DNA of 64,000 nucleotides from an uncultured bacterium (GTDB lineage: Bacteria > Fidelibacterota > Marinisomatia > Marinisomatales > UBA1611): positions 29,486 to 93,485 of the forward strand of contig CAZGFQ010000001.1 in NCBI GenBank assembly GCA_964525185.1. Reading direction: 5' to 3'. This document shows positions 1 through 64,000 of the stretch, one piece after another. The translations under genes and the position numbers were made by a program. Numbering within the stretch: the stretch's first letter is position 1; the number at the start of each line of letters is the position of its first letter. The notes under the pieces are model-generated. The model searched no databases. It was not told the origin of the DNA and was given only the letters and a program-made list of their open reading frames with translations.

Positions 1-326
1 TGTCCTGCCTGTATGCCTACTACGTGAGGTGTATAAACACATCCTTTTTGGTCAAGAACAACATGTTTTGATGGTGCCGCTGATGGAGTTGCTCCATCTG
101 AAACATACACAAGGACATTTTTTAAACCACCATTTCCATCAACAAGGAGCCATTCCTTTTTTGGTGGTGTTGTATTGTTGGCAACACAGACTGGGTCAGC
201 AGCAATTTTCAGTGGTTTCATTTTAGGCACTTTTCCTTCAAATGTAATTTTACCTGATACATCGCCACCAAGTAACACAGATACATTCAGTAAAAGGCCC
301 ATACTAATTATTAATGATTTTTTCAA
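1..326 (-). CDS. Secreted protein, N-terminal part only (gene runs off the window start); possibly cupredoxin-like
   Basis: The minus-strand frame is open from the window edge to TTG at 326..324, with GGAGG (332..336) 5 nt upstream. The product starts (M)KKSLIISMGLLLNVSVLLGG (signal-peptide-like) and continues ...VVLDQKGCVYTPHVVGIQAG. It is absent from the ORF track because it is truncated. The cupredoxin idea rests on memory of similar N-termini and is weak. Confidence 0.5.
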   Translation of the reverse strand, partial: MKKSLIISMGLLLNVSVLLGGDVSGKITFEGKVPKMKPLKIAADPVCVANNTTPPKKEWLLVDGNGGLKNVLVYVSDGATPSAAPSKHVVLDQKGCVYTPHVVGIQAG

Positions 327-390
327 AATTCCCTCCAAGATTTGTACAAATTTAGTAGCAGAAGTTAATAAATGATTTGGAAAAAGCGAG

Positions 391-430
391 ATAAAAAAGA
401 GCGGGATTAAAAATCCCCGCTCTTTTATTT
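391..430 (-). terminator. Rho-independent terminator after the 440..1705 gene
   Basis: Stem AAGAGCGGG (397..405) pairs with CCCGCTCTT (416..424) around a 10-nt loop. On the minus strand a T-run follows it (complement of the A-run at 393..398). Confidence 0.6.
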
Positions 431-439
431 TTCGCCAGT

Positions 440-1705
440 TTAGTGAGGTGCACCGGCTCCCAACCAACGACCAATAAGGTCAACAGCTGTAGTCATTTCA
501 CCTTCAACTGGGTCCCAAACGTCTGGACCGTCTCTATTTTCTTCACTTAACAGAAATGGTGCGTTTGGAGGCATTCGGTTGTCACGAAGACGATGCTTAA
601 TCCGACTGCTTCCCCAATCAATATCTGTTGCAGAAGTTAATGCAGTTTTGGTACCATTTAGTACTGGATGTTCTCCACCATCTGCACCATAGATAAACCC
701 ATCATATGAACTTAAATCCATTAAATGATAAGATTCATCAATATTGCCCCAATGGCATTCTACACATGGGGTACTATTGGTAAACCACATATTGTCGTCA
801 GTAAAAAATGGTAAAACATCGCTATTGAATGTTAAACCATCATCTCCAGCATAAGTAAATGGATCATCACCACCTACATTTAGATCGCCACCAGCTTTAA
901 GGTCTTCAACCCATGCTTCAATGAGCCCTAATGCATTAGGTACATTGTCGGGATCATCCCAACTTGTATACTGAATGGGTCTAATGACCGAAACAACACC
1001 ATCGCTGACACTAATATCTGGACCAAGGCGATTACTTTCGTCTCTCAAGAATTCCCATGCAGGTGCTTGAGGCATTCTGTTATTTCTCAAACGAGATCTT
1101 AACATGGCATTGTCCCATTCATAATCAGTATTTCCTGTCACGCTTTCACCAAATAATGGGTGACCACTACCATCTAGATTATCAGGATCTGGATCAGCTC
1201 CATACATCATACCTTCGAATGTACCAAGGTCCATTACATGCTTCGAATGAAGTTCTTCTTCATCATTTGCATAATGGCACCAAGTACATGCATCAGAACC
1301 GGGGAACCAGAAATTATCCGATGTAAACATGGGGTTAATATCTAGTGTATAGTCATATGAAGATCGCGATTCTGCAGTTACACTGATGATGATGCTTGCG
1401 CTTGCTCCTGATTCATCACCAACAACTGCAATAATAGCAGTCCCTTCAGAAATACCTGAAACTGTACCACCAGAAACGGATGCGACATTTTCATCACTAG
1501 ATGCCCAAGTATAACTTCCATCTGTACCATTATTGGTTGTTGCACTTACAGATACGCTACTACCACGAGCCACTGACGCTAATGCCGGGCTTACGGTAAG
1601 ATATACGCCTGCAGCTCCATCTGCTCCAGCCGGACCTTCGCAAGCCCAATTGGTCAGACTGAAAACTGTCAACAAGCTTATAACAGCTATGTTTGTTTTT
1701 TTCAT
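440..1705 (-). CDS. Secreted Big_2 (bacterial Ig-like) protein with two tandem c-type haem modules (CTWCH, CVECH)
   Basis: It has a signal peptide (MKKTNIAVISLLTVFSLTNWA). A Big_2-like stretch reads VSPALASVARGSSVSVSAT...YTWASSDENVASVSGGTVSGISEGTAIIAVV. Two internally repeated modules each carry CXXCH ... R(L)R(N/D)NRMP, and the C-terminus ends WLGAGAPH, like PSCyt1-type domains. A GGAGG sits 6 nt upstream of the ATG. Confidence 0.8.
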   Translation of the reverse strand: MKKTNIAVISLLTVFSLTNWACEGPAGADGAAGVYLTVSPALASVARGSSVSVSATTNNGTDGSYTWASSDENVASVSGGTVSGISEGTAIIAVVGDESGASASIIISVTAESRSSYDYTLDINPMFTSDNFWFPGSDACTWCHYANDEEELHSKHVMDLGTFEGMMYGADPDPDNLDGSGHPLFGESVTGNTDYEWDNAMLRSRLRNNRMPQAPAWEFLRDESNRLGPDISVSDGVVSVIRPIQYTSWDDPDNVPNALGLIEAWVEDLKAGGDLNVGGDDPFTYAGDDGLTFNSDVLPFFTDDNMWFTNSTPCVECHWGNIDESYHLMDLSSYDGFIYGADGGEHPVLNGTKTALTSATDIDWGSSRIKHRLRDNRMPPNAPFLLSEENRDGPDVWDPVEGEMTTAVDLIGRWLGAGAPH

Positions 1706-1777
1706 CTACTCCTCCTTTTTTAGGATCCTATTGTATTACCCTTGTGGATAATTCTTATTTGAAATGGAAACATATTT

Positions 1778-2929
1778 TTAAAAGAAAAACTGTGTTTCAA
1801 AATAAATTTGATCTTCATTGTCTGCATCATAAATATCCAAATTTGGCGCAGTACGGTAACGGTAAAAAATGGATGCTTGAAGATATTGGATAGGAAATAA
1901 TTCTAAACCAAAAGTCCAACGATCTCTTTCCTCAGTTGTCCACTTTGTCATCGGGTCCCAATGATCCCATGAAATTTTTAAATTCACTCCCTGGTAAAGG
2001 CGTGTATCAAGTGATAAATAAGTCATGGATTGGTCACCCACTTCATCATGTTTACCAAAATCACTCACTCCACTTCCATCTATATCTTTTTTCTGAAACA
2101 AATTTTTCTCAAACATCCATGTAAAAATCCCGTGGTTTCCACCAGCCAAAATTCCTGATACATATTCCGTTTGTTCATCGCCTTTATTAAATGAGAAAGA
2201 ACCACCAAATCTGAATCTTCTAAAAACCATAGAGCCTATTGTTGTAATTTGTTTATCAACAGCAGATGCATTTTGTCCATTTCCAACCGCTGTTATTAGA
2301 CTAAATGGACCTGGTTCAATACCAATTTCATATGCTGCTTCTTGTTTTCCATAAGAATTGAATCCTGTTTTCTGACGGATATATGATCCATCACCACCAT
2401 CATCTAATAATCGAAGACCAAAGGGCATCATAACTCTTCCAAATTTGATGTAACTATTTAGGGGCAAATTATAAACCATAGCAAATGCTTCACGATTAGC
2501 AGCTCCTGGAGCAAAATTTTCATCGATGTAAAATAACATGCGATCTGGTACTGCAGAAATTTCGAGATAAACATTTGCTTCAGGCATTGTAATTGAATTG
2601 TTATATCGCGGATCACCATCTTGACCAACTATATTTCGTGTCGAATCAGTTCCAATAATTGTTTTATTGGCTACACGAAAATTTGTCCCAATAGAAAAAT
2701 ATTCATTTATCATATTAGTGAACATGCCACTTTTACTTTTCGATTTAGCTTGAAAAGTTGGAAGGTTAGTTTGAGAATAAACAAAACCAAACCCCGTTCT
2801 TTTTCCGCCACCCGTTTTATTGACATGACATTGAGAGCATTTATACCCGGTTCTAACAGCTATATATGGTTCTGCTGATAAATTAGAAATTCCGATAAGA
2901 ATTATTGCAAGTATGATTAATTTTTTCAT
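1778..2929 (-). CDS. Fused monohaem cytochrome-porin, Cyc2-like architecture
   Basis: A signal peptide is followed by a single CSQCH at residues 31-35 (…YKCSQCHVNKTGGGKRTGFG). The remaining ~330 aa show alternating-hydrophobic beta-strand patterns and the protein ends in aromatic ...YFETQFFF, typical of outer-membrane barrels. The assignment is by architecture only. Confidence 0.55.
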   Translation of the reverse strand: MKKLIILAIILIGISNLSAEPYIAVRTGYKCSQCHVNKTGGGKRTGFGFVYSQTNLPTFQAKSKSKSGMFTNMINEYFSIGTNFRVANKTIIGTDSTRNIVGQDGDPRYNNSITMPEANVYLEISAVPDRMLFYIDENFAPGAANREAFAMVYNLPLNSYIKFGRVMMPFGLRLLDDGGDGSYIRQKTGFNSYGKQEAAYEIGIEPGPFSLITAVGNGQNASAVDKQITTIGSMVFRRFRFGGSFSFNKGDEQTEYVSGILAGGNHGIFTWMFEKNLFQKKDIDGSGVSDFGKHDEVGDQSMTYLSLDTRLYQGVNLKISWDHWDPMTKWTTEERDRWTFGLELFPIQYLQASIFYRYRTAPNLDIYDADNEDQIYFETQFFF

Positions 2930-3721
2930 TTATTCCGGAGCTCCAATTAGTACCCAAGTTTTAATTTGTTCTATTCTTTTGTTAGACAGGAAAGGGGGAC
3001 CATCTCGAGGCATTCTATCACCTTCTATATCTACACCAACCACTTTTTTTACGAGGTAACTCACATTTGGATACCATGGGTTGACTCTCAATAATTCGGG
3101 TACTTCAAATGCGGCATAATCCACTAATTGTTCATACGCCACTTCTTTTGTATTTAATAATAATTCGCCTGCCCCACTAGATGTGAGATGGCATGAACAA
3201 TTTTTATCAATAATATCATCATATACTATATCCCATGCGGATTCATCACTTATATCTAACGTATTGGAGAATGAACCAGTAGAATCAGGGTTTTCTAAAC
3301 TATTCCAAATGAAATCAACTTGTCCAGATGAACCATTTTCTCCATCAAATTCAATCCAAACTACAATTGAATCAGAACCTAATATTTCATCCCCAGAAGA
3401 AATGCCTTCAACCGATTCAATATTTCCTGTTAGAGTGATATCATTAATTGATAATGCTTCTGTCCCTGTATTTTTTAGGACAGTAACAACTTTTAATTCA
3501 TCACTACCTTCTTTAAATGGGATATCACTTAAGGATGTTAATGATATATCTAAGTGGCCAGCTTGGGGAACGAATGGTGTGCCATCAGGTTTAAGTTCAG
3601 AACCATCTCCCGCAAAAGATATTCCCATGGGGTCTCTCCAATCATCACCGCCACAGGAAATACATAATAATGCAATCATGAAAAGAGATATAATATTAAT
3701 TATTCTTAAGTCATTTTTCAT
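2930..3721 (-). CDS. Lipoprotein with C-terminal PSCyt1-like cytochrome domain carrying CSCH (CXCH) instead of CXXCH
   Basis: The signal/lipobox-like N-terminus is LFMIALLCISCGG. The C-terminal ...NCSCHLTSSGAGELLLNT...GDRMPRDGPPFLSNKRIEQIKTWVLIGAPE matches the remembered PSCyt1 pattern (C..CH...L.L...MP...L....I..WI..GA). A 4-nt ATGA overlap links it to the upstream gene, and it directly abuts the downstream gene. Confidence 0.7.
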   Translation of the reverse strand: MKNDLRIINIISLFMIALLCISCGGDDWRDPMGISFAGDGSELKPDGTPFVPQAGHLDISLTSLSDIPFKEGSDELKVVTVLKNTGTEALSINDITLTGNIESVEGISSGDEILGSDSIVVWIEFDGENGSSGQVDFIWNSLENPDSTGSFSNTLDISDESAWDIVYDDIIDKNCSCHLTSSGAGELLLNTKEVAYEQLVDYAAFEVPELLRVNPWYPNVSYLVKKVVGVDIEGDRMPRDGPPFLSNKRIEQIKTWVLIGAPE

Positions 3722-4638
3722 TGTGTTAACTCATAATCTTTTTTAAATAATTTGTAAATCAAGCTTTCCTTTTCACGTTGATCTAAGACATAATAGACAA
3801 GAGCCCATTTTCTCATTTGAAAATAAGTGTACATATCTTCTTCAGATTTATTATAAAGTTCATCCCCAGTAATTGACTTCTTAGCCCATGAGTCAAAAGC
3901 TTTAATATCGTCTTCCGAATACACAGCTTCTAAGTTGCTATAATCTCCAACAATATCTTCTCGAGCAAATCCAAAAATATCATCATCATATCCTGGCATG
4001 GGCGTCCCAGTCAATCCAGTTGAAAAAGTTCGATAAACATCAATTGGATCACTTCCTCCCTTAAAAGGATCGTGAGCAAAATCAGGAGGTACTATTGGAT
4101 TTCCCCAATCATTGACTAACTCATCAGATGTTGGTCCATCAGCATTCCCCTCTGGGCCATGACAGCTGAAACATTCCATGAGACGATATACCATTTGTCC
4201 ATCCTGAACTAATTCATCCGTTTTTTCTGGTACGACTGATGGAAGTTTTACTTCAGGAGCAGGTGTTTGAATAGTGAACTTTTCTGCAAAAGTTTTAATA
4301 TAGGATGTAACGTCAGCAACATCCTGTTCATTTAATATATTCTCCCAAGCGGGCATAGAAGTTCTAGTTACGCCATTTCGAATTGTTTTATGGATATTTT
4401 CATCTGTTGGAAGCGATCCTGATGGTGTCGTTCTAAAAAGGTATTTCCCTTTTGTAAAGTCTCGTGGAAGGGGAGATAGAACTATTGCAGCTGGACCATT
4501 TCCATTACCCGACATGCCATGGCACCCACTACAATTTGATTGGTATATTAATTTACCTTTATTTATATCGGGTAAATTATTTGCATTTCCAATGGTAATG
4601 AATATGGCAAATATTGAAATTATTTTAAATTTTTCCAT
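3718..4638 (-). CDS. Periplasmic dihaem class-I c-type cytochrome
   Basis: It has a signal peptide and two class-I modules: CSGCHGMSGNGNGPAA...TSMPAW and CFSCHGPEGNADGP...GTPMPGY. Confidence 0.85.
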   Translation of the reverse strand: MEKFKIISIFAIFITIGNANNLPDINKGKLIYQSNCSGCHGMSGNGNGPAAIVLSPLPRDFTKGKYLFRTTPSGSLPTDENIHKTIRNGVTRTSMPAWENILNEQDVADVTSYIKTFAEKFTIQTPAPEVKLPSVVPEKTDELVQDGQMVYRLMECFSCHGPEGNADGPTSDELVNDWGNPIVPPDFAHDPFKGGSDPIDVYRTFSTGLTGTPMPGYDDDIFGFAREDIVGDYSNLEAVYSEDDIKAFDSWAKKSITGDELYNKSEEDMYTYFQMRKWALVYYVLDQREKESLIYKLFKKDYELTQ

Positions 4639-5050
4639 TCGATCCTTTCAATGCTAATTCTTTAAAAGAAACATTACTTAGTATTTGATTGATTTCATTT
4701 TCAACTCGGTGCATCACATTTTGAAGTGGCTTACATTGATGTTGCCTACCACAATCTTCAAAATTCGTATCTTGACAATCAATCATATGCATTTCTCCTT
4801 CAAAAACCTCAATGACGGATTTCAACGATATATCACTGGGTGATTTAAGCAACTTATATCCACCATGAGTTCCTCGTATAGATTCCACAATATTATTTTT
4901 TACGAGTTGTTGTAAAATTTTGGAAAGGAACTCTTCTGGGAGATTTAATGCATCAGCAATTTCATGTTTGCTTTTTAAGTATCCTTTTGGATTAGAAGCG
5001 AAAAAACTCACCACTAATATGCCATAGTCACATGCTTTACTAATACCCAT
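4625..5050 (-). CDS. Rrf2-family transcriptional regulator (IscR/NsrR-like, three-Cys cluster motif)
   Basis: MGISKACDYGILVV...HEIADALNLPEEFLSKILQQLVKNNIVESIRGTHGGYKL is a typical Rrf2 wHTH. The CQDTNFEDCGRQHQC motif (C-x7-C-x5-C) suggests Fe-S binding. I prefer the ATG at 5050 over the track start at 5101 because Rrf2 proteins begin at this helix. A 14-nt overlap links it to the downstream cytochrome gene. Confidence 0.85.
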   Translation of the reverse strand: MGISKACDYGILVVSFFASNPKGYLKSKHEIADALNLPEEFLSKILQQLVKNNIVESIRGTHGGYKLLKSPSDISLKSVIEVFEGEMHMIDCQDTNFEDCGRQHQCKPLQNVMHRVENEINQILSNVSFKELALKGSNGKI

Positions 5051-5135
5051 AAATGTTTCTTTATTACTCCTTGATTCGTATAATGGACAAAATGAGTCCA
5101 CTTTCGATAAGAAAATATAGAAACTGAATATTAAA

Positions 5136-5169
5136 GTTAGATTAGAGTTAGATTAGAGAATTCTAATCT
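5136..5169. promoter_or_regulatory. Candidate operator: GTTAGATTAGA x2 tandem plus inverted repeat AGATTAGA-N4-TCTAATCT
   Basis: Two perfect 11-bp direct repeats lie at 5136..5146 and 5147..5157. An inverted repeat spans 5150..5157 / 5162..5169. The core GATTAGAGAATTCTAAT (5151..5167) recurs at 15301..15317 with one mismatch. The site lies upstream of the Rrf2 gene. Confidence 0.4.
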
Positions 5170-5234
5170 TTAGGCTAGCGCAAATGAGAGTTTTTTATAA
5201 ATTATTGAGAGATATCAGGAAAAGTGATTATCAA

Positions 5235-5558
5235 TTAATCAATTTTAATGTTATATAATTCTTCGAAAAGATCTGTTTTCATGATTCGTATTGCATCCCA
5301 AGTCAATTTTGTACATACTCGGGCACATACCTGACATCCAATGCATTCATCAAATCGTACTTGTACAGGTGGTATGGGTGAACCATATTTTTCTATTGGT
5401 ACTGGCTCAATACAATCTACGGGACAAAATGGAACACACGCCTGACAGCCAGTGCAATTATCTTCATCCACAATAGCCATAACTTTGGGGCGTTTTTTCT
5501 TTAGGTTTGGGACATCTGGTAATTCAGGAATCCCCTTAAAATGATTGTAAACTGCCAT
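5235..5558 (-). CDS. 2x[4Fe-4S] ferredoxin
   Basis: It carries CTGCQACVPFCP and CIGCQVCARVC motifs. Confidence 0.85.
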   Translation of the reverse strand: MAVYNHFKGIPELPDVPNLKKKRPKVMAIVDEDNCTGCQACVPFCPVDCIEPVPIEKYGSPIPPVQVRFDECIGCQVCARVCTKLTWDAIRIMKTDLFEELYNIKID

Positions 5559-5630
5559 TAATATTCTCTTCTTAGAACTGGAAATTTACACAGCTATATT
5601 ATTTTTCCTTCTTTTTTTTTGGGGATAATG

Positions 5631-7163
5631 CTAAAAACGATATGTCAACCCAAAATAGCCAAAAGACCTTGTATAATCTGCATCTTTTGAATAATCAATA
5701 CTTGTATACATGTTTAAATATTTACCTATTTTTTTTGAAATACTGATAGAGAATGTATGCTGTGTAAAATCATTCCAATTATTTCCGAACCCAAAAGTAT
5801 ATATTTCATAATCAGCATTAAAAAAACCATTTCTCAAAATGGGCTTGGAAATACCCCATTTATTTTGGAAACCTTTTAACAATTGATTTTGAATCATAAT
5901 ACTATTCCAATCAATCGATAAGCCATTTTGCGTTGGGTTAGTTCTATAATTGAATGAACGTACAGAAGAATATTGATCTGTCCCAGATTCTCTTCTGAAA
6001 TTGGATCCTAATTGAAGGATGCCCCAACGTTTTGTTTGTACTTTGAAGGCGTTATACCATCCATTTTTTAATTCGGACTGAAATAAAGAATCTGGCACTA
6101 AAATTTGAGATTGTTGATAAATAATTTGTTGGCGAGATGTATACCGAGATCGAAAAGTTATTTTTCGGGTTAATTTAATTTTAAGTGAAAATTGTGAAAA
6201 TGTTGATTCAAGTATTTCTCTGTTATAAACAGGATTATTTCTGTAAAAATCGAATGTTTGATACAATTTGACGGATAATTGATTTATGGGAGAATAGGAC
6301 ATTTTTGAATAGATGAATTCACGATCAATATCTGATCCAGCGTATTGCCCAACAAAAGCAATGCTACCTGTAAAATGGTGTTTCGGAAATTTGACTTTTG
6401 AAAAAAGTCCTAATTTTTTTATGTTTGTATTGAATTGGTACGATTCTGGATCTGGTTGAAGTCCACCCAAACCACCAATAATAATATTTTTCATGAGCGG
6501 GGATGTTGCTAATAAACCATCTGTGGCACCAATGCCTGAAAGTTCTGATGCAAAAACTCTCCCCAATTGAAAGAATGGTCCTTTATTTTTTATACCAAAA
6601 CTTGCTCGAGCTTGGTAAAGGGTAAATTGTTGATTTTGTAAATTGCTTCTTCCATAAATACCTATTTTAAAATGTTTTAGAGCTGGAGCACTTAATCCAT
6701 ATTGCAATGTTCCAATTCCTGATTGTTCTGAGACTCCGTCGGGAAGCGATTGAATTGTGGACCGAATGGATAAATGCCCCGATTGATTCAATTTCAGTTT
6801 TTCTTTCTCAGGTTTTTGAGGTTGATTAGTGGCAGGAGCAATTGGACTATCTGGAATAATTACATTGGTTTTTTCAAATTGAACTCGATCACCTATTTGA
6901 ATGGATTCTATAGGAACAAGGGGGGAAGAGACGGATGAATTTTTAGCTGAATGGGTGATGACCAAATCGCCTATAATTTCTGATCGGCGGAAAAGTTGAA
7001 GTGTATCCCCTACAGAAACCCCCTGTGAAGTTCCAATATCACAATACACTTGGTCTGCTGTCAAGTAAGTGACTTTTCCCTGCCCCGTAATGATTTCCAT
7101 ATTCTGTCCAAAACCAATCGCTAACAGACATATAAAAAGATTCTTTTTTAAAATATTAATCAT
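5631..7163 (-). CDS. Outer-membrane beta-barrel protein (putative porin partner of the multihaem cytochromes)
   Basis: The preferred start is the ATG at 7163 (MINILKKNLFICLLAIGFGQ is signal-peptide-like), giving an 8-nt overlap with the upstream gene. The track start at 7277 would overlap it by 120 nt. The body has long alternating-hydrophobic segments and the terminus is ...YFGLTYRF. No family was recognised. Confidence 0.6.
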   Translation of the reverse strand: MINILKKNLFICLLAIGFGQNMEIITGQGKVTYLTADQVYCDIGTSQGVSVGDTLQLFRRSEIIGDLVITHSAKNSSVSSPLVPIESIQIGDRVQFEKTNVIIPDSPIAPATNQPQKPEKEKLKLNQSGHLSIRSTIQSLPDGVSEQSGIGTLQYGLSAPALKHFKIGIYGRSNLQNQQFTLYQARASFGIKNKGPFFQLGRVFASELSGIGATDGLLATSPLMKNIIIGGLGGLQPDPESYQFNTNIKKLGLFSKVKFPKHHFTGSIAFVGQYAGSDIDREFIYSKMSYSPINQLSVKLYQTFDFYRNNPVYNREILESTFSQFSLKIKLTRKITFRSRYTSRQQIIYQQSQILVPDSLFQSELKNGWYNAFKVQTKRWGILQLGSNFRRESGTDQYSSVRSFNYRTNPTQNGLSIDWNSIMIQNQLLKGFQNKWGISKPILRNGFFNADYEIYTFGFGNNWNDFTQHTFSISISKKIGKYLNMYTSIDYSKDADYTRSFGYFGLTYRF

Positions 7164-7962
7164 GTTCACTCCCTGATGGGTGGCATTGATAACAAGCATT
7201 AGAATTATAAATATATCCCGATTCATCATCATGTTCATCGTCCATTTTACTTTGACGATGATCATGGCATACCCCATTTAAACCACAGGAAAATTCAGTG
7301 TAATCATTGGGATTAATATGACATTCTGCCGTGCAGGAAGTCCACTCATTTCGATGCTTTCCATTATATATAGGAAATAAAATATCATGATGTGACATAT
7401 CAATGGGTGACCAGGACCATGTGTTATGGCAAAGAATACAATCGGTATTATCAGGATGATTTCCAGCAATAATACTTTCTGATATTTCGGATTGATGGCA
7501 ACCATCACAATCCGTAGGCAACCAAGATGACCAGTTTTGTGAATTGGTTTGATGGCATTGGTTGCACAAGAGTGATTGATGCATTCCTGCCAATGGGAAT
7601 AGAGTCAATTCATGGTTGAAACCGGAAACAGACGTTTCCCAACTAATGGGAGAATGACATCGCTCGCAATCTAATCCATTTGCTTCTTGATGAATATCGA
7701 AATGGCAGTCACTACATTCAGTTGATTGATTTGAAAATTGATGTTTTTCTTCAACTGTATTTCCAATATGACATTGAATGCAATCAGCAAATTTATGTTG
7801 CCCTAACAATGTATATCGTGTTGTATTATGGTTAAAAAGTGGCTCATGAGATAAAGGTAGCCATGATTGTTCTCCATGGCAATCTGAACAGTCCATTGTT
7901 GTAATAATTTGATTTTGACTTAAACCAATAGTCAGTGTTAGCGTAATCATAATCCAAATCAT
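7156..7962 (-). CDS. Multihaem c-type cytochrome, 8 CXXCH + 1 CX3CH
   Basis: By manual count the motifs are CSDCH, CIQCH, CSDCH, CERCH, CNQCH, CDGCH, CILCH and CYQCH, plus CTAECH. It has a signal peptide and a 4-nt ATGA overlap with the upstream gene. Its N- and C-terminal modules are paralogous to those of the 925-aa cytochrome. Confidence 0.9.
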   Translation of the reverse strand: MIWIMITLTLTIGLSQNQIITTMDCSDCHGEQSWLPLSHEPLFNHNTTRYTLLGQHKFADCIQCHIGNTVEEKHQFSNQSTECSDCHFDIHQEANGLDCERCHSPISWETSVSGFNHELTLFPLAGMHQSLLCNQCHQTNSQNWSSWLPTDCDGCHQSEISESIIAGNHPDNTDCILCHNTWSWSPIDMSHHDILFPIYNGKHRNEWTSCTAECHINPNDYTEFSCGLNGVCHDHRQSKMDDEHDDESGYIYNSNACYQCHPSGSEHD

Positions 7963-10736
7963 TTGAATATTGGTTTATTATATTTCTTTTGTTTTTTAAT
8001 CCAAAAACGTAATAAATCACCGTCATCTCCATCATCTTCACTTCCATTCGGATGACAATTATAGCAGGCAGAACTTTCATAAACATAATCCGATTCTTCG
8101 TCATGTTCATCATCCATTTCACTTTGATCATGGTCGTGACAAACACCGTTTAACCCACACGAAAAATCCGTATAATCATCTGGATTGACATGACATTCCG
8201 CCTCGCAGCTGGTCCATTCATCCTCGTGTTCTCCTGAATAAATGGGGAAGTAATCCCCATCATGATCAAAGGTCACATCATCCCAATCCTCCGTGGTATG
8301 GCAGGCTTCGCAATTGGTGGGATCCCCATCATTATGCTCTTCATAAAAATCTTCCATATGACAAGATGCACACCCCTCGGTAATAGATGAATGATTAAAA
8401 TCGACGTCTTCCCAATCTGATGTTGAAGTATGGCATTGTTCACATTCGGTTGGGAATCCATCATCATGTTCTTCTTCAAAATCCGCCATGTGGCAATCTG
8501 CACATCCTGTTGTGATGTTGGTATGTTCAAAGGTTGCTCCTTCCCATGTATCTGTTCCTGTATGGCAATTTTCACATGTTTCAGAAAAACCTTGTCCAGT
8601 TGTATGGGGCGGATTTGACGCATTTTGGTAATCCACAAAATGGCAGGTGGCGCAAGGCGCACTCAAAGTATGAGCATAAATATCAGGCGACCAACCTAAA
8701 GGATTATGACATTCTTCACAAATATCAACAGAATATCCATAAACACTATGGTCAGGATCAGTTGTTTCATTAAAATCGGATAAGTGACATTGGCCATCCT
8801 GACATGAATTTGGTGTATTATTAATAATATTATTGATGTGACAATCATTACAGTCAGTCGTTAAATGTAATCCAAACAGAATAAAAGATGTTTGATCTTC
8901 TGTATGGGGAAACGGATCAATAATCCATTCCGAGGAATTGGGGTGGCAGAGCGCACAATCTGTGCTAATATTATTATTGCCATGGATTGGATCAGTACTA
9001 TTTTCATGTTCCGGAGTATGACATTCTTGACAATTTGTTTCTGTGAAATTGACATGATCAAAAATCAATTCTTCCCAAGATTGATCCGCATGGCATAACG
9101 CACAATTGTTGTTTATATTATGAGATGTATGGTTATAATCTGACGTTGTGGAATTGGTTGTAGCCAACCCACCATCAATATGGCATCCAGAGCAGTCTGA
9201 TGGTAAATCAAAATTTCCAACATCATGGCATTGTTCACAATCGATTAAAGCGTGGGCTCCACCAAGAGGAAAGTCTGTTAAGGAATGGTCAAATTCTGCC
9301 CCTTCCCATGTTTCAGTTGAATGGCACACTTCACAATTTTGACTATATTGGTCATCTGAATGAGATGGAGAATCAGGATAAACAGATGTGCCTGTTTCAT
9401 TAAAATCTTGCTCGTGACAAGACCAACAGTCGTTGGGTGTATTATTGTATATTTCATTTACATGACAGGATTCGCAATTAGTAGTAAGGTGTGCACCTGT
9501 CAAAAGATAATCTGTTTGTGAGACTGTATGGGTGAAGGGCGAAATAGTCCACGATTCTGTTGTGGCATGACATACTTCACAATCGGGACTGATATTTCCA
9601 TCAGCATGTGGTGGGTTGATGGAATTGATTTGTTCGGGAATATGGCAGGATTTGCAATCCGTATTGGTAAAATTGATATGATTAAAAATAAGTTCAGCCC
9701 AATGTGATCCCACGTGGCAGTTTTCACAGGTTTCATTGATTTGATGTGACTCATGATCATAGTCCGATTGGAGAGAATTTGTCGAAGCTAATCCGCCATC
9801 AACATGGCACCCAGCACAATCCATTGGAAGATCATAATTCCCGTCGCCGTGACATTGGTTACAGGTAATTGTATTATGCGCATCTAGAAGTGGGAATTCC
9901 GTTTCATTATGATCAAAAACTGCACCTTTCCATGTGCTCGTTGAATGGCATGCTAAACAATCTTGAGAATACCCAGCTTCAATATGACTTGGAGCATCAG
10001 GGAAAACGGATGTTCCTGTTTCGATAAATTCTGTTTCATGGCAGGACCAACAATTTTCCGGAAAATCATATGTTCCCCCCGAATGACATTTAGCACATGG
10101 GGTAGATTTATGGGCTCCATCTAAAATAAAATCTGAAACTAATTCATGGACAAACGTAGATGGTGTCCAAGATGATTGACTCGTTGAATGGCATTCTTCA
10201 CAGTCAGTATTTAGTCTTGATTCGATGTGAGCTGGATTTGTGGAACGATCATAATCAAGCCGATGACAATCATAACAATCAGTCGGGGTCAAATCAAAGT
10301 TTGTCATAGGTGTTTCTGTGTGGCATTCCCGACATAGTGTTTGTTTATGAGAGCCTAATAATGAAAATTGTGTTAATTCATGATTAAATGTCTTAGTTGT
10401 GACTTGCCAGGAATCATTTCCATGACATTGAGCGCAGTCATTTCCTAACTTATTTTTATGTACATCCAGATGGCATGATGAACATTCATTTTCATCTAGA
10501 CTAAATTGATGCTTTTCAGCCACGGTATTTCCTTGGTGGCAAGATGCGCAATCTTGAATACGATGACTCCCTTGCAATGGGAAATTGGTTATTGAGTGGG
10601 AGAACCCTTTTAAACTCAATGTAGTCCAATCATCTCCGCCATGACAATCGCTACATTCAAGCCCAGCCACATTGAGTTCTTGATTCTGAGCAGAAATAGT
10701 CCATTGCAATAGCATGATTAAAAAGAACCTTTTCAT
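7959..10736 (-). CDS. Giant multihaem c-type cytochrome, 32 CXXCH + CX4CH + CX3CH
   Basis: It has a signal peptide (MKRFFLIMLLQWTISAQ). By manual count there are 32 canonical CXXCH motifs, plus CQDGQCH (residue 645) and CEAECH (residue 844). F.H..T.F.L.G.H....C..CH units recur throughout, and a 4-nt ATGA overlap is present at both ends. Confidence 0.9.
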   Translation of the reverse strand: MKRFFLIMLLQWTISAQNQELNVAGLECSDCHGGDDWTTLSLKGFSHSITNFPLQGSHRIQDCASCHQGNTVAEKHQFSLDENECSSCHLDVHKNKLGNDCAQCHGNDSWQVTTKTFNHELTQFSLLGSHKQTLCRECHTETPMTNFDLTPTDCYDCHRLDYDRSTNPAHIESRLNTDCEECHSTSQSSWTPSTFVHELVSDFILDGAHKSTPCAKCHSGGTYDFPENCWSCHETEFIETGTSVFPDAPSHIEAGYSQDCLACHSTSTWKGAVFDHNETEFPLLDAHNTITCNQCHGDGNYDLPMDCAGCHVDGGLASTNSLQSDYDHESHQINETCENCHVGSHWAELIFNHINFTNTDCKSCHIPEQINSINPPHADGNISPDCEVCHATTESWTISPFTHTVSQTDYLLTGAHLTTNCESCHVNEIYNNTPNDCWSCHEQDFNETGTSVYPDSPSHSDDQYSQNCEVCHSTETWEGAEFDHSLTDFPLGGAHALIDCEQCHDVGNFDLPSDCSGCHIDGGLATTNSTTSDYNHTSHNINNNCALCHADQSWEELIFDHVNFTETNCQECHTPEHENSTDPIHGNNNISTDCALCHPNSSEWIIDPFPHTEDQTSFILFGLHLTTDCNDCHINNIINNTPNSCQDGQCHLSDFNETTDPDHSVYGYSVDICEECHNPLGWSPDIYAHTLSAPCATCHFVDYQNASNPPHTTGQGFSETCENCHTGTDTWEGATFEHTNITTGCADCHMADFEEEHDDGFPTECEQCHTSTSDWEDVDFNHSSITEGCASCHMEDFYEEHNDGDPTNCEACHTTEDWDDVTFDHDGDYFPIYSGEHEDEWTSCEAECHVNPDDYTDFSCGLNGVCHDHDQSEMDDEHDEESDYVYESSACYNCHPNGSEDDGDDGDLLRFWIKKQKKYNKPIFK
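8805..10052 (-). repeat. In-frame tandem duplication (2 x ~208 codons, 8 CXXCH each) inside the 925-aa cytochrome gene
   Basis: Residues 229-436 (CWSCHETEFIETGTSVFPDAPSH...) align colinearly with residues 437-644 (CWSCHEQDFNETGTSVYPDSPSH...). A third, truncated copy starts at residue 645 with CQDGQCHLSDFNETTDPDH. Confidence 0.8.
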
Positions 10737-12139
10737 CGGATATCACCCGTGAGTTTGTGACAATCAACGCACCGGCTTGGGATAGGTTGATAGCGCGTAA
10801 ATATTCCCACCTCATCTCGTTCAGTTGGGTGGCAATCTTGACAAGGAACATTTTGATGTTTTCTGTCTAAAGGGAATTGGGTTGAATCGTGTTGAAATTC
10901 TATAGTATTAAATGATGCTGATATGTGGCAAGATTCACATGTATTATTGTAATGAATCGCAAATTGATTTCGGTGTTCATCTTTATGACAAATTTTGCAT
11001 TCCGGGTTTTCCCATGTAAACTGAATTTGTGATTTTCCCGATTTTGTCTGGTAGGGTTTATGACATTGATTGCACGGAACTGCCATATGCCCACCATCCA
11101 ATACAAAACGCGAAATAAGGTGCATAGAAAAAGTAAATGTGGTTGGTTTAAATCCATTTACGGTATGACATGCAGCACAATCGCCTCCATCTTGTCTTCG
11201 GGTAAATTGTCCTTCATGATAATCGGCATGGCACGCTTGACAAGAAAGGTATAAGGGGAGAGTACCTGCTAAAGTTTGGTTATGGCAATCCATGCATTTC
11301 ACATTTGCATGTTTTCCGTCCAATGGGTATTTCGTTTTGGAATGATCAAAAGATTTTGTTTTTTTCCAATTTTCTGTGATGTGGCAGGATTCACATTTAT
11401 TCCCGTAACTGCCTTTGTGATAATCAGTATGGCATGAAGTACAGGATTCAAAATCGATTCCGGTAAGTTGCTGAACGGGTGGATTCCAATCTAAATGTTT
11501 TGTATGACATTTTTCGCAATCCACTTTTTTATGGGCTCCAGTCAGATGAAATTGAGAATTTTTATGATTAAAAGATTTGGATGCATCGGTCCAATTATTC
11601 ACATTATGACATGATTGACAATCAGATCCAACTTCACCTTTATGAATGTCACTATGGCAACTTTGGCAATCTTGAGATAAACCTAAAAAAGTGCGATCTA
11701 ATACAGGGAATGTGGTATTTTCATTTGCCCATTTGATGATAGGTTCCCAGACAATATTTTCTGCAGAGTGACATTCTCCACATTTAACTTTTCTATGTTT
11801 ACCTTCTAATCGATATCCCGTTTCATTATGGTCAAATTTGGCCATATTTTTTGGCCAAAATACCAATTCAAATTCTTTTCCATTATGATCGGAGTGGCAT
11901 AGACCACAATCTTTTTTTCGATCATCCCGATGATAACCCTTGTTTTGGTCCATCTTAATTTTCAAAGGTGTATGGCATTTTACACAGCCATCTGAAATTT
12001 CTTTTTTACCCAACTCATGACATTGGACGCAATTGGAGGTGCCTTCCAAATCCGCGTGGTATTTGGATAAAGGTCCAGGGGAAAATTGACTAAATATTAC
12101 CGATGTCATCATCATGAATTGAAGGATCAGTTTTTTCAT
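10733..12139 (-). CDS. Multihaem c-type cytochrome, 17 CXXCH
   Basis: The count of 17 CXXCH motifs is manual. The ATG at 12139 gives a signal peptide (MKKLILQFMMMTSVIFSQ), whereas the track start at 12166 is a TTG. Confidence 0.9.
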   Translation of the reverse strand: MKKLILQFMMMTSVIFSQFSPGPLSKYHADLEGTSNCVQCHELGKKEISDGCVKCHTPLKIKMDQNKGYHRDDRKKDCGLCHSDHNGKEFELVFWPKNMAKFDHNETGYRLEGKHRKVKCGECHSAENIVWEPIIKWANENTTFPVLDRTFLGLSQDCQSCHSDIHKGEVGSDCQSCHNVNNWTDASKSFNHKNSQFHLTGAHKKVDCEKCHTKHLDWNPPVQQLTGIDFESCTSCHTDYHKGSYGNKCESCHITENWKKTKSFDHSKTKYPLDGKHANVKCMDCHNQTLAGTLPLYLSCQACHADYHEGQFTRRQDGGDCAACHTVNGFKPTTFTFSMHLISRFVLDGGHMAVPCNQCHKPYQTKSGKSQIQFTWENPECKICHKDEHRNQFAIHYNNTCESCHISASFNTIEFQHDSTQFPLDRKHQNVPCQDCHPTERDEVGIFTRYQPIPSRCVDCHKLTGDIR

Positions 12140-12172
12140 TTGGTGCACATTCAGGTTGCGTGTCAAGACACA

Positions 12173-13039
12173 TTAACCATAACTCTCATGCGTGATTTGC
12201 TTTTTCTCAATCCCCAAGCCATCCAGAGAAAGCAAGACAGATTCCAAAAATCTGGGGGCAGGGGCAATTCCTTCTTTTCGTGCAGAGATCTTTTCATATT
12301 TTGATATACCCGGACCGCACAAATAAATCTGTGGGTGGTCCATTTTAGCCAATTCTCGTTCAATCCGTTCAGGGGTGATTCTGCCTGTTTGATAGGGAAG
12401 ATTAAATCCATCCGGTTCTTCACGAGTGAATAAAAAATCAACCGTTAATTGATCAGGGAATTCCATTTGTAAATCGATCAATTGTTTTCCAAAAATGGTA
12501 TTGTTCCAAGATTGATTGCTATAAACCAAGGTGTGTTTGATATCCGGGTAAAATTTTAAGGCATATTTTAATATACTATAATTGGGGACAATACCACTTC
12601 CTGCACAAATGTGTAGAATTTCGCTGGGCAAGGGTTCATTTTTTGGCAATGTGTAAGGTCCCGTAAATCCGGTCACTATCATTTTTGAACCTTTGTGCGT
12701 TCTTTTCGCAAGGATTGGAGAAAGGAGAGGCGGATACTTGGATTTTCCCGGATAATACATTTCTTCTTTGATGGTAATAGCCAGATATTTTTCATCTGGA
12801 GAACTGGATAAAGAATAAGCTCTCGGACTTTCCTTTTTACCTTTTTTATCTTCCAAAAAAGCCGTCCATCTTTCCAATGCTACAAATTGATGGGGATCAA
12901 TGGTCAAAAAATGCCCTGGTTCATAATCCAATAAATCATTCCCGGTAAACAGAATTAATGTTGTTGTATCAGGCGTCTCTTCGATTACATCTGCGACCAT
13001 GATTTCAAGTTTTTTTATTTTTTTACGATTTGTGCTCAT
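12173..13039 (-). CDS. Ferredoxin-NADP reductase-like FAD/NAD(P)-binding oxidoreductase
   Basis: It carries RAYSLSS (the RxYS FAD motif), the ICAGSGIVP nucleotide-binding motif and LCGPG near the C-terminus. There is no signal peptide. Confidence 0.8.
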   Translation of the reverse strand: MSTNRKKIKKLEIMVADVIEETPDTTTLILFTGNDLLDYEPGHFLTIDPHQFVALERWTAFLEDKKGKKESPRAYSLSSSPDEKYLAITIKEEMYYPGKSKYPPLLSPILAKRTHKGSKMIVTGFTGPYTLPKNEPLPSEILHICAGSGIVPNYSILKYALKFYPDIKHTLVYSNQSWNNTIFGKQLIDLQMEFPDQLTVDFLFTREEPDGFNLPYQTGRITPERIERELAKMDHPQIYLCGPGISKYEKISARKEGIAPAPRFLESVLLSLDGLGIEKKQITHESYG

Positions 13040-13077
13040 GCTTAAAATAGCTTCTCTTATAGTATTAACGACTGAAA

Positions 13078-14391
13078 CTAAGCCTTTGCTTCAACTTTTT
13101 TCCCAAATTCAATCCCGATAGAATTAAGCAGAGGAAAGGGTAATTCACCACCGGCGAATATAAATGTATAATCATTTTCTAATTCAACGGAAGAATCGGG
13201 AGTTTGCAAGGTGACTGTGGTGTTCGTAATTTTTTTTGGATTAGAATTTAAAACAGCTTTCAATAATCCATTTGAAATTGCTTCTTCAATATGGGATTCA
13301 TTTCTCGCTTTCAGGCGAAAGAAATTTTCCTTCCGATAAGAAATGGTTACCTCATTCCCCTCCTGATGGGCAAGTCCCAGAGCAGCTTCAATGGCACTAT
13401 CTCCACCGCCAACGACTAAAAGTTTTTTATGTTTATAGGTTTCTGCATCAATGAGCTTATACATCACTTTCCCTAATTCTTCTCCTGGAATGCCTAATTT
13501 CCTAGGAGTTCCTCTTCTGCCCAAAGCTAACACGACTCTGGAAGCCGAGGCGGGGCCAGAAGATGTTTCTATCGTAAAATTCCCTTGTTCGCCTGCAATT
13601 CCTTTCAATTGATGATTTGAAAGTAATCGAACTTTTTGTTCTCGGATAACTTTTTCCCAAATTGCCAATAAATCTTCTTTTTCATATTCGCCTTTTTCCA
13701 AAGCGCCAAATAAAGGTAATTCTACTGGCTGAACCAATACCAACTTTCTTCTTGGATATTGCAAGATGGTTCCACCGGGTTGATCCTGATCCAATACTAA
13801 ATAATTGAGGCCCAATTCCTTAGCTCGCAATCCTGCGGACAACCCAGCAGGCCCTGCACCAATAATGACTACATCAAATTCAGCTTTTGAACTTTCATCC
13901 TTATTGCGATGTATATGATCCACAGCCGTAACGCCATGGCTGATGGCATTTTTAATTAAGGCTAAACCGCTCAATTCACCAATAATATAGAGCCCTGGAA
14001 TATTGGTTTCAAAATCGTCCGATAATTGAGGAATATCTTCTCGTTGACTGATATCTCCTAATCCAATTTCAATCCCAGAAACCGGACACGCTTCAGCGCA
14101 TTTTCCATGTCCTACACAATGGCTGCCGTGAATGATAGTTGCTTTCCCGTCAATCAATCCCAAGACTGTACCTTCTGGACACGCATCCACGCAAATACCA
14201 CACCCAATACATAGCGATTGATTTATGATCGGATGTTGTAACAAAGCTTTATCTTGTCTTTTTGCGCGGGTTTCCTCGAGTCGTTTTCGGGTAAGAGCGT
14301 CCTTTTTTTTCATGGTTTGAATGTAGGGAATCAAAAAAATAAGGATAATCATAATGCCGATTCCCCATGAGAGTAATAATTCTGTATTCAT
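13078..14391 (-). CDS. Membrane-anchored Fe-S flavoprotein (ferredoxin domain + FAD/NAD(P) pyridine-nucleotide-disulfide-oxidoreductase-like domain)
   Basis: It has an N-terminal TM helix, CIGCGICVDACP, and CVGHGKCAEACP (His in place of the second Cys), followed by DVVIIGAGPAGLSAGLRA and LLVVGGGDSAIEAA dinucleotide folds. The ATG at 14391 overlaps the upstream stop by 1 nt; the track start at 14403 is a GTG. Confidence 0.8.
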   Translation of the reverse strand: MNTELLLSWGIGIMIILIFLIPYIQTMKKKDALTRKRLEETRAKRQDKALLQHPIINQSLCIGCGICVDACPEGTVLGLIDGKATIIHGSHCVGHGKCAEACPVSGIEIGLGDISQREDIPQLSDDFETNIPGLYIIGELSGLALIKNAISHGVTAVDHIHRNKDESSKAEFDVVIIGAGPAGLSAGLRAKELGLNYLVLDQDQPGGTILQYPRRKLVLVQPVELPLFGALEKGEYEKEDLLAIWEKVIREQKVRLLSNHQLKGIAGEQGNFTIETSSGPASASRVVLALGRRGTPRKLGIPGEELGKVMYKLIDAETYKHKKLLVVGGGDSAIEAALGLAHQEGNEVTISYRKENFFRLKARNESHIEEAISNGLLKAVLNSNPKKITNTTVTLQTPDSSVELENDYTFIFAGGELPFPLLNSIGIEFGKKVEAKA

Positions 14392-15257
14392 CAAAACACC
14401 CACGTATAACCCATGGCAACGACCACGGTAACATGAATAATCATGATAACAATCATCGTGTATGCAAATGGCTTATGAATCACATGCCAATAATGAAAAA
14501 GAGAATGGGCTGCAGACCAAAATGCAATTTGTCGATCCATTTTAACAATTTGACGTAAAGAATGCTTAAAAGATTTCATATCGGAATCTGAAACAGAAGC
14601 GGATGATTGAATATCTTTTTTAATTTTTTGCCATTTGAACCAACCGGTAATATCCATAAAAAGGATAGTAAAAATGCCCCATAACCCTCTTTTTTCAATT
14701 TGATCTGCACCAGATAAATCTCGGATGTGGTTAATGGTTTGGTTAGAAATACTAAATTTATTTTGAAAAGTTTGAATGATGTTCGAGAGATTGTCTTTGA
14801 ATTCATCTCTTGTTAATTCTTTCCCACTGACACGATGAGGAATCTTGATATAGATATAACGTCCGATAAATCCACTGGAAGCCACAGCTACCATGGACCA
14901 ATAAGAGATAGAAACCAAACCACCAAATTTAAAAGCTGTATGAAAGGTGACGAGAATAGGTCCAGCTATTCCGAGAAAAATATGATAATTAAGCCATGTA
15001 GGCAATTTGCCCCATTTCTTAAAAATTCCAACACGCTTTCTCAGGGAATACGCAAACATAATGATCATCATTAAACTACCTGCAATTCCAAGTCCATGAC
15101 CAATAAATCCACCTGGTTTCCACGCGCGATGAAGAGCAATTCGGGGACGATCAATCATGGATGCACCATAATAGTCCCCCGCCGTCAGTAAAATCCACAC
15201 AACAAACCCAAAGGTTATGAATGAAAAAAAGGTAATGATATATCGATGGATATTCAT
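14391..15257 (-). CDS. Six-TM membrane protein with two H-x13-H pairs (candidate dihaem-b, ferric-reductase/NOX-like transmembrane domain)
   Basis: One TM helix reads YHIFLGIAGPILVTFH and the last reads HKPFAYTMIVIMIIH, each with two His exactly 13 residues apart. The preceding LRKRVGIFKKWGKLPTWLNYHIFLG resembles the ferric-reductase domain motif. A loop of ~100 aa separates TM4 and TM5. Confidence 0.55.
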   Translation of the reverse strand: MNIHRYIITFFSFITFGFVVWILLTAGDYYGASMIDRPRIALHRAWKPGGFIGHGLGIAGSLMMIIMFAYSLRKRVGIFKKWGKLPTWLNYHIFLGIAGPILVTFHTAFKFGGLVSISYWSMVAVASSGFIGRYIYIKIPHRVSGKELTRDEFKDNLSNIIQTFQNKFSISNQTINHIRDLSGADQIEKRGLWGIFTILFMDITGWFKWQKIKKDIQSSASVSDSDMKSFKHSLRQIVKMDRQIAFWSAAHSLFHYWHVIHKPFAYTMIVIMIIHVTVVVAMGYTWVF

Positions 15258-15288
15258 AACAAAAGTTACTTTAACAATTATGATAAAC

Positions 15289-15325
15289 AGATTAAAATTT
15301 GATTAGAAAATTCTAATATTAGAAT
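15289..15325. promoter_or_regulatory. Candidate operator in divergent promoter: TTAGA-N4-TCTAA-N2-TTAGA, includes perfect 16-bp palindrome ATTCTAATATTAGAAT
   Basis: GATTAGAAAATTCTAAT at 15301..15317 matches 5151..5167 at 16/17 positions. ATTCTAATATTAGAAT at 15310..15325 is a perfect palindrome. The site is centred between the gene starts at 15257 (-) and 15370 (+). Confidence 0.4.
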
Positions 15326-15369
15326 GGCAGTTATTTATACTATTCAGATGTAAATTAATAGATGAATCA

Positions 15370-16059
15370 TTGGAGCAGTTTGTGCACATTCTCATCATAG
15401 AAGATGAATCTTTTATTGGCGAACATATAAAATCGTCTTTGATAGATCGTGGGTTTTCCTGTAAATGGTTTCAGAATGGGGAAGATGGATTAGAGTCCGC
15501 TGTAGTGGATTCTTATGATTGTATTATTCTGGATAGACGCCTTCCAGATATGGAAGGGTTGGATATTTGCAAAGAAATTCGATATCAAGGCATCAGTACC
15601 CCCATTATTATGTTAACAGCAATGGCGGATATTGACCAAAAAGTGGAGGGGTTGAATGCTGGAGCGGATGATTATATGACTAAACCCTTTTCTGCCGATG
15701 AATTGATTGCACGGTTAAATGCCGTTGTACGTCGAATTACATTCCAAAAAAAACCAATACTTCAATTATCGAATGTAGAATTAAATCCATTAAAACGAAC
15801 TGTAAAAGTGGATGGCAAATTGATTACAATGTCAAATCGAGAATTTATATTATTACAATATTTAATGCACCATGGAGGAAAACCATTAACACGGAGTCAA
15901 ATATTTGATCATGTATGGGGTGATTCCGGAGGTTCCGAATCTAATGTAGTTGATGTATATATAAATTACATTCGTAAAAAAATTGATATAAATCCAAAAA
16001 TGGATTCGCACATTATTACAATGAGAGGATATGGGTATAGGTTCAATGAAGATGCCTAA
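15370..16059 (+). CDS. OmpR-family response regulator
   Basis: A receiver domain (ILIIEDE...ILDRRLPDMEGL...TA..D) is followed by a winged-helix output (LSNREFILLQYLM...VWG...NVVDVYINYIRKKI...TMRGYGYRF). The track start is a TTG, and an in-frame GTG at 15382 is an alternative. Confidence 0.9.
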   Translation: MEQFVHILIIEDESFIGEHIKSSLIDRGFSCKWFQNGEDGLESAVVDSYDCIILDRRLPDMEGLDICKEIRYQGISTPIIMLTAMADIDQKVEGLNAGADDYMTKPFSADELIARLNAVVRRITFQKKPILQLSNVELNPLKRTVKVDGKLITMSNREFILLQYLMHHGGKPLTRSQIFDHVWGDSGGSESNVVDVYINYIRKKIDINPKMDSHIITMRGYGYRFNEDA

Positions 16060-17434
16060 ACTTACACTTCATGCTAAAATTGTTCTTTGGTCTTCATTGG
16101 TTGTTGGCATCATTCTAATTGTGTTTAGTATAGAATCCATTTTATTAATTAGGAATAAATTAGGTGAGGATGTAGATCATAGATTAGAATCGGAAGCACA
16201 CGAAATAATTCAAACATTTGGATTAGTAGATGGACAAGTAAAAATTATACATGAATTTGAATGGGAAGAACCTCACCACGTTTCTGAAGAAGATGCTATA
16301 TACATTTTATACGCAGATGAAACTCGAAAAGAAATAATAAGGTCGAAAAATTATTTAGGAAAAGCATCTCCTATTTCGTCTATTTCATTTGATTCCTTAA
16401 ATACAACATTCAAAACACATATAGTTAATGACATAAAAATCCGTTTTGCAGCAAAACCTTTTAGTTTTAATGAGACACATAAAGGTTGGCTCATAACAGG
16501 AATGACTTTTGATGGATTGAACCATGTTCAAAATGTTATTTTGGGTGTATATGCCTTTATTTTTCCGCTTGCAATGCTCATCGCTTTTTTAGGCAGTTCA
16601 GTTGTGGCTAGAAAAGCACTTGAACCTGTGTTAGATATATCAGAAACAGTTCGACATATTCATTCTCGTAATTTAGATCAAGAACTCAATGTTTTGGATT
16701 CAAAAGATGAAATTGCCCATTTAGCAGATACAATAAATGATCTACTCAAACGATTGCGCATAAGTTTTAAAACTATTCGCCAATTCACAGCTAATGCTTC
16801 TCATGAATTAAAAATACCATTATCTATCGTTAAGGCAGAATTAGACCAATTACAAAAAGTAGATCAAAATACGTTAAAAAACGAATCTTTAGAAAGAACT
16901 AAACTTGAATTAAATCGAATGGCGAAACTTATTGGTGACTTGTCAACGCTTGCGAAAACGGATACAAAACAAATCATGATCAATAAACAAACCGTTTGGC
17001 TAAACGATATAATTCATGATGAAATTGAACGATATCGACCTACATCAAATGAGAAAAATATTGCATTAGTTGTAGATAAATTACCATCAGTTTCAGTGCA
17101 TGCTGACCCTCACTGGATGCAGGTTTTAGCATCAAACTTACTTGATAATGCTATTAAATTTTCACCTAATGGTTCAACCGTTAACATACACATTATTGAT
17201 AAAGATAAACAATTTTATGAATTAAGTATTACAGATAACGGCCCTGGAATTCAGGATACTGAAATTGAGAATGTAACACGTAGATTTTATCGATCTGAAC
17301 CGGCTAATAATATATCAGGTAGCGGTTTAGGATTATCAATAGTGGAATGGGTTGCGAAATCTCATGGAGGAGAAATTGTTTTTAAAAATAATGATGGCGG
17401 TGGATTAACCGTCACTCTCACGATTCCAAAATAA
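16031..17434 (+). CDS. Sensor histidine kinase (2 TM, periplasmic loop, HAMP, HisKA, HATPase_c)
   Basis: It has the H-box FTANASHELKIPLS, the N-box LLDNAIKFSP, and G-boxes DNGPGI and GSGLGLSIV. Alternative starts lie at 16046 and 16052. Confidence 0.9.
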   Translation: MGIGSMKMPKLTLHAKIVLWSSLVVGIILIVFSIESILLIRNKLGEDVDHRLESEAHEIIQTFGLVDGQVKIIHEFEWEEPHHVSEEDAIYILYADETRKEIIRSKNYLGKASPISSISFDSLNTTFKTHIVNDIKIRFAAKPFSFNETHKGWLITGMTFDGLNHVQNVILGVYAFIFPLAMLIAFLGSSVVARKALEPVLDISETVRHIHSRNLDQELNVLDSKDEIAHLADTINDLLKRLRISFKTIRQFTANASHELKIPLSIVKAELDQLQKVDQNTLKNESLERTKLELNRMAKLIGDLSTLAKTDTKQIMINKQTVWLNDIIHDEIERYRPTSNEKNIALVVDKLPSVSVHADPHWMQVLASNLLDNAIKFSPNGSTVNIHIIDKDKQFYELSITDNGPGIQDTEIENVTRRFYRSEPANNISGSGLGLSIVEWVAKSHGGEIVFKNNDGGGLTVTLTIPK

Positions 17435-17435
17435 T

Positions 17436-17594
17436 TTATTTTAGTAAATAAGTTTCAATTACCCATCCCGAACCAAAAATAATTCCTCCAGCTAATAAGA
17501 GTTTAGGGTCCATTAAAGCAGGAAATTTGATTATAAATCCAATCCCAATCACGGTTATACCTAAAATTTCTAAAGCTTTTGCTAAATAATACAT
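17436..17594 (-). CDS. Small (52 aa) two-helix membrane protein, not in ORF track
   Basis: The ATG at 17594..17592 overlaps the TAA of the upstream 157-aa gene by 1 nt (TAATG). The product is MYYLAKALEILGITVIGIGFIIKFPALMDPKLLLAGGIIFGSGWVIETYLLK. It fills the whole gap to the kinase stop. Confidence 0.4.
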   Translation of the reverse strand: MYYLAKALEILGITVIGIGFIIKFPALMDPKLLLAGGIIFGSGWVIETYLLK

Positions 17595-18067
17595 TATAAA
17601 GCTTCATCCATTTCATTTATAAGAGAAATTTGCTCCCTAAAGGCAGTGTTTTTTATTTTTAAAGCATAAAAGTGATATACAATACCTAAAAGAAATAATT
17701 GCCCATGAAGCCATCCTATAGAAAAGTCATTATCAGCTGCACCGCCTAAAATAAAAATGGTTCCAAATATTAGAACTGTTAAACTAACATGTTTATAAAT
17801 TGGACCTTTAATTTTAGCCATACTGATTTGAAATGTTTGCGCTTTTTCTAATTGGGCAATAAGTGGTTTATATGCTTTTGATGTTGCAATAAAAAAATAC
17901 AGAACCAATGTTTCCGTGAATGATAAAATTATCATAGTAACAGTAGCAATTCGGGGGTGATTAACCCCAAAAATAGTTTGGTGTGTTACACCCGCATATC
18001 CTGTCAATACGAGTAAAAGGGTCGTTAAGCCCATTAGGGCATAACATGAAATTAAAAATATCCACAT
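17594..18067 (-). CDS. Four-TM membrane protein, unknown function
   Basis: The ORF has an ATG start and four hydrophobic segments. No family was recognised. Confidence 0.6.
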   Translation of the reverse strand: MWIFLISCYALMGLTTLLLVLTGYAGVTHQTIFGVNHPRIATVTMIILSFTETLVLYFFIATSKAYKPLIAQLEKAQTFQISMAKIKGPIYKHVSLTVLIFGTIFILGGAADNDFSIGWLHGQLFLLGIVYHFYALKIKNTAFREQISLINEMDEAL

Positions 18068-18111
18068 TTATTATTTATCCTTTAAATAAGAAGGCGGGAA
18101 TTTCGAATAAA

Positions 18112-19038
18112 ATGAACTTAAAAAGGAATGAAAAGATCATGAGTTCTATTCAAAATGTCGTTTTAATATTCCGTGTGAAAAAGAAGTTACAATTACACCA
18201 ATGGCTAGGATTCTTATTATTCATAAATATTATTGCCTGTTCGGAAAAAACTACTTATTCGGTCATTGGCACAGTATCCGACATTCAAATGGAGGAAAAA
18301 ACAATCATAGTTCGACATGATTCTATTCCCGGACTCATGATGTCTATGACGATGCCATTTCATGTAAAACACATTAAAGAAATAGAACACCTAACTCTCG
18401 GTGATAGCATTCATTTCGATTTCATTTGGATGGATGATTCACCTTATATCGAAAATGTAAATGTTGTGGGTAAAGGAGCTAGATTTGATGAAAATGATGT
18501 AGATGATTTTTGGGAAGAAGAATCATTTAAAAAAAGTTTAGGTGATATTATTGATAATGGATCATTTCTCAATGAAAAAGGGGAATTGGTACAATTGTCT
18601 GAATCTGACGGTTCATTTAGAATTATTTCTTTTATATTTTCTCGTTGCCCAATGCCAAATTTATGTCCAGCCATTGTTTTCAAAAATCAATACCTTGCCA
18701 GTGCTTTCAAGGATCATAATCAAGTTGAACTCATTATGATAAGTTTTGATTATGCATATGATTCACCTAAAATATTGATGGAAAAATATGGATCTGCCGT
18801 TTCACCATTTCCGCAATGGCATATATGGTCAAGCCAGAATCATTCATCAGATATAATGTGGTTAGCCAAACAAACTGGATTTGAATTTTGGGGTGTTGAG
18901 CAGAATCAAATAGGACATAATTTGCGCACGATTATATTAGATCCGAATCGTCGATGGATTAAAACATATGTAGGTGATCAATGGCGTGGCAAAGACATTA
19001 AAAATGACCTACTTCAAATAATGAAAATCTATAAATAA
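18112..19038 (+). CDS. CusF-like copper-binding domain fused to SCO1/SenC-type thioredoxin-fold copper chaperone (lipoprotein)
   Basis: The lipobox-like sequence is LFINIIACSEK. VIGTVSDIQMEEKTIIVRHDSIPGLMMSMTMPFHV...LGDSIHFDF is CusF-like (M.M.M.F). It is followed by FIFSRCPMPNLCP (a CxxxxxCP variant of the SCO CxxxCP motif). The start is uncertain (18112 or 18139); the track start at 17983 overlaps the divergent gene. Confidence 0.7.
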   Translation: MNLKRNEKIMSSIQNVVLIFRVKKKLQLHQWLGFLLFINIIACSEKTTYSVIGTVSDIQMEEKTIIVRHDSIPGLMMSMTMPFHVKHIKEIEHLTLGDSIHFDFIWMDDSPYIENVNVVGKGARFDENDVDDFWEEESFKKSLGDIIDNGSFLNEKGELVQLSESDGSFRIISFIFSRCPMPNLCPAIVFKNQYLASAFKDHNQVELIMISFDYAYDSPKILMEKYGSAVSPFPQWHIWSSQNHSSDIMWLAKQTGFEFWGVEQNQIGHNLRTIILDPNRRWIKTYVGDQWRGKDIKNDLLQIMKIYK

Positions 19039-19070
19039 AAAAGCCCCAGCAGATGCTGAGGCTTTTTTGT
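19038..19070. terminator. Bidirectional terminator between convergent genes
   Basis: The sequence AAAAAGCCCCAGCAGATGCTGAGGCTTTTTT forms an imperfect 9-bp stem flanked by an A-run and a T-run. It lies between the stops at 19038 (+) and 19089 (-). Confidence 0.55.
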
Positions 19071-19088
19071 CATTTTTTGATTTATAAT

Positions 19089-22085
19089 TTACCACTCATC
19101 TTCATCGTCCCATTCGTCCTCATCGTCATCACTTTCTTCTTCATCAAAATTATATCCATTTTCGTCAAAATACTGTTTCACAATATTAGTAATATCTTTT
19201 TGACCTTTCATAGCCCAAATGAAATCACGAATCCCTTCTAACATTGCAGTTGTATCGCCATCCAAAGCTATTAAATGTTTTCCATAAATATCCGAAGCAT
19301 ATTCATCTTCAAATAAATCAGGTGTGGGGAGGAAAGGAGCTGGCATTTTTGTTCCGGGCATAATGACCATCGGATCTTTTAACCAATCAACAATCCATTC
19401 AGCACGAAGGCGATCTTTTGCCATGGCTAAATTGGGCGCCCAAGCTTGAGCACCTTGAATAGGGAATGTTGAACCATAGAAATGGCAATTGTTACATGCT
19501 CCAAAATCTGCACTTGCTAACTTTTCGCCTGCTTTATACTTACCCGAAATAGAGACAGAATGATCTGACTCATACGCAAGCAATTGATTGTCAGCATACT
19601 GGAATGAACGAATAATAGAATTCCATTGGTCATCTGTCATATTAAAAGAAGGCATCCGAACTTGTAGATTCGGTCGAATGGTTGTTGGCGCATTAAAGAA
19701 ATTAAATAACCAGTCGGGTTGTGTTTTACTGCCTTGTGTATTCAAGTTTGGTGGAGAAAAATCTGCAGGTCCGATTACATCAGCAATTTGGCCACCAAAA
19801 TTGTCAATAATATGGCATCCTTGACAGTTAAACTCTTTAATAAGTTTTCGCCCTTCATACACAAGTTCATCACTCACATATTGATCGGCTTGCATTTTAG
19901 GACTCACTTCATTTTCTGTAAAACTCAAAATGGCAGTCACAAGCGCTTCAACTTCTATGTCACTGAAAGCAAAGTTTGGCATTCTCAATTTATCTTCAGC
20001 AGGTGACTCTTTCCCATGATCAAAAATTCTAGGGTTCTCCAATTTCCGTGTAAACCAGGCATGATTTACATGTTCAATGTCATGGATATAACCGAAATCA
20101 AGTTTAACAACTGGTTTTGATCCTTCGAATGTTAATTCAGTCCCAATTGGTTTTGCATCTTCATATCCGGGAATATTGTGGCATCCAAAACATCCGTAAT
20201 ATCGGAAACTTTTATCAGCAACATATTCCATTTTCTCATCATGAGACATATTTGCTAATGTAGATTTTGCAAATGCTTCAGTATTCATTTTAGATAACCA
20301 ACCAAAAGCAATAGTGTCTAATTGTGCTTTATCTAATTCAATATTATCCATTGCTTCAAATTCAGGATTTGTAAAAGATCTTAAGTAGGCTGTAATATCT
20401 TTTGCTTCTTGGTCCGATAATCTTAAATCGGGCATACGAGTTCCCGGCCAATAATCACTAGGATTTTTAATCCAATTGTATACCCATTCAGCGGATCCTT
20501 TTGACCCAAGGCCAATCAGATTTGGCCCATGGTCCTTAAGAATAGACTCAATAGAAATATCTTCAGTCATATTTTCAGATTCCGGTTCAACTATATGACA
20601 ACCACGACACCCAACGGCATTAAAAAGTTCCTCACCTTTAACCGCATCACCCATAAATCTATGATCGTTTTCTGTCGATACTTCTTTCCCATTAGGGAAC
20701 AAATAATGAACCATAGTCATAATTTCAGTATCATTACGTTTTACCATGTCTGAACTAGAATTATTATCCTGTCCAAAGAAATGTGGCATTCGAGTGTTAT
20801 GTCTGAATTCTCTTGGAGCTTTTATCCACTTTGCTGTCCAATTTTTATCTAATTTTTCAGATACTTTACCTAGATCCGGCCCTGCTTTTCTGCGTTCTTC
20901 ATATCGTTGAATTAAGTGGCACCCATTACATCCACTCTTTTCGATGAGAGATAGTCCAAGTGTGAGTTTATCAGCATCATTGATATAAGCTTCTTTTTGA
21001 TGACACTTAAAACAGCTTGCTTCGGTATAACTAGACGGAAGCATTGGCTGTAACCAATGATGCATTTTCTCCCAATCATACTCTTCTTCCCATCGCTCTT
21101 TTTCTTCTTCAGAGTCGGGCATATGAACGGCAGAAACGAAGGAAGTTCCTCGCGCACGTCCAGAGTGACAGCCTGTACAACCAAATTCCGTCATTGGATG
21201 TGGAGATGCTGAACTTAAATATGTGTCCAAATTAGGATGCGTTCTATAAGGTTGTTCTGCTTCAGCAAAATCTGGATTTGTAATACCTAAATGACAACTG
21301 GTACATCTATCCACTGATGGAACTTGTGTGAAATTCACATTGTACTTGATGTCTGGTACAACAATTTGTTTAACCTTGTAATACGGATTCATAAAATCAA
21401 GAATAGGTAAATCACGGACTAAATCACCCACTTTATTCATGAATGACATATGTTTTCTATCTATTTTTTCTAACTTATTTTGAACAAGTAACACATCAGC
21501 CAATACACGATTTAATTCTTCTGTAGAAGCTTTTACCTCGCTATTCATTTCTTTTATAAGTTTTTCAGTATTTGCAATGTCTGTTTCAGTTGCTTCTTTT
21601 TTTAATTTATATGAATGAAGCAGGTCCTTTGCCTCATCAAATAAGAGTCTATTTTCAGCCGAATGGTCTTCACCATGATCTGAACCATGGGTATTATCTT
21701 TTTCTACTAAATACTTTAAAGCATCAATTTCTGAATTTTGACCTTGGTAATCCATATTATGTTTATAAAAAATACCATTTAAAGTCACTAATCGAGCGTC
21801 TAGGGAATCGGCTAAATGTGTTTTAGCATCTAAATTATTTTGTGCATCCTGAGCTTTTTCTTCGTAGGAGACACGTTCATTTTTAACCGTCTCAAGCTCT
21901 TCAGCTAATTCAGCTTCTGCCATTTGAATTTCAAGTTGTCTGAAATTCCGTTGGTAGACTTTGTATTCGTCGTCATTATCATCAATAAACATCCAAACAA
22001 ATGAAATCATAAAAAGGATGCTTGAAAGGGCGAACCATTTATTAAGTTGATGAATATTCCAATATCTTTCGTCGTTTTTAAACAT
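19089..22085 (-). CDS. Membrane-anchored octahaem c-type cytochrome of the Rieske/cyt b complex (TM + coiled coil + 3 haems + 5 class-I-like monohaem domains + acidic tail)
   Basis: By manual count there are 8 CXXCH: CTSCH, CTGCH, CFKCH, CNGCH, CRGCH, CFGCH, CQGCH and CNNCH. The N-terminal TM is FALSSILFMISFVWMFI, followed by a ~190-aa heptad-rich segment. Five repeats carry W(I/L)K.P....(T/V)(R/K)MP. The tail is EEESDDDEDEWDDEDEW. The gene lies 8 nt downstream of the cyt b gene. Confidence 0.85.
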   Translation of the reverse strand: MFKNDERYWNIHQLNKWFALSSILFMISFVWMFIDDNDDEYKVYQRNFRQLEIQMAEAELAEELETVKNERVSYEEKAQDAQNNLDAKTHLADSLDARLVTLNGIFYKHNMDYQGQNSEIDALKYLVEKDNTHGSDHGEDHSAENRLLFDEAKDLLHSYKLKKEATETDIANTEKLIKEMNSEVKASTEELNRVLADVLLVQNKLEKIDRKHMSFMNKVGDLVRDLPILDFMNPYYKVKQIVVPDIKYNVNFTQVPSVDRCTSCHLGITNPDFAEAEQPYRTHPNLDTYLSSASPHPMTEFGCTGCHSGRARGTSFVSAVHMPDSEEEKERWEEEYDWEKMHHWLQPMLPSSYTEASCFKCHQKEAYINDADKLTLGLSLIEKSGCNGCHLIQRYEERRKAGPDLGKVSEKLDKNWTAKWIKAPREFRHNTRMPHFFGQDNNSSSDMVKRNDTEIMTMVHYLFPNGKEVSTENDHRFMGDAVKGEELFNAVGCRGCHIVEPESENMTEDISIESILKDHGPNLIGLGSKGSAEWVYNWIKNPSDYWPGTRMPDLRLSDQEAKDITAYLRSFTNPEFEAMDNIELDKAQLDTIAFGWLSKMNTEAFAKSTLANMSHDEKMEYVADKSFRYYGCFGCHNIPGYEDAKPIGTELTFEGSKPVVKLDFGYIHDIEHVNHAWFTRKLENPRIFDHGKESPAEDKLRMPNFAFSDIEVEALVTAILSFTENEVSPKMQADQYVSDELVYEGRKLIKEFNCQGCHIIDNFGGQIADVIGPADFSPPNLNTQGSKTQPDWLFNFFNAPTTIRPNLQVRMPSFNMTDDQWNSIIRSFQYADNQLLAYESDHSVSISGKYKAGEKLASADFGACNNCHFYGSTFPIQGAQAWAPNLAMAKDRLRAEWIVDWLKDPMVIMPGTKMPAPFLPTPDLFEDEYASDIYGKHLIALDGDTTAMLEGIRDFIWAMKGQKDITNIVKQYFDENGYNFDEEESDDDEDEWDDEDEW

Positions 22086-22093
22086 ATGTCACT

Positions 22094-23212
22094 CTAAATG
22101 TTGAAGAACCATTCGGGAATGGCTATGATGTATTTAAGATTAAATAACCAACGCATATACATTTTAATGGGTAATGATAACATGGATAAACCAAATAGCA
22201 TTAGAAATGTATATCGCACTGGACCGATTTCCTGAAAATAATTTTTTAACCAGGATTTAGCCAATATGATTGGCAGGACGCCCATATAACCAATCATAAC
22301 TACAAAACCCATGCTTTCTCTCAGTAATATATTGGAAGGCATACCAGTCTCTAACATTTTTACCCAAATATATTCAGATAAATTGACATTGTTCAAAGGT
22401 ACAACTTTATGTGCATCCCAATATTCGAATGGGCCAAAGAAATTCCAGTTTGGACCACGGAAAAAAGTTCCAATAACAATTAGAAACAGCCATAAAACAA
22501 CCCATCCATACATAAAAATAAACATCCCTATACGACGTTCTTTGAAAGAATAATAGCCATCACCTTTTTTATTTATATCCATATAAGGGATTGCCATCAT
22601 TCCAATAATGATAAACATTGGAAATACAATACCAGCAATCCATGGATCGAAATACACAAGCATTTCTTGTAATCCTAAGAAATACCACGGCGCTTTTGAT
22701 GGGTTTGGTGTTGCTGCAGGATTAGCGGGTTCTTCTAATGGCGCTGCCACTAAAATGGACCAAACAATTAGAAACACCATAAACAAAATCAGAGCAATAA
22801 ATTCTATGTAAACTAAATCAGGCCAGACCAATACTTTATCATCTGGATCATTGTATTCCATAGGTTTAAGACCATTTTCTAATCGATCATCATTTTGATA
22901 TGCTTGATACATACTCCACCAAATCGTGATAAACATAGAATAGATCATTAGAATAATGGGGAAATTATCTGCCTTTGTTAGGGTAACATTGAAATTTTCA
23001 TCGAAATATCCGACGACAAAAAAGAAGGTAATGGCAATCATTCCACCATAAAACCCTGGTTTTGTCCATAGACGCCAAATTCCAAATTTCCGATGTATTT
23101 TTTCAAACCAATCTGTTGGTGGAAATACAAATGGAAAAGCAACAGTCAGAAACGTAAAGCTAACCGTTGGGGCTGAAAGAATATCAATTATATCTTTAAA
23201 TGTTTGAAGCAC
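22094..23212 (-). CDS. Cytochrome b C-terminal subunit (subunit-IV-like, extended, multi-TM)
   Basis: KAPWYFLGLQEML is a variant of the PEWY Qo-site motif, and extra TM helices lie on both sides. The GTG start has a GAGG 8 nt upstream. Confidence 0.8.
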   Translation of the reverse strand: MLQTFKDIIDILSAPTVSFTFLTVAFPFVFPPTDWFEKIHRKFGIWRLWTKPGFYGGMIAITFFFVVGYFDENFNVTLTKADNFPIILMIYSMFITIWWSMYQAYQNDDRLENGLKPMEYNDPDDKVLVWPDLVYIEFIALILFMVFLIVWSILVAAPLEEPANPAATPNPSKAPWYFLGLQEMLVYFDPWIAGIVFPMFIIIGMMAIPYMDINKKGDGYYSFKERRIGMFIFMYGWVVLWLFLIVIGTFFRGPNWNFFGPFEYWDAHKVVPLNNVNLSEYIWVKMLETGMPSNILLRESMGFVVMIGYMGVLPIILAKSWLKNYFQEIGPVRYTFLMLFGLSMLSLPIKMYMRWLFNLKYIIAIPEWFFNI

Positions 23213-23233
23213 AAGAAACCTCGTAATTTGAGT

Positions 23234-24025
23234 TTAAAGTGGACCTGAAATGCCGCCATCTTTCCGGATTCTCCAGAAATGTACAGCCATCAAAATCATC
23301 ACAATGAATGGAACACCAATACAGTGTAAAACATAGAAGCGCAACAAAGATGCTTCCCCAACAAATCGCCCACCTAATAAGGCAAAACGAACATCCGAAC
23401 CTGCATGGACCAAATTTATATCCCCAATCGCCAATAATGATGCTCCCGGCCCTTCACTTCCAATGAATGGATGAGCACGTGCCATATTTGTTCCAACTGT
23501 AATAGCCCAAATCGCTAATTGATCCCATGGAAGTAAATATCCAGTGAATGATAAAAACATGGTTAAAGTCATAAGCAGCACACCAACACCCCAATTGAAT
23601 TCTCTTGGTGGCTTATATGACCCAGTCATAAATACACGGAGCATATGCAACCATACTGTTAAAACCATTGCATGGGCACCCCAACGATGTAATTCACGCA
23701 TTATACCAAGTGGCACTTGTTCTGCCATGTCGATAATATCAGTATATGCATATTCAACCGTTGGTCTATAATAAAACATGAGAAGTATTCCAGTAATGGT
23801 AAGAACAATAAATAGGAAGAAGGATAACCCCCCCATACACCATGTATACCCAACTTTAACAGCATGTTTGGGTATGCGAGCAGGGTGAAGGTGGAGGAAG
23901 ACACTCCCTAAAATCGCTTGCATGCGTTGACGTCTTGAACGAGGAACACCAGATCGAATAATTGATTTCCAAACTTGAGATTCTCCCATTCTTTCTAAGA
24001 ATGATTTTTTATTTTTATTTTCCAT
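23234..24025 (-). CDS. Cytochrome b N-terminal subunit (b6-like)
   Basis: The signature stretch is ...HLHP...GGLSFFLFIVLTITGILLMFYY...RELHRWGAHAMVLTVWLHMLRVF..GSYK.PRE.NW..GV......FTGYLLPWDQ. Confidence 0.9.
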   Translation of the reverse strand: MENKNKKSFLERMGESQVWKSIIRSGVPRSRRQRMQAILGSVFLHLHPARIPKHAVKVGYTWCMGGLSFFLFIVLTITGILLMFYYRPTVEYAYTDIIDMAEQVPLGIMRELHRWGAHAMVLTVWLHMLRVFMTGSYKPPREFNWGVGVLLMTLTMFLSFTGYLLPWDQLAIWAITVGTNMARAHPFIGSEGPGASLLAIGDINLVHAGSDVRFALLGGRFVGEASLLRFYVLHCIGVPFIVMILMAVHFWRIRKDGGISGPL

Positions 24026-24043
24026 ATTGCTTTAGAATTCCTA

Positions 24044-24592
24044 TTAAACTTTTAAGAAGGATTCGGCATTTTCCCATTCGCCTTTTTCCCATTTGAAACT
24101 TTTTGTTTTATCTACAAGTATTTGACCGTCGGTTGCAACCGAAATTTTATATCGTTCCAAAGGTCGAGGGGCAGGTCCTTCAAAATTAATTCCAGTCATA
24201 CGAAAACCACTTCCGTGGCATGGACATTTAAATTTATTTTCCGTACCTAACCAATTAGGCGTGCACCCTAAATGTGTACAAACAGTTGAAAGAGCAAAGA
24301 TGGATTCTTCATCTCTAACCATCCACACATTATATTTCTTTTTATATCGAGTGTCCACAAAATTTGAAGCATAATCGTTGGGAAATCCTGCTTTAAAAGT
24401 TTGAGGTGGCTCAAATAATACGTTTGGAAAAAGAAAACGAACAATGACGGTGAAAAATCCACCCGTTGCGGCAGAAAATGCAATCCAACCCACTGTCATC
24501 CATCGGAAAAAACCGCGGCGTCCAAGCGCATTATCATCTTTTTCTGCTGGAGTTACAGAAGCAGGCGGTGTTGTTTTTATGTCTTCAGTCAT
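24044..24592 (-). CDS. Rieske [2Fe-2S] subunit
   Basis: It has CTHLGC and CPCHGS cluster boxes and an N-terminal GRRGFFRW twin-arginine-like anchor. Confidence 0.9.
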   Translation of the reverse strand: MTEDIKTTPPASVTPAEKDDNALGRRGFFRWMTVGWIAFSAATGGFFTVIVRFLFPNVLFEPPQTFKAGFPNDYASNFVDTRYKKKYNVWMVRDEESIFALSTVCTHLGCTPNWLGTENKFKCPCHGSGFRMTGINFEGPAPRPLERYKISVATDGQILVDKTKSFKWEKGEWENAESFLKV

Positions 24593-24595
24593 AAT

Positions 24596-25471
24596 TTAAA
24601 TAACCCTATTGTATGCTGATTTTAATGATTTTATTGCTGCATCGCGAATAGACAAATTGGGCTCGGATGTAGCAACTTTTGCTAATTGATCTTCAAATTG
24701 ATTGTCGGGGAATTGCGCTGCAATATGTATCGCTACAAGCATTGCTTGATTTTTTTCGCTTTCATCAACTTCTGGAAAGGATTCAAAGTAGGATCTATCC
24801 ATTAAATTGGTAATGATATGATTTCCGGAATGGTCGCCCATTTTGGCTAATGCTATTGCAGAATCCCAACGAATATTTGGTTCTTCATCATCTAATAATA
24901 TTTTTAATGTAGGAATAGATTCTAAATGGCCAATTTTACCTAATGCAATAGTGGCGGCTAATCGTTCTTCCACAATTTTTGAATTCAGAGATAATTGATT
25001 CAACGGCTGCACTGCATCAGAATATTGAATCATTCCGATGGCTTGAATCGCCGCTAAACGTGACATACGATCTTCATCGGATAACCCAGTTAATAGTGTT
25101 AGACCAAAAATATCCCGTCCAGTTTGCCCCATTGCTAAAGCTAAATAAGTTCGAACTTTGACATTATCATGAATAGATTTATTATAGGCTGAAATCATTT
25201 GATTATTGAAATCCATCTCTTCAGGAATTAAATCTGGTTGGGATAATATTTTAGATAATTCATAGGCAGATTGCCATCGTTTAGATGCTGATCCTGCTCT
25301 AACATCATTTAAATAGTCATAAGCATTGTTGGATTCAAATGTAATAAATTTGAAAAGTAGAAAAAACACAGCACCAAAAATAGCAATCATAAAAGGAACT
25401 AGAAAAAAAGAATAAAATAAAACATATATCCTGCTATTCTCTTTTGCATTTAATTTATCTTTTATGCTCAT
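24596..25471 (-). CDS. Membrane-anchored HEAT-repeat protein
   Basis: An N-terminal TM is followed by repeated ..R..A..ALG.IG...A...L..LL.D motifs (PBS-lyase/HEAT-like). It lies 3 nt upstream of the Rieske gene. Confidence 0.75.
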   Translation of the reverse strand: MSIKDKLNAKENSRIYVLFYSFFLVPFMIAIFGAVFFLLFKFITFESNNAYDYLNDVRAGSASKRWQSAYELSKILSQPDLIPEEMDFNNQMISAYNKSIHDNVKVRTYLALAMGQTGRDIFGLTLLTGLSDEDRMSRLAAIQAIGMIQYSDAVQPLNQLSLNSKIVEERLAATIALGKIGHLESIPTLKILLDDEEPNIRWDSAIALAKMGDHSGNHIITNLMDRSYFESFPEVDESEKNQAMLVAIHIAAQFPDNQFEDQLAKVATSEPNLSIRDAAIKSLKSAYNRVI

Positions 25472-25624
25472 TTAAGTTTTATCCGATGTTGGTTCAATTT
25501 TGTTCCACATAATATTAAGACGTTTTTCCAATTTTCTAACTTTACGTTTCATAGAAAAAATTTCACTCACTAGGAGTAAAGCAAAAATAAATGTTAATAC
25601 TGTTATTAAAGGAAAAATATTCAT
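25472..25624 (-). CDS. Small (50 aa) single-TM protein, not in ORF track
   Basis: The product is MNIFPLITVLTFIFALLLVSEIFSMKRKVRKLEKRLNIMWNKIEPTSDKT. Its ATG overlaps the stop of the upstream small ORF (ATGA at 25621..25624), and its TAA abuts the ATG of the HEAT-repeat gene. Confidence 0.4.
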   Translation of the reverse strand: MNIFPLITVLTFIFALLLVSEIFSMKRKVRKLEKRLNIMWNKIEPTSDKT

Positions 25625-25776
25625 TTTTCACCAGCAACTTGATTTGAATCATTTTTTAATTGTAGCCCCAGTAATATTGGGAAAAAGAATAATATGACCA
25701 ATCCAACAATAAGAATACCAACTGCCCAGTGCATGTGATCCATCAACCATGTAAGTGTTAACCATTCGAAATTCAT
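25621..25776 (-). CDS. Small (51 aa) membrane protein
   Basis: The ATG at 25776 gives MNFEWLTLTWLMDHMHWAVGILIVGLVILFFFPILLGLQLKNDSNQVAGEK. The track start at 25833 is a TTG. Confidence 0.35.
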   Translation of the reverse strand: MNFEWLTLTWLMDHMHWAVGILIVGLVILFFFPILLGLQLKNDSNQVAGEK

Positions 25777-25889
25777 TTTATAAAACCCAATATACCATTG
25801 TGATATAAAAAAGAAGTAATAAGGTTGAAACAACCATAGAAATCCATTGTGAACGACTTATTTTAGGCGTTGAACTATTGGGGCTCATA

Positions 25890-27191
25890 TTATGATTTTG
25901 CTCTTTTGGCTTTTACAACAGCCGATTTAATTTTTCCACGAAGCACTTTATTTTCAAGAGCATTAATTTCATCTATATTTCCCGCAACACCATCCGCAAC
26001 TAATCGATTGATTAATTCTTCATCTGATTCTTGTGGTGCATCATTTGCAACAGGTTGCATTTCCTGTATCTCTGGCATAGGAGGCCTTTCTGCTTTACCT
26101 CGATTAATTTTAACAACTAATGCTTTTGCCTTACCACGTGTTGCCTTGTTATCAATACCATTAATGTATTCTTTATCCCCATCTAATGCTTTATTAACAG
26201 CAATGGCAATGATATCATCAGCACTTAATTCAACTGCAGATCCAGACGCTTGGGCTGCGCCGCCTTCTGGTTTCTCTGGTTTTGGAGGGATGACACCTGT
26301 CCTTTTGGCTTTTACAACACCAGCTTTTGCCATGCCGCGAATAGGCTTTTCTGAAATAGAATTAATAAAATCCATATTCCCTTCCATACCCATATTAATG
26401 GCGTATGCAATATAATCTTCTCGAGATCCAAAACCACCAAATTGAGATGCACCTGATTGTCCGCTTTCACCTTCTTCATCAGACTGAGTAAAATCAACTT
26501 TGGGTACAATGGATTCTAACGTTATAAGTGTCTGTGCTTCTCTTTTATAAAATTTGAAAAGCGATAAAAATGAAAAGAGCCCTTTACTGTGTTTTTTGTA
26601 ATTAATTAATACTCCCTTTTCGTGAGATTCGAGGGATATAGTTATTTGTTCAGTATATAATGGACTAAAGCGCATTTCGAGGACTAATTCTTTTTCTTTT
26701 TCGATAGAAACAATTTTGCAATTGAAATATGTGGATAAAGAAAAGGGTCTTATTTTAAAAAGTGTTCCTGCTTTTAAATCAATTCGATCAAATGAATATT
26801 GAGTTACATATCGATCTGTTTCAACAACAGGTAATGCACGTTGGACTCTTGGCATCCATACATTCAATAATTGGAGAGAAGTTATTGCTCTCCATAGAAT
26901 ATCTGATGTCGTTGAGAAAAATCGTTGTATTTGACAGTCAGCCACAAATGGAGCATAAGAAGCATTTGCAAAATGAGTTTCAGGAGTTGGGAATTCTGGA
27001 GATTGGTAATTAGGTGATAACCGAGTTATACCTGATAAATCAATCTCATGTGACGTATAATGATTTATACATCCATCAGCAGTTTCAACTTCAAACCGCG
27101 TTGGATAGTGATATATCTTCTTTAAGGTTCCTTCTTCTCCCGTTGAAAGAACGGTGCAGGTTGTCCCTAAATCGACCTGATGTAAACTCAT
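25890..27191 (-). CDS. Protein with SRPBCC-like middle domain and three C-terminal ~40-aa basic repeats
   Basis: The central region (ILWRAITSLQLLNVWMP...FKIRPFSLSTYFNCKIVSIEKEKELVLEM...) resembles a START/polyketide-cyclase fold. Three repeats end in RG(M/K)(A/I)K(A/S).VVK(A/I)(K/N)R. The family is not recognised. Confidence 0.6.
   Translation of the reverse strand: MSLHQVDLGTTCTVLSTGEEGTLKKIYHYPTRFEVETADGCINHYTSHEIDLSGITRLSPNYQSPEFPTPETHFANASYAPFVADCQIQRFFSTTSDILWRAITSLQLLNVWMPRVQRALPVVETDRYVTQYSFDRIDLKAGTLFKIRPFSLSTYFNCKIVSIEKEKELVLEMRFSPLYTEQITISLESHEKGVLINYKKHSKGLFSFLSLFKFYKREAQTLITLESIVPKVDFTQSDEEGESGQSGASQFGGFGSREDYIAYAINMGMEGNMDFINSISEKPIRGMAKAGVVKAKRTGVIPPKPEKPEGGAAQASGSAVELSADDIIAIAVNKALDGDKEYINGIDNKATRGKAKALVVKINRGKAERPPMPEIQEMQPVANDAPQESDEELINRLVADGVAGNIDEINALENKVLRGKIKSAVVKAKRAKS
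25902..26420 (-). repeat. Three in-frame repeats (period ~66-67 codons) in the C-terminal third of the 433-aa protein
   Basis: Residues 258-297, 325-364 and 390-430 share the pattern I..A(I/V)N....G....IN.I..K..RGKAKA.VVKAKR. Confidence 0.7.
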
Positions 27192-27362
27192 ACTCTCTTC
27201 AATTAAATTTATTGTTTGTTGATATTAACATTGATAACTCCAATTATGGTATCAAATGCAGACGCAGAAGGTATTAAGATAATACCTTAAATAAAAAAAA
27301 ATATTTCATTTTTATGCGTATGGTTTTACGATCAAATAAATGATTAAATTATTTGTCTATTT

Positions 27363-28295
27363 ATGAAATATTTTTCACGATTTTCAACCTTAACCACTCT
27401 ATTAACTTACATCTTGATTTTTGTTGGCGGTTTAGTTCGTGTATCAGGTGCAGGAATGGGCTGTCCCGATTGGCCAAAATGTTTTGGTCGGTGGATTCCA
27501 CCCACGAGCCTTGATCAATTACCAACCGATATTGATCCAGCTCAATTTAATATAGTATTAGCATGGATTGAATATTCTAATCGATTAGTGGGCGTTGTGA
27601 TAGGACTCATGATTACAGCCACTTTGATTCTCGCATATAAATATTATAAAAATGAAAAAAAAGTTTTAATACCTATTTTCATTTCTTTTATTATGGTGGG
27701 TCTTGTAGGTTGGCAGGGGAGTCAAGTTGTCGGGACTGTCCTTAATCCACTGACTGTTTCATTGCACATGGTACTCGCATTATTTGCAATAACCTTTTTA
27801 ATCATTGGAACCCAAAATGCTTATTATTTAGCATATCCTGTTGAAGAAAAGGATAGTTATTATCCGTGTAAAATGAAATATGGCTTTTTGGCGATGGGAA
27901 TCTCATTATTCTTAGAAATTATTTTAGGGACAGAATTAAGAGCTGGATTAGAAATGGTTCGAAAAGATAATCCTCTTGTAGAAAGTGTCTTATTACTCAA
28001 AATGTTAGGACCCTTTAAATATATTCATACAGTTTTGGGCGTAATACTTGCTGGGGTTTCTTGGTGGATATGGTATCATTTTACACAGAAAAGTGAAAAT
28101 GCTTCCATGACAACACAAAGAGCAAGTTTAGCCATAATGGGGTTAGTGTTGATTCAAATTGTTGTTGGAGAACTAATGGTATTTTCAAGTGTGAATCCCA
28201 TTTATCAATTATTTCATATGTGGAGCGCAACGTGGGTTTTGGGACTCCTTATAGTTGAATACGGGGCATGGAAACGATCGGGAGATTTAAATTGA
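27363..28295 (+). CDS. ctaA: Haem A synthase (COX15/CtaA)
   Basis: It has the GAGMGCPDWPKCFG motif, and the 8-TM profile contains conserved His residues. Confidence 0.85.
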   Translation: MKYFSRFSTLTTLLTYILIFVGGLVRVSGAGMGCPDWPKCFGRWIPPTSLDQLPTDIDPAQFNIVLAWIEYSNRLVGVVIGLMITATLILAYKYYKNEKKVLIPIFISFIMVGLVGWQGSQVVGTVLNPLTVSLHMVLALFAITFLIIGTQNAYYLAYPVEEKDSYYPCKMKYGFLAMGISLFLEIILGTELRAGLEMVRKDNPLVESVLLLKMLGPFKYIHTVLGVILAGVSWWIWYHFTQKSENASMTTQRASLAIMGLVLIQIVVGELMVFSSVNPIYQLFHMWSATWVLGLLIVEYGAWKRSGDLN

Positions 28296-28891
28296 AAAAA
28301 GAAACGATCCTATTATCTTTCATTTTGGTGCTTGGACTTATGATTATTGGGGCAACGTGGGTTGTTAAACAAGCATCTCAAGCACAATCATCTGCTATAC
28401 CTATTTTAAACAAAGTTCCATCTTTTGCGGCAACATCTCACTTAGGAAAGCCATTTACCGAAAATAGCCTTATTGGAAAAATCACTATTGTAGATTTTAT
28501 GTTTACCCAATGTACCGGTCCATGCCCGATGATGTCTTCAAATATGAAAAACCTTTATGATCAATATGCAAATGTGGAACAAGTTCAATTCGTTTCCATT
28601 ACAGTAGATCCAGCAAATGATAATATTGAAACATTGGCGGCTTATGCAAACGCCCACCAAGTTACGGATCAACGGTGGCAATTTTTACGTGCCGAAAATC
28701 CCCAAGTAGAAGAATTAAGTCAAAATGGATTTAAATTATACGCAAAGGAGCTACCTGTAGGCCATGCCATTAAATTTGTATTGGTAGATGATAAGGGGAA
28801 TATTCGTCAATATTATGATGGATTAGAAGAAGCGAGTATCGCTATCTTGCGCACGCATATTAACCAATTAGTTAAAGATTTGAATTCATAA
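28268..28891 (+). CDS. SCO1/SenC copper chaperone
   Basis: It has FMFTQCTGPCP (CxxxCP) and a thioredoxin fold. An alternative TTG start at 28292 has a GGAGA 6 nt upstream. Confidence 0.85.
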   Translation: METIGRFKLKKETILLSFILVLGLMIIGATWVVKQASQAQSSAIPILNKVPSFAATSHLGKPFTENSLIGKITIVDFMFTQCTGPCPMMSSNMKNLYDQYANVEQVQFVSITVDPANDNIETLAAYANAHQVTDQRWQFLRAENPQVEELSQNGFKLYAKELPVGHAIKFVLVDDKGNIRQYYDGLEEASIAILRTHINQLVKDLNS

Positions 28892-29772
28892 TGGAAAAAG
28901 TATATAAACCAGCCCCGACACGAATGAGTGCATATATAGAGCTAACAAAGCCACGTATTACACTGTTAGTTGTTATTACAACTGCGTTTGGTTTTTATTT
29001 AGGAGGGCGTGGATTCCATGGTTTTTTCCCACTTGTGTATGTACTTGTTGGGACTGCTCTTGTTTCGGCTGGTGCAGGAGCAATAAATCATTATATGGAG
29101 CGGGAAACGGATCGTCTTATGATTCGCACACGGAATCGTCCAATTCCTGCTGGAATCCTTCAACCTGAAGAAGTATTTTGGTTTGGATTTATTCTAATAT
29201 TTTCTGGTGTATTTGTTCTTCTGGCTTTTGCCAATTTATTAACATCTTTTATGGCGTTATTAACAGCATTTCTTTACATATTTGTTTATACACCTTTAAA
29301 AAAAGTAACCTGGTTGAACACATCAATTGGAGCGATACCAGGATCGATTCCACCTTTGGGCGGGTGGGCCGCAGCAACAGGACAATTAGACCAAGCCGCT
29401 TGGGTTTTATTTGCCATTATGTATTTATGGCAACATCCCCATTTTTATGCGATTGCACAATTATGTAAACAAGATTATGCTCGTGCCGGGTTACAAATGT
29501 TGCCTGTATTAGAAGATTCTCTCAAACGAACAAATCGCCAAATATTGTGGCATTCAATATTATTAATACCCATTTCTGTTTTGCCATCCTTATTAGGCAT
29601 TTCAGGATCTGTCTACTTCTTGGGTGCAGGAATTATGAGTATTGGATATATGATGGCTGGCCTACCCATCTTTCAAAGAGATCAACTAAAACGTGCTAAA
29701 TTTTTATTAAAAGTATCTGTTCTTTATTTGCCTGCTCTGTTTGCCTTAATTATTATTGATTTAACCACTTAG
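28891..29772 (+). CDS. ctaB: Protohaem IX farnesyltransferase (haem O synthase)
   Basis: It has UbiA-family motifs (NHYMERETDRLMIRTRNRPIP..G) and a multi-TM profile. A TAATG overlap links it to the upstream gene. Confidence 0.9.
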   Translation: MEKVYKPAPTRMSAYIELTKPRITLLVVITTAFGFYLGGRGFHGFFPLVYVLVGTALVSAGAGAINHYMERETDRLMIRTRNRPIPAGILQPEEVFWFGFILIFSGVFVLLAFANLLTSFMALLTAFLYIFVYTPLKKVTWLNTSIGAIPGSIPPLGGWAAATGQLDQAAWVLFAIMYLWQHPHFYAIAQLCKQDYARAGLQMLPVLEDSLKRTNRQILWHSILLIPISVLPSLLGISGSVYFLGAGIMSIGYMMAGLPIFQRDQLKRAKFLLKVSVLYLPALFALIIIDLTT

Positions 29773-29783
29773 ACCAATTCTAC

Positions 29784-30302
29784 ATGAAAAATAATGATCA
29801 ATTCTGGATAAGGATTATATATATCCTGTCGGTTATTCTTACCCTTGCCGTTGCTTTTCTAATTTTAGGACCAAGACCTGATGGATTGGAAGGAGCAGTG
29901 GATGTATCTTTTTTACCAAAAGTGAATGCAATTTTAAATGGGGTGACAACACTTTTATTAATTGTGGCTTATGTGCTAATTCTAAGACGGAAAATTGTTT
30001 TGCACAAAAAGGTTATGTTATCATCCTTCGGTACATCAACAGCATTTTTAGTGAGCTATGTGATTTACCATTGGTTTAAAAGTGGGCCCAAGTTATATGC
30101 AGGAGAATGGACAACATTCTATTATTTTATTTTATTTAGCCATATCTTATTAGCTATGGTCATTATTCCGATGGCATTGATTACATTATATCGCGGATGG
30201 AATAACCAATTAGGGAAGCATAAGTACATTGCCAGAATTACTCTTCCACTATGGTTATATGTCTCTGTTACAGGTGTTGTGATTTATTTGATGTTGTATT
30301 AA
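29784..30302 (+). CDS. DUF420-type membrane protein (oxidase-assembly associated)
   Basis: It is a four-TM protein of ~170 aa placed after ctaB, as in many cta clusters. The family assignment is from memory. Confidence 0.65.
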   Translation: MKNNDQFWIRIIYILSVILTLAVAFLILGPRPDGLEGAVDVSFLPKVNAILNGVTTLLLIVAYVLILRRKIVLHKKVMLSSFGTSTAFLVSYVIYHWFKSGPKLYAGEWTTFYYFILFSHILLAMVIIPMALITLYRGWNNQLGKHKYIARITLPLWLYVSVTGVVIYLMLY

Positions 30303-33300
30303 TTAACATTTAAATATTTAACCAACCCTCCAAATTCCGGATCAATTTGAAATCCCATTTTATAAAAGAATTTTTCATGGAAAAATCCAACCGTTGCGTG
30401 AGTAATTCCACGAGCATTTAACCGATTAAAACATTCATCCATCAATTTCTGGCTTAAATTATTCCCTTGAAATGCTTTCTTAACAACAACCCACTCAAGG
30501 TGGACATGTTTAGATGAAATGTTTTTCCAAAATACACCGCCTGCTAATTGATTTTGTTTATCGAATAAAAATAAAAATTCATGATTTGCCTGAAAAAGTG
30601 CATTCAAATCTGCTTCCATTAAAACAGAATGAAATTTAGCAATTTCTTTAGGCTTAAATGGGGGCCGAACACGATATAATTGATGGTTGGAATCCTCAAC
30701 TTGTACAACAAGATCTAATTTTTCTGTTTCACCCATTTCCAAAGATACAAGTTCAATATAATCTCCAGATTCAAGATTCCTGAAAAGCATTTTAGCGAGG
30801 AAAAATTCTTCATCTTCTGAAAGTTTAATTTCATTTTTTATATATTGAATTCGTTGAGCAATAGACAAAGGGTCCATTTTCTTATTTCGTAGATTTTGTA
30901 TGATTTCTTTAAAGGCTTCAGTTAATTCATGAGACGATTGTTTAAAACAAGTCATCATAAAAAAGCGCACTCGAGTTTCGGGATAATCTTCTATAAGTGT
31001 ATCTAAATGGTAGTCTTGGTATAGTTCTTCCAATATAGATGAACGGGCACTTCGGGTTGCATCCGTATTAAGTTCAAGCCAGCGTTCATATCGAAGGGAT
31101 GCAAATACAACTGGTTTTGTTAAAACACCTATTTCTTTTGTTTCTGTAATAAATTGTTGAATACGTTCGGCTGTGCAATTCAATTCTTCAAATTGTATTC
31201 GAATGGACTTATCATCCATAGCATGAATCAATTTTTCAAGCATTGGAATACCTTGGTTCACGGTGGCTACTCGAAGAGTACATGTGAAAATAATTTCCCA
31301 ATCTGCCATTCTTTTTAGGCCAGGAAATTGTTTTTCTGTTTCTAAAATAAATTGCTGGAAAAGTGTTAAATAAAGAGTGGAAATTGATTGCTCTGGCTCT
31401 CTATCTGAGATTGAAATTAATCTTCGGCCACGAGAATAATCGTGTTCGGGTATAATTAAATTTCGTGGTGATGGATTTTTAATATTTAATGTAAAATGGG
31501 ACCGGCTCCAAAATTCTAAATATGTGTATATACCATTCCACATAAAATGTAGCCAACGCATTTGCCACCGATCTTCAGCACGTTTGTTTTGAATTTCAAC
31601 ACGATTTCTTTCTAAATATTGATGGAGAGTTTCTCCTGAAATATATTCTTCAGTGTACACATCATATTCCGGCCAATATCCCCCAAAATCTTCCACAAGT
31701 TTATCATCTTTGTATGCAGGACCCATGAGAATCAGCCATCGCGTTTCATCTTCTAAAAAGGATCGATCTAATTTTTCATTTACGTTAATAACAAAATTAT
31801 GAATTCCCAATGTACGAGTTCGTACAAGGATTCTAAAAACACTTTTTCCATGCCTAGATCCCAAGTGAGACACCCAAATACCTTTTAATGGAATATCATC
31901 CAATTGGATTAAACAATGATTTGAAAATATAAATAAAGCCTCTCTTAATAGAGTTGTACCCATAAAGGCGTGCAATATATGTTCTTTATGTTTTTGGCGA
32001 ACATTATTATCAAAATCTAGTACCTGTTCCCATGAATATTCTTGTCCCGTTTCTCTGTCAACAGATAAAGTAGCCACAGGTCCCAGCCATCGCCTAAACC
32101 CGTTGATTAATGCAAAATGCGATTTTTGCGCGGTAGATTTTATACGGTTTGGCACATTCGCAATTTGCCACCATGATAATTCTGCACGAGCCCAAGAAAA
32201 TCCGGTAGGATGTTGAATACCAAAATCTGATACCATAAGCAATAATGTTTGAAGAAATCCCAGCCCAATTGAATCTAATTCATTTAATCGATTCCGATAT
32301 TCATATAATGCACGAATGATACTTTTGTAATGGGGTTCCTTCATTCGTTTAGACTGTATAGAAAATCCTGTGGATACATTCTGTGTCCGGAAAGAATAAA
32401 AGGCATCCTTCAATAATTCGAAAAACATATCTCCCGATAATAAGGGCAATAGTATTTCAATCATGTCTATTTTAAAACGAGGATTTGGATGTTTAAAAAA
32501 TTGTATACATGTTTCCCGGATTAATTGTTTCCATTGAGAATTGGATTGGTCTATTAATTCCCTGAGCGGTTTGAAACATGTTTTATCTCCATGTATGTAT
32601 GCTTGAATCAAAGTATGGAATTCTTTTAATTGAGTAAGCCCTTTGTCTAATTCTTTATGCCGATACCCATCATGTTCAAATAAAGATTGATTAGCAATAA
32701 CATGTATACCTTGATAATTATCAAATTCCCTCAATCTAAATAATAAGTCGCCACAAAAGGATACAAATGATTCATTCCCAAGCCATAAATGCGGGCTTTT
32801 TATGAAAGGTTGAAAATCGAAAAAGGAGTCTTCAATTTCATATTGAAAATCGCCAATTTGAATTATGTTTTCTTTCCAGGAAAAAGACAAATTCCCGTGT
32901 TCGGATTGAGTCAAAAGATAGTCCCCATCCCAGGATAGGGTAGTTCTCGGAATACCAAGCTCTCTTAATAGCCAAATTGGAATTCTTATTTCATTTTTCC
33001 CCTGATATAGATTGATATAATTTTTTCGATACATGGGAACAATAACATCGCCAAAATTTTCTAATACTTTTTTCCGGTTAAAAGAATTCTTATTGGTTAA
33101 TTCTCCATAATCTTTACTGAAATCTCTTTGAATAACAGCAAAATTGACAATGCGTTCAAACGATGAAAGAAAACTGTTTACAGATAATATTAATGAACTG
33201 AAATAATGTCGTATCCCCTCCCGCGATGCTTGATCAAAATTGAATAATGTATTAGCTGTATCGGGATAAATGAGGACAGTGTTGAATTCTTGGCCGTCAC

Positions 33301-34885
33301 CAACGAGAAAAATAGATTTTATTGATTCAAAATCTTGAAACAGATTTTCAATTTTTTGTGGTGCAATTGTTTGTCCTCGGCTATTCTTATATATGTCTTT
33401 TTTCCTATCAACGATGAAAAAATGACCATTTTTTTCCTCGAAAATATCGCCAGTGTGGAACCAACCATTCTTAAGTAAAGGTATTTCATTTTTCCCAAAA
33501 TAACCAATTGAAATATATTCACCGCGTAAAAGTAATTCATTGTCGTCTGCTAATGCCATTTCAATACCCGGTAAAGGTTTTCCAACAGAGTCCGGAGCAT
33601 AATCGTTCGGAGGTGTCATAGAAATCCCTCCCGAAGCTTCCGTCATGCCATATCCGCTCATTAAATGAATACCCCGATCTTGGAAAAATGAGAAAATATC
33701 TGGATCCAAATATCCGGCTCCAGCGAGACCCCATTTTAAATGTTCGCCTGTTATTTCTTTCAATAAATCTAAAACTTGATTGTCATTTAACTGGTTTGCA
33801 TTTCTCTTTAATTCAATCATATCATACATTTGAACCCATCGTTTTGGAATACTTATAAAAACGGAAGGTTTGGCTAAGCGAAATCCTTGAAGAATTGAAT
33901 TAAATGCAGGTGACTCAGAAAATGTATATGTAGCGCCCCAATAGATTGCTCCCATTAATTCAAAAAAACGACCAAATGTATGAAATAATGGCAGGTAGCA
34001 TAAAAATACATCTGTATTTCCAACTTCTGGAAGCGCCAATGCTCGTGCAAACCGTTTAGAAACCATATTCACATGGGAGAATGAAATCCCTTTGGGAAAG
34101 TCTGTTGTCCCAGACGTATATAGTACGGTAACGGGGTCATCCACATTTATGTCATTGAATTGATCAATTGTTCGGATCGGTTCCGATGTGTGTACTAAAT
34201 CGAGAAAAGATTCCCAGTGATACTTGGTATGTATATATTGTTCTTTTCCAGATACGGCAATTATCTGAACTGATGAGTGATCTGTATAAATGGCATTCCA
34301 CTTTTGTGCTGCACTTTCACTGCTAATAAATAGGTGTGTAACGCCAGAATGATTTAATGTATAAGATAAATGTTCTTGAGTTAAGTTTATGGGAAGAGGA
34401 ACAACAGTTACGCCAGAAATAATACAAGCGAGATCCACCATAGATGTTTTAACCTGATTTGGAGAAAAAATGCCCACAATTATAGGACCATCTGAAAGAG
34501 CTTTTATTGATTCACTTATATGGCATACTTGATTCCATACCTGAGAATAAGAGAAGGAGTGAAGTTCATCTTTCTCAATAAATTGCAATAATGGTTTATC
34601 CCCGTATAGCAGTACTCTTTGTAGAAATAATTTTCCAAAGTGAAATTGGCTTTTCCGAATCAATTTAACAATAATTTTAAACCATTCATTATGATTATTA
34701 TGATTAGAAAATAGGTGAGCAACGGCTGAATGGTGGCATTTATCTAGGAAAAAATATATATCTTCAGATGAAACGTCTTTATCCAAAAGTTCATGAGCCA
34801 AATCAATGATTAATGGCTTACTTTTGCCATTCAAGTTTTTCGGTTCAAATGCATTTGAAATAACATCTTTCATGAGCAATTCCAT
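30299..34885 (-). CDS. 1528-aa fusion: long-chain acyl-CoA-synthetase-like adenylating domain + ~770-aa unknown region + C-terminal GNAT acyltransferase
   Basis: The N-terminal ~620 aa carry LYTSGTTDFPKG, GYGMTEASG, WFHTGD, DRKKDIYK and ELTNKNSFNRKK (ACSL-type motifs). The last ~130 aa are GNAT-like (HLEWVVVKKAFQGNNLSQKLMDECFNRLNARGITHATV). The middle has no recognised domain. Confidence 0.8.
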   Translation of the reverse strand: MELLMKDVISNAFEPKNLNGKSKPLIIDLAHELLDKDVSSEDIYFFLDKCHHSAVAHLFSNHNNHNEWFKIIVKLIRKSQFHFGKLFLQRVLLYGDKPLLQFIEKDELHSFSYSQVWNQVCHISESIKALSDGPIIVGIFSPNQVKTSMVDLACIISGVTVVPLPINLTQEHLSYTLNHSGVTHLFISSESAAQKWNAIYTDHSSVQIIAVSGKEQYIHTKYHWESFLDLVHTSEPIRTIDQFNDINVDDPVTVLYTSGTTDFPKGISFSHVNMVSKRFARALALPEVGNTDVFLCYLPLFHTFGRFFELMGAIYWGATYTFSESPAFNSILQGFRLAKPSVFISIPKRWVQMYDMIELKRNANQLNDNQVLDLLKEITGEHLKWGLAGAGYLDPDIFSFFQDRGIHLMSGYGMTEASGGISMTPPNDYAPDSVGKPLPGIEMALADDNELLLRGEYISIGYFGKNEIPLLKNGWFHTGDIFEEKNGHFFIVDRKKDIYKNSRGQTIAPQKIENLFQDFESIKSIFLVGDGQEFNTVLIYPDTANTLFNFDQASREGIRHYFSSLILSVNSFLSSFERIVNFAVIQRDFSKDYGELTNKNSFNRKKVLENFGDVIVPMYRKNYINLYQGKNEIRIPIWLLRELGIPRTTLSWDGDYLLTQSEHGNLSFSWKENIIQIGDFQYEIEDSFFDFQPFIKSPHLWLGNESFVSFCGDLLFRLREFDNYQGIHVIANQSLFEHDGYRHKELDKGLTQLKEFHTLIQAYIHGDKTCFKPLRELIDQSNSQWKQLIRETCIQFFKHPNPRFKIDMIEILLPLLSGDMFFELLKDAFYSFRTQNVSTGFSIQSKRMKEPHYKSIIRALYEYRNRLNELDSIGLGFLQTLLLMVSDFGIQHPTGFSWARAELSWWQIANVPNRIKSTAQKSHFALINGFRRWLGPVATLSVDRETGQEYSWEQVLDFDNNVRQKHKEHILHAFMGTTLLREALFIFSNHCLIQLDDIPLKGIWVSHLGSRHGKSVFRILVRTRTLGIHNFVINVNEKLDRSFLEDETRWLILMGPAYKDDKLVEDFGGYWPEYDVYTEEYISGETLHQYLERNRVEIQNKRAEDRWQMRWLHFMWNGIYTYLEFWSRSHFTLNIKNPSPRNLIIPEHDYSRGRRLISISDREPEQSISTLYLTLFQQFILETEKQFPGLKRMADWEIIFTCTLRVATVNQGIPMLEKLIHAMDDKSIRIQFEELNCTAERIQQFITETKEIGVLTKPVVFASLRYERWLELNTDATRSARSSILEELYQDYHLDTLIEDYPETRVRFFMMTCFKQSSHELTEAFKEIIQNLRNKKMDPLSIAQRIQYIKNEIKLSEDEEFFLAKMLFRNLESGDYIELVSLEMGETEKLDLVVQVEDSNHQLYRVRPPFKPKEIAKFHSVLMEADLNALFQANHEFLFLFDKQNQLAGGVFWKNISSKHVHLEWVVVKKAFQGNNLSQKLMDECFNRLNARGITHATVGFFHEKFFYKMGFQIDPEFGGLVKYLNVN

Positions 34886-35066
34886 CCAATAAAGTTAGAG
34901 AAAAGTATAATTCATTCTTAATGAAACATGTGGAAAATAATTAAATAATATTAATGATGGTTTAATGGCATAATAAAAAATGCGATTGTCCCATCAATGA
35001 ACTGCACTAAATTTCTACCTGATACATAACATATGAATCAACAGAATAACATTCATCCATATAAAA

Positions 35067-36698
35067 ATGTCTGAGATTAATCAACTCAAACAACGTATTT
35101 CCCAATTACAGGGAAGAATAGCCCATCTAAATGAAATTGGTATTGCCCTTTCATCTGAAAAAAATACGGATAAACTTTTTGAGATGATTTTAGATGCAGG
35201 TAAAAAAATTACAAATGCAGATGGCCGTACACTGTACATGAAGAATCAAGATGGTAATCTTGATTTCAAAATATTATTAAATGAAACTATGAACACACAT
35301 GTGGGTGGTACATCCGGTGTTGAAATTCCATTTTATCCAGTCAAATTATGGTTGGATGAACATACACCAAATCATGCTAATGTGTCTGCGTATGTTGCAT
35401 TGACAGGAAAAACAGTTCATATTGATGATGCTTACGAAGAAGATGGCTTTGATTTTTCTGGTACAAAAGGGTTTGATAAAAAAACAGGATTCAGATCAAA
35501 ATCATTTTTAACGGTTCCATTGAAAAATCATGAAGATGACATTATTGGAGTAATGCAACTCATTAATGCACGAGATAAAGAAGGAAATGTCATACATTTT
35601 TCAGATGAAATGCAGGAGCAAGTGGAATCCATTGCATCTCAAGGTGCTGTTGCTTTAACCAATAAAAAGCTTGTTGAAGAATTAAAAACTTTATTTGAAG
35701 CATTCATAAAACTGATTGCTGTGGCCATCGATAAAAAATCTCCATACACGGGCGGACACTGTGAACGAGTCCCCATTATAACTATGATGCTTGCAGATGC
35801 AGTTGAAAAAGTAGACTATGGAAAGTACAAAGATTTTTCAATGAATGATGATGAACGCTACGAATTATATATTGCAGCATGGTTGCACGATTGTGGAAAA
35901 GTGGCTACACCACCACACGTTGTTGATAAAGGTACAAAGCTTGAAACAATTTATGATAGAATTGGTCTCATTGATACACGATTTGAAATATTGCGCCGTG
36001 ATGCGAAAATCAAATATCTTGAACAAAAGGCAGGGTTATTTGAAGCAACAGAAGAAACAATTCAAAAAATTGAAGATGATTACCGTGCTCAATTAAAACA
36101 GATTGATGAAGACCAGGCTTTTATAAAGCTCGTGAATCATGGAGGCGAATTCATGGAAAAAGATCTTCAAGAAAGAGTTTTAGATATTGCTAAATACCCA
36201 TATATCGAAAATGGAGTTGAAAAACCATTTCTTAGTGCAGATGAAGTTACTAATCTGAATATTCCAAAAGGAACTTTAACAGATGAGGAACGCACTATCA
36301 TTAATGATCATATTGTTATTACCATTGATATGCTTGAAAAACTTCCATATCCAAAACAATTAAAAAATGTACCTGAATTTGCAGGTGGACATCATGAAAA
36401 AATGGATGGAACAGGATATCCAAAAGGACTTAAAGGTGACCAAATGTCTGTCCAGGCAAAAATGATGGCCATTGCAGACATTTATGAGGCATTAACTGCG
36501 GCAGACAGACCTTATAAAGATGGGAAAAAAATATCACAAGCCATGCGAATCATGGGGTATATGAAAAATGATTATCATATTGACCCTGACTTATTCGAAA
36601 TATTTGTAAAAGAAGGTATCTATAAAAAATATGCAGGTGAATATGTAGATTCTATCCAGATTGACCAGGTTCAGGAAGGCGATTTCACTCTTTCATAA
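35067..36698 (+). CDS. GAF + HD-GYP domain protein (putative c-di-GMP phosphodiesterase)
   Basis: A GAF-like N-terminal half is followed by the HD motif LHDCGKV and GGHHEKMDGTGYPKGL. Confidence 0.85.
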   Translation: MSEINQLKQRISQLQGRIAHLNEIGIALSSEKNTDKLFEMILDAGKKITNADGRTLYMKNQDGNLDFKILLNETMNTHVGGTSGVEIPFYPVKLWLDEHTPNHANVSAYVALTGKTVHIDDAYEEDGFDFSGTKGFDKKTGFRSKSFLTVPLKNHEDDIIGVMQLINARDKEGNVIHFSDEMQEQVESIASQGAVALTNKKLVEELKTLFEAFIKLIAVAIDKKSPYTGGHCERVPIITMMLADAVEKVDYGKYKDFSMNDDERYELYIAAWLHDCGKVATPPHVVDKGTKLETIYDRIGLIDTRFEILRRDAKIKYLEQKAGLFEATEETIQKIEDDYRAQLKQIDEDQAFIKLVNHGGEFMEKDLQERVLDIAKYPYIENGVEKPFLSADEVTNLNIPKGTLTDEERTIINDHIVITIDMLEKLPYPKQLKNVPEFAGGHHEKMDGTGYPKGLKGDQMSVQAKMMAIADIYEALTAADRPYKDGKKISQAMRIMGYMKNDYHIDPDLFEIFVKEGIYKKYAGEYVDSIQIDQVQEGDFTLS

Positions 36699-36965
36699 AT
36701 GAAAAAACAGTCTATCATTTCAATGTCGCGAAATGAATTAAAGGTATACATTGAAGAAATCCAAAATGAACTACAAATCAAACTTACACAAGGGAAAAGC
36801 ATAGATGAATTCCTTGATTCAACTGATTTATTTGATGAATTTGAAACAATCCTTCCAGATAAAGAATTCGGTATATTCGTTATTACTATTTTACACAATA
36901 TTAAAAAAGAAGGTGTATTGAATTCTATCCTTGATATGATAGAAATATCTACCAGAGAATTATGA
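36699..36965 (+). CDS. Hypothetical 88-aa protein
   Basis: The ATG directly follows the upstream stop, and a 4-nt overlap links it to the downstream transporter gene. No family was recognised. Confidence 0.45.
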   Translation: MKKQSIISMSRNELKVYIEEIQNELQIKLTQGKSIDEFLDSTDLFDEFETILPDKEFGIFVITILHNIKKEGVLNSILDMIEISTREL

Positions 36966-38764
36966 CCATTGAAATAGGAATCGTATTATTCTTACTTGTG
37001 GGGACGTTTACTTTATTCGTCACAGAAGTGTTCCAAATTGAAGTCACTGCTCTATTGACTTTGTCTGCTATACTTGTACTTGGATATATTTCCCCAACAG
37101 ATGCAATTGAAGGATTTTCAAATCCAGCAGTTATTGTTATTGGATGTTTATTTATATTAAGCCATGCATTACAAAAATCGGGTGTATTAGAATATTTTGT
37201 TGTAAAAATTAATAAACTGGTCTCCAAGTCACTTTCTTTGGGATTGACTGTTTACCTACTTTCAATTGCATTAGCGTCTGCTGTTGTTAATAATACAGCC
37301 ATTGTTGCTATTTTTATGCCCGTAACCATTCGGATCGCAGGTCGATACAAATTAAGCCCATCCAAAGTATTGATTCCATTGAGTTATGCTGCCATATTCG
37401 GTGGAACATTAACATTAGTCGGAACATCGACAAATTTATTGGTAAATGCAATCTATATGGCTTCCGGAAATTACGAGCCGATGGGTATGTTTGAATTTGC
37501 TCGATTAGGATGGATTAATTTAGTAGTTGGTTTGGCTTATTTAGCGTGGATAGCTCCCAAATTACTTCCATCTAGAACGGTGACTTCAAGTTTAACAAAA
37601 AATTATCATTTGGGGGGCTATTTAACTGAAATGATGGTTGTGGCTGGGTCTCCCATGATTGGGAAATCGTGTTTACAACGAGGAATAAATCAACATTATG
37701 ATGTGATGGTTTTAGATATTCAAAGGGATAAGAAACTTATAACGACCAATATTCGTAATACGGAACTTCAAGCAGGTGATATTTTATTTGTACGTGGGTC
37801 GCTAGACGATTTTTTACGTATGAAAGAAGTAGAAAAAATCAATTTATTAACGGATGAAAAGTTGACTCAAAATGAACTTGAACAAGATGACAATATTTTA
37901 ATTGAATGTATTTTAACCGATAGATCTGACATGGTAGGAAGAAGCTTAATGGAGTTGAATTTTCGACGGAAGTTTGGAGCATTTGTTTTAGCTATTCGTC
38001 GAGAAGGATCATTGATTCGTAAAAAAATTGCTCACCTTGTTCTTCGATCATTTGATGCCTTATTAATTTATGGTCCAATAGATAAAATCCAAGAAATGGG
38101 ACACAATGGTGACTTTATTGTATTAGAAGAGTATGATACTTCCCTAAAGAAAAAGAAAAATTGGTGGGTGGCTACTGTGGTAATTTTACTCATTGTTTTT
38201 TTAGCTGCACTTGGAATTGTTCCCATTTTAAAAGGCGCCATTTTAGGAGTTGTTTTATTATTTGCATTTAGAGTCATTACACCTAACGAAGCGTATCAAG
38301 CAATTCATTGGCAAGTGATTGTCATGATCGCTGCTCTCATTCCATTGGGAAAAGTAATTCAAACTACAGGTACAGCAGATTGGATTGGACAATCAATCAT
38401 TTCATTTGTCCACAATGCACCCATAGAATATCAGCCTGTATTGCTACTTGCATTAGTTTACTTAATAACAGTTATTTTAACAGAAGTATCATCTAATGCA
38501 GCAACCGCTATTATTATGGCTCCAATTGCAATTGCAATAACTGCACAGTTAGGGCTGGATGCTAGGCCTTATATTTTTGCAGTATCTTTTGCTGCATCAG
38601 CTTCATTTATTACTCCCGTTGGATATCAGACGAATTTGATGGTATATGGCCCTGGAGGATATAAATTTTCCGATTATATGCGAGTCGGTTTCCCTCTCGC
38701 AATAACGTTTTGGCTTTTAGCAACTTGGATTATACCAAAACTATGGCCACTTGTGGCATTATAA
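36962..38764 (+). CDS. SLC13/DASS-family permease with two central TrkA-C (RCK_C) domains
   Basis: Multi-TM halves flank a soluble ~200-aa insert with two RCK_C-like repeats (...AGSPMIGKSCLQ... and ...DRSDMVGRSLMEL...). Confidence 0.85.
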   Translation: MTIEIGIVLFLLVGTFTLFVTEVFQIEVTALLTLSAILVLGYISPTDAIEGFSNPAVIVIGCLFILSHALQKSGVLEYFVVKINKLVSKSLSLGLTVYLLSIALASAVVNNTAIVAIFMPVTIRIAGRYKLSPSKVLIPLSYAAIFGGTLTLVGTSTNLLVNAIYMASGNYEPMGMFEFARLGWINLVVGLAYLAWIAPKLLPSRTVTSSLTKNYHLGGYLTEMMVVAGSPMIGKSCLQRGINQHYDVMVLDIQRDKKLITTNIRNTELQAGDILFVRGSLDDFLRMKEVEKINLLTDEKLTQNELEQDDNILIECILTDRSDMVGRSLMELNFRRKFGAFVLAIRREGSLIRKKIAHLVLRSFDALLIYGPIDKIQEMGHNGDFIVLEEYDTSLKKKKNWWVATVVILLIVFLAALGIVPILKGAILGVVLLFAFRVITPNEAYQAIHWQVIVMIAALIPLGKVIQTTGTADWIGQSIISFVHNAPIEYQPVLLLALVYLITVILTEVSSNAATAIIMAPIAIAITAQLGLDARPYIFAVSFAASASFITPVGYQTNLMVYGPGGYKFSDYMRVGFPLAITFWLLATWIIPKLWPLVAL

Positions 38765-38798
38765 TAAATGTGTAACCTTATTTTAATAATTCTATCTA

Positions 38799-39395
38799 AT
38801 GAATAATCATTTGGACGAAAAAACACTGATTGAAAATGCTGTGAATGGCGACCAAAATGCCATGGCAGTGTTAGTCGAATCTCACTCAGCTCGAATTTAT
38901 AGTTTAGCAATTAAATTGCTACAAAACGAAGAAGATGCTGAAGATATTCTTCAAGAAACATTTATTATTATGATGAAAAAATTGAATACATTTTCTGGAA
39001 AATCAAGCCTATATACATGGCTATATCGGATTGCAACAAACCTCGCTTTAGGTAAATTGCGAAGTAAAAAAATTGTTAACCCAAATGATGATATTGATAA
39101 TTTGAGTGAATCGAGTTATCTTGGAAAAGATATTCGAAAATGGGTAAACCCAATGGAAGAAGAGCAAGATCAATCTTTAATGAAATCGTGTTTAGAGCAA
39201 GCAATTTCAAAGTTACCTGATTCGTATCGGTCTGTTTTTATTATGAGAGATGTGGAAAAAAATTCAACGAGACATACTGCGGAAATATTGGGTCTTACAG
39301 AAGCAAATGTAAAAGTAAGATTAATGAGAGCCCGCCTTTATTTGAGAGATAGATTAGCTGAAAATATGAAATGCGTGGATGTAATACCAACCTAA
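38799..39395 (+). CDS. ECF-type RNA polymerase sigma-70 factor
   Basis: Region 2 (EDAEDILQETFIIMMKKL...YTWLYRIATN) and region 4 (RSVFIMRDVEKNSTRHTAEILGLTEANVKVRLMRAR) are present. Confidence 0.9.
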   Translation: MNNHLDEKTLIENAVNGDQNAMAVLVESHSARIYSLAIKLLQNEEDAEDILQETFIIMMKKLNTFSGKSSLYTWLYRIATNLALGKLRSKKIVNPNDDIDNLSESSYLGKDIRKWVNPMEEEQDQSLMKSCLEQAISKLPDSYRSVFIMRDVEKNSTRHTAEILGLTEANVKVRLMRARLYLRDRLAENMKCVDVIPT

Positions 39396-39646
39396 TGAAA
39401 TCTCATAAACATAATCATAATGATCATATTATAGAACTAGTTCAAAAACACTTGGGCAGAGATTTGGGTGCTAAGGCAAAGGGCGAATTAAAACACCATA
39501 TTGAGGAATGCCCAGATTGTAAGGTGTATGTCGATAGTGTTGAAGAAACTGTCAAGTTATATAAAAGTATTGATAATGCAACCGATATCCCATCGGACGT
39601 ATCTAAAAGATTATTTAAAGTTTTAAATTTAAAAAAGGATTCATAA
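39395..39646 (+). CDS. Anti-sigma factor, zf-HC2 type
   Basis: It carries the H...HHIEECPDC motif. The ATG at 39395 overlaps the sigma stop (TAATG). Confidence 0.7.
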   Translation: MKSHKHNHNDHIIELVQKHLGRDLGAKAKGELKHHIEECPDCKVYVDSVEETVKLYKSIDNATDIPSDVSKRLFKVLNLKKDS

Positions 39647-40011
39647 TGGCAAGACTTATATTAATTCCATCTGAGCATACCGATACTTCCCAAGTAGGTG
39701 GGAGCCATTTTGGACGCGCAAAATGGTATGTTTTAATGAATGAAAGTGGCGATGTAGAATTGGCCATTCCAGGTGGTCCATCCACTGGTCACGGGTTAAT
39801 ATTTAAACATCTAAAGGATGAATTACCTGAAGCGGTACTTATTACAGGAGCAGGGACACATGCATTCAAAGTAATGGAAAAATGGGGCGTGCCTCCCAGC
39901 CATTATCCGCAAGGCGTTTCCATGAAGGATGCAACTGTTGCCTATTTTGAAAATAAATTATTACCTTTCAAAGAGGAAGAAGCACATGCTTGCAAAACAC
40001 ACGTACATTGA
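39646..40011 (+). CDS. NifB/NifX-family (dinitrogenase FeMo-cofactor-binding fold) protein
   Basis: SHFGRAKWYVLMNESG...AVLITGAGTHAFKVMEKWGV matches the remembered Nitro_FeMo-Co pattern. Confidence 0.65.
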   Translation: MARLILIPSEHTDTSQVGGSHFGRAKWYVLMNESGDVELAIPGGPSTGHGLIFKHLKDELPEAVLITGAGTHAFKVMEKWGVPPSHYPQGVSMKDATVAYFENKLLPFKEEEAHACKTHVH

Positions 40012-40204
40012 AGATTTAGTTCGTGACTATCCTGAAGTTGTTCGTCCTTTAGCTGAAAAAGGGTTAATCTGTATTGCCTGTGGTGAACCCGTCTGGGGTA
40101 CTTTAGGCGAATTGGCAGAAAGTAAAGGGATAACACATATTGATACTATTATAGAAGAATTGAATTCAATTATTTCAGAAAAAAGAGAGGAAATTACTCA
40201 ATGA
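39986..40204 (+). CDS. DUF1858 / hybrid-cluster-protein-associated redox disulfide protein
   Basis: The ATG at 39986 has an AGAGGA upstream. The product reads IEDLVRDYPEVVRPLAEKGLICIACGEPVWGTLGELAESKGI, with a C..C pair. Confidence 0.6.
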   Translation: MLAKHTYIEDLVRDYPEVVRPLAEKGLICIACGEPVWGTLGELAESKGITHIDTIIEELNSIISEKREEITQ

Positions 40205-40617
40205 TTAAATCAATATTTTTACTTGTTGCATTGGTAGGAACGGGACTTTGGATGTATAGTGGTCAAAATGCCATTCTATCAGATGGGCAAAAATATTCCA
40301 TAGAAAATATACCAAATATTTCAGTCGAAGATGTTATTTCTAAAATTGAAAATAATGAAAATATTCTTATACTAGATGTAAGAACAAAGGGTGAATATAC
40401 CGGCTCACTTGGACATATAGATAATTCAATATTGATACCAGTACAAGAGTTAGGATCTAGATTATCTGAAATGAAACTTTATAATGAAAAAGAAATTATA
40501 GTTGTATGTCGAAGTGGGAATAGAAGCCGAACTGGTACAATGATTCTCATGAATGCAGGGTATCGTGCTATCAACATGCTTGGGGGAATGAAAGCGTGGA
40601 ACAAAAAGAAAAATTAA
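40201..40617 (+). CDS. Rhodanese-domain sulfurtransferase, membrane/secretion anchored
   Basis: The active-site loop is VCRSGNRS and an N-terminal hydrophobic segment is present. An ATGA overlap links it to the upstream gene. Confidence 0.85.
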   Translation: MIKSIFLLVALVGTGLWMYSGQNAILSDGQKYSIENIPNISVEDVISKIENNENILILDVRTKGEYTGSLGHIDNSILIPVQELGSRLSEMKLYNEKEIIVVCRSGNRSRTGTMILMNAGYRAINMLGGMKAWNKKKN

Positions 40618-40823
40618 ATAAGCTCAAACAACGACTTCCTAAATTACTTTTGGGAGGATTTGTCGGAGCAAGTATAGGTTATATTTATTATTATTTTATT
40701 GGGTGTAATTCAGGGCATTGCTCCATTACAGGTAATCCAATTAATAGTACAGTCTATGGCGCATTTGTAGGCTTTTTATGGATGTGGCCTGTAAAGAAAA
40801 AAAATGGAGAAACTAAATCATGA
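40596..40823 (+). CDS. Small membrane protein with GCNSGHC motif
   Basis: It has two hydrophobic helices flanking GCNSGHCSITGNP. The start is a GTG, and an ATGA overlap links it to the downstream gene. Confidence 0.5.
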   Translation: MEQKEKLNKLKQRLPKLLLGGFVGASIGYIYYYFIGCNSGHCSITGNPINSTVYGAFVGFLWMWPVKKKNGETKS

Positions 40824-41206
40824 AATATGGTTATTCAAAAAAAGTAAATCTATCTATGGATAGTGCAGAATCGAATATTCGAAAATCATTAATGGATGTG
40901 GGGTTTGGGGTATTAACTGATATAGATGTACAGCAAGCAATGAAAGAAAGGCTGGGTGAATCTTTCAGACCGTATAAAATTTTGGGAGCTTGTAATCCTC
41001 CCATTGCATTTAAAGCATTATCGGAAGAAATTGAAATTGGATTATTGTTGCCATGCAATGTCGTTTTATGGGAAAATGATGATAAAACTGTAACAGTCGC
41101 TGCAATAAATGCAAAATCTATGTTGTCAGTTACTGAGCGAAATGATTTGGCTGAAATGGCGGACCATATTAATGGCTTATTACAGACGGCAATTGATGCC
41201 GTATGA
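40820..41206 (+). CDS. DUF302-domain protein
   Basis: GFGVLTDIDVQQAMKERLG...YKILGACNP is the typical DUF302 core. Confidence 0.8.
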   Translation: MKYGYSKKVNLSMDSAESNIRKSLMDVGFGVLTDIDVQQAMKERLGESFRPYKILGACNPPIAFKALSEEIEIGLLLPCNVVLWENDDKTVTVAAINAKSMLSVTERNDLAEMADHINGLLQTAIDAV

Positions 41207-41292
41207 CGGATGCATTATCCATCATCCTTATTTTTGGTGCTTGGTATTTAGTCAATAAAGTCATTTTACCAAAGCTTGGAGTCCCAACATGA
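41203..41292 (+). CDS. Possible 29-aa single-TM peptide, not in ORF track
   Basis: An ATGA overlap links it to the DUF302 stop. The product is MTDALSIILIFGAWYLVNKVILPKLGVPT. Confidence 0.3.
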   Translation: MTDALSIILIFGAWYLVNKVILPKLGVPT

Positions 41293-41365
41293 CAAGTGCC
41301 ATATATTCCGTGTGAAGAAAAAAAATTAGAACAAAAAAACATTCCAACAGAAAGAGAAAACCATC

Positions 41366-41575
41366 ATGCCGATGTTTGATTATAAATGTGAAAAGTGTGA
41401 TACAATATTTGACGAATTAGTCCCATCAAGTGATACGCCAGACACAGATATTGTTTGTCCGAAATGTAAAGAAAAACAAGCAAAAAGATTATTGTCTGCA
41501 CCTGTAGTTGCTGTGGGTGGCGGTCAAAATGTTTCATCTGGAGGCAGTTGTAATCCAACTTCTGGCTTTTCCTGA
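41366..41575 (+). CDS. FmdB-family zinc-ribbon protein
   Basis: MPMFDYKCEKCD...VCPKCK is the CxxC...CxxC signature at the N-terminus. Confidence 0.75.
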   Translation: MPMFDYKCEKCDTIFDELVPSSDTPDTDIVCPKCKEKQAKRLLSAPVVAVGGGQNVSSGGSCNPTSGFS

Positions 41576-41670
41576 GCCAGCTAGTATCTGCGGTCGCAGA
41601 TTTCCCAATAGCAATTGATTAATTGAATTCAATTATTCCTTAAGGATTAGTATGTTTTCGGTTAAATTAA

Positions 41671-43041
41671 TTGCTTGTGAAAGAACTTAAAAAATCTCGT
41701 TTAGACTCCTTTCTAAATAATCCTCCGAAAGCACTTTGGACCTTAGCAATTCCTGTTATGGCAGGAATGGGGATCCAAACACTTTATTCCATTGTTGATA
41801 TGATTTTTATTGGGCGCCTCGGAGGCGACTCTATCGCTGCTGTTGCATTTAATATGCCATTATTTTTCCTAGTGCTTGGATTAACGATGGGGTTAGGTTC
41901 TGGAGTAACAGCTTCGGTTGCTCGTTATATCGGTGCCAAAGATAAAAAGAATGCAGATAATAGTGCTGAACATGCTATTTTGTTAGGGTTAGCCATTAGT
42001 GTTGTTTTAACAACCCTTGGATTTTTATATGGTCAAGAAATGCTCATTAAGTTAGGAGCCACAGAATCCATTGTTGATTTATCATGGTCCTATTTAAAGA
42101 TTATTTGTTTTGGATTACCATTTATGGTTTTTTCTGCCTTCTTCAGATCTATATTAGCTGGCGAAGGTGATATGAAATTCCCCATGATGGTTGCAGGATT
42201 AGGTACTGTGTTAAATATTATATTTGATCCAATATTTATTTTTACTTTAAATCTTGGAGTTGCTGGTGCTGCTGTGGCAACGGTTATTAGCCAACTTATT
42301 GTATTTGCTGTATTTGTATATATGCTCTTTTTTAAAGATCATGCTTATATCACATTTAACCTAAAAGATTTTACATTTTCAAAATCGTTGTTAGGCGAAA
42401 TTATTAAAATTGGGTTACCAGCATCCATGTCCATGGTGATTATGGCAACAGGGCAAGCTGTATTTAATAAAATACTAATCCATTATAATGCTGAATCCGT
42501 TGCAGCCTACCAAGTGGCAGGACGATTGGATATGTTAGTCTTTTTACCCATTATGGCTATTGCACATGGATTAACTACATTAGTGGGTATGTTTTTTGGT
42601 GCCAAAGAAACGGATAAATTGAAAGAAATAGTAAAATATGGAATAACACGTTCTGTATTGGTAACTATTGGAACTTCATCAATTGTATATATTTTAGCTC
42701 CAACCTTAATTCGAACATTTACTCCAGAACCTAACATACAAAGTATAGCTATAAAATATTTAAGAATAATGGCTTTTGCCTATCCATTTGTTGCTGTTGC
42801 TATGGCAAGTGGACGCATTATGCAAGGATTAGGGAAAGGATTACCCATGCTAGTAATAACTGTTATCCGTGTCTTAATAGTATCATCTCTTTTATCATTA
42901 TATTTTGCTTTTATACTCGACAAACCTGTTGAATATGTATGGTATGCTATGGTGATTTCAACGTTTGTTTCTGCGACGATTAGTGTTACATGGGTACGGT
43001 CAGTGTTCAAAAAAACTGTTAATCCATTATTAGAGAAATAA
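41671..43041 (+). CDS. MATE-family efflux transporter
   Basis: It has a 12-TM profile and a MATE-like N-terminus (...ALWTLAIPVMAGMGIQTLYSIVDMIFIGRLG). The start is TTG or GTG. Confidence 0.85.
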   Translation: MLVKELKKSRLDSFLNNPPKALWTLAIPVMAGMGIQTLYSIVDMIFIGRLGGDSIAAVAFNMPLFFLVLGLTMGLGSGVTASVARYIGAKDKKNADNSAEHAILLGLAISVVLTTLGFLYGQEMLIKLGATESIVDLSWSYLKIICFGLPFMVFSAFFRSILAGEGDMKFPMMVAGLGTVLNIIFDPIFIFTLNLGVAGAAVATVISQLIVFAVFVYMLFFKDHAYITFNLKDFTFSKSLLGEIIKIGLPASMSMVIMATGQAVFNKILIHYNAESVAAYQVAGRLDMLVFLPIMAIAHGLTTLVGMFFGAKETDKLKEIVKYGITRSVLVTIGTSSIVYILAPTLIRTFTPEPNIQSIAIKYLRIMAFAYPFVAVAMASGRIMQGLGKGLPMLVITVIRVLIVSSLLSLYFAFILDKPVEYVWYAMVISTFVSATISVTWVRSVFKKTVNPLLEK

Positions 43042-43320
43042 GTGTCACTCGCTTCCAAACAAGAAATTCAATCTGCACTATCCACTTTAGATGGGTGGAA
43101 TTATCAAGAAGGAAAAATTTCAAAAGAATTATCATTTACTTCCTATATGAAGGGTATAGAATTTGTAAATACGCTTGCAATAAAGGCAGAAGAAGTTAAT
43201 CATCATCCCGATCTAGAAGTTGGTTGGTGTAAAGTAAAAGTGACGTATACATCTCATGATCAAGGGGGCGTGACTCACCAATGTATATCAATGGCAAAAA
43301 TGGTAGAAAACCTTATATAA
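43042..43320 (+). CDS. Pterin-4-alpha-carbinolamine dehydratase
   Basis: It carries ...FVN.LA..AE..NHHPD......V.V...SH..GG.T. The start is a GTG. Confidence 0.85.
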   Translation: MSLASKQEIQSALSTLDGWNYQEGKISKELSFTSYMKGIEFVNTLAIKAEEVNHHPDLEVGWCKVKVTYTSHDQGGVTHQCISMAKMVENLI

Positions 43321-43341
43321 ATTTGATAGTACGATATTAAG

Positions 43342-44268
43342 ATGGACACATTTATTGGACTTATTCAGGAAAGTATTAGTGGCATTGCACTTGGTTCAAT
43401 CTATGCACTTATTGCATTAGGGTTTACTCTCATTTATAAAGCTACTGAGGTCGTAAATTTTGCTCAGGGTGAATTAATGATGGTTGGTGCCTATATCAAT
43501 TTCTATTTTGTAACTACTTTTATGGCACAATCTGGTGAACCGACTATTGGTGTATTTTTTCTAGCATTTGCAGGTAGTATACTTTTTGCATTTGTATTTG
43601 GTTGGGTTTTAGATTGGGTCATTAATCGTCCGTTGAAAGATGAACCTATTTTTTCTGTAATAATGGCCACAATTAGTTTATCCATTATTCTTCGAGCCCT
43701 CGTTGCAATGATAGCTGGTCCCATGAGTTTAATTCCATATTCACCTTTTGGAAATAAAGTATTATCGTTAAATGGAATCATTATATCTGCATTGGATTTA
43801 TCAATCATAATAAGCGCCATCATTCTTGTTGTCATATTTTATTATTTTTTCAATAATACGAAGTGGGGTGTTGCAATGCAGGCAACATCGGAAGATCCTA
43901 TAGCCGCACAACTCATGGGAATTCCTGTTAAACGTGTTTATGGCCTTGTTTGGATATTTTCTGCACTTGTTGCCACCATAAGTGGAATATTGTTAGCGCC
44001 TCGTATGTCTTTATTAGATACTTCCATGGGCTTTTTGGGTCTAAAAGCATTTCCTGCTGCTGTTTTAGGCGGTTTTGGTTCTATTGCTGGTGCCATAGTG
44101 GGCGGTATTATTATGGGAGTCATAGAAACCATAAGCATGGGAACATTGTCTTTCCATTTTGAATGGATAAAAGAAATGAATGATATTATTGTATGGATTG
44201 TATTGATTGCAGTTTTAATGGTTAAACCGGATGGTTTATTTGGCGAAGAAAAGGTAAAAAAAGTCTAA
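43342..44268 (+). CDS. Branched-chain-amino-acid-type ABC transporter permease (LivH-like)
   Basis: The N-terminus is LivH-like (...GSIYALIALGFTLIYKATEVVNFAQGE) and the profile is multi-TM. Confidence 0.9.
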   Translation: MDTFIGLIQESISGIALGSIYALIALGFTLIYKATEVVNFAQGELMMVGAYINFYFVTTFMAQSGEPTIGVFFLAFAGSILFAFVFGWVLDWVINRPLKDEPIFSVIMATISLSIILRALVAMIAGPMSLIPYSPFGNKVLSLNGIIISALDLSIIISAIILVVIFYYFFNNTKWGVAMQATSEDPIAAQLMGIPVKRVYGLVWIFSALVATISGILLAPRMSLLDTSMGFLGLKAFPAAVLGGFGSIAGAIVGGIIMGVIETISMGTLSFHFEWIKEMNDIIVWIVLIAVLMVKPDGLFGEEKVKKV

Positions 44269-45299
44269 TGAAGGGGCGCTACGAAGACGAAAACCTATCC
44301 TGGATACCCATTTTAATTATTGGCATTTTCCTTCTTCCATTTATGTTGAAAGGAATAACCTTTAGTTATAAATATTATTTATTTGTATTAAATATGGCTG
44401 GGATTTATATCATTTTGACGGTTGGACTTGATTTATTAAGTGGCTATACAGGCCTCATATCATTGGGACACGCAGCCTTTTTAGCTATTGGTGCATATAC
44501 GTCAGCCATCCTGGTAGATCAGGTTGGAATTCCATTTATTTTATCGTTAGTGATTTCCCCATTAATCGTGGGAATTTTTGGATTTTTAATTGGGTTTCCT
44601 GCATTAAGAATAACAGGTATGTATCTTGGATTAACCACAATGGGCTTTGGGTTTATTGTAAAACGACTTATAATTGCATTAAGAGTATGGACGCAAGGTG
44701 CAGGAGGTTTAGAAGTATCTCCACCAACCATTTTTGGATTCACATTTAATTCGGATTGGGATAATTATTTTCTCATTTTCACATGTGCCATAATTGCTGT
44801 TGTTGTTGGCCGACGAATCGGAAAATCAAAAATTGGACGTGCTTTTATGGCTATACGTGATTCCGAACAAGCAGCGGAAGCAACGGGTGTTCATTTAGCT
44901 AAATATAAAATGTTAGCCTTTTTCATATCAGGTGTATTTGCTGGATTTGCCGGAGTTTTATTTGCACACACAAGCCATTTTATTTCCACAGATCATTTTG
45001 ATATTTTATTATCCATTTATTTTATCATTATGATTCTTGTAGGCGGTGTAAGCTCAATTTATGGAGCAGTATTAGGAACACTTTTTATTGTTTTATTAGA
45101 CTATTTATTTGTACCAGAATTAAAAGATTTAATTCATGGCGTTTTAAATATAGAAGGAGGTGATATACAATCACTTCTGTTTGGGCTCATTATGTTTTTA
45201 TTTATCATATTTCAACCAACAGGATTATATGGGATGTGGATTAAAATGAAAATATATTGGAAATTATTCCCCTTTAACCCGAAGAAAAGACTTATTTAA
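44268..45299 (+). CDS. Branched-chain-amino-acid-type ABC transporter permease (LivM-like)
   Basis: It carries GYTGLISLGHAAFLAIGAY (LivM-like). A TAATG overlap links it to the upstream gene. Confidence 0.9.
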   Translation: MKGRYEDENLSWIPILIIGIFLLPFMLKGITFSYKYYLFVLNMAGIYIILTVGLDLLSGYTGLISLGHAAFLAIGAYTSAILVDQVGIPFILSLVISPLIVGIFGFLIGFPALRITGMYLGLTTMGFGFIVKRLIIALRVWTQGAGGLEVSPPTIFGFTFNSDWDNYFLIFTCAIIAVVVGRRIGKSKIGRAFMAIRDSEQAAEATGVHLAKYKMLAFFISGVFAGFAGVLFAHTSHFISTDHFDILLSIYFIIMILVGGVSSIYGAVLGTLFIVLLDYLFVPELKDLIHGVLNIEGGDIQSLLFGLIMFLFIIFQPTGLYGMWIKMKIYWKLFPFNPKKRLI

Positions 45300-45319
45300 T
45301 GAATAACCAAGGAGGTATC

Positions 45320-46486
45320 ATGAAAAAAGCAACTGGATTATTTATCCTAATGGGACTATTGGTCGTGGGATGCGGAAATCGCGCATCAGCACCAGGTGTT
45401 TCTGAGGATAAAATATTAATTGGAAATGTCCAGGATTTAAGTGGACCGATGAAGGAACTAGGTGCAGTTTTGCCTGCCGGTTCAAATCTCTATTTTCGAT
45501 ATGTAAACGAAAATGGTGGTGTTCACGGTCGTCAAATCGAAATGAAAGTGGAGGACCATCAGTATAATCCACAAAAAGCTGTGGCAGCTGCAAAGAAATT
45601 GATTGAGAAAGATCAAGTTTTTTGCCTGTTCCAAGTGATTGGAACATCGCCGTGTGAAGCTATTCGACCCATTTTAGCTGAATCAGGCACGCCGCTTGTG
45701 GCACCTGCAACACAGTCTGGATCCATGTCGGATATGTCTCGTGAAGCGGCAGATCTTATTTTCCATACAGATACGGGCTATGACAAACAGACTAGAATTC
45801 TTGTGGATAATATTCTTGTAGATGATGTGAATGCTAAAATTGGCCTTATTTACCAAGATGATGATTATGGCGAAAATGTTTTGAAAGGTGCAGCTGTTGC
45901 GGAAGCAAATACAGGTGCAGCTATTCAAAAAGAAGCTTACCAACGTGGCGCAACAGATTTTGCGGGTCAAGTAGCCAATTTAATGAAAGGTGGGGCCACT
46001 CATGTCATTATTGCTGGTGTGGTGAAGGAACCTATCATTGTAATGAAAACCGCAGCAGCGATGGGATATGCTCCTAAGTTTTATGGAACAAGCCCAACGA
46101 TGGATCATAGAGTTTCATTAGCAGCAGGGCCAGCAGGAGAAGGATTTACATCTGCTAATTTTGCAAGTTTGTGGAATTCTGATGCTGAAGCGGCAGTACT
46201 TTACCGTGAACTTTGTGAAAAGTATGAAGTGCCAGAACCATATATGGGTATGTACCATTTTTATGGTTTTATTACAGCTCAAGTATTAGTAGAAGGATTA
46301 GAACGTGCTGGACAATACCCAACCCGCGAACGTCTAGTGAATGGACTTGAAACATTAAACAATTGGGACGGTGGAGCATTTCCACCAATTACATACAGTC
46401 AAACGGATCATGCTGGTACAGAATCTGTGATTCTTGTAAAAGTTAAAGATGGTGTTCAAACTGTTATAACTGATTGGATCGAATAG
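45320..46486 (+). CDS. Periplasmic substrate-binding lipoprotein (LivK/type-I PBP-like)
   Basis: The ATG at 45320 has a GGAGG 5 nt upstream. The lipobox is LLVVGCGN, and the fold is type-I PBP-like. Confidence 0.85.
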   Translation: MKKATGLFILMGLLVVGCGNRASAPGVSEDKILIGNVQDLSGPMKELGAVLPAGSNLYFRYVNENGGVHGRQIEMKVEDHQYNPQKAVAAAKKLIEKDQVFCLFQVIGTSPCEAIRPILAESGTPLVAPATQSGSMSDMSREAADLIFHTDTGYDKQTRILVDNILVDDVNAKIGLIYQDDDYGENVLKGAAVAEANTGAAIQKEAYQRGATDFAGQVANLMKGGATHVIIAGVVKEPIIVMKTAAAMGYAPKFYGTSPTMDHRVSLAAGPAGEGFTSANFASLWNSDAEAAVLYRELCEKYEVPEPYMGMYHFYGFITAQVLVEGLERAGQYPTRERLVNGLETLNNWDGGAFPPITYSQTDHAGTESVILVKVKDGVQTVITDWIE

Positions 46487-46504
46487 AGTTAAAATATATC
46501 TGAA

Positions 46505-46535
46505 GAAGACCCTGGGGAACCAGGGTCTTCTTTAA
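46505..46535 (+). terminator. Strong hairpin + T-tract between the binding-protein gene and the ATPase genes (intra-operon terminator/attenuator)
   Basis: GAAGACCCTGG (46505..46515) pairs with CCAGGGTCTTC (46520..46530) around a GGAA loop, followed by TTTAAT. Confidence 0.6.
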
Positions 46536-46539
46536 TATT

Positions 46540-47301
46540 ATGGCTGACCTAAATATAAATAATCTTCGAATGCAGTTTTCCGGCGTTGTGGCGTTGGATG
46601 ATGTTTCATTATCGGTGAATGGAGGAGAAATATTTTCTCTCATTGGATCAAACGGTTCGGGAAAATCAACAATGTTTAATTGTATTAATGGATTTAATCG
46701 CCCTCAAAAGGGGACCATTGAATTTGATAATATTAATTTATTAACAAAGCAACCTCATGAAATTATTCAAAGTGGTATTGCTAGAACATTTCAAAATATT
46801 CAAAATATTCCTTTCATGACCGTATTGGATAATATTTTGCTTGGTGCTCATCATCGTATTGACCCAAAGGCTACAATAAAAAGGTGGTTGAGTCGAAGTC
46901 AAAGAGAAGCTGAAGAAGCAATGGGGCTAGAGATATTAGATTTTTTAGGGATTGTGAATTATGAACAAAAATACATGACGGGCCAACCTTATGGTATTCA
47001 AAAATTAACCGAAATAGCGCGCGCATTAGTAGGAAAACCAAAATTAATACTTATGGATGAACCTGCTGCAGGGATGAATGATCAGGAAACGCATGAAATA
47101 GCCAAAATAATTTCTGAAATCAGGGATGAACTCGGTATTACTGTTCTTGTTGTGGAACATGATATGAGTCTTGTTATGAGTATTTCTGATCGTGTTTGTG
47201 CTCTCGATTCTGGAAAAATATTAGCTATGGGTAAACCAGATGATGTTAAAAATCACCCTGATGTGATTAAAGCATTCTTAGGAGATTCTGACGATGCTTA
47301 A
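46540..47301 (+). CDS. ABC transporter ATP-binding protein (LivG-like)
   Basis: It has Walker A GSNGSGKST, a signature-like QPYGIQKL and Walker B LILMDEPAAG. Confidence 0.9.
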   Translation: MADLNINNLRMQFSGVVALDDVSLSVNGGEIFSLIGSNGSGKSTMFNCINGFNRPQKGTIEFDNINLLTKQPHEIIQSGIARTFQNIQNIPFMTVLDNILLGAHHRIDPKATIKRWLSRSQREAEEAMGLEILDFLGIVNYEQKYMTGQPYGIQKLTEIARALVGKPKLILMDEPAAGMNDQETHEIAKIISEIRDELGITVLVVEHDMSLVMSISDRVCALDSGKILAMGKPDDVKNHPDVIKAFLGDSDDA

Positions 47302-48037
47302 ACTGGTTGGTGTAGAAACATATTATGGTAAAGTAAAGGCCCTTCATGGTGTTTCTCTTGAAGTAAAAAAAGGACAGTTGGTTACAATTCTTGGAGCAAA
47401 TGGTGCAGGGAAAACGACCATCTTGAAAACCATTAGCGGTTTAGTAGAACCCGAGCAAGGAACGATTCATTTTGAAGAGAAACGTATTGATAGATTGGAT
47501 CCAGAAAAAATCGTATCAATGGGAATTGGGCACGTACCTGAATGGAGACGAATCTTTCCGGAGTTAACGGTTGAAGAAAATTTATTCATGGGCGGGTTTC
47601 TCATAAAAGAAAAAGACCTTTTGTATGATCGAATGCAGGAAGCATTTCGCCATTTTCCAATTCTAGAAAAACGAAAAGATCAAAAAGCAGGAACAATGAG
47701 TGGAGGGGAGCAACAAATGTTGGCTATTTCTCGTGCTCTCATGATAAAACCCAAATTATTATTGTTAGACGAACCTTCACTTGGTTTATCCCCTTTATTG
47801 GTGCAAGATATATTTGCTACTATCAAAGAGTTGCATAAATCTGGAGTTACCATATTGCTGGTGGAACAAAATGTAAATCGTGCTTTATCCATTGCAGATT
47901 ATGGGTATGTATTAACGACAGGTAAAATATTCTTAAGTGGAACATATGAAGAATTATTAGATGAAGAAAAAGTACGTGAACAATATTTAGGCGAAGGCAA
48001 ATATGTAAGACGATCTAAATTGTGGAGTGGCGGGTAA
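47294..48037 (+). CDS. ABC transporter ATP-binding protein (LivF-like)
   Basis: It has Walker A GANGAGKTT, the signature MSGGEQQ and Walker B LLLLDEPS. Confidence 0.9.
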   Translation: MLKLVGVETYYGKVKALHGVSLEVKKGQLVTILGANGAGKTTILKTISGLVEPEQGTIHFEEKRIDRLDPEKIVSMGIGHVPEWRRIFPELTVEENLFMGGFLIKEKDLLYDRMQEAFRHFPILEKRKDQKAGTMSGGEQQMLAISRALMIKPKLLLLDEPSLGLSPLLVQDIFATIKELHKSGVTILLVEQNVNRALSIADYGYVLTTGKIFLSGTYEELLDEEKVREQYLGEGKYVRRSKLWSGG

Positions 48038-49869
48038 TGATAGACCTTACAATCTATAATACAGTTCCAAAATTATTTTGGTATCACGTTGAAAATAATG
48101 GCGACAAAATATCCATTTGGAGAAAAGAAAAAGGATTATGGGAATCCAAAACGTGGGCAGAATATGGTGAATATGTAAAAGATATCGCAAATGCACTACT
48201 TGATGCAGGGGTTCAGCGTGGCGATAAAGTATCCATTATTAGTTTAACTCGTTATGAGTGGGTGGTTGTTGATTTAGCAATTATGTCCGTTGGTGCAGTG
48301 ACTGCTCCAGTGTACCCATCAAATACAGAAGAACAGGTACAGTATATTGTTGAGCACAGCCAATCCAAATTTGTCTTTGGGGAAGATCAAGAACAATTAG
48401 ATAAAATGATAGACATTTGGCCCAATTTACCAGAAGTGGCTCAATTGGTAATTTTTGATAAATATGTTCCAAAAGAAATAGATCATGTAATGACTTTGGG
48501 CTCTTTTCGAGAAAAAGGAAAAATTTATGGTGAACAAAATCCGGATGAATTAAAAAATAGAATAAACGAGGGTGACCCAGAAGATTTGATTAGTTTTATT
48601 TATACTTCCGGAACGACTGGGAACCCCAAAGCTGGAATGATTAATAGCCGAAATGTATTAGCTGTTGTGAAACATTTACCTACTATTTATGGAATTTCCG
48701 AAAATGATACATCGATAGCTTATTTACCTTTATCACATATTGCAGAACGTGATTTAGGACATTTTATGAAATTATGTTCTGGAAATATTACAATATTTGC
48801 AGAATCTCTAGAAGATATGGCGGCCAATTTACGACAGACCGGGCCAACAATTATGTTTGGGACGCCTCGTGTATTTGAAAAATTTTATGCTAGAATTAGC
48901 TCTGGCGTAAAGGATGCAACATGGTTACAAAAAACTATATTTAATTGGGCGATAGATGTGGGGAAGCAATACACTCATAAAAAAGATGATGGGGACTCTC
49001 CTTCACTGTATTTAAAATGGAAACATGTCATTGCCCATTTTCTTATTTTCCAAAAGGTACACGATATATTTGGTGGAAATATCCGATTTATGATTTCAGG
49101 TGCCGCACCCATTTCTCCAAATATTGTCCATTTTTTCCATTGGGTTGGCTTGGATATTTATGAAGTATATGGCATGACAGAAACGACCGGGTTAATTTCG
49201 GCCAATCAAATGGGAAGAGCAAAAATTGGTTCTGTTGGTGAAATATATTTGGATACAGAAGTCAAAATTGCTGAAGATGGGGAAATCTGTTCACGTGGGC
49301 CACAAAATATATCTGGCTATTATCGAAATGAAGATGCTACAAATGAATTATTAGTAAAAGATGATGAAGGAAACGAATGGCTTCATACTGGCGATGTAGG
49401 ACATATTGATGAAGATGGATACTTGTTTATCACCGATAGGAAGAAGGATTTGATTATTACCGCAGGTGGAAAAAATGTTGCTCCCCAAAATATAGAGAAT
49501 CTGATGAAAACAAGTGCCTATATTTCCCAAACCATGGTTTACGGTGACCGTAAACCATATTTAACGATGCTCCTTACTTTGGATGAAGATGAAATTGCAA
49601 AATTTGCAAGAGATCGAAAAATATTATATCAAGATTTAGCTGATTTATCCAAGAAGCAAGAAGTAATAGATTTGCTTCACCATGAAATTTCTACATTAAA
49701 TAAAGAATTAGCTAGTTATGAGTCCATTAAAAAATTCCATATTCTTGAAGAAGAATTGGATCAAGATAAAGATGAAGTAACACCAACTCTCAAGGTAAAA
49801 AGAAAAGTGGTTATTGCCAATTATCAATCATGTATTGATCAAATGTATGGCTCATCAAAAAGTGATTAA
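48037..49869 (+). CDS. Long-chain acyl-CoA synthetase (AMP-forming)
   Basis: It carries YTSGTTGNPKG, YGMTET, WLHTGD, DRKKD and TPTLKVKRK. The ATG at 48037 overlaps the upstream stop (TAATG); the track start is a GTG. Confidence 0.9.
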   Translation: MIDLTIYNTVPKLFWYHVENNGDKISIWRKEKGLWESKTWAEYGEYVKDIANALLDAGVQRGDKVSIISLTRYEWVVVDLAIMSVGAVTAPVYPSNTEEQVQYIVEHSQSKFVFGEDQEQLDKMIDIWPNLPEVAQLVIFDKYVPKEIDHVMTLGSFREKGKIYGEQNPDELKNRINEGDPEDLISFIYTSGTTGNPKAGMINSRNVLAVVKHLPTIYGISENDTSIAYLPLSHIAERDLGHFMKLCSGNITIFAESLEDMAANLRQTGPTIMFGTPRVFEKFYARISSGVKDATWLQKTIFNWAIDVGKQYTHKKDDGDSPSLYLKWKHVIAHFLIFQKVHDIFGGNIRFMISGAAPISPNIVHFFHWVGLDIYEVYGMTETTGLISANQMGRAKIGSVGEIYLDTEVKIAEDGEICSRGPQNISGYYRNEDATNELLVKDDEGNEWLHTGDVGHIDEDGYLFITDRKKDLIITAGGKNVAPQNIENLMKTSAYISQTMVYGDRKPYLTMLLTLDEDEIAKFARDRKILYQDLADLSKKQEVIDLLHHEISTLNKELASYESIKKFHILEEELDQDKDEVTPTLKVKRKVVIANYQSCIDQMYGSSKSD

Positions 49870-50300
49870 TCTATATCTTTTTTAAAGTGTGTCGCACGAC
49901 GAGCGATTGAAAATCCGACTTTTTCGTGCGCCTGAATACTGAGCGGATAATCTTGAGTTGTATCCGAAGCCATTTCGGTACATCCATTTTCTTTTGCCCA
50001 CAACTCAGCCTGATTGTATAACGCCACTCCGAAACCGTTTCCTTGATAATTAGGTTTCACATACCACCCTTCCACATAACCTATTTTATTTGATTTACAG
50101 CCTATTGCTTTTTCTTTAATGGATAAATCTAAAAAGCCTATAGGAATCGAATTTTTATAATAGATCCAACTTATTTGTTTAGGATCTTGAAGTGCTTTTT
50201 TACAATCAGGTAAAAGTTCATCGACAGTATGCATTGGCCATAATTCTGCTTGGAGAGATACAAGAGTGTTTAGAGCAACGATTTGAACTTCTTTAATCAT
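49866..50300 (-). CDS. GNAT-family N-acetyltransferase (AAC(6')-like sequence features)
   Basis: The core is WYVKPNYQGNGFGVALYNQAELWAKENGCTEMASD. The preferred start is the ATG at 50300. Confidence 0.7.
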   Translation of the reverse strand: MIKEVQIVALNTLVSLQAELWPMHTVDELLPDCKKALQDPKQISWIYYKNSIPIGFLDLSIKEKAIGCKSNKIGYVEGWYVKPNYQGNGFGVALYNQAELWAKENGCTEMASDTTQDYPLSIQAHEKVGFSIARRATHFKKDID

Positions 50301-50303
50301 CAA

Positions 50304-51341
50304 TTAACTATCTGAATTGTTTAATTTATTCTCTAATGTGAGAAATGACTGTTTAAAATGATGAATCATACCCATCTTTGTTTCAATTGATTGTAAGCTG
50401 GCTTGAATTCCATTTAATACGAGATGTTTTATTATTTTAATATTGAATTGGAATGTATCTACAATGTTTAAATATTCATCAGTCAAGGTTGTGCCAAACA
50501 TAGGAGGATCATCTGAATTAATTGTGATGCATAATCCTTCTTCTAATAATTGAGGTAATGGATGTTTGTCAAATGATTCGACGACTCCAAGTTTTACATT
50601 GCTTGTTGGGCAAACTTCTAATGGTATTTGATGATCTCTCAAGTATTGGACTAATTCTGGATCTTTAATACAACGAACACCATGACCAATTCGAATGGCA
50701 TGAAGTGAATTTAAGGATCCCCAAATACTTTTGGGACCTTCCGTTTCACCTGCATGAGGAACACTGGCTAAATCGAATTTTTTTGCCCTTCGAAAAATAG
50801 ATTCAAATAATTCTGGTGGATGTCCAATTTCTGGTCCCCCTAACCCAAGTGCGACTATTCCATTTTCCATATTACGAATTGCCCAATTGACTAACTCCAT
50901 TCCTTCATCTATATCTCTTTTTTCACGCGACATATCAGGAATAAGACGTAATGTTACACCTAATTCTTTTTCTGCATCAAACCGGGCTTTATTTATGGCA
51001 TTTAATTGATCGTCTAAGGACACCTTATGCTTGTGGTCCAATGGGGTAAAAGTCACTTCAGAATATTGAATATTTTGTCGAGCTTGATTCGTTAAAAAAT
51101 CTCTACTAATTAACTCAAAATCTTCCGGTGTTTGTAAACATTCACCGATGATTCTATAAATATCAATAAAATGATTAAAATCTGTAAATGAATACCATTT
51201 TTCTATATCATCTAATGTAGTTACGGGGATGGATACATTATTTTTTTCTGAGAGCTTAAGAAGTGTTTTGGGTTGAATAGACCCTTCCAAATGCACATGC
51301 AATTCTACCTTTGGCATTTCACGAATAAATGAGTGAAGCAT
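50304..51341 (-). CDS. add: Adenosine deaminase
   Basis: It carries ELHVHLEGS, ...HAGE... and NSDDP metal/catalytic motifs. Confidence 0.9.
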   Translation of the reverse strand: MLHSFIREMPKVELHVHLEGSIQPKTLLKLSEKNNVSIPVTTLDDIEKWYSFTDFNHFIDIYRIIGECLQTPEDFELISRDFLTNQARQNIQYSEVTFTPLDHKHKVSLDDQLNAINKARFDAEKELGVTLRLIPDMSREKRDIDEGMELVNWAIRNMENGIVALGLGGPEIGHPPELFESIFRRAKKFDLASVPHAGETEGPKSIWGSLNSLHAIRIGHGVRCIKDPELVQYLRDHQIPLEVCPTSNVKLGVVESFDKHPLPQLLEEGLCITINSDDPPMFGTTLTDEYLNIVDTFQFNIKIIKHLVLNGIQASLQSIETKMGMIHHFKQSFLTLENKLNNSDS

Positions 51342-51343
51342 AT

Positions 51344-51760
51344 TTATAATTCTTTTCTAAAAAAGATTTCACCTATTCCATTATCATTTATATTGGATAA
51401 TAAACCCAATTCTTTAAAGCCAATATGTTTATGCCAAGCTTGAGGTTCAGGTTCATTTTCCATGGATGAACTAATGTAATATGTATGCTCATGTAATTTT
51501 AATACATCTTCAAGGAATGATAATAATTCTTTTCCAATTCCTTGTTTTCGGTATCTACTTTTAACCATGATTAAAGATAAGAAAGGTAAGTGTCCCCACA
51601 TAAGCTCATATCGTATATGCCCAACATGCTTTCCGTCAAATACTGCAACCATAATGTGTCGGGACCGAATTTGATGCATTAAAACGTCATCTTTTAACGG
51701 ATGTTGCCAATGGAGATATTCAAAGTCTGATTCTTCCGCAAATCGAACAGATATGTTCAT
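51344..51760 (-). CDS. GNAT-family acetyltransferase
   Basis: It carries SRYRKQGIGKELLSFLE. The ATG at 51760 overlaps the upstream TAA (TAATG); the longer track ORF overlaps the SDR gene. Confidence 0.7.
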   Translation of the reverse strand: MNISVRFAEESDFEYLHWQHPLKDDVLMHQIRSRHIMVAVFDGKHVGHIRYELMWGHLPFLSLIMVKSRYRKQGIGKELLSFLEDVLKLHEHTYYISSSMENEPEPQAWHKHIGFKELGLLSNINDNGIGEIFFRKEL

Positions 51761-52494
51761 TAGACTGATACGAGTTTTATTAGCCAGCGAGGAAGAAACC
51801 TGAAAATAGGAACAATTATATTCCATTGCCATGGCAGGATATATTTTCGTTTTCCTTTATGAATAGCATTGGCGATTTTTCCAGCAGCCGTTTCAGAATC
51901 CATGAGAAATAACATTTTAAATGAATGTCCAGCAGTCATTTCTGTCGCAATCCAGCCAGGGAAAACAACTGTTGTAGAAATATTATGACGAGATAAACTA
52001 TAATCCCAACTATCTCCTATAACTCGAACAGCGGCCTTAGAACCAGAATATCCCCCATGCCCAATTAAACCACGTGTTCCTGCGATTGAGCTGATGATGC
52101 ATATTTGGCCAGATTTTTGTTCTTTCATGGATGGTATAAATGGAATAACGGTATTCGTTACTCCCAAAATATTGATTGATAAAATTTTATTAATAGTGGA
52201 TGCATCTCCAGATGATAATTTATCTGTACCCCCGACACCAGCATTTGCAATTACCGTATCGATAGTTCCAGTTTGTTCTAAAAAAGTATTAGCTGCTTTT
52301 TGTACATCATCTCGGTTAGCCACATCCAGAATGAAAGAGATGGGATTCCCACCTAATTCTTTCACTTTATCTTCAACTGCCTTAAGACGATCTTCTCGTC
52401 GCGCAACAAGCCCAACGGTGTCACCCTTTTGCGCATAATAGTATGCTAATGATTCACCAATTCCACTACTTGCACCTGTAATAAATATGTTCAT
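51760..52494 (-). CDS. Short-chain dehydrogenase/reductase (SDR)
   Basis: It carries TGASSGIG, NAG and YSGSK motifs. Confidence 0.9.
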   Translation of the reverse strand: MNIFITGASSGIGESLAYYYAQKGDTVGLVARREDRLKAVEDKVKELGGNPISFILDVANRDDVQKAANTFLEQTGTIDTVIANAGVGGTDKLSSGDASTINKILSINILGVTNTVIPFIPSMKEQKSGQICIISSIAGTRGLIGHGGYSGSKAAVRVIGDSWDYSLSRHNISTTVVFPGWIATEMTAGHSFKMLFLMDSETAAGKIANAIHKGKRKYILPWQWNIIVPIFRFLPRWLIKLVSV

Positions 52495-52595
52495 TATGAT
52501 TTTTCCGGAAAGTATTATATATAAATTTAAACCAAGGGTTCATTCATTCCGAGAATTGTAGTACCGTTATTTAATTAATGGCGAACATTTATATG

Positions 52596-52964
52596 TTATG
52601 GTTTACTGGGGTTTAAAACTTTGTATTCTTCATCAGTAAGAATTCTTGATACAGTCATAAACCTTAACCCTAAAGGGATTTCTAATGAAAAGCTTGACCC
52701 TCTGCCTTCTGATACATCAATAGTAATATGAGAGCCCTTGTAATATTCGAACTGATCTTCTGACATATAAAAATCACATCCATGTATATTCCCTATACAG
52801 AGGTCTCTAGACCCCACTATAAAATCACCTTTTTCAAAACACATTGGTGCCGAGCCGTCACAGCAACCACCACTTTGATGAAACATAAGATCACCATGCT
52901 TTTCTCTAAGCTGGTCAATTACATCCTTAGCTTTTTCTGTTACACTTACTCTTTCTAATGTCAT
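52596..52964 (-). CDS. DUF779-domain protein (commonly linked to aldehyde dehydrogenase genes)
   Basis: It carries the MFHQSGGCCDGSAPMC motif and is ~120 aa long. Confidence 0.75.
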   Translation of the reverse strand: MTLERVSVTEKAKDVIDQLREKHGDLMFHQSGGCCDGSAPMCFEKGDFIVGSRDLCIGNIHGCDFYMSEDQFEYYKGSHITIDVSEGRGSSFSLEIPLGLRFMTVSRILTDEEYKVLNPSKP

Positions 52965-52976
52965 AATTCTCTCTTA

Positions 52977-53004
52977 GAGCGGGCAGTAAAAAAACTGCCC
53001 GCTC
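52977..53004. other. 11-bp perfect intercistronic hairpin
   Basis: GAGCGGGCAGT (52977..52987) pairs with ACTGCCCGCTC (52994..53004). It lies between the aldehyde dehydrogenase stop and the DUF779 start. A T-tract follows only on the plus (non-coding) strand, so its role is unclear. Confidence 0.4.
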
Positions 53005-53016
53005 ACGGTTTTTTAT

Positions 53017-54510
53017 TTAAAAGAACCCTAATGGATTTTTATCATATGATGTTAACACATTTTTTGTATGACGATAATGATCGAGCATCATTTTATGTGT
53101 TTCTCTACCAATACCAGATTTTTTATATCCACCAAATGAAGCATGTGCTGGGTATGCATGGTAACAGTTACACCAAACACGACCTGCTTCTATTCCACGG
53201 GACATAGATTGCATTTGATGAATGTCTCGAGTCCAAACACCAGCGCCTAATCCATATAGCGTATCATTGGCAATTTCCAATGCTTCAGCTTCATTTTTAA
53301 AAGTAGTAACACTTAATACCGGACCAAAAATCTCTTCTTGGAATATGCGCATTTTGTTATTTCCTTTAAAAACAGTTGGTTTGATATAATACCCGTCTGG
53401 ATAAACTTCATTATTATAAGCTTCTCCACCAATGAGCACTTCAGCACCTTCTTGTTTTCCAATATCAATATAATTTAGGATTTTCTGATACTGGTCATTA
53501 GATGCTTGAGCTCCCATCATGGTTGATCCTTCTAGGGTATCACCCATCGTAATTGCTTCTATACGCTTTAGAGCTCGTTCCATGAAAGCATCATAGATGT
53601 TTTCTTGTATTAATGCTCTTGATGGACAAGTACATACTTCACCTTGGTTGAAAGCAAATAGGACGAGCCCTTCGATTGCTTTATCAAGGAAATTATCATC
53701 TTCTGCCATAACACTATCAAAGAAAATATTTGGTGATTTTCCACCTAACTCCAATGTGAATGGGATAATATTTTCAGAAGCATACTGCATGATAAGTCGA
53801 CCAGTTGTAGTTTCACCTGTGAAGGCAATTTTCTTTACATCTGGATGAGTTGCGAGTGGTTTACCTGCTTCGGGACCAAATCCGTTTACTACATTGATTA
53901 CTCCTGCAGGAAGTAAATCCGCAATAGCTTCAATTAATAGTAGAATAGAGACAGGTGTTTGTTCCGCAGGTTTTATTACAACACAATTTCCTGCTGCTAA
54001 TGCTGGGGCTAATTTCCAAGCAGCCATTAGAATTGGAAAATTCCAAGGAATAATTTGTCCAACCACACCAAGTGGTTCATGGATTTCCATTGAAACTGTA
54101 TTAGCGTCAAGATCGGATACTTCACCAGATTCAGAACGGATCACTCCTGCGAAATATCTAAAATGATCAATAGTTAATGGAATATCAGCGGCCATCGTTT
54201 CCCGAATAGCTTTCCCATTATCCCACGTTTCTGCAAGAGCAAGTGCCTCTAGGTTTTCTTCTATACGATCTGCTATTTTGTTTAGAAGAGTGGACCTCTC
54301 CGTGGCAGATGATTTATTCCATGCAGAGGCTGCTTTCCATGCAGCCTTAACAGCTAAATCAATATCGTTTTTATTTGATTTTGGTACTTTAGATATGAAG
54401 CTTCCATCTACAGGTGAATTATTTTCAAAATATTCACCGTCAACAGGCGCTACCCACTCACCACCAATATAATTGTCATATTGAGGTTTAAAATTGGGTC
54501 TATTAGACAT
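53017..54510 (-). CDS. NAD(P)-dependent aldehyde dehydrogenase
   Basis: It carries [15 protein letters not shown] and the catalytic-Cys context QGEVCTC. A GGAG lies upstream of the ATG. Confidence 0.9.
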
Positions 54511-54579
54511 AATCTATCTCCTTTTGTTTTATTGTTATTGATTCCCGCTATTAAGTAATTGTAAATCACAATCTCCAAA

Positions 54580-55692
54580 TTATAGTTTTATAAATATCTT
54601 TTTCCGATAAAGCCAAAAAAGGACAAGCCACCATCCAATAACATGGGTTAATGCAAAAAGGAGAGACCCATTGATATCTCCTGCAAAAGGTTGAAAAACC
54701 GTTTTATACAAATAGCCATACCCTGATGTTAATTGCCCATCTAAATTAAATTTAATTTTTAATATCGTTTTTGCCCAAAGGCCGGATCCAACAAAAATAA
54801 ATAATGAATTTGTTCCAAATACTTCAAATACCCAGAAAGGTTTTTTCCAAGATTTTGCATCAATTATAAATGTTAATCCTGCTAATACAAGAAAAGCTAA
54901 TCCACTTGTGAATAAAACATAAGTACTTGTCCAAAGAGCTTTATTGATTGGAAAAATAAAACCCCAAATCCAACCAATAGAAATCAAGGCCAATCCAAAT
55001 ACAGACATTCGTTTAGCACTTTCAGAATATTTTTTTGTTGTTTGCAACATACCACCTGCAAGATAGCCTAACAATACAGTACCAATAGAAGGGAGTGTAC
55101 TCAAAATACCTTCAGGATCAAAAGGGAGTCCTTTTCCATGCCATAAATGATTTTCACCTAAAAACCACATATCAAATGTGCGAATAACATTCGAATCGAC
55201 ACTGTATGGATCACCGGTGCCGCCAAACCATAATAATCCCCAGTAAAATAATAGTAACCCTGATAGAATTTGAATAATATGTTTAAAATTAAAATTGATT
55301 ACAAGGATTGAACTTATACCATAAGCGAGTGCAATTCGTTGCAAGACACCCATAATACGAAATGTAGACCAATCCCAATTTTGCCTAATAAAAGGAAAAG
55401 CATTTATAAGTAATCCTGCAATAAATATGGAAACAGTTCGCCAGAATACGTGGTAATAAAACTCTTTTGAATCATAATGATGCCAGCGAACAAATGCGAA
55501 ACGCATGGATGTACCCATTATGAATAAGAAAAATGGAAATACGAGATCTGTTAATGTACAGCCATGCCAATTTGCATGGAGAAGGGGAGAATAAACATTT
55601 GCCCAACTCCCGGGATTATTAACCAAAATCATCAGAGCAATGGTCATGCCACGAAACACATCAATCGAATAGATTCGCCTTGGTTTAGTCAT
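54580..55692 (-). CDS. Transmembrane acyltransferase, heparan-alpha-glucosaminide N-acetyltransferase-like (DUF1624/DUF5009)
   Basis: The N-terminus is RIYSIDVFRGMTIALMILVNNPGSW, and the protein has about 10 TM segments. Confidence 0.7.
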   Translation of the reverse strand: MTKPRRIYSIDVFRGMTIALMILVNNPGSWANVYSPLLHANWHGCTLTDLVFPFFLFIMGTSMRFAFVRWHHYDSKEFYYHVFWRTVSIFIAGLLINAFPFIRQNWDWSTFRIMGVLQRIALAYGISSILVINFNFKHIIQILSGLLLFYWGLLWFGGTGDPYSVDSNVIRTFDMWFLGENHLWHGKGLPFDPEGILSTLPSIGTVLLGYLAGGMLQTTKKYSESAKRMSVFGLALISIGWIWGFIFPINKALWTSTYVLFTSGLAFLVLAGLTFIIDAKSWKKPFWVFEVFGTNSLFIFVGSGLWAKTILKIKFNLDGQLTSGYGYLYKTVFQPFAGDINGSLLFALTHVIGWWLVLFWLYRKKIFIKL

Positions 55693-55705
55693 TCATAAAG
55701 CCTGA

Positions 55706-57538
55706 TTAATTCAATTTGGATAAACTTCGATTCCAAATAAGATAAAAGCCTATGCCTGCTGCTCCAAATAGTAAAACAGCATAACTGTAATTAAGAAAAA
55801 TTAAATTTCCAATGCCAAATGTAAGACCATAAATCATCATGACGCCTGCGATCCATTGGATAAGGAATCCATGTGTTAATGGTTGCATTGTATGTTCAAA
55901 TCCCGATGCTATTGGTTTCCACCAGCCACCGGGTTGGACACGCTTATAAAAAGCAGTTAAAGTTTCATTCGACTCAGGTTCTGTTAACAATGTAGCTGTA
56001 ACCCACGCTATTATCGCTAATGGAACTATAATCATTAGTTTATGATGGACCTGCAATGAAATACCAAACAGAATGGGTGATGAACCGAATAATTCATATG
56101 AATTTCCTGCTGCAATTGTTTGGCTCCAAGCTAACACTTCTAAAGAAATTGTAATAATAATGGATGTTGCCAACGCGGTGATTTCACTCCATGCATTAAT
56201 ACGCCACCAAAACCAACGAAGGATTAGAACAAGTCCAATACCCGCCCCCATGGAAAAGATAAATTCCCATGCTTTTGAAATGCTTTGCATTTTCATGGCT
56301 GTAAAAGCAGCTAATACCATTAACACGACTGTAAATATTTTACCAACAAGAACGTAATGCTTTTCTGACTCATTTGGTTTAAAAAAGCGTTTATAGATAT
56401 CATTAATCATATAGGATGAACCCCAATTGAGATGTGTATCAATGGTAGACATAAATGCGGCAAGAAAAGAGACGATAAGAATGCCTTTCATTCCAGGCCC
56501 AAGTAATGAATTCATCACCAAAGGGTATCCCGCTTTTACGCCCAACTCAGAGTAAGATTCAGGTATGATTGGAAATAGAACAATTGACACAACAGCTACA
56601 ATAATCCAAGGCCAGACACGTAATGCATAATGCGCTGTATTGAACCAAAGTGTGGCTAATAACGCATGGCGTTCATTTTTAGCTGATGACATTCGTTGGA
56701 TAATATACCCACCACCATCCGTACTATGATTACTCCACCACATGACTGTAATAAATATCATAAATTTAGAAAAAGGAGATTCCCAAAATGCACCTGTTGT
56801 TACGCCCGCATCAGGAGCAGGTGGAATAAATTTAAGTGTATTATTATGAACAGCATCTGAGCCTAATAAGGATGATAATTTTGCGAGTAATGGTTCCATG
56901 CCACCCACAGCACTCACAGCTATAATTGCTAATGCAATAGATCCAAACATGGCAATCAAGAACTGAACAAGATCAGTAACAACAACCCCCCAAAATCCAG
57001 ATAAAATTGCGTAAACCAGTGCAATTATAACGCAAATCCATACAGCAGTCCATTTATCCATATTCAGCATAACAGATATAATGGATGCCATTGCATTAAT
57101 GACCCAGCCCATGACGATAAAATTGTATAAAATGGCAAAATAGCTTGCTTTAAATGCACGTAAAAATGCTGCTGGTTTTCCACTATACCTTATTTCTAAT
57201 AATTCATTATCTGTTAAAACTTTTGCTCTACGCCACAATCTTGAAAAAAGAAAAATGCTTAAAATAGATCCAAGAACCATATTCCACCAAAACCAATTTT
57301 GCCATATTCCCGGTCCTCTTACAAATTCAGTAATGGCTAAAGGTGTATCAGCAGCAAATGTGGTTGCTACCATGGATGTTCCAACAATCCACCAAGGTAA
57401 AGACCTTCCCGAGAGAAAATATTCTTCTGTGCTAGAAGATGCTCGTTTTGAAAAATAGATTCCAACACCAAGCGAAAAGGCGATGTAAGAAATGATAATG
57501 GTCCAGTCAATCCAGTGTAAAGCAATAGCATCAGTCAT
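55706..57538 (-). CDS. Sodium:solute symporter (SSS) family transporter
   Basis: It is a ~13-14-TM protein with the SSS-like EEYFLSGRSLPWW N-terminal motif. Confidence 0.85.
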   Translation of the reverse strand: MTDAIALHWIDWTIIISYIAFSLGVGIYFSKRASSSTEEYFLSGRSLPWWIVGTSMVATTFAADTPLAITEFVRGPGIWQNWFWWNMVLGSILSIFLFSRLWRRAKVLTDNELLEIRYSGKPAAFLRAFKASYFAILYNFIVMGWVINAMASIISVMLNMDKWTAVWICVIIALVYAILSGFWGVVVTDLVQFLIAMFGSIALAIIAVSAVGGMEPLLAKLSSLLGSDAVHNNTLKFIPPAPDAGVTTGAFWESPFSKFMIFITVMWWSNHSTDGGGYIIQRMSSAKNERHALLATLWFNTAHYALRVWPWIIVAVVSIVLFPIIPESYSELGVKAGYPLVMNSLLGPGMKGILIVSFLAAFMSTIDTHLNWGSSYMINDIYKRFFKPNESEKHYVLVGKIFTVVLMVLAAFTAMKMQSISKAWEFIFSMGAGIGLVLILRWFWWRINAWSEITALATSIIITISLEVLAWSQTIAAGNSYELFGSSPILFGISLQVHHKLMIIVPLAIIAWVTATLLTEPESNETLTAFYKRVQPGGWWKPIASGFEHTMQPLTHGFLIQWIAGVMMIYGLTFGIGNLIFLNYSYAVLLFGAAGIGFYLIWNRSLSKLN

Positions 57539-58787
57539 AGATTTTTTCTAACTCCGTTGATTTAAAATAATGGTTTAATATTTCTTTAGTTGAATATTGG
57601 TTTAATGCCATTCCTAATGCTCCAATTTGGCAAAGTCCAGCTCCATGTCCCCAGCCGGCACCGTGGAACGTTATTTTGTCAATATTTGAATGGCTGTCTA
57701 AAGATATTTTCATAAAAAAAGCAGAACTAAACATAAAATTGGGATGAAGCACACGTCTAATTTCGTATTCAGAATCTAATATAATTATTGACTCAATTCC
57801 TTTTAATTGTCCTTTTATTTCTAGCTGTATAATTCGACCTGAAAGTCCACGCTTTAATGGTTTTATAGATTGTAATGAGTCAAATGGATTATTTGTTTTA
57901 TTTGAAATGAGTTTTATTAATTCGTCTCGGTTAAAGGCGGCATCCCATCGAAAATAGGATCCGGATTTATCTACATGGCCTAAATAGTGATGTAACTCAT
58001 TTTCTGGTACTGTTTTCGGGCTACAAAAGCAGTCTGAATCTTGCCAATACCAGTGTTGAAACTTTTCATCTGATTGTAAATCAGGTAGGGTTGGGTTTGG
58101 ACTGTCATGTATAGCTGTCAAGTAAGGTTTGGCAGATTCTTTCCAGACATAGTCGTTCCTTTCTGATACTCCTCCGCAGGATTTTGAATATCGCGTATCA
58201 CAAATGGCTTGGTTGTGCATTATAACTTTTCCACGTGTGGATAGAGATGCTTTTTTGGCTTTTTCAGTTAAATTTCCCATTCCCTGATATCGTTGACAAC
58301 AATCGTCATTGCAGGCATCAAGTCCTAAGTGCGCATGCTTTTGTTCGTCTGCGGCTAAGAGCCAAGATCGTGCCGCAATCGTTTGTGCTTCAAGCAATGC
58401 AGGTGGACATTCACCGCTCATTTCTGATGTGGCTACACACATTAGATATTGTTCCAATGGAAGTTGATTTATCACAAAAAGGCATCCATCTTTGATGGAA
58501 ATATCTACATCCCCCAATACTTGAATAGAAATATGTTTTTCCCAATGAAACCCACGTCCGGCTCTAACAGGATGAATTGTAAAGGTTGAATCAGTACTTG
58601 ATTGATTAAAATGAATTCTCGGTAATGGATTTCCGTCTAATAATAAAGTGTCTTTTTGAACTAATATTTGATGTTCAATTTTTGACTCACTGCTTTTAAT
58701 TGTAACACTTTTTTGTTGGTCTTCGGGTAAAACTAACCCGATGGATACATTGGGTTCTATTGTTGGGATTTGACCTTTTATTAGCAT
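57531..58787 (-). CDS. SpoIID/LytB-domain protein
   Basis: It carries YLMCVATSEM...ALLEAQTIAARSW and a C-terminal GHGAGLCQIGA. An 8-nt overlap links it to the downstream gene. Confidence 0.75.
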   Translation of the reverse strand: MLIKGQIPTIEPNVSIGLVLPEDQQKSVTIKSSESKIEHQILVQKDTLLLDGNPLPRIHFNQSSTDSTFTIHPVRAGRGFHWEKHISIQVLGDVDISIKDGCLFVINQLPLEQYLMCVATSEMSGECPPALLEAQTIAARSWLLAADEQKHAHLGLDACNDDCCQRYQGMGNLTEKAKKASLSTRGKVIMHNQAICDTRYSKSCGGVSERNDYVWKESAKPYLTAIHDSPNPTLPDLQSDEKFQHWYWQDSDCFCSPKTVPENELHHYLGHVDKSGSYFRWDAAFNRDELIKLISNKTNNPFDSLQSIKPLKRGLSGRIIQLEIKGQLKGIESIIILDSEYEIRRVLHPNFMFSSAFFMKISLDSHSNIDKITFHGAGWGHGAGLCQIGALGMALNQYSTKEILNHYFKSTELEKIYD

Positions 58788-58789
58788 TT

Positions 58790-59968
58790 TTAAGATGCGT
58801 TATATTGATGAAAAGCATCGACACCTGCACCTAAAGCAGGGGCATCACGTAGTTGAGAAAGTGTAAATAGATTTTCTAATCCAAATTTTAAATAATGATT
58901 TTTGGCTTTTTGATCAAGTGTTTGACTATTAGAAATAAATGTTTTGAGATGACCTAAAAAAGGGTCCCAAAGAAAAGTGGATGTTTTTGATTTGTCCATC
59001 AATGTGCCGAGGCGTTGGCCAATGATTAATTGATCAAATACGTTGCCTAAAAAAGGATGAGATTGCTCAAGTGGTGCTCTATTAGGATTTGCAAACTCAA
59101 AAGGGGATTGCCAGCCACAGAATAATGTTTCAATTCTTTCATAAAAGAGGTGTGCTAATGTTAAACTCACTAATTCTAAAGTTTCTTTAGCGTTGTTATT
59201 TCCATTTATTGCATATTCAAGAATTTGAGTTGGATAGATTGCATCTCTATTCAATTCTTCTACGGAAATTCCAGAGATTTGACCATAGATAAATTGAATT
59301 CCGCCAGCTGAGGCAAATCGTTCTAATGATAACCCATCTTGTGTTTTTATCTCCCAAGATTTGGCTAACCAAGTTTTTGTCTTATCCAAAGGAAGAAGTT
59401 CTCCATTACATTTTAATGCGTCTGCTGCACCTGTTCCTCCACCAAGATAATATCCAAACTGACACTTTGTAAAAGCTCCGCCCGAAGCATATTCTTCGCC
59501 TATTCCACAATAATCTGCATCACTCCCTAGTTGGGAAATAGAAGCAGCCAATGGAATATTCAATTGAGATAAATTTTCTTCTAATTGATCGCAAAAATGT
59601 GGGATTCTGGGCCCATTAGCCATAGCAACAATACCACGCATATCAGTGGTTTTAAGTCCAGGCATTCCTATGCCTAGGAGTACTGGCTCCCCAGAATGAA
59701 TATGATGAATTACATTGGCGAATGTTTGAATAATAGCATTACCTTGCTTTATTTCACTTTCAGTTAATTGAATATGATTCATATCCATTTCACTTAATTG
59801 TGTTTGGATGTCGACTGGAGAAAAACCAGAATTGAAAAAATTCTGATTTATATATTGATCTGCATAATGGGCTTGCCCCAATGAAAATGTGTTGCCATTA
59901 TGCTCGATATCCCAAGCACTTACTTTGGTCGCACCGCCATCGATTCCGATAATTTGAATAGAACTCAT
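58790..59968 (-). CDS. BadF/BadG/BcrA/BcrD-type ATPase (N-acetylglucosamine-kinase-like)
   Basis: It has IGIDGGATK as the phosphate-1 motif and an ASKHA-like layout. Confidence 0.7.
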   Translation of the reverse strand: MSSIQIIGIDGGATKVSAWDIEHNGNTFSLGQAHYADQYINQNFFNSGFSPVDIQTQLSEMDMNHIQLTESEIKQGNAIIQTFANVIHHIHSGEPVLLGIGMPGLKTTDMRGIVAMANGPRIPHFCDQLEENLSQLNIPLAASISQLGSDADYCGIGEEYASGGAFTKCQFGYYLGGGTGAADALKCNGELLPLDKTKTWLAKSWEIKTQDGLSLERFASAGGIQFIYGQISGISVEELNRDAIYPTQILEYAINGNNNAKETLELVSLTLAHLFYERIETLFCGWQSPFEFANPNRAPLEQSHPFLGNVFDQLIIGQRLGTLMDKSKTSTFLWDPFLGHLKTFISNSQTLDQKAKNHYLKFGLENLFTLSQLRDAPALGAGVDAFHQYNAS

Positions 59969-59971
59969 AGG

Positions 59972-61480
59972 CTATTGATTTAACTTTATTCGTCTTTGAA
60001 TTGCTTCTAGGCGCATGTGATCTTTTGCTTCATCATTTCGATCAATGACAATCTGATCTATGGCATGATCCGTTCCACCAGAGTGACGTATCACTTCATA
60101 AATGGGATCATAAATACGCCCAATACGATAATTTTCAGAAATTCGCATTACCATGTCATAATCTTCGCCATAATTCCGCGAATAGGGTGTTTCATTCATT
60201 TCAAAAAAACCAATATCTTTTATAACTTGAATAGGAATGGATCGTGGGGCACCGGCACCATTTATTCGTAATAAATTATTTCGCCCATTATCATCTGTCC
60301 ATTCATCGTGTGTTACGACTGGAATTTCTTCCATCCGACTCAATGAATCATCATCCTTTTCCCATACTTCATACGAACCAATAACCATTCCGATGGTAGA
60401 ATCTGATTCATACACATTCATTATCTTTTCCACAGCATCAGGCTTGAGTCGATCATCTGAATCAAGTTGAACGTAATATTGACCATTTGCATTTTGTGCT
60501 CCTAAATTTAGGCAATATCCAATATTATTTATATCTGTTACAAACAATCTTACTTCAGGTTTGGTTGAATCATACTTTGAACCATTTCCCATATATGCTT
60601 CCACAGCTGAAACGGTTGGATCTTCGGGCCCGCCATTTACGACAATGATTATTTCAATATTTTGGACAGTTTGAGCGAGAATACTTTCGATAGCTGTTCC
60701 AATAAAATCGGGTCGATCATTGACTGGAATAATAATGGATGCTGTGAGCTCTGTATCCGTTTTTGGAACTTGCTTATAATGTGCATCTGGTTTTAAATAG
60801 GCACCAATTCTATCTAAATGGTTTGAGAGAATAGATTCTGCTTCTTCTTGCTGCTCTTTTCCGGCTAACAAATAATCAAAAACATTTGTGCCGCCTGATT
60901 GTGCTTCTACTGAATAAAGACTCCCAGAATAACGATTCGCAATATGGGTTAATTGCGAATTTTCAGACAATTTTAATCTTAAATCATATAAATGATTGAA
61001 ATTAACAGACTCGTCCATTCCCCCAACGGATTCCAATTTATGTTTATTAAATAAAAACACTTTCCCATAATCTTGATTATCTCTGACTCTTCCCTGATGG
61101 TGTTTTAATAGTCGAATTTCAGAAATGGTTTCATTGTCGATTAAGTCGTAGTCACTATAAAACATCCCTGTATTGGGGAATCTTTCTTTACTAATGGAGA
61201 AGAGACTTATGATTGAAGATGATAAAACAATGGGGGCTGTTCGATTATCAATATAGAGAATCATGTCTGCATTGGATTGGGATACTGCATTATTAAATTG
61301 ATTCGGAAATCCATTATCGTCGGTGCCTATAGGAATATAACCATCAGGAAGGTCACCTTGTTTGTTTTCAGTAAAAATAAAAACCTGATTGGGCGATTCA
61401 GATTGATTAATTATAGAATCAAACATATTAGTGTGTTTGTCTCCATCTTTTGGCATATGTAAAAAAACGTCAGTTTTCAT
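59972..61480 (-). CDS. Family-2 glycosyltransferase with a degenerate N-terminal GT-A-like half
   Basis: The C-terminal half carries SIIIPVNDRPDFIGTAIESILAQT...QLDSDD. The N-terminal half shows only remnants of the fold. Confidence 0.75.
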   Translation of the reverse strand: MKTDVFLHMPKDGDKHTNMFDSIINQSESPNQVFIFTENKQGDLPDGYIPIGTDDNGFPNQFNNAVSQSNADMILYIDNRTAPIVLSSSIISLFSISKERFPNTGMFYSDYDLIDNETISEIRLLKHHQGRVRDNQDYGKVFLFNKHKLESVGGMDESVNFNHLYDLRLKLSENSQLTHIANRYSGSLYSVEAQSGGTNVFDYLLAGKEQQEEAESILSNHLDRIGAYLKPDAHYKQVPKTDTELTASIIIPVNDRPDFIGTAIESILAQTVQNIEIIIVVNGGPEDPTVSAVEAYMGNGSKYDSTKPEVRLFVTDINNIGYCLNLGAQNANGQYYVQLDSDDRLKPDAVEKIMNVYESDSTIGMVIGSYEVWEKDDDSLSRMEEIPVVTHDEWTDDNGRNNLLRINGAGAPRSIPIQVIKDIGFFEMNETPYSRNYGEDYDMVMRISENYRIGRIYDPIYEVIRHSGGTDHAIDQIVIDRNDEAKDHMRLEAIQRRIKLNQ

Positions 61481-61569
61481 AGGAATATATTTTTATATAA
61501 CTCTTATTATGATTCAAAATACAATTGTGTAAAATACAGATGGATTGTTAAACAATATTAGTCTTTTTC

Positions 61570-62361
61570 ATGAAAAAATTCATTCCAATCATTTTATACC
61601 TTTTTGCGACATTCAGCTACGGTGCATCGCAGGAAACTGTCCAAATATTCAGTTCGGCGATGGAAAAAGATATTCCCGTGTTGATTGTTTTACCGGATGA
61701 GTATGAAGGAAACCCTGGCGAAATGAATGCCGTATTTTTACTCCATGGTTATGGTGGCAACTACTTGAATTGGTCTAATCACACAAATCTAGAAGAAAGG
61801 GCAGATCGTTTTTCCATGATACTTATTTGTCCCGATGGAAGCCCAAATAGTTGGTATCTGGATAGTCCGGTGGATTCATCCAGCCAATATGAAACATTCA
61901 TGATTCAAACTTTAATCCCGAGTCTAAAAGAAAAATATCGTATAAATCAAATAGGTATTACCGGATTAAGTATGGGCGGACATGGATCACTCTATTTAGC
62001 CATTAGACATTCGGAAATATTTGATGCAGTCTCAAGTATGAGTGGAGGGGTAGATTTAACCTATTCTACAGTGAAGTGGGAAATTGCCTCCAAAATTGGA
62101 TTATTCGAATTATACCCTGAACGATGGAAAAATCATTCAATTATACATATGGTTGATTTAATTCAAGATGGATTTATGCCTATATTGATTGATTGCGGTT
62201 ATGAAGATTTCTTTATTGATATAAATAGAACATTACATCATCGATTAATCGAGCGAAAAATTCTACACACATACATTGAAAAACCAGGTGGCCATAGTTG
62301 GGAATATTGGGTGAATGCTTTAGACGAACATTTGTTGTTTTTTCAAAATCGTTTCGAGTAA
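61570..62361 (+). CDS. Secreted alpha/beta-hydrolase esterase (esterase-D/CE1-like)
   Basis: It has a signal peptide, LLHGYGGN, the GLSMGGHG nucleophile elbow and a C-terminal GGHSW. Confidence 0.8.
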   Translation: MKKFIPIILYLFATFSYGASQETVQIFSSAMEKDIPVLIVLPDEYEGNPGEMNAVFLLHGYGGNYLNWSNHTNLEERADRFSMILICPDGSPNSWYLDSPVDSSSQYETFMIQTLIPSLKEKYRINQIGITGLSMGGHGSLYLAIRHSEIFDAVSSMSGGVDLTYSTVKWEIASKIGLFELYPERWKNHSIIHMVDLIQDGFMPILIDCGYEDFFIDINRTLHHRLIERKILHTYIEKPGGHSWEYWVNALDEHLLFFQNRFE

Positions 62362-62416
62362 TATTTATGTTAAATCTTTAACTTTAATGCTTACAGAAAT
62401 GAGAAATATCACATCC

Positions 62417-64000
62417 ATGCCTAAACCGATTATTATATCTTTTTTACTATCCACAGTCCTGATGATTAATGGATGCGGTGGAACGATTCCGGAACAATCA
62501 AAATCATCGGAATTATCTTGGGCGGAAGAAACTTTATCCATGCTTTCTTTACGAGAGAAAATCGCCCAAATGATGATTTATCACATGAATATGCGTTTCA
62601 AAGATGTGTCGGAATCAAAGTGGGAAAACATTCAATCGCTCATAAAAACAGATGGAATTGGTGGCATTCATTTATGGTATGGTGATGGAAGTAGTTCTGT
62701 GGCAATGATGAATGAAATGCAACAGCAATCTAAAGTACCAATCATTTTTGATGCAGATATAGAATATGGGCTCAATCAAAGATTCCCATCCGGAACAGAC
62801 TTTCCACCTTTAATGGCCATTGCTGCAACCGGGAATCCTGAAAACGCTTATGCTGTAGGAGCGATTGTTGCCAATGAAGCTCGTTCAGTTGGCATTCATT
62901 GGAATTTATCTCCTGTAATGGATGTAAATAATAATCCTGATAACCCAATAATTAATGTTAGATCATTTGGAGAAGATCCAGATTTGGTAAGTGACTTTGG
63001 TGTACCTTATATGAAAGGGTTGCAAGATAATGGCATGTTAGCTACCGCTAAACATTTCCCTGGCCATGGAGATACAGAAACGGATTCTCATTCATCTCTC
63101 GCCATGATTCCAAGTGATTCTGCGAGACTTTGGTCCGTTGAAATTCCACCATTCCAAAAGATGGCAGACGAAGGAGTGGACGCTATTATGGTTGCTCATG
63201 TTCATGCGCCAGATTATCAAATGGGTGCAGAAGATCCAGCCACATTATCTTCATTTTGGATTCAAGACGTTTTACGAAATCGTATTGGTTTTAAAGGAAC
63301 GGTTATTACCGATGCGATGGGAATGGGTGGAATTGTAAAAAATTATTCCAAATCCTACGCCTTGATAAAAACAATTCAAGCGGGTAGTGATGTTATTATT
63401 CAAAATTACGATTTAAAAGGTGCAGTAGATGTTGTAGAAACCGCTGTATTGAATGGGAGTATCTCCGAAGAACGAATTAATCAATCTGCATTAAAAATGT
63501 TAAGAATGAAGGAAAAAGTGGGACTCCATAAACAATCAAATATAAACCTTCAACATGCGAGAACAATATTAAATGATAAAGAGCATAAATCAACTGCGCG
63601 TAGAATCGCGTCCGAAGCAATTACATGTGTAAAATTGGCTAAAGATTTATTACCCCTTTCAGCAACGCAAACTGATACGTTATATGTCATTGATTTATAT
63701 GATTCTGAGAATAATCATAGCCAATCCAAAATAACAAAAGCATTAAAATCTGAAAGGATTGTGCTTCATTCCTTTCAAGTGGAAGAATCGGATTCCAAAC
63801 AATCTTTAGAATTAATTGTAAGTCAAATTCCTAAAAATGCTCGCGTTTTAATCAATGCTTTTGCTGTACCAAAGGCATGGAAAAATCGAATATTTCTCCC
63901 TGAAAATGAAACAGATTTTGTAAATCTGCTGATAGAAAAAACAAATAGAATCATTTTAGCGAGTATGGGTACACCGTATCTCATTCAAGAATTTCCGGAT
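62417..64000 (+). CDS. Glycoside hydrolase family 3 lipoprotein (beta-N-acetylhexosaminidase/NagZ-like), 3' end outside the window
   Basis: The frame is open from the ATG at 62417 to the window end (528 codons, checked by hand). It has the lipobox LMINGCGG, KHFPGHGDTETDSH and ITDAMGMGG. It is absent from the ORF track because no stop lies in the window. Confidence 0.85.
   Translation, partial: MPKPIIISFLLSTVLMINGCGGTIPEQSKSSELSWAEETLSMLSLREKIAQMMIYHMNMRFKDVSESKWENIQSLIKTDGIGGIHLWYGDGSSSVAMMNEMQQQSKVPIIFDADIEYGLNQRFPSGTDFPPLMAIAATGNPENAYAVGAIVANEARSVGIHWNLSPVMDVNNNPDNPIINVRSFGEDPDLVSDFGVPYMKGLQDNGMLATAKHFPGHGDTETDSHSSLAMIPSDSARLWSVEIPPFQKMADEGVDAIMVAHVHAPDYQMGAEDPATLSSFWIQDVLRNRIGFKGTVITDAMGMGGIVKNYSKSYALIKTIQAGSDVIIQNYDLKGAVDVVETAVLNGSISEERINQSALKMLRMKEKVGLHKQSNINLQHARTILNDKEHKSTARRIASEAITCVKLAKDLLPLSATQTDTLYVIDLYDSENNHSQSKITKALKSERIVLHSFQVEESDSKQSLELIVSQIPKNARVLINAFAVPKAWKNRIFLPENETDFVNLLIEKTNRIILASMGTPYLIQEFPD

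What the first reader, a model, noticed from the sequence alone, without database searches (positions are those of the whole stretch)
7959..10736. 925-aa cytochrome with 32 CXXCH plus CX4CH and CX3CH motifs, built by tandem duplication of a 208-residue, 8-haem block
Seen: my manual count gives 32 canonical CXXCH, about one per 29 residues. Residues 229-436 and 437-644 align colinearly, each starting CWSCHE..F.ETGTSV.PD.PSH and each containing 8 motifs. A third copy begins at residue 645, but there CWSCH is replaced by CQDGQCH (CX4CH). Near the C-terminus CEAECH (CX3CH) and CGLNGVCH occur.

Established: cytochromes with more than 30 haems exist (for example in Geobacter relatives and methanotrophic archaea) but are uncommon. 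CX3CH/CX4CH sites usually need dedicated or tolerant maturation systems.

Inference: this is a recently expanded, wire-like periplasm-spanning or extracellular cytochrome.
Basis: partly seen in the sequence, partly recalled or inferred. Interest (0 to 1): 0.65.

Follow-up and report, generated by a model that had tools for sequence, protein, structure and literature searches.

The report
35-haem cytochrome of a porin-cytochrome operon
The gene really encodes a 925-residue protein with 35 likely haem-binding sites, but it is an old, conserved member of a large, already described kind of giant cytochrome that sits in outer-membrane electron-conduit operons, here in a marine Marinimicrobia bacterium; only its odd haem-site spacings are new.

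Summary
ORF 7959-10736 (minus strand) encodes 925 aa with 32 CXXCH, one CX4CH, one CX3CH and one CX5CH; all 70 cysteines lie in these 35 motifs. Residues 229-436 and 437-644 align without gaps at 59% identity.

"Recently expanded" is not supported. The blocks share only 62% DNA identity. Each is closer to its counterpart in another Marinimicrobia protein (69-71%) than to its sister, and a Black Sea MAG carries the same 925-aa gene under purifying selection. An assembly artefact is excluded.

The gene lies in a conserved operon:
- an inner-membrane protein with the 2x WX3HX13H + SGXXG motifs defined for PCC3/PCC4 clusters
- an FeS-flavoprotein
- an FNR-like protein
- a 17-haem cytochrome
- this cytochrome
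- a 268-aa paralogue lacking the blocks
- a roughly 22-strand outer-membrane barrel

More than 3,500 relatives exist, with up to 64 motifs. It is therefore a new member of a known kind.

The odd motifs sit where paralogous units have CXXCH, so they are probably true haem sites. CX5CH was not found in the paper library searched. Wire geometry, location and electron direction remain inferred, because the AlphaFold model was poor.

The parts
7959..10736 (-). Gene for the 925-aa multihaem c-type cytochrome (35 candidate haem sites)
   Evidence: ORF list. Motif count. Pfam Cytochrome_C7 99 bits, Cytochrom_CIII 77 bits, Cytochrom_c3_2 64 bits and MtrC/MtrF domain II/IV 50 bits, all above their cut-offs.
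10686..10736 (-). Predicted Sec signal peptide (MKRFFLIMLLQWTISA|Q). No lipobox Cys and no Tat motif.
   Evidence: Read from the sequence. The first Cys is residue 28, inside a CXXCH. No signal-peptide predictor was available.
10053..10676 (-). N-terminal diverged 8-haem block (residues 21-228)
   Evidence: 8 CXXCH. About 30% identical to block A, score 212 against shuffle maximum 54. Similar motif spacing. 39% identical to the N-terminal part of the 268-aa paralogue.
9429..10052 (-). Repeat block A (residues 229-436, 8 CXXCH)
   Evidence: Gap-free 59% identity to block B. Orthologous to block 1 of P0002 at 69%.
8805..9428 (-). Repeat block B (residues 437-644, 8 CXXCH)
   Evidence: 71% to block 2 of P0002.
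8265..8804 (-). Array of four ~45-residue dihaem units (residues 645-824). The first opens with CX4CH.
   Evidence: Alignment of the units. Motif positions.
8784..8804 (-). CX4CH site CQDGQCH (residues 645-651)
   Evidence: C645, C650 and H651 are invariant in 26 aligned relatives. It aligns with CXXCH of paralogous units, with a 2-residue insertion.
8043..8264 (-). C-terminal ~72-residue trihaem module (FPIYSGEH ... CEAECH ... CGLNGVCH ... CYNCHPNG)
   Evidence: The module is found in 611 representative proteins, up to 25 copies per protein. In most copies all three sites are CXXCH. It is 58% identical to the C-terminus of the 268-aa paralogue.
8190..8207 (-). CX3CH site CEAECH (residues 844-849)
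   Evidence: Invariant C844, C848 and H849. It is site 1 of the module, which is CXXCH in 133 of 141 modules.
8136..8159 (-). CX5CH site CGLNGVCH (residues 860-867)
   Evidence: At least 90% conserved. It is site 2 of the module, with spacing CX2CH 122, CX3CH 3, CX4CH 7 and CX5CH 9. The distal-His pattern is retained.
7962..8042 (-). Conserved C-terminal tail: an acidic run followed by a basic/aromatic stretch (…DDGDDGDLLRFWIKKQKKYNKPIFK)
   Evidence: Tails of the same type occur in P0002, P0003, P0027, P0065, P0007 and P0008. Function unknown.
7156..7962 (-). 268-aa paralogue: N-module plus C-terminal trihaem module, without the repeat blocks (8 CXXCH + CTAECH + CGLNGVCH). Its start overlaps the stop of the 925-aa gene by 4 nt.
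   Evidence: A 266-aa counterpart is present in L002 and a 268-aa one in L005.
10733..12139 (-). 468-aa cytochrome with 17 CXXCH and a signal peptide. Its stop overlaps the start of the 925-aa gene by 4 nt.
   Evidence: Conserved upstream neighbour in L001-L005.
5631..7163 (-). Outer-membrane beta-barrel protein (510 aa, ends ...GLTYRF, pI 9.65): an N-terminal ~80-aa beta domain plus about 22 strands
   Evidence: AlphaFold2 model, pLDDT 77. Foldseek hits only to outer-membrane barrels, E down to 3e-9. The family has 23 members, all Marinimicrobia, Fidelibacterota or FCB group.
14391..15257 (-). 288-aa inner-membrane protein with two WX3HX13H motifs (residues 88, 257) and SGXXG (128): a predicted di-haem b transmembrane electron carrier
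   Evidence: The motifs are kept in 119 of 120 homologues. They are the defining motifs of the PCC3/PCC4 inner-membrane protein in PMC5566968.
13078..14391 (-). Membrane-anchored protein with a 2x[4Fe-4S] ferredoxin domain and an FAD/NAD(P) oxidoreductase domain (one N-terminal TM helix, basic stretch after it)
   Evidence: Pfam Fer4_10 and Pyr_redox_3 (1e-42). TM helix. Adjacent to the inner-membrane protein in all six loci examined.
12173..13039 (-). FNR-like NAD-binding oxidoreductase (288 aa)
   Evidence: Pfam NAD_binding_1. NCBIfam partial matches to PaaE, flavohaemoprotein and NADH oxidoreductase. Present in L001 and L005; L002 has a 170-aa ORF without a Pfam hit in this position; absent in L003 and L004.

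Best explanation
The 925-aa protein is the large multihaem c-type cytochrome of a conserved PCC3-like porin-cytochrome operon in a marine Marinimicrobia (Neomarinimicrobiota) bacterium.

After Sec export it is expected to carry up to 35 bis-His haems in a modular chain:
- three 8-haem blocks, of which the first is diverged and the other two are an ancient tandem duplicate
- four dihaem units
- a C-terminal trihaem module

The CX4CH, CX3CH and CX5CH sites are loop-expanded versions of ordinary CXXCH sites, not a different kind of site.

The inferred role is a long intramolecular haem wire. It would connect an inner-membrane module (di-haem b protein plus cytoplasm-facing FeS-flavoprotein), through the 17-haem cytochrome, to a ~22-strand outer-membrane barrel and the cell exterior. 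Electron export to insoluble or extracellular acceptors is the more likely direction.

The number of 208-residue blocks (1, 2 or 3 among relatives) sets the length of the wire.

Shown: the motifs, the repeat, its age, conservation, the operon composition and the motifs of the inner-membrane protein.

Inferred: haem occupancy, linear geometry, cellular location and the direction of electron flow.
For: Motifs and ligands:
- All 70 Cys lie in 35 CX(2-5)CH motifs, with 40 further His and only 7 Met.
- In the 85%-identical orthologue (L005) all 70 Cys and 74 of 75 His are kept, there are no indels, and 266 synonymous against 141 non-synonymous codon differences.

Family:
- Pfam class III / c7 matches lie above their cut-offs.
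- The profile search against PDB gives HmcA 1z1n (1.7e-10) and GSU1996 3ov0 (4.9e-9) as best hits.

Operon:
- 4-nt overlaps at both gene junctions.
- The same gene order occurs in L001, L002, L003 and L005 (Marinimicrobia) and, for the core, in L004 (Ignavibacteria, Stygiobacter).
- The inner-membrane protein has 2x WX3HX13H + SGXXG (119/120 homologues), as defined for PCC3/PCC4 (PMC5566968).
- The downstream protein models as an outer-membrane barrel.
- PCC3 large cytochromes are described with a median of 34 haem motifs, internal repeats and a low residue-to-haem ratio. Here the ratio is 26.4 residues per site.

Non-canonical sites:
- CX4CH aligns with CXXCH of paralogous units.
- CX3CH and CX5CH occupy sites 1 and 2 of a trihaem module that is CXXCH in 122 of 141 copies, with intermediate spacings present and the distal His retained.

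Age of the duplication.
Against: - No structure supports the linear wire: the AlphaFold2 model has pLDDT 51 and pTM 0.23.
- There is no lipobox, no T9SS C-terminal domain and no other surface-sorting signal, so an extracellular location is unproven.
- Homology to the proteobacterial PCC3 proteins was not tested; the match rests on defining features only.
- The barrel family is small and lineage-restricted (23 proteins) and resembles only generic barrels, so a cytochrome-sheathing role is assumed.
- The neighbouring Cyc2-like gene and class I cytochrome c could point to electron uptake rather than export.
- Haem attachment at CX5CH has no precedent in the paper library searched.
Confidence: 0.7

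Rival explanations
1. The duplication is recent, or is an assembly expansion artefact. This covers the first reader's 'recently expanded' and its own refutation scenario.
For: Exact 208-residue register without gaps. In another metagenome protein (P0006) two blocks are nearly identical, so recent duplications or artefacts do occur in this family.
Against: - The blocks share 62% DNA identity, and only 64 of 123 identical residues use the same codon.
- TRF finds no tandem repeat, and the repeat finder finds no long near-identical repeat inside the gene.
- Orthologous block pairs (69-71%) are closer than sister blocks (59%).
- The same 925-aa architecture appears in an independent Black Sea MAG, and an identical protein on another ENA scaffold.
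Confidence: 0.02
2. The protein is a purely periplasmic cytochrome: an electron store (capacitor) or a periplasm-spanning relay that never enters or crosses the outer membrane. In this reading the barrel only admits a soluble substrate or hosts the small 268-aa cytochrome.
For: - Only a Sec signal peptide; no lipobox or surface-sorting domain.
- All three cytochromes look periplasmic, as in the PCC4 type, which has a porin and three periplasmic cytochromes (PMC5566968).
- A capacitor role has been proposed for such proteins (PMC9900912; PMC7399161).
Against: - In five of the six loci a ~500-570-aa ORF with no Pfam hit follows the cytochrome genes: the window, L002, L003, L004 and L005 (L001 ends before that position). 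Only the window's copy was modelled as a barrel.
- 35 haems is far more than is needed for a soluble shuttle.
- This rival differs from the best explanation only in topology, which the data cannot resolve.
Confidence: 0.2
3. The conduit works inward. It takes electrons from extracellular Fe(II), Mn(II) or reduced minerals and feeds them to the respiratory chain, as proposed for PCC3 in iron oxidisers.
For: - PCC3 was discovered in Fe(II) oxidisers.
- The window carries a Cyc2-like monohaem porin candidate (1778-2929) and a class I cytochrome c (3718-4638) a few kb away.
- It also carries a Rieske/cytochrome b operon and haem A/O synthesis genes, suggesting aerobic respiration.
Against: - The inner-membrane protein is always followed by a cytoplasm-facing FeS-flavoprotein, plus an FNR-like NAD-binding protein in some loci.
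- Electron flow from outside to NAD(P)+ would be uphill and against the membrane potential. This is an inference from bioenergetics, not tested here.
- The Cyc2-like identity is unverified: no family match.
Confidence: 0.3
4. The CX3CH, CX4CH and especially CX5CH motifs do not bind haem. They could be a disulfide, a metal site, or degenerate former sites, so the protein would have 32 haems.
For: - CX5CH is not among the described haem-binding spacings (list in PMC11492766; no hit for the term).
- The variant module no longer matches any Pfam cytochrome model.
Against: - Cys, Cys and His are all invariant or at least 90% conserved, and unchanged in L005.
- The sites are positionally homologous to canonical sites, with a graded series of spacings 2, 3, 4 and 5.
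- The matching distal His residues are retained.
- A degenerate site would be expected to lose residues.
Confidence: 0.2

Closest known systems
PCC3 porin-cytochrome c gene clusters (He et al. 2017, PMC5566968; Gallionellaceae survey PMC9900912)
   Same: - An outer-membrane barrel gene.
- A very large cytochrome (median 34 motifs in PCC3, 35 here) with internal repeats and a low residue-to-haem ratio.
- A second cytochrome of about 20 haems (17 here).
- A ~300-aa inner-membrane protein with two WX3HX13H motifs and SGXXG.
- Haem number varies among close relatives.
   Different: - Described in Proteobacteria; sequence homology to those proteins was not tested here.
- This FCB-group version always has a membrane-anchored FeS-flavoprotein next to the inner-membrane protein. 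PCC4 subgroup II has an FeS protein there.
- Marinimicrobia add an FNR-like protein and a third, small paralogous cytochrome.
- The large cytochrome has no recognisable surface-sorting signal.
Large multihaem cytochromes next to porins in Ignavibacteria and Burkholderiales (Arbour et al. 2020, PMC7399161)
   Same: - Homologous family: Ignavibacteria proteins are among the hits, and L004 (Stygiobacter) has the same core operon.
- 33-49 motifs, about 25 residues per haem, and variable motif number between close relatives.
   Different: - Ignavibacteria and Bacteroidota members are built from ~73-residue trihaem repeats and have only CXXCH, up to 64 of them.
- The Marinimicrobia subfamily has the 208-residue 8-haem block and the CX4CH / CX3CH / CX5CH sites.
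Geobacter sulfurreducens GSU1996 (PDB 3OV0) and Desulfovibrio HmcA (PDB 1Z1N, 1GWS)
   Same: They are the best solved-structure relatives by profile search (E 4.9e-9 and 1.7e-10). They are polymers of class III (c3/c7-type) haem domains; Pfam Cytochrome_C7 matches six stretches here.
   Different: - Those proteins have 12 and 16 haems, against 35 sites here.
- From my own knowledge, GSU1996 domains contain a His-Met haem. Here there are only 7 Met and no periodic one.
- No direct phmmer hit.
- Different partners: HmcA belongs to a sulfate-reducer membrane complex.
MtrCAB / MtoAB decahaem porin-cytochrome complexes
   Same: The same general logic: cytochromes plus an outer-membrane barrel forming a trans-outer-membrane conduit.
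   Different: - The DmsE/MtrA family model scores 50 bits against a cut-off of 192.
- No MtrB-like match for the barrel.
- No lipoprotein MtrC equivalent.

Membership tests
Multihaem c-type cytochrome, class III (c3/c7-type) polymers | Multiple CXXCH haem-attachment motifs with matching distal His ligands | tested here: met
   32 CXXCH plus 3 variants. 40 non-motif His for 35 sites. Non-motif His residues are conserved across 26 relatives.
Multihaem c-type cytochrome, class III (c3/c7-type) polymers | Match to curated class III / c7 profiles above the family cut-off | tested here: met
   PF14522 99.2 bits (cut-off 24.8), PF02085 76.6 (22.9), PF14537 64 (25).
Multihaem c-type cytochrome, class III (c3/c7-type) polymers | Export signal, since haem attachment occurs outside the cytoplasm | tested here: inconclusive
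   The N-terminus MKRFFLIMLLQWTISA|QNQ looks like a Sec signal peptide by eye. No predictor was available.
Multihaem c-type cytochrome, class III (c3/c7-type) polymers | Covalently bound haem at each motif | not testable with these tools
   Needs mass spectrometry or haem staining of the protein.
PCC3-type porin-cytochrome cluster (PMC5566968) | ~300-aa inner-membrane protein with two WX3HX13H motifs (TM3, TM5) and SGXXG (TM4) | tested here: met
   288 aa. WLNYHX13H at 88, WHVIHX13H at 257, SGFIG at 128. Kept in 119 of 120 homologues. A crude hydropathy scan finds four clear TM segments; a fifth at about 113-131 scores just under the threshold by my hand calculation on the sequence.
PCC3-type porin-cytochrome cluster (PMC5566968) | Outer-membrane beta-barrel gene in the cluster | tested here: met
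   AlphaFold2 model pLDDT 77 with about 22 strands. Foldseek probability 1.0 to outer-membrane barrels. C-terminal ...YRF.
PCC3-type porin-cytochrome cluster (PMC5566968) | Very large cytochrome with many motifs, internal repeats and a low residue-to-haem ratio, plus a second cytochrome of about 20 haems | tested here: met
   35 sites in 925 aa (26.4 residues per site) with a 208-residue repeat. The neighbour has 17 CXXCH.
PCC3-type porin-cytochrome cluster (PMC5566968) | Sequence homology to the proteobacterial PCC3 proteins (for example of Sideroxydans lithotrophicus ES-1) | not tested
   No reference sequences were at hand. Named hits are FCB group, Acidobacteria, Calditrichaeota and KSB1.
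PCC3-type porin-cytochrome cluster (PMC5566968) | Extracellular location of the large cytochrome | not testable with these tools
   No lipobox or T9SS domain was seen. Location needs experiment.
MtrA/DmsE decahaem family and MtrB porin | Score above the curated cut-off of TIGR03508, and an MtrB-like barrel | tested here: not met
   TIGR03508 50.2 bits against a cut-off of 192.2. The barrel has no Pfam or NCBIfam match.
Geobacter c7-domain polymers (GSU1996 type) | Repeated c7-type trihaem domains | tested here: met
   Cytochrome_C7 matches six stretches. The profile hits 3ov0 at E 4.9e-9. This is distant similarity only.
Geobacter c7-domain polymers (GSU1996 type) | One His-Met coordinated haem per domain (from my own knowledge of GSU1996) | tested here: not met
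   Only 7 Met (positions 1, 8, 144, 305, 750, 794, 874), not periodic.

The most novel reading that the evidence does not exclude
CGLNGVCH would be a genuine covalent haem site with a CX5CH spacing that has not been described, paired with a co-varying CX3CH site in a conserved terminal trihaem module. In addition, the operon would be a NOX-like, quinone-independent conduit: NAD(P)H to FAD to 2x[4Fe-4S] to di-haem b to 17-haem to 35-haem to barrel. That conduit would let abundant pelagic Marinimicrobia of marine redoxclines (Black Sea and similar waters) reduce particulate Mn/Fe oxides or other extracellular acceptors.
Probability: 0.2. Interest if true: 0.7.

Novelty: new member of a known kind. 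Interest (0 to 1): 0.42.

Why it matters
Giant porin-associated cytochromes are known from genome surveys but remain uncharacterised biochemically.

This example places a complete, conserved conduit operon in Marinimicrobia. The closest named genome is a Black Sea 150 m MAG. If the operon is active, it would link this phylum to extracellular Fe/Mn redox cycling at marine redoxclines.

The family also offers a natural series of one, two and three 8-haem blocks, plus a block-less paralogue next door. That series could be used to test how haem-chain length affects electron transfer.

The graded CX2/3/4/5CH series at one homologous site is a ready-made test of how much loop length the cytochrome c maturation machinery tolerates.

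Tried and rejected
- AlphaFold2 on the 925-aa protein with a 26-sequence alignment gave mean pLDDT 51 and pTM 0.23, and Foldseek found nothing. No geometric claim is made from it.
- Direct phmmer against PDB gave no hit. Only the profile search did.
- Promoter and terminator scans gave counts equal to the shuffles and are uninformative.
- Rfam found nothing in the window, so there is no rRNA for taxonomy.
- A six-frame search for a WWD haem-lyase motif in the window found nothing. The maturation system is therefore not encoded here, and the idea of a dedicated lyase could not be assessed.
- NCBIfam and Pfam have no specific model for the large cytochrome, the barrel, the inner-membrane protein or the C-terminal module.
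- The genome-contig scan returned a single locus, L005.
- Literature searches for Marinimicrobia plus multihaem cytochromes returned nothing relevant.
- Membership of the Mtr and Geobacter Pcc families was considered and rejected on family scores.
- An assembly artefact was considered and rejected.

Full report
**1. Observation**

The ORF at 7959..10736 lies on the minus strand and encodes 925 residues. A regex count gives 32 CXXCH, one CX4CH (CQDGQCH, residue 645), one CX3CH (CEAECH, 844) and one CX5CH (CGLNGVCH, 860). All 70 cysteines of the protein lie in these 35 motifs. There are 75 histidines, 40 of them outside the motifs, and only 7 methionines. That is enough for bis-His ligation of every site.

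Residues 229-436 and 437-644 align over 208 positions without a single gap, at 59% identity. The score is 758, against -4 ± 17 and a maximum of 54 for shuffled sequence. Each block has eight CXXCH.
- Residues 645-852 are not a third copy. They are 26-28% identical and need many gaps. They form an array of four ~45-residue dihaem units whose first unit resembles the unit that opens blocks A and B.
- Residues 21-228 are a diverged 8-haem block, about 30% identical to block A and with a similar motif spacing.

**2. Age of the duplication, and the artefact question**

At DNA level the two blocks are 62% identical. Third codon positions agree at 45%, against 32% expected from composition. Only 64 of the 123 identical residues use the same codon. 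TRF finds no tandem repeat, and the repeat finder finds only short matches at the 624-nt period.

In a tree of blocks from related proteins, block 1 of the window pairs with block 1 of P0002 (69%) and block 2 with block 2 (71%). P0002 is a Marinimicrobia MAG protein that is 65% identical overall. The duplication is therefore older than the split of those lineages.

The genome-contig scan found one locus, L005, from 'Candidatus Neomarinimicrobiota bacterium isolate BS150m-G42'. It has the same gene order and a 925-aa orthologue that is 84.8% identical, with no indel. All 70 Cys and 74 of 75 His are kept, and there are 266 synonymous against 141 non-synonymous codon differences. An identical protein also sits on an independent ENA scaffold. 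'Recently expanded' and 'assembly artefact' are both rejected.

Block number does vary in the subfamily:
- one block: P0065, P0007, P0008, P0004
- two blocks: the window, P0002, P0027, P0055
- three blocks: P0003, P0006

In P0006, two blocks are nearly identical.

**3. The block-less paralogue**

The next gene downstream (7156..7962, 268 aa) overlaps the stop of the large gene by 4 nt. It aligns with the N-terminal 218 residues of the large protein (39% identity) and with its C-terminal 117 residues (58%). It carries the same CTAECH and CGLNGVCH motifs. In effect it is the large cytochrome without the internal blocks. A counterpart is present in L002 (266 aa) and L005 (268 aa).

**4. The non-canonical motifs**

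C645/C650/H651 and C844/C848/H849 are invariant, and C860/C866/H867 are at least 90% conserved, in 26 aligned relatives.

The CX4CH aligns with the first CXXCH of the paralogous dihaem units, with a two-residue insertion.

An exhaustive HMMER search with residues 815-905 found 611 representative proteins (E ≤ 1e-3). In many of them this ~72-residue module is itself repeated, up to 25 times in one protein. Among 141 modules recognised by regex:
- Site 1 is CX2CH in 133 and CX3CH in 8.
- Site 2 is CX2CH in 122, CX3CH in 3, CX4CH in 7 and CX5CH in 9.
- Site 3 is always CX2CH.
- CX3CH at site 1 occurs only together with CX5CH at site 2.

The three non-motif His of the module are retained in the variant form. 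These sites are therefore loop-expanded homologues of ordinary haem sites, and most probably still bind haem.

CX3CH and CX4CH are listed as known haem-binding motifs in PMC11492766. CX5CH is not in that list, and the term gave no hit in the paper library. No curated Pfam or NCBIfam model is specific to the module. The window contains no recognisable haem-lyase gene.

**5. Family**

Pfam assigns class III / c7-type cytochrome families above their cut-offs, with six Cytochrome_C7 stretches. No NCBIfam model reaches its cut-off; the DmsE/MtrA model scores 50 against 192.

A direct search of PDB sequences finds nothing. A profile of 26 relatives finds the 16-haem HmcA (1z1n, 1.7e-10) and the dodecahaem GSU1996 (3ov0, 4.9e-9).

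The word-indexed protein search returned more than 3,500 relatives among the 8,000 candidates scored. They are 800-1,600 aa long. Those that carry a name are from Marinimicrobia/Fidelibacterota, Ignavibacteria, Bacteroidota and a few Acidobacteria and others. Many have 55-64 CXXCH built from ~73-residue units and lack the odd motifs. The 208-residue block and the CX3/4/5CH sites are confined to the Marinimicrobia subfamily. A 35-site cytochrome is therefore not exceptional in this family.

**6. Context**

All genes from 15257 down to 5631 are on the minus strand, with short or 4-nt overlaps. In order they encode:
- A 288-aa membrane protein with two WX3HX13H motifs and SGXXG. The motifs are conserved in 119 of 120 homologues.
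- A protein with one N-terminal TM helix, two [4Fe-4S] motifs and an FAD/NAD(P) oxidoreductase domain.
- An FNR-like NAD-binding protein.
- A 17-CXXCH cytochrome.
- The 925-aa cytochrome.
- The 268-aa paralogue.
- A 510-aa protein ending ...YRF. It models (pLDDT 77) as an N-terminal beta domain plus a barrel of about 22 strands, and matches only outer-membrane barrels in Foldseek.

The same order is found in L001, L002, L003 and L005. The core is also found in an Ignavibacteria genome, L004: membrane protein, FeS-flavoprotein, mid-size cytochrome, giant cytochrome and a ~540-aa protein without a Pfam hit.

The two-motif membrane protein, the barrel, a ~20-haem cytochrome and a ~34-haem repeat-rich cytochrome are exactly the features used to define 'PCC3' clusters in PMC5566968. 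There the membrane protein is interpreted as a di-haem b, ferric-reductase-like transmembrane carrier. Large, variable-length cytochromes next to porins have also been reported in Ignavibacteria and Burkholderiales (PMC7399161) and in Gallionellaceae (PMC9900912).

**7. Mechanism (inference)**

The protein is most likely a long intramolecular haem chain inside a trans-envelope conduit.

The basic stretch after the TM helix of the FeS-flavoprotein suggests that its redox domains face the cytoplasm. The flavoprotein is invariably adjacent to the di-haem b protein. Together these suggest a NOX/FRE-like route from NAD(P)H (or ferredoxin) across the inner membrane to the 17-haem cytochrome, then to the 35-site cytochrome and the barrel. 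Outward flow is favoured by the membrane potential.

The opposite direction (Fe(II) or Mn(II) oxidation) cannot be excluded. A Cyc2-like candidate and a class I cytochrome c lie nearby.

Whether the 925-aa protein spans the periplasm, threads the barrel or reaches the surface is unknown. It has only a Sec-type signal and a conserved acidic-then-basic C-terminal tail of unknown role. The large and small cytochromes are very acidic (pI 4.4 and 5.0) and the barrel is basic (pI 9.65). That would be compatible with docking but proves nothing.

**8. Verdict**

The protein is a new, uncharacterised member of a known kind (PCC3-like giant porin-associated multihaem cytochromes) in a phylum for which I found no such report.

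The new details are:
- the conserved CX5CH/CX3CH pair in a terminal trihaem module
- the natural series of 0, 1, 2 and 3 blocks
- the constant FeS-flavoprotein partner of the membrane protein

Noticed in passing
window 1778-2929 (-): A 383-aa ORF with a signal peptide, a single CXXCH near the N-terminus (YKCSQCH) and a C-terminal ...FETQFFF. This is the layout of a Cyc2-type fused monohaem cytochrome-porin (Fe(II) oxidase type). It has no Pfam or NCBIfam match. It is conserved in L005 (12596-13747).
   Followed up: partly
window 19089-25471 (-): A respiratory operon: HEAT-repeat protein, Rieske protein (with a RRGFF Tat-like motif), split cytochrome b (PetB-like 263 aa plus PetD-like 372 aa), and a 998-aa fusion cytochrome c. 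The fusion has 8 CXXCH with SoxX-like, cbb3-type and c7-like segments and an acidic tail.
   Followed up: partly
window 27363-29772 (+) and 17983-19038 (+): Haem A synthase (COX15/CtaA), haem O synthase (UbiA family) and a CusF-SCO1 fusion. These indicate an aerobic haem-copper oxidase pathway in the same organism.
   Followed up: partly
window 3718-4638 (-) and 440-1705 (-), 2930-3721 (-): A 306-aa protein with two CXXCH whose first ~120 residues match class I cytochrome c (cbb3 subunit III-like). A lipoprotein-like 421-aa protein with a Big_2 domain and 2 CXXCH. A 263-aa lipoprotein-like ORF without a family. All lie between the Cyc2-like gene and the Rrf2 regulator (4625-5101), and all are conserved in L005.
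   Followed up: partly
proteins P0264, P0265, P0266 (representative library): Proteins made almost entirely of the ~72-residue 'FPIYSG.H' trihaem module: up to 25 matched stretches in 1,885 aa. This is a repeat family with no dedicated curated model.
   Followed up: partly
protein P0006 (blocks 429-610 and 677-858): Two copies of the 8-haem block are nearly identical in this metagenome protein. This is either a truly recent duplication or an assembly artefact in that other record.
   Followed up: no
window 15370-17434 (+): An OmpR-type response regulator and a HAMP histidine kinase are divergently transcribed from the conduit operon. The same pair flanks the operon in L001, so it may regulate it.
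   Followed up: no
window 30299-34885 (-): A 1,528-aa ORF without CXXCH motifs. Not examined.
   Followed up: no
window 7844-8146, 8273-8662, 9500-9760 (-): ORFs of 86-129 aa in other frames inside the cytochrome genes. They are low-complexity, H/M/I/K-rich translations and almost certainly not genes.
   Followed up: no

Follow-up and report, generated by a model that had tools for sequence, protein, structure and literature searches.

Three adjacent genes that open an operon in the window, the 64,000-nucleotide stretch of DNA analysed here, rather likely form the cytoplasmic and inner-membrane end of a trans-envelope electron conduit in Marinimicrobia (Fidelibacterota), which would be fed by NAD(P)H and resembles porin-cytochrome c cluster 3 (PCC3). 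They encode an inner-membrane protein (IMP), a membrane-anchored Fe-S flavoprotein, and an FNR-like flavoprotein. A sequence-only reading had proposed that the three constitute a split NOX/ferric-reductase-like set coupled to periplasmic multihaem cytochromes. The sequence features it described were all found again, on the minus strand and at the coordinates of Table 1. Gene content, motifs, conservation, and synteny are observed; from these we infer that haem b is bound, how the proteins sit in the membrane, that they form a physical complex, what donates the electrons, and which way these flow.

Table 1. Genes of the putative conduit, in the direction of transcription; coordinates are positions in the window.
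Feature	Coordinates	Strand	Basis or remark
Inner-membrane protein (IMP), 288 aa	14391..15257	(-)	ORF and motifs
Membrane-anchored Fe-S flavoprotein, 437 aa from ATG	13078..14391	(-)	Pfam Pyr_redox_3 and Fer4 families
FNR-like flavoprotein, 288 aa, soluble	12173..13039	(-)	Pfam NAD_binding_1
Periplasmic multihaem cytochrome c, 17 CxxCH	10733..12166	(-)	ORF, haem count, Pfam Cytochrome_C7/c3
Large multihaem cytochrome c, 925 aa, 32 CxxCH + 2 variant motifs	7959..10736	(-)	Signal peptide
Eight-haem cytochrome c, 268 aa, 8 CxxCH + 1 variant motif	7156..7962	(-)	Directly before barrel gene
Putative outer-membrane beta-barrel (porin), 510 aa from ATG at 7163	5631..7163	(-)	Signal peptide; C-terminus ...GLTYRF

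Five helices are predicted for the IMP; helices 3 and 5 each carry W-x3-H-x13-H, and helix 4 carries SGxxG. The protein contains no Cys and 13 His, among which there are just two H-x13-H pairs, H92/H106 (WLNYHIFLGIAGPILVTFH) and H261/H275 (WHVIHKPFAYTMIVIMIIH), those named by the earlier reading. Shuffled IMP sequences contain at least two such pairs in 8.5% of cases, so the pattern is not significant within a single sequence. Its weight comes instead from its conservation. Across 229 full-length homologues, down to ~28% identity, H92 and H106 are each conserved in 100%, H261 in 98%, and H275 in 97%, making these the most conserved His of the family, accompanied by W88, W257, S128, G129, and G132. 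An AlphaFold model (pLDDT 82) places helices at residues 2-31, 51-73, 85-106, 114-137, and 224-287, with a predicted helical insert of ~110 residues between helices 4 and 5 on the cytoplasmic side. Topology was assigned solely by the positive-inside rule, and the four positive charges in the loop between helices 1 and 2 point against the assignment. Apparent fusions of the IMP to a cytochrome or to the flavoprotein proved to be frameshift or alternative-frame artefacts.

Membership of the IMP in the Pfam Ferric_reduct family (PF01794) could not be demonstrated. The window IMP has no Ferric_reduct match in Pfam and a Ni_hydr_CYTB match that is sub-threshold only. Of 28 homologues, 17 show a sub-threshold alignment of Ferric_reduct model positions 1-61 to residues ~55-116, precisely the stretch for which the earlier reading had claimed a resemblance. 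Sub-threshold DUF4405 matches fall on helix 3 or helix 5 in 24 of the 28. One truncated homologue just reaches the DUF4405 cut-off; all other matches to the three families lie below the curated cut-offs, and a Foldseek search with the AlphaFold model returned no significant PDB neighbour. Profile comparisons with E. coli MsrQ, FdnI, and YodB did not establish a relationship either. Nevertheless, all three are haem-b families, and their recurrent sub-threshold matches were counted in favour of haem binding. The IMP is a putative two-haem-b transmembrane electron carrier.

This description agrees with the earlier comparison to NOX and FRE enzymes, in which electrons from cytoplasmic NAD(P)H pass through a flavin and two bis-His haems b across the membrane to an outside acceptor. 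In NOX, helices 3 and 5 each carry a His pair separated by 13 residues, and the loop between helices 4 and 5 is cytoplasmic. The IMP shares the positions and spacing of the pairs and, by prediction, the side of the loop. However, it has five helices rather than six and no significant Ferric_reduct or fold match. The MsrQ-Fre system illustrates that the dehydrogenase may be a separate polypeptide. The conserved dehydrogenase partner of the IMP is of the TrxR/YpdA type, with two dinucleotide folds and Fe-S clusters instead of an FNR fold, and the acceptor would be a multihaem cytochrome c and not O2, an Fe(III) chelate, or MsrP.

The NOX/ferric-reductase resemblance is not new, as it was published for the IMP of PCC3 and PCC4 on the basis of sequence (He et al. 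2017, Front Microbiol, PMC5566968). This IMP was described as a hypothetical protein of ~300 aa with five TM helices, SGxxG in helix 4, and W-x3-H-x13-H in helices 3 and 5. The authors noted a resemblance to FRD domains and cytochromes b, proposed two haems b and a quinone-active cytochrome b, and found the gene clustered with those for a porin, a ~21-haem periplasmic cytochrome, and a ~34-haem extracellular cytochrome (PMC5566968). PCC3 is still termed functionally unverified in the literature of 2023-2025. The window IMP has the same signature, a likeness that rests on the published description of the Sideroxydans and Leptothrix proteins, and its cluster contains 17-, 32(+2)-, and 8-haem cytochromes together with a barrel. 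Whereas PCC3 has been reported only in Proteobacteria, as four genes lacking a flavoprotein and with a quinone-linked model, loci of the window type come from Marinimicrobia and from further lineages, for the most part FCB and Acidobacteriota. These have a different gene order, an additional 8-haem cytochrome, and an Fe-S flavoprotein as a constant member. The constant pairing of the IMP with an NAD(P)H-type flavoprotein appears to be unreported.

The DUF4405, MsrQ-like, and PepSY-like cytochromes of extracytosolic electron transfer are likewise membrane proteins of small size whose four conserved His lie centrally, and a DUF4405 protein has been shown to carry haem b (PMC11334425). They differ from the IMP family in having six helices and ApbE-flavinylated periplasmic partners, where the IMP has five helices and c-type multihaem cytochromes.

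The proposed architecture would also resemble that of the Tmc/Hmc and Qmo complexes of sulfate reducers, in which a periplasmic multihaem cytochrome c works with a membrane cytochrome b and an Fe-S (flavo)protein in the cytoplasm to move electrons across the membrane. Their subunits, NarI/HdrE-type cytochromes b and HdrD/HdrA-type proteins, are unrelated to the window set, they carry electrons inward to sulfate reduction, and they have no outer-membrane module.

The ATG of the Fe-S flavoprotein gene overlaps the IMP stop codon (TGATG), while an alternative GTG start at 14403 would give a protein of 441 aa. An N-terminal TM helix (residues 6-24) is followed by a K/R-rich segment, and the catalytic part is therefore placed in the cytoplasm. 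As previously noted from the sequence, the protein contains two Cys motifs, CIGCGICVDACP and CVGHGKCAEACP, and two dinucleotide folds, GAGPAG and GGGDSA. The Cys motifs form a ferredoxin domain of the 2x[4Fe-4S] type, the second with the arrangement C-x2-H-x2-C-x3-CP. Its His is present in 98% of 58 homologues, compared to only 62% for the second Cys of motif 1. The ferredoxin domain is poorly modelled (pLDDT <50), which counts against the preferred explanation. The remainder matches Pfam Pyr_redox_3 at 1e-42 in addition to the Fer4 families, and the best PDB matches by both sequence and fold are YpdA/Bdr, TrxR, and TrxR-type FNR. This FAD and NAD(P)H domain is of the TrxR/YpdA type without the redox-active Cys; a role as disulfide reductase was ruled out, as all 7 Cys of the protein lie within the ferredoxin motifs. 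The conserved S-Y-R...R motif that follows GGGDSA may indicate NADPH as the donor.

Comparison of 81 related loci, drawn from over ten phyla including Marinimicrobia, Calditrichota, KSB1, Zixibacteria, Krumholzibacteriota, Ignavibacteria, Gemmatimonadota, and Acidobacteriota, identified only four recurring families. These are the IMP (72 loci), multihaem cytochromes of the 17/20-haem, 16-60-haem, and 8-10-haem classes (65), the Fe-S flavoprotein (59), and the barrel (34). No quinol dehydrogenase of the NrfD, NapC/CymA, ImcH, or CbcL types recurs in the 81 loci. In 30 of the 31 loci with full flanks, the flavoprotein is encoded at most 8 kb away on the same strand, and it directly follows even an IMP homologue of only 28% identity. 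The linkage extends to the cultured Caldithrix abyssi and to an Emticicia plasmid. This tight association of the IMP with a cytoplasm-facing NAD(P)H-type flavoprotein bears out part of the split-NOX proposal, with the conserved dehydrogenase being the TrxR/YpdA-type protein and not the FNR-fold one.

The third gene has the features first ascribed to it, RAYS at residue 73, GSGIVP at residue 147, and no signal peptide. It also gives an NAD_binding_1 match, and neither a TM helix nor an Fe-S domain was found. Its PDB matches are plant-type FNR and cytochrome b5 reductase (E ~6e-8). It was originally taken for part of the NOX-like set. As a functional third subunit it would hand NAD(P)H electrons straight to the haem protein, in the way Fre serves MsrQ, or to the Fe-S clusters of the membrane-anchored flavoprotein. 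This is a possible role, albeit a doubtful one. Within the compact operon the gene separates the flavoprotein from the first cytochrome, and it keeps this position, at 62-95% identity, in five loci of close Marinimicrobia. An FNR-type module also partners proteobacterial relatives of the IMP, and the FNR-like protein aligns end to end with that of Alteromonas (23% identity, E 8e-13). However, the other 76 of the 81 loci, many from Marinimicrobia, lack the gene, and elsewhere, in Bacteroidota, Ignavibacteriales, and others, homologues of 54-59% identity occur singly among unrelated genes. The protein also lacks an Fe-S domain and a membrane anchor. Being present in so few loci, it is regarded as a lineage-specific accessory, which may provide a second NAD(P)H input, or possibly be a passenger, gained by one Marinimicrobia lineage.

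The proteobacterial relatives are short IMP homologues on plasmids of Alteromonas (Alteromonas macleodii pAM1A3), Legionella (Legionella fallonii), Methylophaga, Methylocystis, and Qipengyuania. They retain all the His of the two pairs and both Trp, as well as the glycines of SGxxG on helix 4, with 24-27% full-length identity and 27-34% in a tblastn segment covering helices 2-4. On one side lies a gene for a membrane-anchored protein with FAD_binding_6, NAD_binding_1, and 2Fe-2S domains, and on the other a multihaem cytochrome c; for the Methylocystis plasmid the gene table is incomplete and the cytochrome is not among the listed genes. These triads differ in their shorter IMP (228-252 aa) with a smaller cytoplasmic insert, an FNR-fold flavoprotein unrelated to the window-type one, metal-resistance-type neighbours, and the lack of a porin and giant cytochromes. 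One copy is annotated as 'iron reductase'. They are probably the 'MHC + IMP + other redox protein' clusters in Supplementary Table 6 of He et al. That two unrelated NAD(P)H Fe-S flavoproteins serve one membrane family makes NAD(P)H the likely redox partner on the cytoplasmic side, and favours a NOX-like route to the cytochromes that starts from NAD(P)H and does not involve quinones.

This bears directly on whether the IMP exchanges electrons with the (mena)quinone pool, like CbcL, FdnI, or NarI, leaving the flavoprotein to act as an NAD(P)H:quinone reductase feeding the pool locally or to serve another purpose. Quinones are the redox partners of most di-haem membrane cytochromes b characterised in bacteria, the IMP has its weak Ni_hydr_CYTB match, no flavoprotein has been reported in proteobacterial PCC3 clusters, and quinone activity is the published hypothesis for this motif family (He et al. 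2017, PMC5566968). We consider it unlikely here given the near-obligate synteny and translational coupling of the IMP with a membrane-anchored NAD(P)H-type Fe-S flavoprotein, and the second, unrelated flavoprotein at the same position in the proteobacterial relatives. No quinone-site motif was noticed.

The remaining genes of the operon, which is tight, with TGATG and ATGA overlaps, would continue the NAD(P)H-fed route outward. Translated from an ATG at 12139, the 17-haem cytochrome is 468 aa long and carries a signal peptide. Homologues of it come after the IMP in 77 loci, with 17 or 20 haems in other phyla, in line with the proposed coupling to periplasmic multihaem cytochromes. The start of the 32-haem cytochrome gene overlaps the upstream stop by 4 nt, and other loci have a large cytochrome with 16-60 haems in its place; it is probably a surface-exposed wire. 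Homologues of the eight-haem cytochrome with 8-10 haems precede the barrel gene in many loci, and it probably inserts into the porin. The putative barrel protein matches nothing in Pfam or NCBIfam. Its homologues, found in 34-40 loci at the end of the cytochrome array, nearly all close with a C-terminal signal typical of barrels, for example ...GYRF or ...GVNF. Also encoded nearby in the window are a Rieske/cytochrome b complex and what may be a monohaem-barrel protein.

In the proposed mechanism, the FAD of the TrxR/YpdA-type flavoprotein would oxidise NAD(P)H and its two Fe-S clusters, of which one has an invariant His at a ligand site, would relay the electrons to the cytoplasmic-side haem b of the IMP (H92 and H261). 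From there they would traverse the membrane to the second haem b on the periplasmic side (H106 and H275), and pass through the 17-haem cytochrome and the eight-haem cytochrome/porin pair to the 32-haem surface cytochrome, bypassing the quinone pool. Uptake in the opposite direction, from extracellular Fe(II), minerals, or partner cells to NAD(P)+ (or ferredoxin) for biosynthesis, would suit the discovery of PCC3 in Fe(II) oxidisers, the up-regulation of its IMP gene in iron-oxidising Sideroxydans CL21 cells, and the nearby Rieske complex and monohaem-barrel candidate, but is very improbable, as bioenergetics suggest opposition by the membrane potential and a strongly uphill reduction of NAD(P)+ (~-320 mV) when the donor is at the level of Fe(II), the loci share no recurring energy-coupling subunit, and the hosts include heterotrophs (Caldithrix, Emticicia, Marinimicrobia). 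As the membrane potential favours outward flow, the NAD(P)H-fed conduit would serve as an electron sink, placing reducing equivalents onto extracellular acceptors. If this is true, it would work in a manner similar to NOX or yeast FRE, with cytochrome wires attached.

The operon in the window comprises seven closely packed genes, headed by a 288-aa inner-membrane protein (IMP) and ending with a 510-aa protein which, from its position, conservation, and C-terminal signal, is a putative outer-membrane barrel. The closest relatives assign the window to Marinimicrobia/Fidelibacterota. Scans for sigma-70 promoters and terminators across the operon returned counts equal to those of shuffles. A histidine kinase and a response regulator of OmpR type are read divergently from the operon head and may regulate the operon; a similar kinase is present in only three related loci. 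Directly 3' of the barrel gene lie a 107-aa 2x[4Fe-4S] ferredoxin and an Rrf2-family regulator. Neither is kept in related loci, which makes it unlikely that they belong to the conserved cassette of IMP, Fe-S flavoprotein, multihaem cytochromes, and barrel. A separate operon in the window encodes a 383-aa protein that bears a signal peptide, has its only CxxCH close to the N-terminus, and ends in ...ETQFFF; it has no Pfam or NCBIfam match. We take this layout to resemble the fused monohaem cytochrome-porins of Cyc2 type. The same operon also encodes a dihaem cytochrome c and a lipoprotein, as well as a 421-aa Big_2 protein in which two CxxCH motifs occur.

Features of the window discussed in the text, with positions, strand, and basis of the call
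Feature	Position	Strand	Basis
Operon of seven genes	15257-5631	-	
Membrane protein (IMP), 288 aa	15257-14391	-	ORF
Fe-S flavoprotein, 437 aa	14391-13078	-	ATG overlaps upstream stop as TGATG
FNR-like protein, 288 aa	13039-12173	-	ORF
Cytochrome c, 17 haems	12166-10733	-	CxxCH count
Cytochrome, 925 aa, 32 CxxCH plus two variant motifs	10736-7959	-	CxxCH count
Cytochrome, 8 haems (8 + 1 motifs)	7962-7156	-	CxxCH count
Signal-peptide protein, 510 aa, C-terminus ...GLTYRF, putative barrel	7163-5631	-	ORF
OmpR-type response regulator and histidine kinase	15370-17434	+	
Ferredoxin, 107 aa, 2x[4Fe-4S]	5235-5558	-	
Rrf2-family regulator	4625-5101	-	
Dihaem cytochrome c	3718-4638		
383-aa protein with single CxxCH	1778-2929	-	
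Rieske/cytochrome b complex	19089-24592	-	
Rieske protein of the complex	24592-24044		

The sequence-only reading drew attention to two His pairs spaced 13 residues apart in the IMP. These are present as H92/H106 and H261/H275, the sole H-x13-H pairs of the protein. As a pattern they are weak, because at least two such pairs occur in 8.5% of shuffles of the single sequence. It is conservation across the family that is decisive for the four residues: among 229 full-length homologues, reaching down to ~28% identity, H92 and H106 are each retained in 100%, H261 in 98%, and H275 in 97%, exceeding every other His of the IMP. Both pairs belong to a W-x3-H-x13-H motif, with W88-H92-H106 on helix 3 and W257-H261-H275 on helix 5, while helix 4 carries an SGxxG motif (S128-G129-F-I-G132). 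These signature residues are 94–100% conserved in the same homologues. The AlphaFold model (pLDDT 82) has five long helices, with a helical insert of ~110 residues separating helices 4 and 5. Only three helices emerge from a strict hydropathy scan, an undercount explained by the richness of helices 3 and 4 in His, Gly, Pro, and Ser. Five-helix proteins with W-x3-H-x13-H form a large family without a name, comprising 2,773 clusters at 50% identity.

The ferric-reductase likeness suggested for the stretch before the first His pair appears only in sub-threshold matches of homologues. The window IMP passes no Pfam threshold and has no NCBIfam match; Ni_hydr_CYTB (PF01292) reaches 19.6 bits against a cut-off of 30.1, and Ferric_reduct (PF01794), the transmembrane domain of NOX, FRE, and MsrQ with a gathering score of 28 bits, does not match at all. 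Across 28 IMP homologues, sub-threshold matches were obtained to DUF4405 (24), Ferric_reduct (17), and Ni_hydr_CYTB (11), lying on helices 3 and 5. The Ferric_reduct alignments cover residues ~55–116, where the likeness had been seen, with a best score of 26.0 bits and only model positions 1–61 aligned. One truncated homologue scores 26.8 bits against DUF4405 (PF14358), for which the cut-off is 26.7. These three families constitute one Pfam clan of two-haem membrane cytochromes. Haem b binding has been demonstrated for a DUF4405 protein (PMC11334425). Foldseek of the AlphaFold model against the PDB gave nothing with E < 0.4, the top matches being unrelated helical proteins, and nothing relevant came from searching the PDB by sequence or by profile. 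With no curated threshold passed, no significant PDB neighbour, and empty PDB searches, the IMP is at best a remote relative of Ferric_reduct, DUF4405, and Ni_hydr_CYTB, and its membership of Ferric_reduct is not demonstrable. Comparison of the family profile with E. coli MsrQ, FdnI, and YodB gave probabilities < 1%, which are uninformative because each template was a single sequence. Apparent natural fusions of the IMP, considered as evidence of partnership or topology, proved to be artefacts. The long candidates P0220, P0264, P0259, and P0227 include low-complexity out-of-frame stretches, and the 784–850-aa ORFs of three Acidobacteriota loci (L061, L070, L082) are read in a frame other than that of the IMP match.

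The IMP and its resemblance to NOX are already published. He et al. defined the porin-cytochrome c clusters PCC3 and PCC4 in 2017, each with a conserved hypothetical IMP of ~300 aa that has five helices, SGxxG on helix 4, and W-x3-H-x13-H on helices 3 and 5 (PMC5566968). In an explicit comparison they set this protein beside cytochrome b and the FRD domain of NOX/FRE, proposing that it binds two haems b and is active with quinones. The window IMP agrees with it at the level of motifs, fitting in size, helix number, and the motifs residue for residue. PCC3 also comprises a porin, a ~21-haem periplasmic cytochrome, and a many-haem extracellular cytochrome; the window operon, with its putative barrel and its multihaem cytochromes, agrees at the level of architecture, and its set of 17-, 32(+2)-, and 8(+1)-haem cytochromes plus barrel recurs in other loci. 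PCC3 was reported as four genes and in Proteobacteria only, and it was still termed 'functionally unverified' in 2023 and 2025. The one comparable partner listed by He et al. is an unnamed 'other redox protein', and the flavoprotein partner was not found described in literature that included work on Caldithrix, Ignavibacteria Pcc, peat extracellular electron transfer (EET) clusters, Effluviviacota, Methylobacter, or outer-membrane cytochrome surveys. What appears new is that the IMP is near-obligately partnered by Fe-S flavoproteins of the NAD(P)H type, which belong to two unrelated folds, and that it is spread widely outside Proteobacteria.

The first of these partners is the middle gene of the proposed redox set. 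The motifs assigned to it earlier are all found, namely CIGCGICVDACP, CVGHGKCAEACP, GAGPAG, GGGDSA, and an N-terminal TM helix. By sequence and fold it qualifies as a two-dinucleotide-fold flavoprotein of the low-Mr TrxR/YpdA/TrxR-type FNR group, with a Pyr_redox_3 match of 1e-42. YpdA/Bdr (PDB 7a76) is recovered by sequence search (1.6e-24) and by Foldseek (3.7e-23), and the C-terminal 260 residues are nearest to YpdA/Bdr, low-Mr thioredoxin reductases, and TrxR-type ferredoxin-NADP reductases. Scores against the equivalogs TIGR04018 (160 bits vs. 339.9) and TIGR01292 (76 vs. 343) fall short. The FAD fold (GxGxxG, here GAGPAG) and the NAD(P)H fold (GxGxxA, here GGGDSA) are invariant among homologues. 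A role as thioredoxin or bacillithiol-disulfide reductase is ruled out: all seven Cys lie within the two ferredoxin motifs, hence it is with the Fe-S clusters that the FAD must exchange electrons. Motif 1 is a canonical C-x2-C-x2-C-x3-CP in the window protein, its second Cys being kept in only 62% of 58 homologues, with Thr or Ala in its place in roughly one in three. Motif 2, C-x2-H-x2-C-x3-CP, has His in the place of the second Cys, and this His is 98% conserved in the same set. Such motifs make unusual cluster ligation likely, the candidate types being 4Fe, 3Fe, and His-ligated 4Fe, and suggest that electrons exit through a cluster that is His-ligated or of the 3Fe type. The TM helix and the K/R-rich stretch that follows it are kept across phyla in these homologues, which would place the catalytic part in the cytoplasm.

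This partnership holds well beyond the window. All ORFs were clustered from 80 genome loci, representing Marinimicrobia, Calditrichota, KSB1, Zixibacteria, Krumholzibacteriota, Ignavibacteria, Gemmatimonadota, Acidobacteriota, Marinamargulisbacteria, and other groups, and from added metagenome loci. Only four families recur: the IMP (72 loci), multihaem cytochromes (65), the Fe-S flavoprotein (59), and the putative barrel (34). Almost everywhere the IMP is followed by a 17- or 20-haem cytochrome. Next in order come a 16–60-haem cytochrome, an 8–10-haem cytochrome, and the barrel. The flavoprotein gene lies directly downstream of the IMP in 27 loci, directly upstream in 18, and at the far end of the cassette in 16. 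Of the 31 loci whose flanks are complete, 30 carry it, and truncated contigs account for 18 of the 19 loci that lack it. The pairing extends to an IMP homologue of 28% identity and to a six-gene operon of cultured Caldithrix abyssi. In all, the cassette is found in more than ten phyla, including the globally abundant marine Marinimicrobia. The whole cassette also occurs on plasmid pEMTOL02 of Emticicia oligotrophica, a cultured member of the Bacteroidota, which suggests horizontal mobility. There it lies at 78197-89995, directly 3' of a 1,028-aa CcsA cytochrome c biogenesis gene, and consists of the IMP, the Fe-S flavoprotein, two c3-family cytochromes, and a 538-aa hypothetical protein.

The next family by frequency is the FNR-like protein, found in five loci. 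Its FNR motifs, noted earlier, are confirmed as RAYS at 73 and GSGIVP at 147, and NAD_binding_1 matches at 36.4 bits (cut-off 22) alongside PDB FNR matches of 6e-8. The gene belongs to the operon only in the five close Marinimicrobia loci, and its many homologues at 54–59% identity, from Bacteroidota, Ignavibacteriales, and other groups, stand alone among unrelated genes. By these comparisons the protein is an accessory drawn into the operon in one lineage and not a defining part. The earlier idea of a split NOX-like set feeding multihaem cytochromes survives in spirit, with the TrxR-type Fe-S flavoprotein as the core dehydrogenase in place of the FNR-like protein.

The second flavoprotein partner accompanies a shorter form of the IMP. 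A tblastn search of plasmids found homologues of 228–252 aa in Alteromonas macleodii, Legionella, Methylophaga, Methylocystis, and Qipengyuania. Alignment of two of them, those of Alteromonas and Legionella fallonii, shows that H92, H106, W257, H261, H275, and the helix-4 glycines of SGxxG are retained; the Legionella fallonii protein is annotated 'iron reductase'. Immediately 5' of the short IMP is a gene for a 560–660-aa protein in five of five loci inspected, and 3' of it is a multihaem cytochrome c of ~250 aa in four of five. For the remaining Methylocystis plasmid no cytochrome is listed in a PLSDB gene table that is incomplete. The preceding Alteromonas protein consists of a TM helix followed by FAD_binding_6, NAD_binding_1, and 2Fe-2S ferredoxin domains. 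Its FNR module aligns end to end with the FNR-like protein of the window (23% identity, E 8e-13). On the plasmids this triad is surrounded by metal-related genes, namely those for a multicopper oxidase, DUF411, hydrogenase maturation, and a heavy-metal-responsive regulator, and a role of the plasmid variant in metal reduction or detoxification is hinted at. One membrane family is thus partnered by two NAD(P)H Fe-S flavoproteins that are unrelated to each other, each membrane-anchored and predicted to face the cytoplasm, which is hard to explain unless the IMP exchanges electrons with the NAD(P)H pool.

A route across the membrane can be proposed from the model. The positive-inside rule places the helix 2–3 loop, with six K/R, and the helix 4–5 insert in the cytoplasm. 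H92 and H261 are accordingly predicted to lie close to the cytoplasmic face, and H106 and H275 close to the periplasmic one, an arrangement that makes a transmembrane wire of two haems. The further conserved residues H258 (94%), H54 (79%, and invariant among 28 closer homologues), and H255 (74%) of the 229 homologues are unaccounted for by two haems, and might bind a third cofactor or make a docking or entry site. Electrons would pass from NAD(P)H to the FAD and then the Fe-S clusters of the flavoprotein, from there to the inner and outer haems b of the IMP, and onwards through the 17-haem cytochrome and the 8-haem cytochrome in the porin to the 32-haem surface cytochrome. We propose, with slightly more doubt than confidence, that the W-x3-H-x13-H five-helix family consists of transmembrane NAD(P)H:multihaem-cytochrome-c oxidoreductases, modular and independent of quinones, which correspond in prokaryotes to NOX/FRE and have recruited two unrelated NAD(P)H Fe-S flavoproteins. 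They would form the inner-membrane entry of complete cytoplasm-to-surface conduits in the FCB group, Acidobacteriota, and other bacteria.

It is possible that the IMP is instead a quinone-linked cytochrome b, in keeping with the quinone-active role suggested for its PCC3/PCC4 counterpart. No quinol dehydrogenase family is recurrent among the clustered ORFs of related loci, and the two-fold flavoprotein partnership and wide distribution argue for quinone-independent entry to PCC3-like conduits. A Rieske/cytochrome b complex adjoins the operon and could be the quinol-linked route of the same organism. Besides the Rieske protein, it includes a cytochrome b6-like protein similar to Geobacter ExtP (266 bits, slightly below cut-off) and a 372-aa subunit-IV/ExtQ-like protein, together with a membrane-anchored, 998-aa cytochrome c carrying 8 CxxCH motifs. 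Inward electron uptake, as in iron oxidisers, is also possible, but flow to NAD(P)+ would be uphill for both membrane potential and redox span, which favour the outward direction, and no energy-coupling subunit recurs in related loci.

In the well-studied Gram-negative EET systems (Mtr/CymA, and Pcc with ImcH, CbcL, or CbcBA), the quinol pool is, to our knowledge, always the point from which electrons leave the inner membrane. Metabolism and the outside would be linked differently by a dedicated NAD(P)H-to-cytochrome gate, which would be fast and quinone-independent, would conserve no energy, and would be useful as an electron sink for fermentative or oxygen-limited heterotrophs. The 'conserved inner membrane protein' of the PCC3/PCC4 clusters, unverified since 2017, would also gain a function. 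Occurrence in cultured Caldithrix abyssi and on the Emticicia oligotrophica plasmid, and in short form on Alteromonas macleodii plasmids, makes the hypothesis directly testable, and the compact pair of IMP and flavoprotein may find use in wiring engineered cells to electrodes. If the proposal is true, ocean Marinimicrobia could unload cytoplasmic reducing power directly on particles, bypassing the quinone pool.

Follow-up and report, generated by a model that had tools for sequence, protein, structure and literature searches.

Gene and domain organization

Within the window, by which we mean the whole 64-kb stretch of DNA analysed, an ATG-started open reading frame was located on the minus strand at 30299-34885 (stop codon included), exactly as given in an earlier note made from the sequence alone, and was found to encode a protein of 1,528 amino acids. 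Pfam domain matches bore out the three-part layout read there, namely, a synthetase, a middle region, and a GNAT. The motifs that the note had quoted were also recovered, ELTNKNSFNRKK at residues 595-606, HGKSVFRILVRT at 1012-1023, TEEYISGETL at 1078-1087, NPSPRNLIIPEHDY at 1137-1150, and RLISISDR at 1155-1162. The features of the locus are as follows.

30299..34885, minus strand: whole open reading frame; homologues matching 97-100% of the query, open frame kept in 111 of 142 loci
34607..34885, minus strand: N-terminal extension, residues 1-93; without Pfam match, covered by homologues matching 100% of the query
33500..34606, minus strand: large N-domain of the acyl-CoA synthetase, residues 94-462; Pfam PF00501, E 5e-53
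33023..33382, minus strand: small C-domain of the acyl-CoA synthetase, ACSL/FadD11-type, residues 502-621; Pfam PF23562, E 1.6e-9; NCBIfam FadD11 at 368-621
33068..33103, minus strand: A10 motif ELTNKNSFNRKK, residues 595-606, with catalytic-type Lys599; motif position and conservation
32696..33019, minus strand: small beta-rich domain, residues ~623-730; AlphaFold2 (AF2) models
32084..32632, minus strand: all-helical domain, residues ~752-934, weakly ARM/HEAT-like; AF2 pLDDT about 90, weak Foldseek matches
31385..31879, minus strand: core of protein-kinase-like fold, residues ~1003-1167; AF2 and Foldseek
30785..31384, minus strand: helical extension, residues ~1168-1367; AF2 secondary structure
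30314..30757, minus strand: GNAT acyltransferase domain, residues ~1377-1524; Pfam PF13673 and PF00583, Foldseek GNAT matches
35067..36698, plus strand: context, divergent GAF and HD-GYP gene, 181 nt upstream; Pfam GAF and HD_5/HD-GYP

A PADLOC scan returned no defence-system families at E<=0.01, Rfam found no RNA families in the 64-kb window, and scanning the surroundings of the gene for promoters and terminators showed no enrichment over shuffled sequences.

Synthetase domain

The N-terminal part of the protein matched Pfam AMP-binding (PF00501) at residues 94-462 (180.7 bits against a cut-off of 29.9, E 5e-53) and AMP-binding_C_3 (PF23562) at residues 502-621 (38.6 against 20.8 bits). The motifs YTSGTTDFPKG (A3, 256-266), SGYGMTE (A5, 410-416), WFHTGD (475-480), and DRKKD (493-497) were identified together with K599, and conservation was counted over 53 members with identities down to 24%. 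E416, D480, R494, K496, E595, T597, and R604 were conserved in all 53, and S258, G259, K265, and K599 in 52 each. The core motifs of ANL enzymes (A3, A5, A7 TGD, A8 DR, and A10 Lys) were thus all present and either invariant or kept in 52 of the 53, in agreement with the complete set of ACSL-type motifs, A10 Lys included, that had been claimed earlier. Such invariance of the adenylation and thioesterification motifs over deep divergence argued for catalysis and not for binding alone. At the level of primary structure, this part of the protein was shown to carry all the catalytic motifs, intact, of a predicted ACSL-like AMP-forming synthetase.

As for the acyl substrate, G413 was invariant across the 53 members; we take this position to be the second Gly of the A5 'YG', which is filled by the pocket Trp in acetate-specific Acs. 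An assignment as acetate-specific Acs was rejected, since Gly stands where that Trp would be expected. The best NCBIfam matches were long-chain-fatty-acid-CoA ligase (PRK06187) and FadD11, at scores under the cut-offs of the named synthetase subfamilies (174.7 bits against 476, and 145.9 against 950), and the closest relatives of solved structure were luciferases (E 1e-25).

C-terminal GNAT domain

The C-terminal GNAT read in the earlier note proved to be real. Residues 1408-1513 were matched above the gathering score by both Acetyltransf_10 (E 5e-9, 36.6 against 23.6 bits) and Acetyltransf_1 (E 2e-6, 28.5 against 20.7 bits), and Foldseek recovered GNAT-fold structures (2r7h, 4rs2, 8iym, 9it0, 3d8p, and 5jq4), with target TM-scores of 0.6-0.72 for 2r7h, 3d8p, and 5jq4. 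These structural matches are acetyl-CoA-dependent N-acetyltransferases, with PatZ (9it0_A) among them, and such generic closest relatives implied that the donor could be acetyl-CoA of the cellular pool. A search against PDB sequences returned only plant serotonin N-acetyltransferase (E 0.07), which was uninformative on the acceptor. The domain was present in 27 of 30 divergent members, and the putative general base, E1464, is an acidic residue in 49 of the 53.

In GNATs, motif A (R/Q-x-x-G-x-G/A) binds the pyrophosphate of CoA (PMC8556138). In the window protein it reads QGNNLS (1473-1478), with neither the fourth-position Gly nor the sixth-position Gly/Ala. The former is present in 46 of the 53 members and often lost in Marinimicrobia; beyond Marinimicrobia the motif reads R-x-x-G-x-[SAG]. 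This degeneration suggested that binding of the CoA ester may be altered in the lineage of the window.

Middle region

The earlier note had set aside about 770 residues between the two ends as one region of unknown fold. The region indeed showed no significant Pfam match (residues ~622-1400 in a scan of the 1,528-aa protein), but it was not a single fold; AF2 models (pLDDT about 88-90) predicted four modules, first a beta domain, then a helical one of ARM/HEAT-like type, a kinase-like one, and last a helical extension. Only four residues were invariant across the whole middle, G678, Y682, and N704 (of LWLGN) in the beta domain and W1269 in the helical extension, where R1265, Y1292, R1305, and T1312 were near-invariant. 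Foldseek gave no match at E<=1e-3 for the small beta domain, nor for the beta plus helical module. The best matches of the helical domain were designed armadillo and HEAT-like repeats (E 0.03-0.1), and one homologue matched Pfam HEAT_2 below threshold (E 3e-4, 21.4 bits against a cut-off of 27.7), which weakly suggested a solenoid-like, ARM/HEAT-like domain. Searched as a single sequence, the middle region had no match among PDB sequences; the best match of its profile there, TRF2 (E 0.23), was put down to chance.

The kinase-like core (model pLDDT 87.7) was predicted to comprise N-lobe strands, an alpha-C-like helix, a hinge-like segment (TEEYISGETL), and a loop (NLIIPEHDY...RLISIS). Foldseek matched it to Vps34, GRK2, JAK2/3, FGFR2, CK2, and PsiK at E 1.8e-5 to 6e-4 and probability 0.96-1.00, with Vps34 and GRK2 on top, although TM-scores reached only 0.2-0.44 and identity 9-14%. 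In the corresponding segments of ten members, no kinase family of Pfam (Pkinase, APH, RIO, ABC1, etc.) matched at E<=10; the sole match, NB-ARC (E 0.02), was regarded as fortuitous.

Residue equivalences, inferred from sequence and secondary structure and not from superposed coordinates, placed no Lys on the beta3 strand, which carries N1034/N1036, both unconserved among the 53 members. The candidate for the alpha-C Glu, E1047, is Glu in 26 of the 53, the HRD-equivalent position has no Asp by sequence reading, and the DFG-equivalent D1161 is Asp in only 5. K1014 was likewise variable family-wide (Lys in 19 and Arg in 14 of 53). A kinase-like fold without the catalytic Asp, as suspected in the note, was accordingly supported at the level of fold. 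Since the canonical catalytic Lys, Asp, and Asp are absent or unconserved, the modelled domain is probably a pseudokinase that serves as a scaffold or sensor. The middle region as a whole is probably non-catalytic, considering its kinase fold free of kinase family matches and the variable K1014, N1034, N1036, E1047, and D1161.

Integrity and distribution of the family

Hundreds of full-length homologues (1,519-1,542 aa, 46-90% identity) covered 97-100% of the query. A frame free of stops for 1,450 codons or more and running through the kinase-like segment was found in 111 of 142 independent loci, among them the single-cell genomes AG-470-O07 and AG-404-J18; another 23 were truncated by contig ends, and eight were internally interrupted. 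Four of these eight (L001, L002, L003, and L085) were examined and turned out to be frameshifted copies in ENA metagenome assemblies that split other genes as well, e.g., citrate synthase in L001, and tblastn recovered the full gene across frames in all four. GC content was flat along the gene. A split-gene architecture was considered for P0164, P0166, P0150, and P0155, homologues of reduced length on long contigs that resembled a stand-alone middle plus GNAT, and was rejected when tblastn revealed frameshifted full-length genes. The frameshift or assembly fusion that the earlier note had named as the way in which its single-gene reading might fail was thus not what the loci showed.

A profile of the middle region, run against 1.84 billion proteins, matched no more than 477 clusters, and 263 species genomes encode the family, the best 80 of these being nearly all labelled Marinimicrobia or marine MAGs. 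Complete profile matches were 1,373-1,710 aa long, nearly all of them ~1,470-1,710, and in every one the middle was preceded by an N-terminal region of ~460-700 residues; AMP-binding and AMP-binding_C_3 were present in all 30 members scanned. Across the sequences searched, the ~755-aa middle is confined to this architecture and never occurs without its flanking domains. Current annotation of the family goes no further than 'GNAT family N-acetyltransferase' or 'AMP-binding protein', and a full-text literature search found no paper describing this architecture.

Genomic context

The divergent GAF/HD-GYP neighbour reported in the note was present, as judged by Pfam, and such a gene lay upstream at a distance of up to 1 kb in 47 of the 65 evaluable loci of a set that is nearly all Marinimicrobia; it was absent outside Marinimicrobia, so that its conservation provides weak evidence for a functional link. 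Likewise, the CitMHS-type transporter and haem-A genes were conserved only inside Marinimicrobia and, together with GAF/HD-GYP, were treated as synteny and not as partners. The gene of the window lies next to a respiratory and haem-A island, and in one further locus (L088) its counterpart and the end of an operon for haem biosynthesis overlap.

Beyond Marinimicrobia, citrate (Si)-synthase was the commonest neighbour (14 of 62 loci after unbiased clustering). It occurred in 9 of the 29 non-Marinimicrobia loci having both flanks and lay within 800 bp in 11, and the linkage, found in about a quarter of non-Marinimicrobia loci, took three different arrangements and was spread over 5 of 13 deep clusters and GC contents of 0.30-0.73. 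It was seen neither in ~80 Marinimicrobia loci nor in the window. All six neighbours tested were placed by NCBIfam in PRK09569, the eukaryote-like type of citrate (Si)-synthase, at scores far above those for cit_synth_II, and an identity as 2-methylcitrate synthase, with the PrpE-like role that it would imply, was rejected. No sirtuin or deacetylase was found among the recurrent neighbours.

Proposed mechanism and alternatives

We tentatively favour a reading in which two working enzymes would be mounted on a non-catalytic platform within one polypeptide, activation being followed by N-acyl transfer. The synthetase would convert a carboxylic acid, one larger than acetate and probably a fatty acid of medium or long chain, via acyl-AMP to acyl-CoA, and the GNAT would draw on this local supply of acyl-CoA for the N-acylation of an amine, while the middle modules would recruit or sense the acceptor. 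A protein lysine appears a likelier acceptor than a small molecule. The adjacency to citrate synthase outside Marinimicrobia and the respiratory and haem neighbours within it suggest that the target or signal probably lies in central carbon and energy metabolism. GNAT-fold AANATs are known to form N-acylamides from long-chain acyl-CoA (PMC6070697). No channel between the active sites was identified, and as a carrier domain was not detectable (no PP-binding match by Pfam in the window protein or 30 homologues), free or channelled acyl-CoA would be needed as the intermediate. A bolder version, which we consider rather improbable, would make the protein a sixth kind of architecture among bacterial protein acyltransferases, one producing its own donor; the synthetase would turn an available fatty acid into acyl-CoA, a solenoid and pseudokinase platform would dock an enzyme of central metabolism, for which citrate synthase is the prime candidate, and the GNAT would fatty-acylate or acetylate it.

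The main rival, unlikely but equally compatible with the sequence, is a self-regulating synthetase, in which the GNAT would acetylate or acylate the catalytic A10 lysine, K599, either in the same chain or in a partner subunit. Activity would be shut off at high acyl-CoA, as in a single-chain AcuA-AcsA or Pat-Acs, and the middle would serve as a metabolite sensor. Acetylation of the A10 lysine of AMP-forming synthetases by GNATs is well established (PMC8556138), and AcuA-AcsA forms a stable inhibitory complex (PMC11255334). The near-complete conservation of K599, the presence of PatZ among the structural matches of the C-terminus, and the adjacency to citrate synthase, a consumer of acetyl-CoA, which fits control of acyl-CoA supply, all point in the same direction. 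However, K599 lies in ELTNKNS (family consensus GELTPKGT) and not in the PX4GK context that Pat-type enzymes recognise, no sirtuin or deacetylase recurs nearby, and a conserved four-module insert of ~755 aa would be an expensive linker if the reaction took place purely in cis.

More doubtful is a Pat-like design, in which synthetase and middle purely regulate an ordinary acetyl-CoA-dependent protein acetyltransferase, the synthetase binding ligands without its product being the donor of the GNAT. Type I/II acetyltransferases do fuse an acyl-CoA-synthetase-like domain as allosteric acetyl-CoA sensor to a GNAT (PMC8556138), and the GNAT here resembles generic N-acetyltransferases; yet the synthetase-like domain of Pat-type enzymes is devoid of the catalytic residue (PMC8556138), whereas the motifs are invariant here.

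Improbable in our estimate is a three-enzyme protein, in which the kinase-like domain would be an active atypical kinase, an AMPylase, or a SidJ/SelO-like enzyme using non-canonical residues to modify the same substrate that is acylated afterwards. Pseudokinases that are active through relocated catalytic residues are known, the fold was modelled with high confidence, and ten polar residues (H1012, K1014, R1018, N1034, N1036, E1047, E1079, D1149, R1155, and S1158) are invariant in the Marinimicrobia-proximal set. R1018 (47/53), N1142 (40/53), D1149 (48/53), and S1158 (47/53) stay largely conserved family-wide, and such residues could form an unrecognised active site. Against this stand the missing or poorly retained beta3 Lys, alpha-C Glu, and HRD- and DFG-equivalent Asp, the Lys/Arg variation at position 1014, the lack of matches to kinase, APH, or related families of Pfam at E<=10 in ten members, and the low TM-scores against kinases (0.3-0.44). 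An artefact, in which separate synthetase, unknown, and GNAT genes were fused by a frameshift or chimeric contig, found no support beyond a few loci with broken frames and is practically negligible, given the intact frame in most loci, single-cell genomes included, the 23 that end at contig edges, the splitting of other genes in the assemblies of the interrupted loci examined, and the constant company of the flanking domains.

If, as in the favoured activate-and-transfer reading, the two catalytic ends are coupled, the protein would take free fatty acid by a compact route to an N-acylated product, which could be of the lipoamino type or a protein carrying the acyl group. Should the bolder version be true, lipid or carboxylate supply would be directly coupled to TCA-cycle entry and respiration in FCB-group and other bacteria. 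The citrate synthase linkage provides a concrete, testable partner. Regulation of the protein itself or of citrate synthase would represent a new design for bacterial acyl-lysine signalling as well as a bacterial pseudokinase scaffold joined to an acetyltransferase. Marinimicrobia (SAR406/Fidelibacterota) are abundant, almost uncultured ocean bacteria, and the protein is among their largest conserved ones.

Comparison with known systems

The N-terminal 621 residues resemble long-chain acyl-CoA synthetases (ACSL/FadD11-like) in their AMP-binding and AMP-binding_C_3 matches but score far under every NCBIfam family cut-off. To our knowledge, no known ACSL has a C-terminal extension of ~900 aa bearing a GNAT.

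The type I/II enzymes Pat/PatZ and SlPatA likewise combine an acyl-CoA-synthetase-related module with a GNAT in one chain (PMC8556138), and both they and the present protein are linked to carbon and energy metabolism. The module of Pat, however, is an inactive homologue of NDP-forming synthetases, whereas here an intact AMP-forming (ANL) synthetase is predicted and ~755 aa including a kinase-like fold separate it from the GNAT. Membership in the type I/II Pat-like group was rejected, as Pfam matched domains of the AMP-binding type only, with no CoA_binding, Succ_CoA_lig, or ATP-grasp matches, and such a layout is absent from the five GNAT types that have been described (PMC8556138).

AcuA-AcsA and Pat-Acs also pair an AMP-forming synthetase with a GNAT, but as separate proteins with an acetate-specific Acs as target, whereas here both lie in one chain. 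Given the physical association of AcuA with AcsA (PMC11255334), a 'Rosetta stone' reading of the fusion is natural. Compared with AcuA-AcsA, the present protein has G413 instead of the pocket Trp, an ACSL-like A10 context, and no deacetylase partner nearby. PI3K/Vps34, GRK2, and TRRAP-type scaffolds share the order of a helical repeat domain followed by a kinase-like fold, here set beside an acetyltransferase; the likeness is one of fold only, with no kinship to their sequence families, and any functional analogy would be inferential.

Finally, the Ebony (Drosophila)-type enzymes and AANATs follow the same logic of carboxylate activation and subsequent amide formation on a GNAT-fold domain. 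In Ebony, the acyl group is passed along by a phosphopantetheinyl carrier domain, and an Ebony-type A-T-(GNAT-like) amide synthase was rejected since no PP-binding domain was found in the window protein and 30 homologues. We regard the protein as a new variant assembled from known parts.

Gene integrity and distribution

As listed below, Pfam assigned both synthetase domains and a C-terminal GNAT to the product of the giant gene.

Giant gene and Pfam domains of its product
30299-34885, (-): giant gene, 4,587-nt ORF, ATG start, 1,528 codons
residues 94-462, (-): AMP-binding, E 5e-53
residues 502-621, (-): AMP-binding_C_3
residues 1408-1513, (-): GNAT models, Acetyltransf_10 E 5e-9

Residues ~622-1400 gave no significant Pfam match, and the top NCBIfam matches of the protein, long-chain-fatty-acid-CoA ligase and FadD11, all lay far under the family cut-offs. 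The sequence motifs quoted in the earlier note were all found at the positions it had assigned to them.

The family is common among Marinimicrobia genomes, with scattered members in other lineages. A search of 5.8 billion proteins retrieved hundreds of full-length homologues (1,519-1,542 aa) with 46-90% identity across 97-100% of the query, and those bearing an organism name were assigned to Marinimicrobia, Neomarinimicrobiota or the FCB group. When one genome per species was scanned, 263 species proved to encode the gene. Among the best 80 of these 263, which included single-cell genomes and many loci labelled merely 'uncultured bacterium', the nearest relative was 91% identical, and every phylum-named locus belonged to Marinimicrobia, Neomarinimicrobiota or Fidelibacterota except for one 'FCB group' entry. 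Named examples of carriers outside Marinimicrobia are Ignavibacteriaceae, Calditrichaeota and Planctomycetia. In the databases, family members are named only 'GNAT family N-acetyltransferase', 'AMP-binding protein' or 'long-chain acyl-CoA synthetase', and full-text literature searches found no published work on this architecture.

Judging from the reading frames, the giant protein is encoded by a single gene. In 111 of 142 loci, the kinase-like segment lay in a frame free of stops and 1,450 codons or longer; 23 others were truncated by contig ends and 8 were interrupted. Four of these 8 (loci L001, L002, L003 and L085) were inspected; they came from ENA metagenome assemblies, and the full gene was recoverable across frames. 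Since homologues, open frames and recovered genes agree in this respect, the frameshift or fusion of separate genes that the earlier note had named as a refutation is not what the data show. In the assemblies concerned (ERZ250395xx, ERZ25039600 and ERZ26222911), frameshifts break the giant gene into several called ORFs, and the citrate synthase gene of L001 is split likewise; such assemblies give unreliable gene-length statistics.

Conservation of the synthetase and GNAT domains

Residue conservation was scored over 53 full-length members, down to 24% identity. In the synthetase, E416, D480, R494, K496, E595, T597 and R604 (numbered as in the giant protein) were invariant and the lysine of the A10 motif, K599, was retained in 52/53, which speaks for an active enzyme that both adenylates and forms thioesters. 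G413 was also invariant. Acetate-specific Acs has a pocket-filling Trp at this position, so that a substrate larger than acetate is probable.

In the GNAT, position 1464 was acidic in 49/53 members. Outside Marinimicrobia, motif A was normal (R-x-x-G-x-[SAG]), the members reading R-[KR]-[KR]-G-[VIL]-[SAG]. In Marinimicrobia the motif A glycine was frequently absent, the window protein reading QGNNLS (residues 1473-1478) and relatives YRNISLS or YQKRHLS; because of this loss, binding of the CoA ester or cofactor may be altered in this phylum.

Occurrence and predicted fold of the middle region

A profile of the middle region alone (alignment A2), run against 1.84 billion representative proteins, matched just 477 clusters. 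The complete matches were all 1,373-1,710 aa long, nearly all of them ~1,470-1,710, and an N-terminal region of ~460-700 residues always preceded the middle. Pfam scans of divergent members recovered both synthetase domains in 30/30 and a recognisable GNAT in 27/30. On the basis of this profile and these scans, the middle region is confined to the synthetase-GNAT architecture.

AlphaFold2 modelling of residues 600-1528 with a 41-sequence alignment (pLDDT 87.7, pTM 0.75) predicted the following domains, and a second model covering residues 618-945 reached a pLDDT of 90.4.

Predicted domains downstream of the synthetase
residues ~623-730, (-): small beta domain (AlphaFold2)
residues ~752-934, (-): all-helical domain (AlphaFold2)
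residues ~1003-1167, (-): bilobal alpha/beta, kinase-like domain (AlphaFold2, Foldseek)
residues ~1168-1367, (-): helical extension (AlphaFold2)
residues ~1377-1524, (-): GNAT (AlphaFold2, Foldseek)

At the sequence level the middle region had no PDB match, and a Pfam threshold as loose as E<=10 brought up no kinase family. In Foldseek searches of the PDB, the bilobal domain matched Vps34 (E 1.8e-5), followed by GRK2, JAK2/3, FGFR2, CK2 and PsiK, with modest target TM-scores of 0.2-0.44 for these kinases, and the C-terminal part gave matches to GNATs, among them YhbS, HP0935, Ard1 and PatZ. The beta and helical module matched nothing at E<=1e-3 in Foldseek, its best matches being designed armadillo and HEAT-like repeats (E 0.03-0.1); a sub-threshold HEAT_2 Pfam match was seen in one homologue.

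Kinase residue equivalences were derived from sequence and secondary structure alone. The beta3 position is occupied by Asn residues that are not conserved over the 53 members, the alpha-C Glu was retained in only 26 of them, and the DFG-equivalent Asp was present in 5. In a by-eye alignment of IKNPSPRNLII with HRDLKPENILL, the Asn was kept (N1142, 40/53), whereas the Asp was not. R1018, G1068, D1149 and S1158 were conserved. We thus read the domain as a putative pseudokinase-type scaffold or ligand sensor.

Gene neighbourhood in Marinimicrobia

The genes convergent with the giant gene in the window encode DUF420, haem O synthase, SCO1 and haem A synthase, beyond which lies a Rieske/cytochrome b/multihaem cytochrome c cluster. 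The divergent side carries a GAF/HD-GYP gene, as the earlier note had claimed, then a small ORF and genes for a CitMHS/TrkA_C transporter and an ECF sigma factor.

Genes flanking the giant gene (respiratory island downstream of it, 19089-29772)
19089-22085: multihaem cytochrome c, 998 aa (island)
22094-24025: split cytochrome b (island)
24044-24592: Rieske protein (island)
24596-25471: HEAT-repeat protein (island)
25890-27191, (-): 433-aa ORF, weak sub-threshold AHSA1/SRPBCC-like match (E 3.6e-4)
27363-28295: haem A synthase CtaA (island)
28268-28891: SCO1 (island)
28891-29772: haem O synthase (island)
29784-30302, (+): DUF420 gene
35067-36698, divergent: GAF and HD-GYP gene (Pfam)
36699-36965, (+): 88-aa ORF, no Pfam match
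38799-39395, (+): ECF sigma factor
between the ECF sigma factor and rhodanese genes, (+): 121-aa ORF, no match
40201-40617, (+): rhodanese-domain protein
40820-41206, (+): DUF302 protein

This arrangement is common within Marinimicrobia: HD-GYP lay within 1 kb upstream of the giant gene in 47/65 evaluable loci, and DUF420 lay downstream in 44/71. HD-GYP, DUF420 and the other window neighbours did not recur outside Marinimicrobia loci. The DUF420 and giant genes share 4 nt at the stop codons (30299-30302), leaving no intergenic room for terminators, and in many relatives their spacing is just 4-100 nt. The 433-aa ORF keeps its synteny over many Marinimicrobia loci (35-84% identity). The 88-aa ORF, which abuts or overlaps both the HD-GYP and transporter genes between which it lies, is kept in 32 related loci (32-86% identity). 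Downstream of the transporter (38799-41206), the ECF sigma factor and DUF302 genes occupy the same position again in some Marinimicrobia loci.

Gene neighbourhood outside Marinimicrobia

Metagenome contigs were scanned with a divergent-first alignment, giving, with eight further loci, 145 loci in total. All flanking ORFs were clustered, with no neighbour selected beforehand, in the 63 loci not drawn from the species-genome scan; removal of L142, which proved to be Marinimicrobia, left 62. Citrate synthase was the largest neighbour family, present in 14/62 non-Marinimicrobia loci and in 9/29 of those with at least 1.5 kb on both sides. Eleven copies lay within 800 bp of the giant gene, and three arrangements occurred: same-strand upstream, same-strand downstream and convergent downstream. 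The linked loci spanned 5/13 deep clusters and GC contents from 0.30 to 0.73. Assignment of this neighbour as 2-methylcitrate synthase was rejected, all six copies tested being of the eukaryote-like citrate (Si)-synthase type.

In locus L088 (1-12581), which carries a distant homologue (25% identity), the start of the giant gene overlaps, on the same strand, the stop of the last, protoporphyrinogen oxidase-like gene of a hemE-hemN-hemH-hemY operon, suggesting co-transcription with haem biosynthesis. A multihaem cytochrome gene follows the giant gene in seven high-GC loci (L106, L108, L113, L116, L120, L122 and L128), where a large multihaem cytochrome c with a fused cytochrome b561-like domain is encoded directly downstream on the opposite strand, often with a response-regulator gene alongside. 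The shared theme of these neighbourhoods is central carbon and respiratory metabolism.

Proposed mechanism and comparison with known systems

The above analyses showed a permanent fusion in which a conserved and probably non-catalytic platform links an intact synthetase to a retained GNAT. We tentatively favor a mechanism in which the synthetase domain would make an acyl-CoA, the GNAT would use it to N-acylate an acceptor, and the platform would recruit or sense that acceptor, for which the candidates are citrate synthase or related components of metabolism. The main rival, a fused counterpart of AcuA-AcsA/Pat-Acs with K599 modified by the GNAT (PMC11255334, PMC8556138), appears rather unlikely, the ACSL-like context of A10 and the lack of a deacetylase neighbour both speaking mildly against it. 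Less probable still is a Pat-like design with a purely sensing synthetase, which is disfavoured by the invariant catalytic motifs, and we doubt even more that the kinase-fold domain is an active atypical enzyme. An assembly artefact is practically out of the question.

Ebony-type enzymes require a carrier domain, whereas Pfam found none in the giant protein or in 30 homologues. In GNAT-fold AANATs, long-chain acyl-CoA can serve as the donor (PMC6070697). The giant protein is built from familiar parts, and its family is uncharacterised; the obligate architecture, putative pseudokinase scaffold and citrate synthase linkage make it a concrete and testable problem of moderate interest. GNAT protein acetyltransferases of five types have been described in bacteria, including fusions to inactive NDP-forming synthetase homologues, and none has an active AMP-forming synthetase or a kinase-like fold fused to the GNAT (PMC8556138); in contrast, the giant protein appears to combine an intact AMP-forming synthetase with a predicted kinase-like fold.
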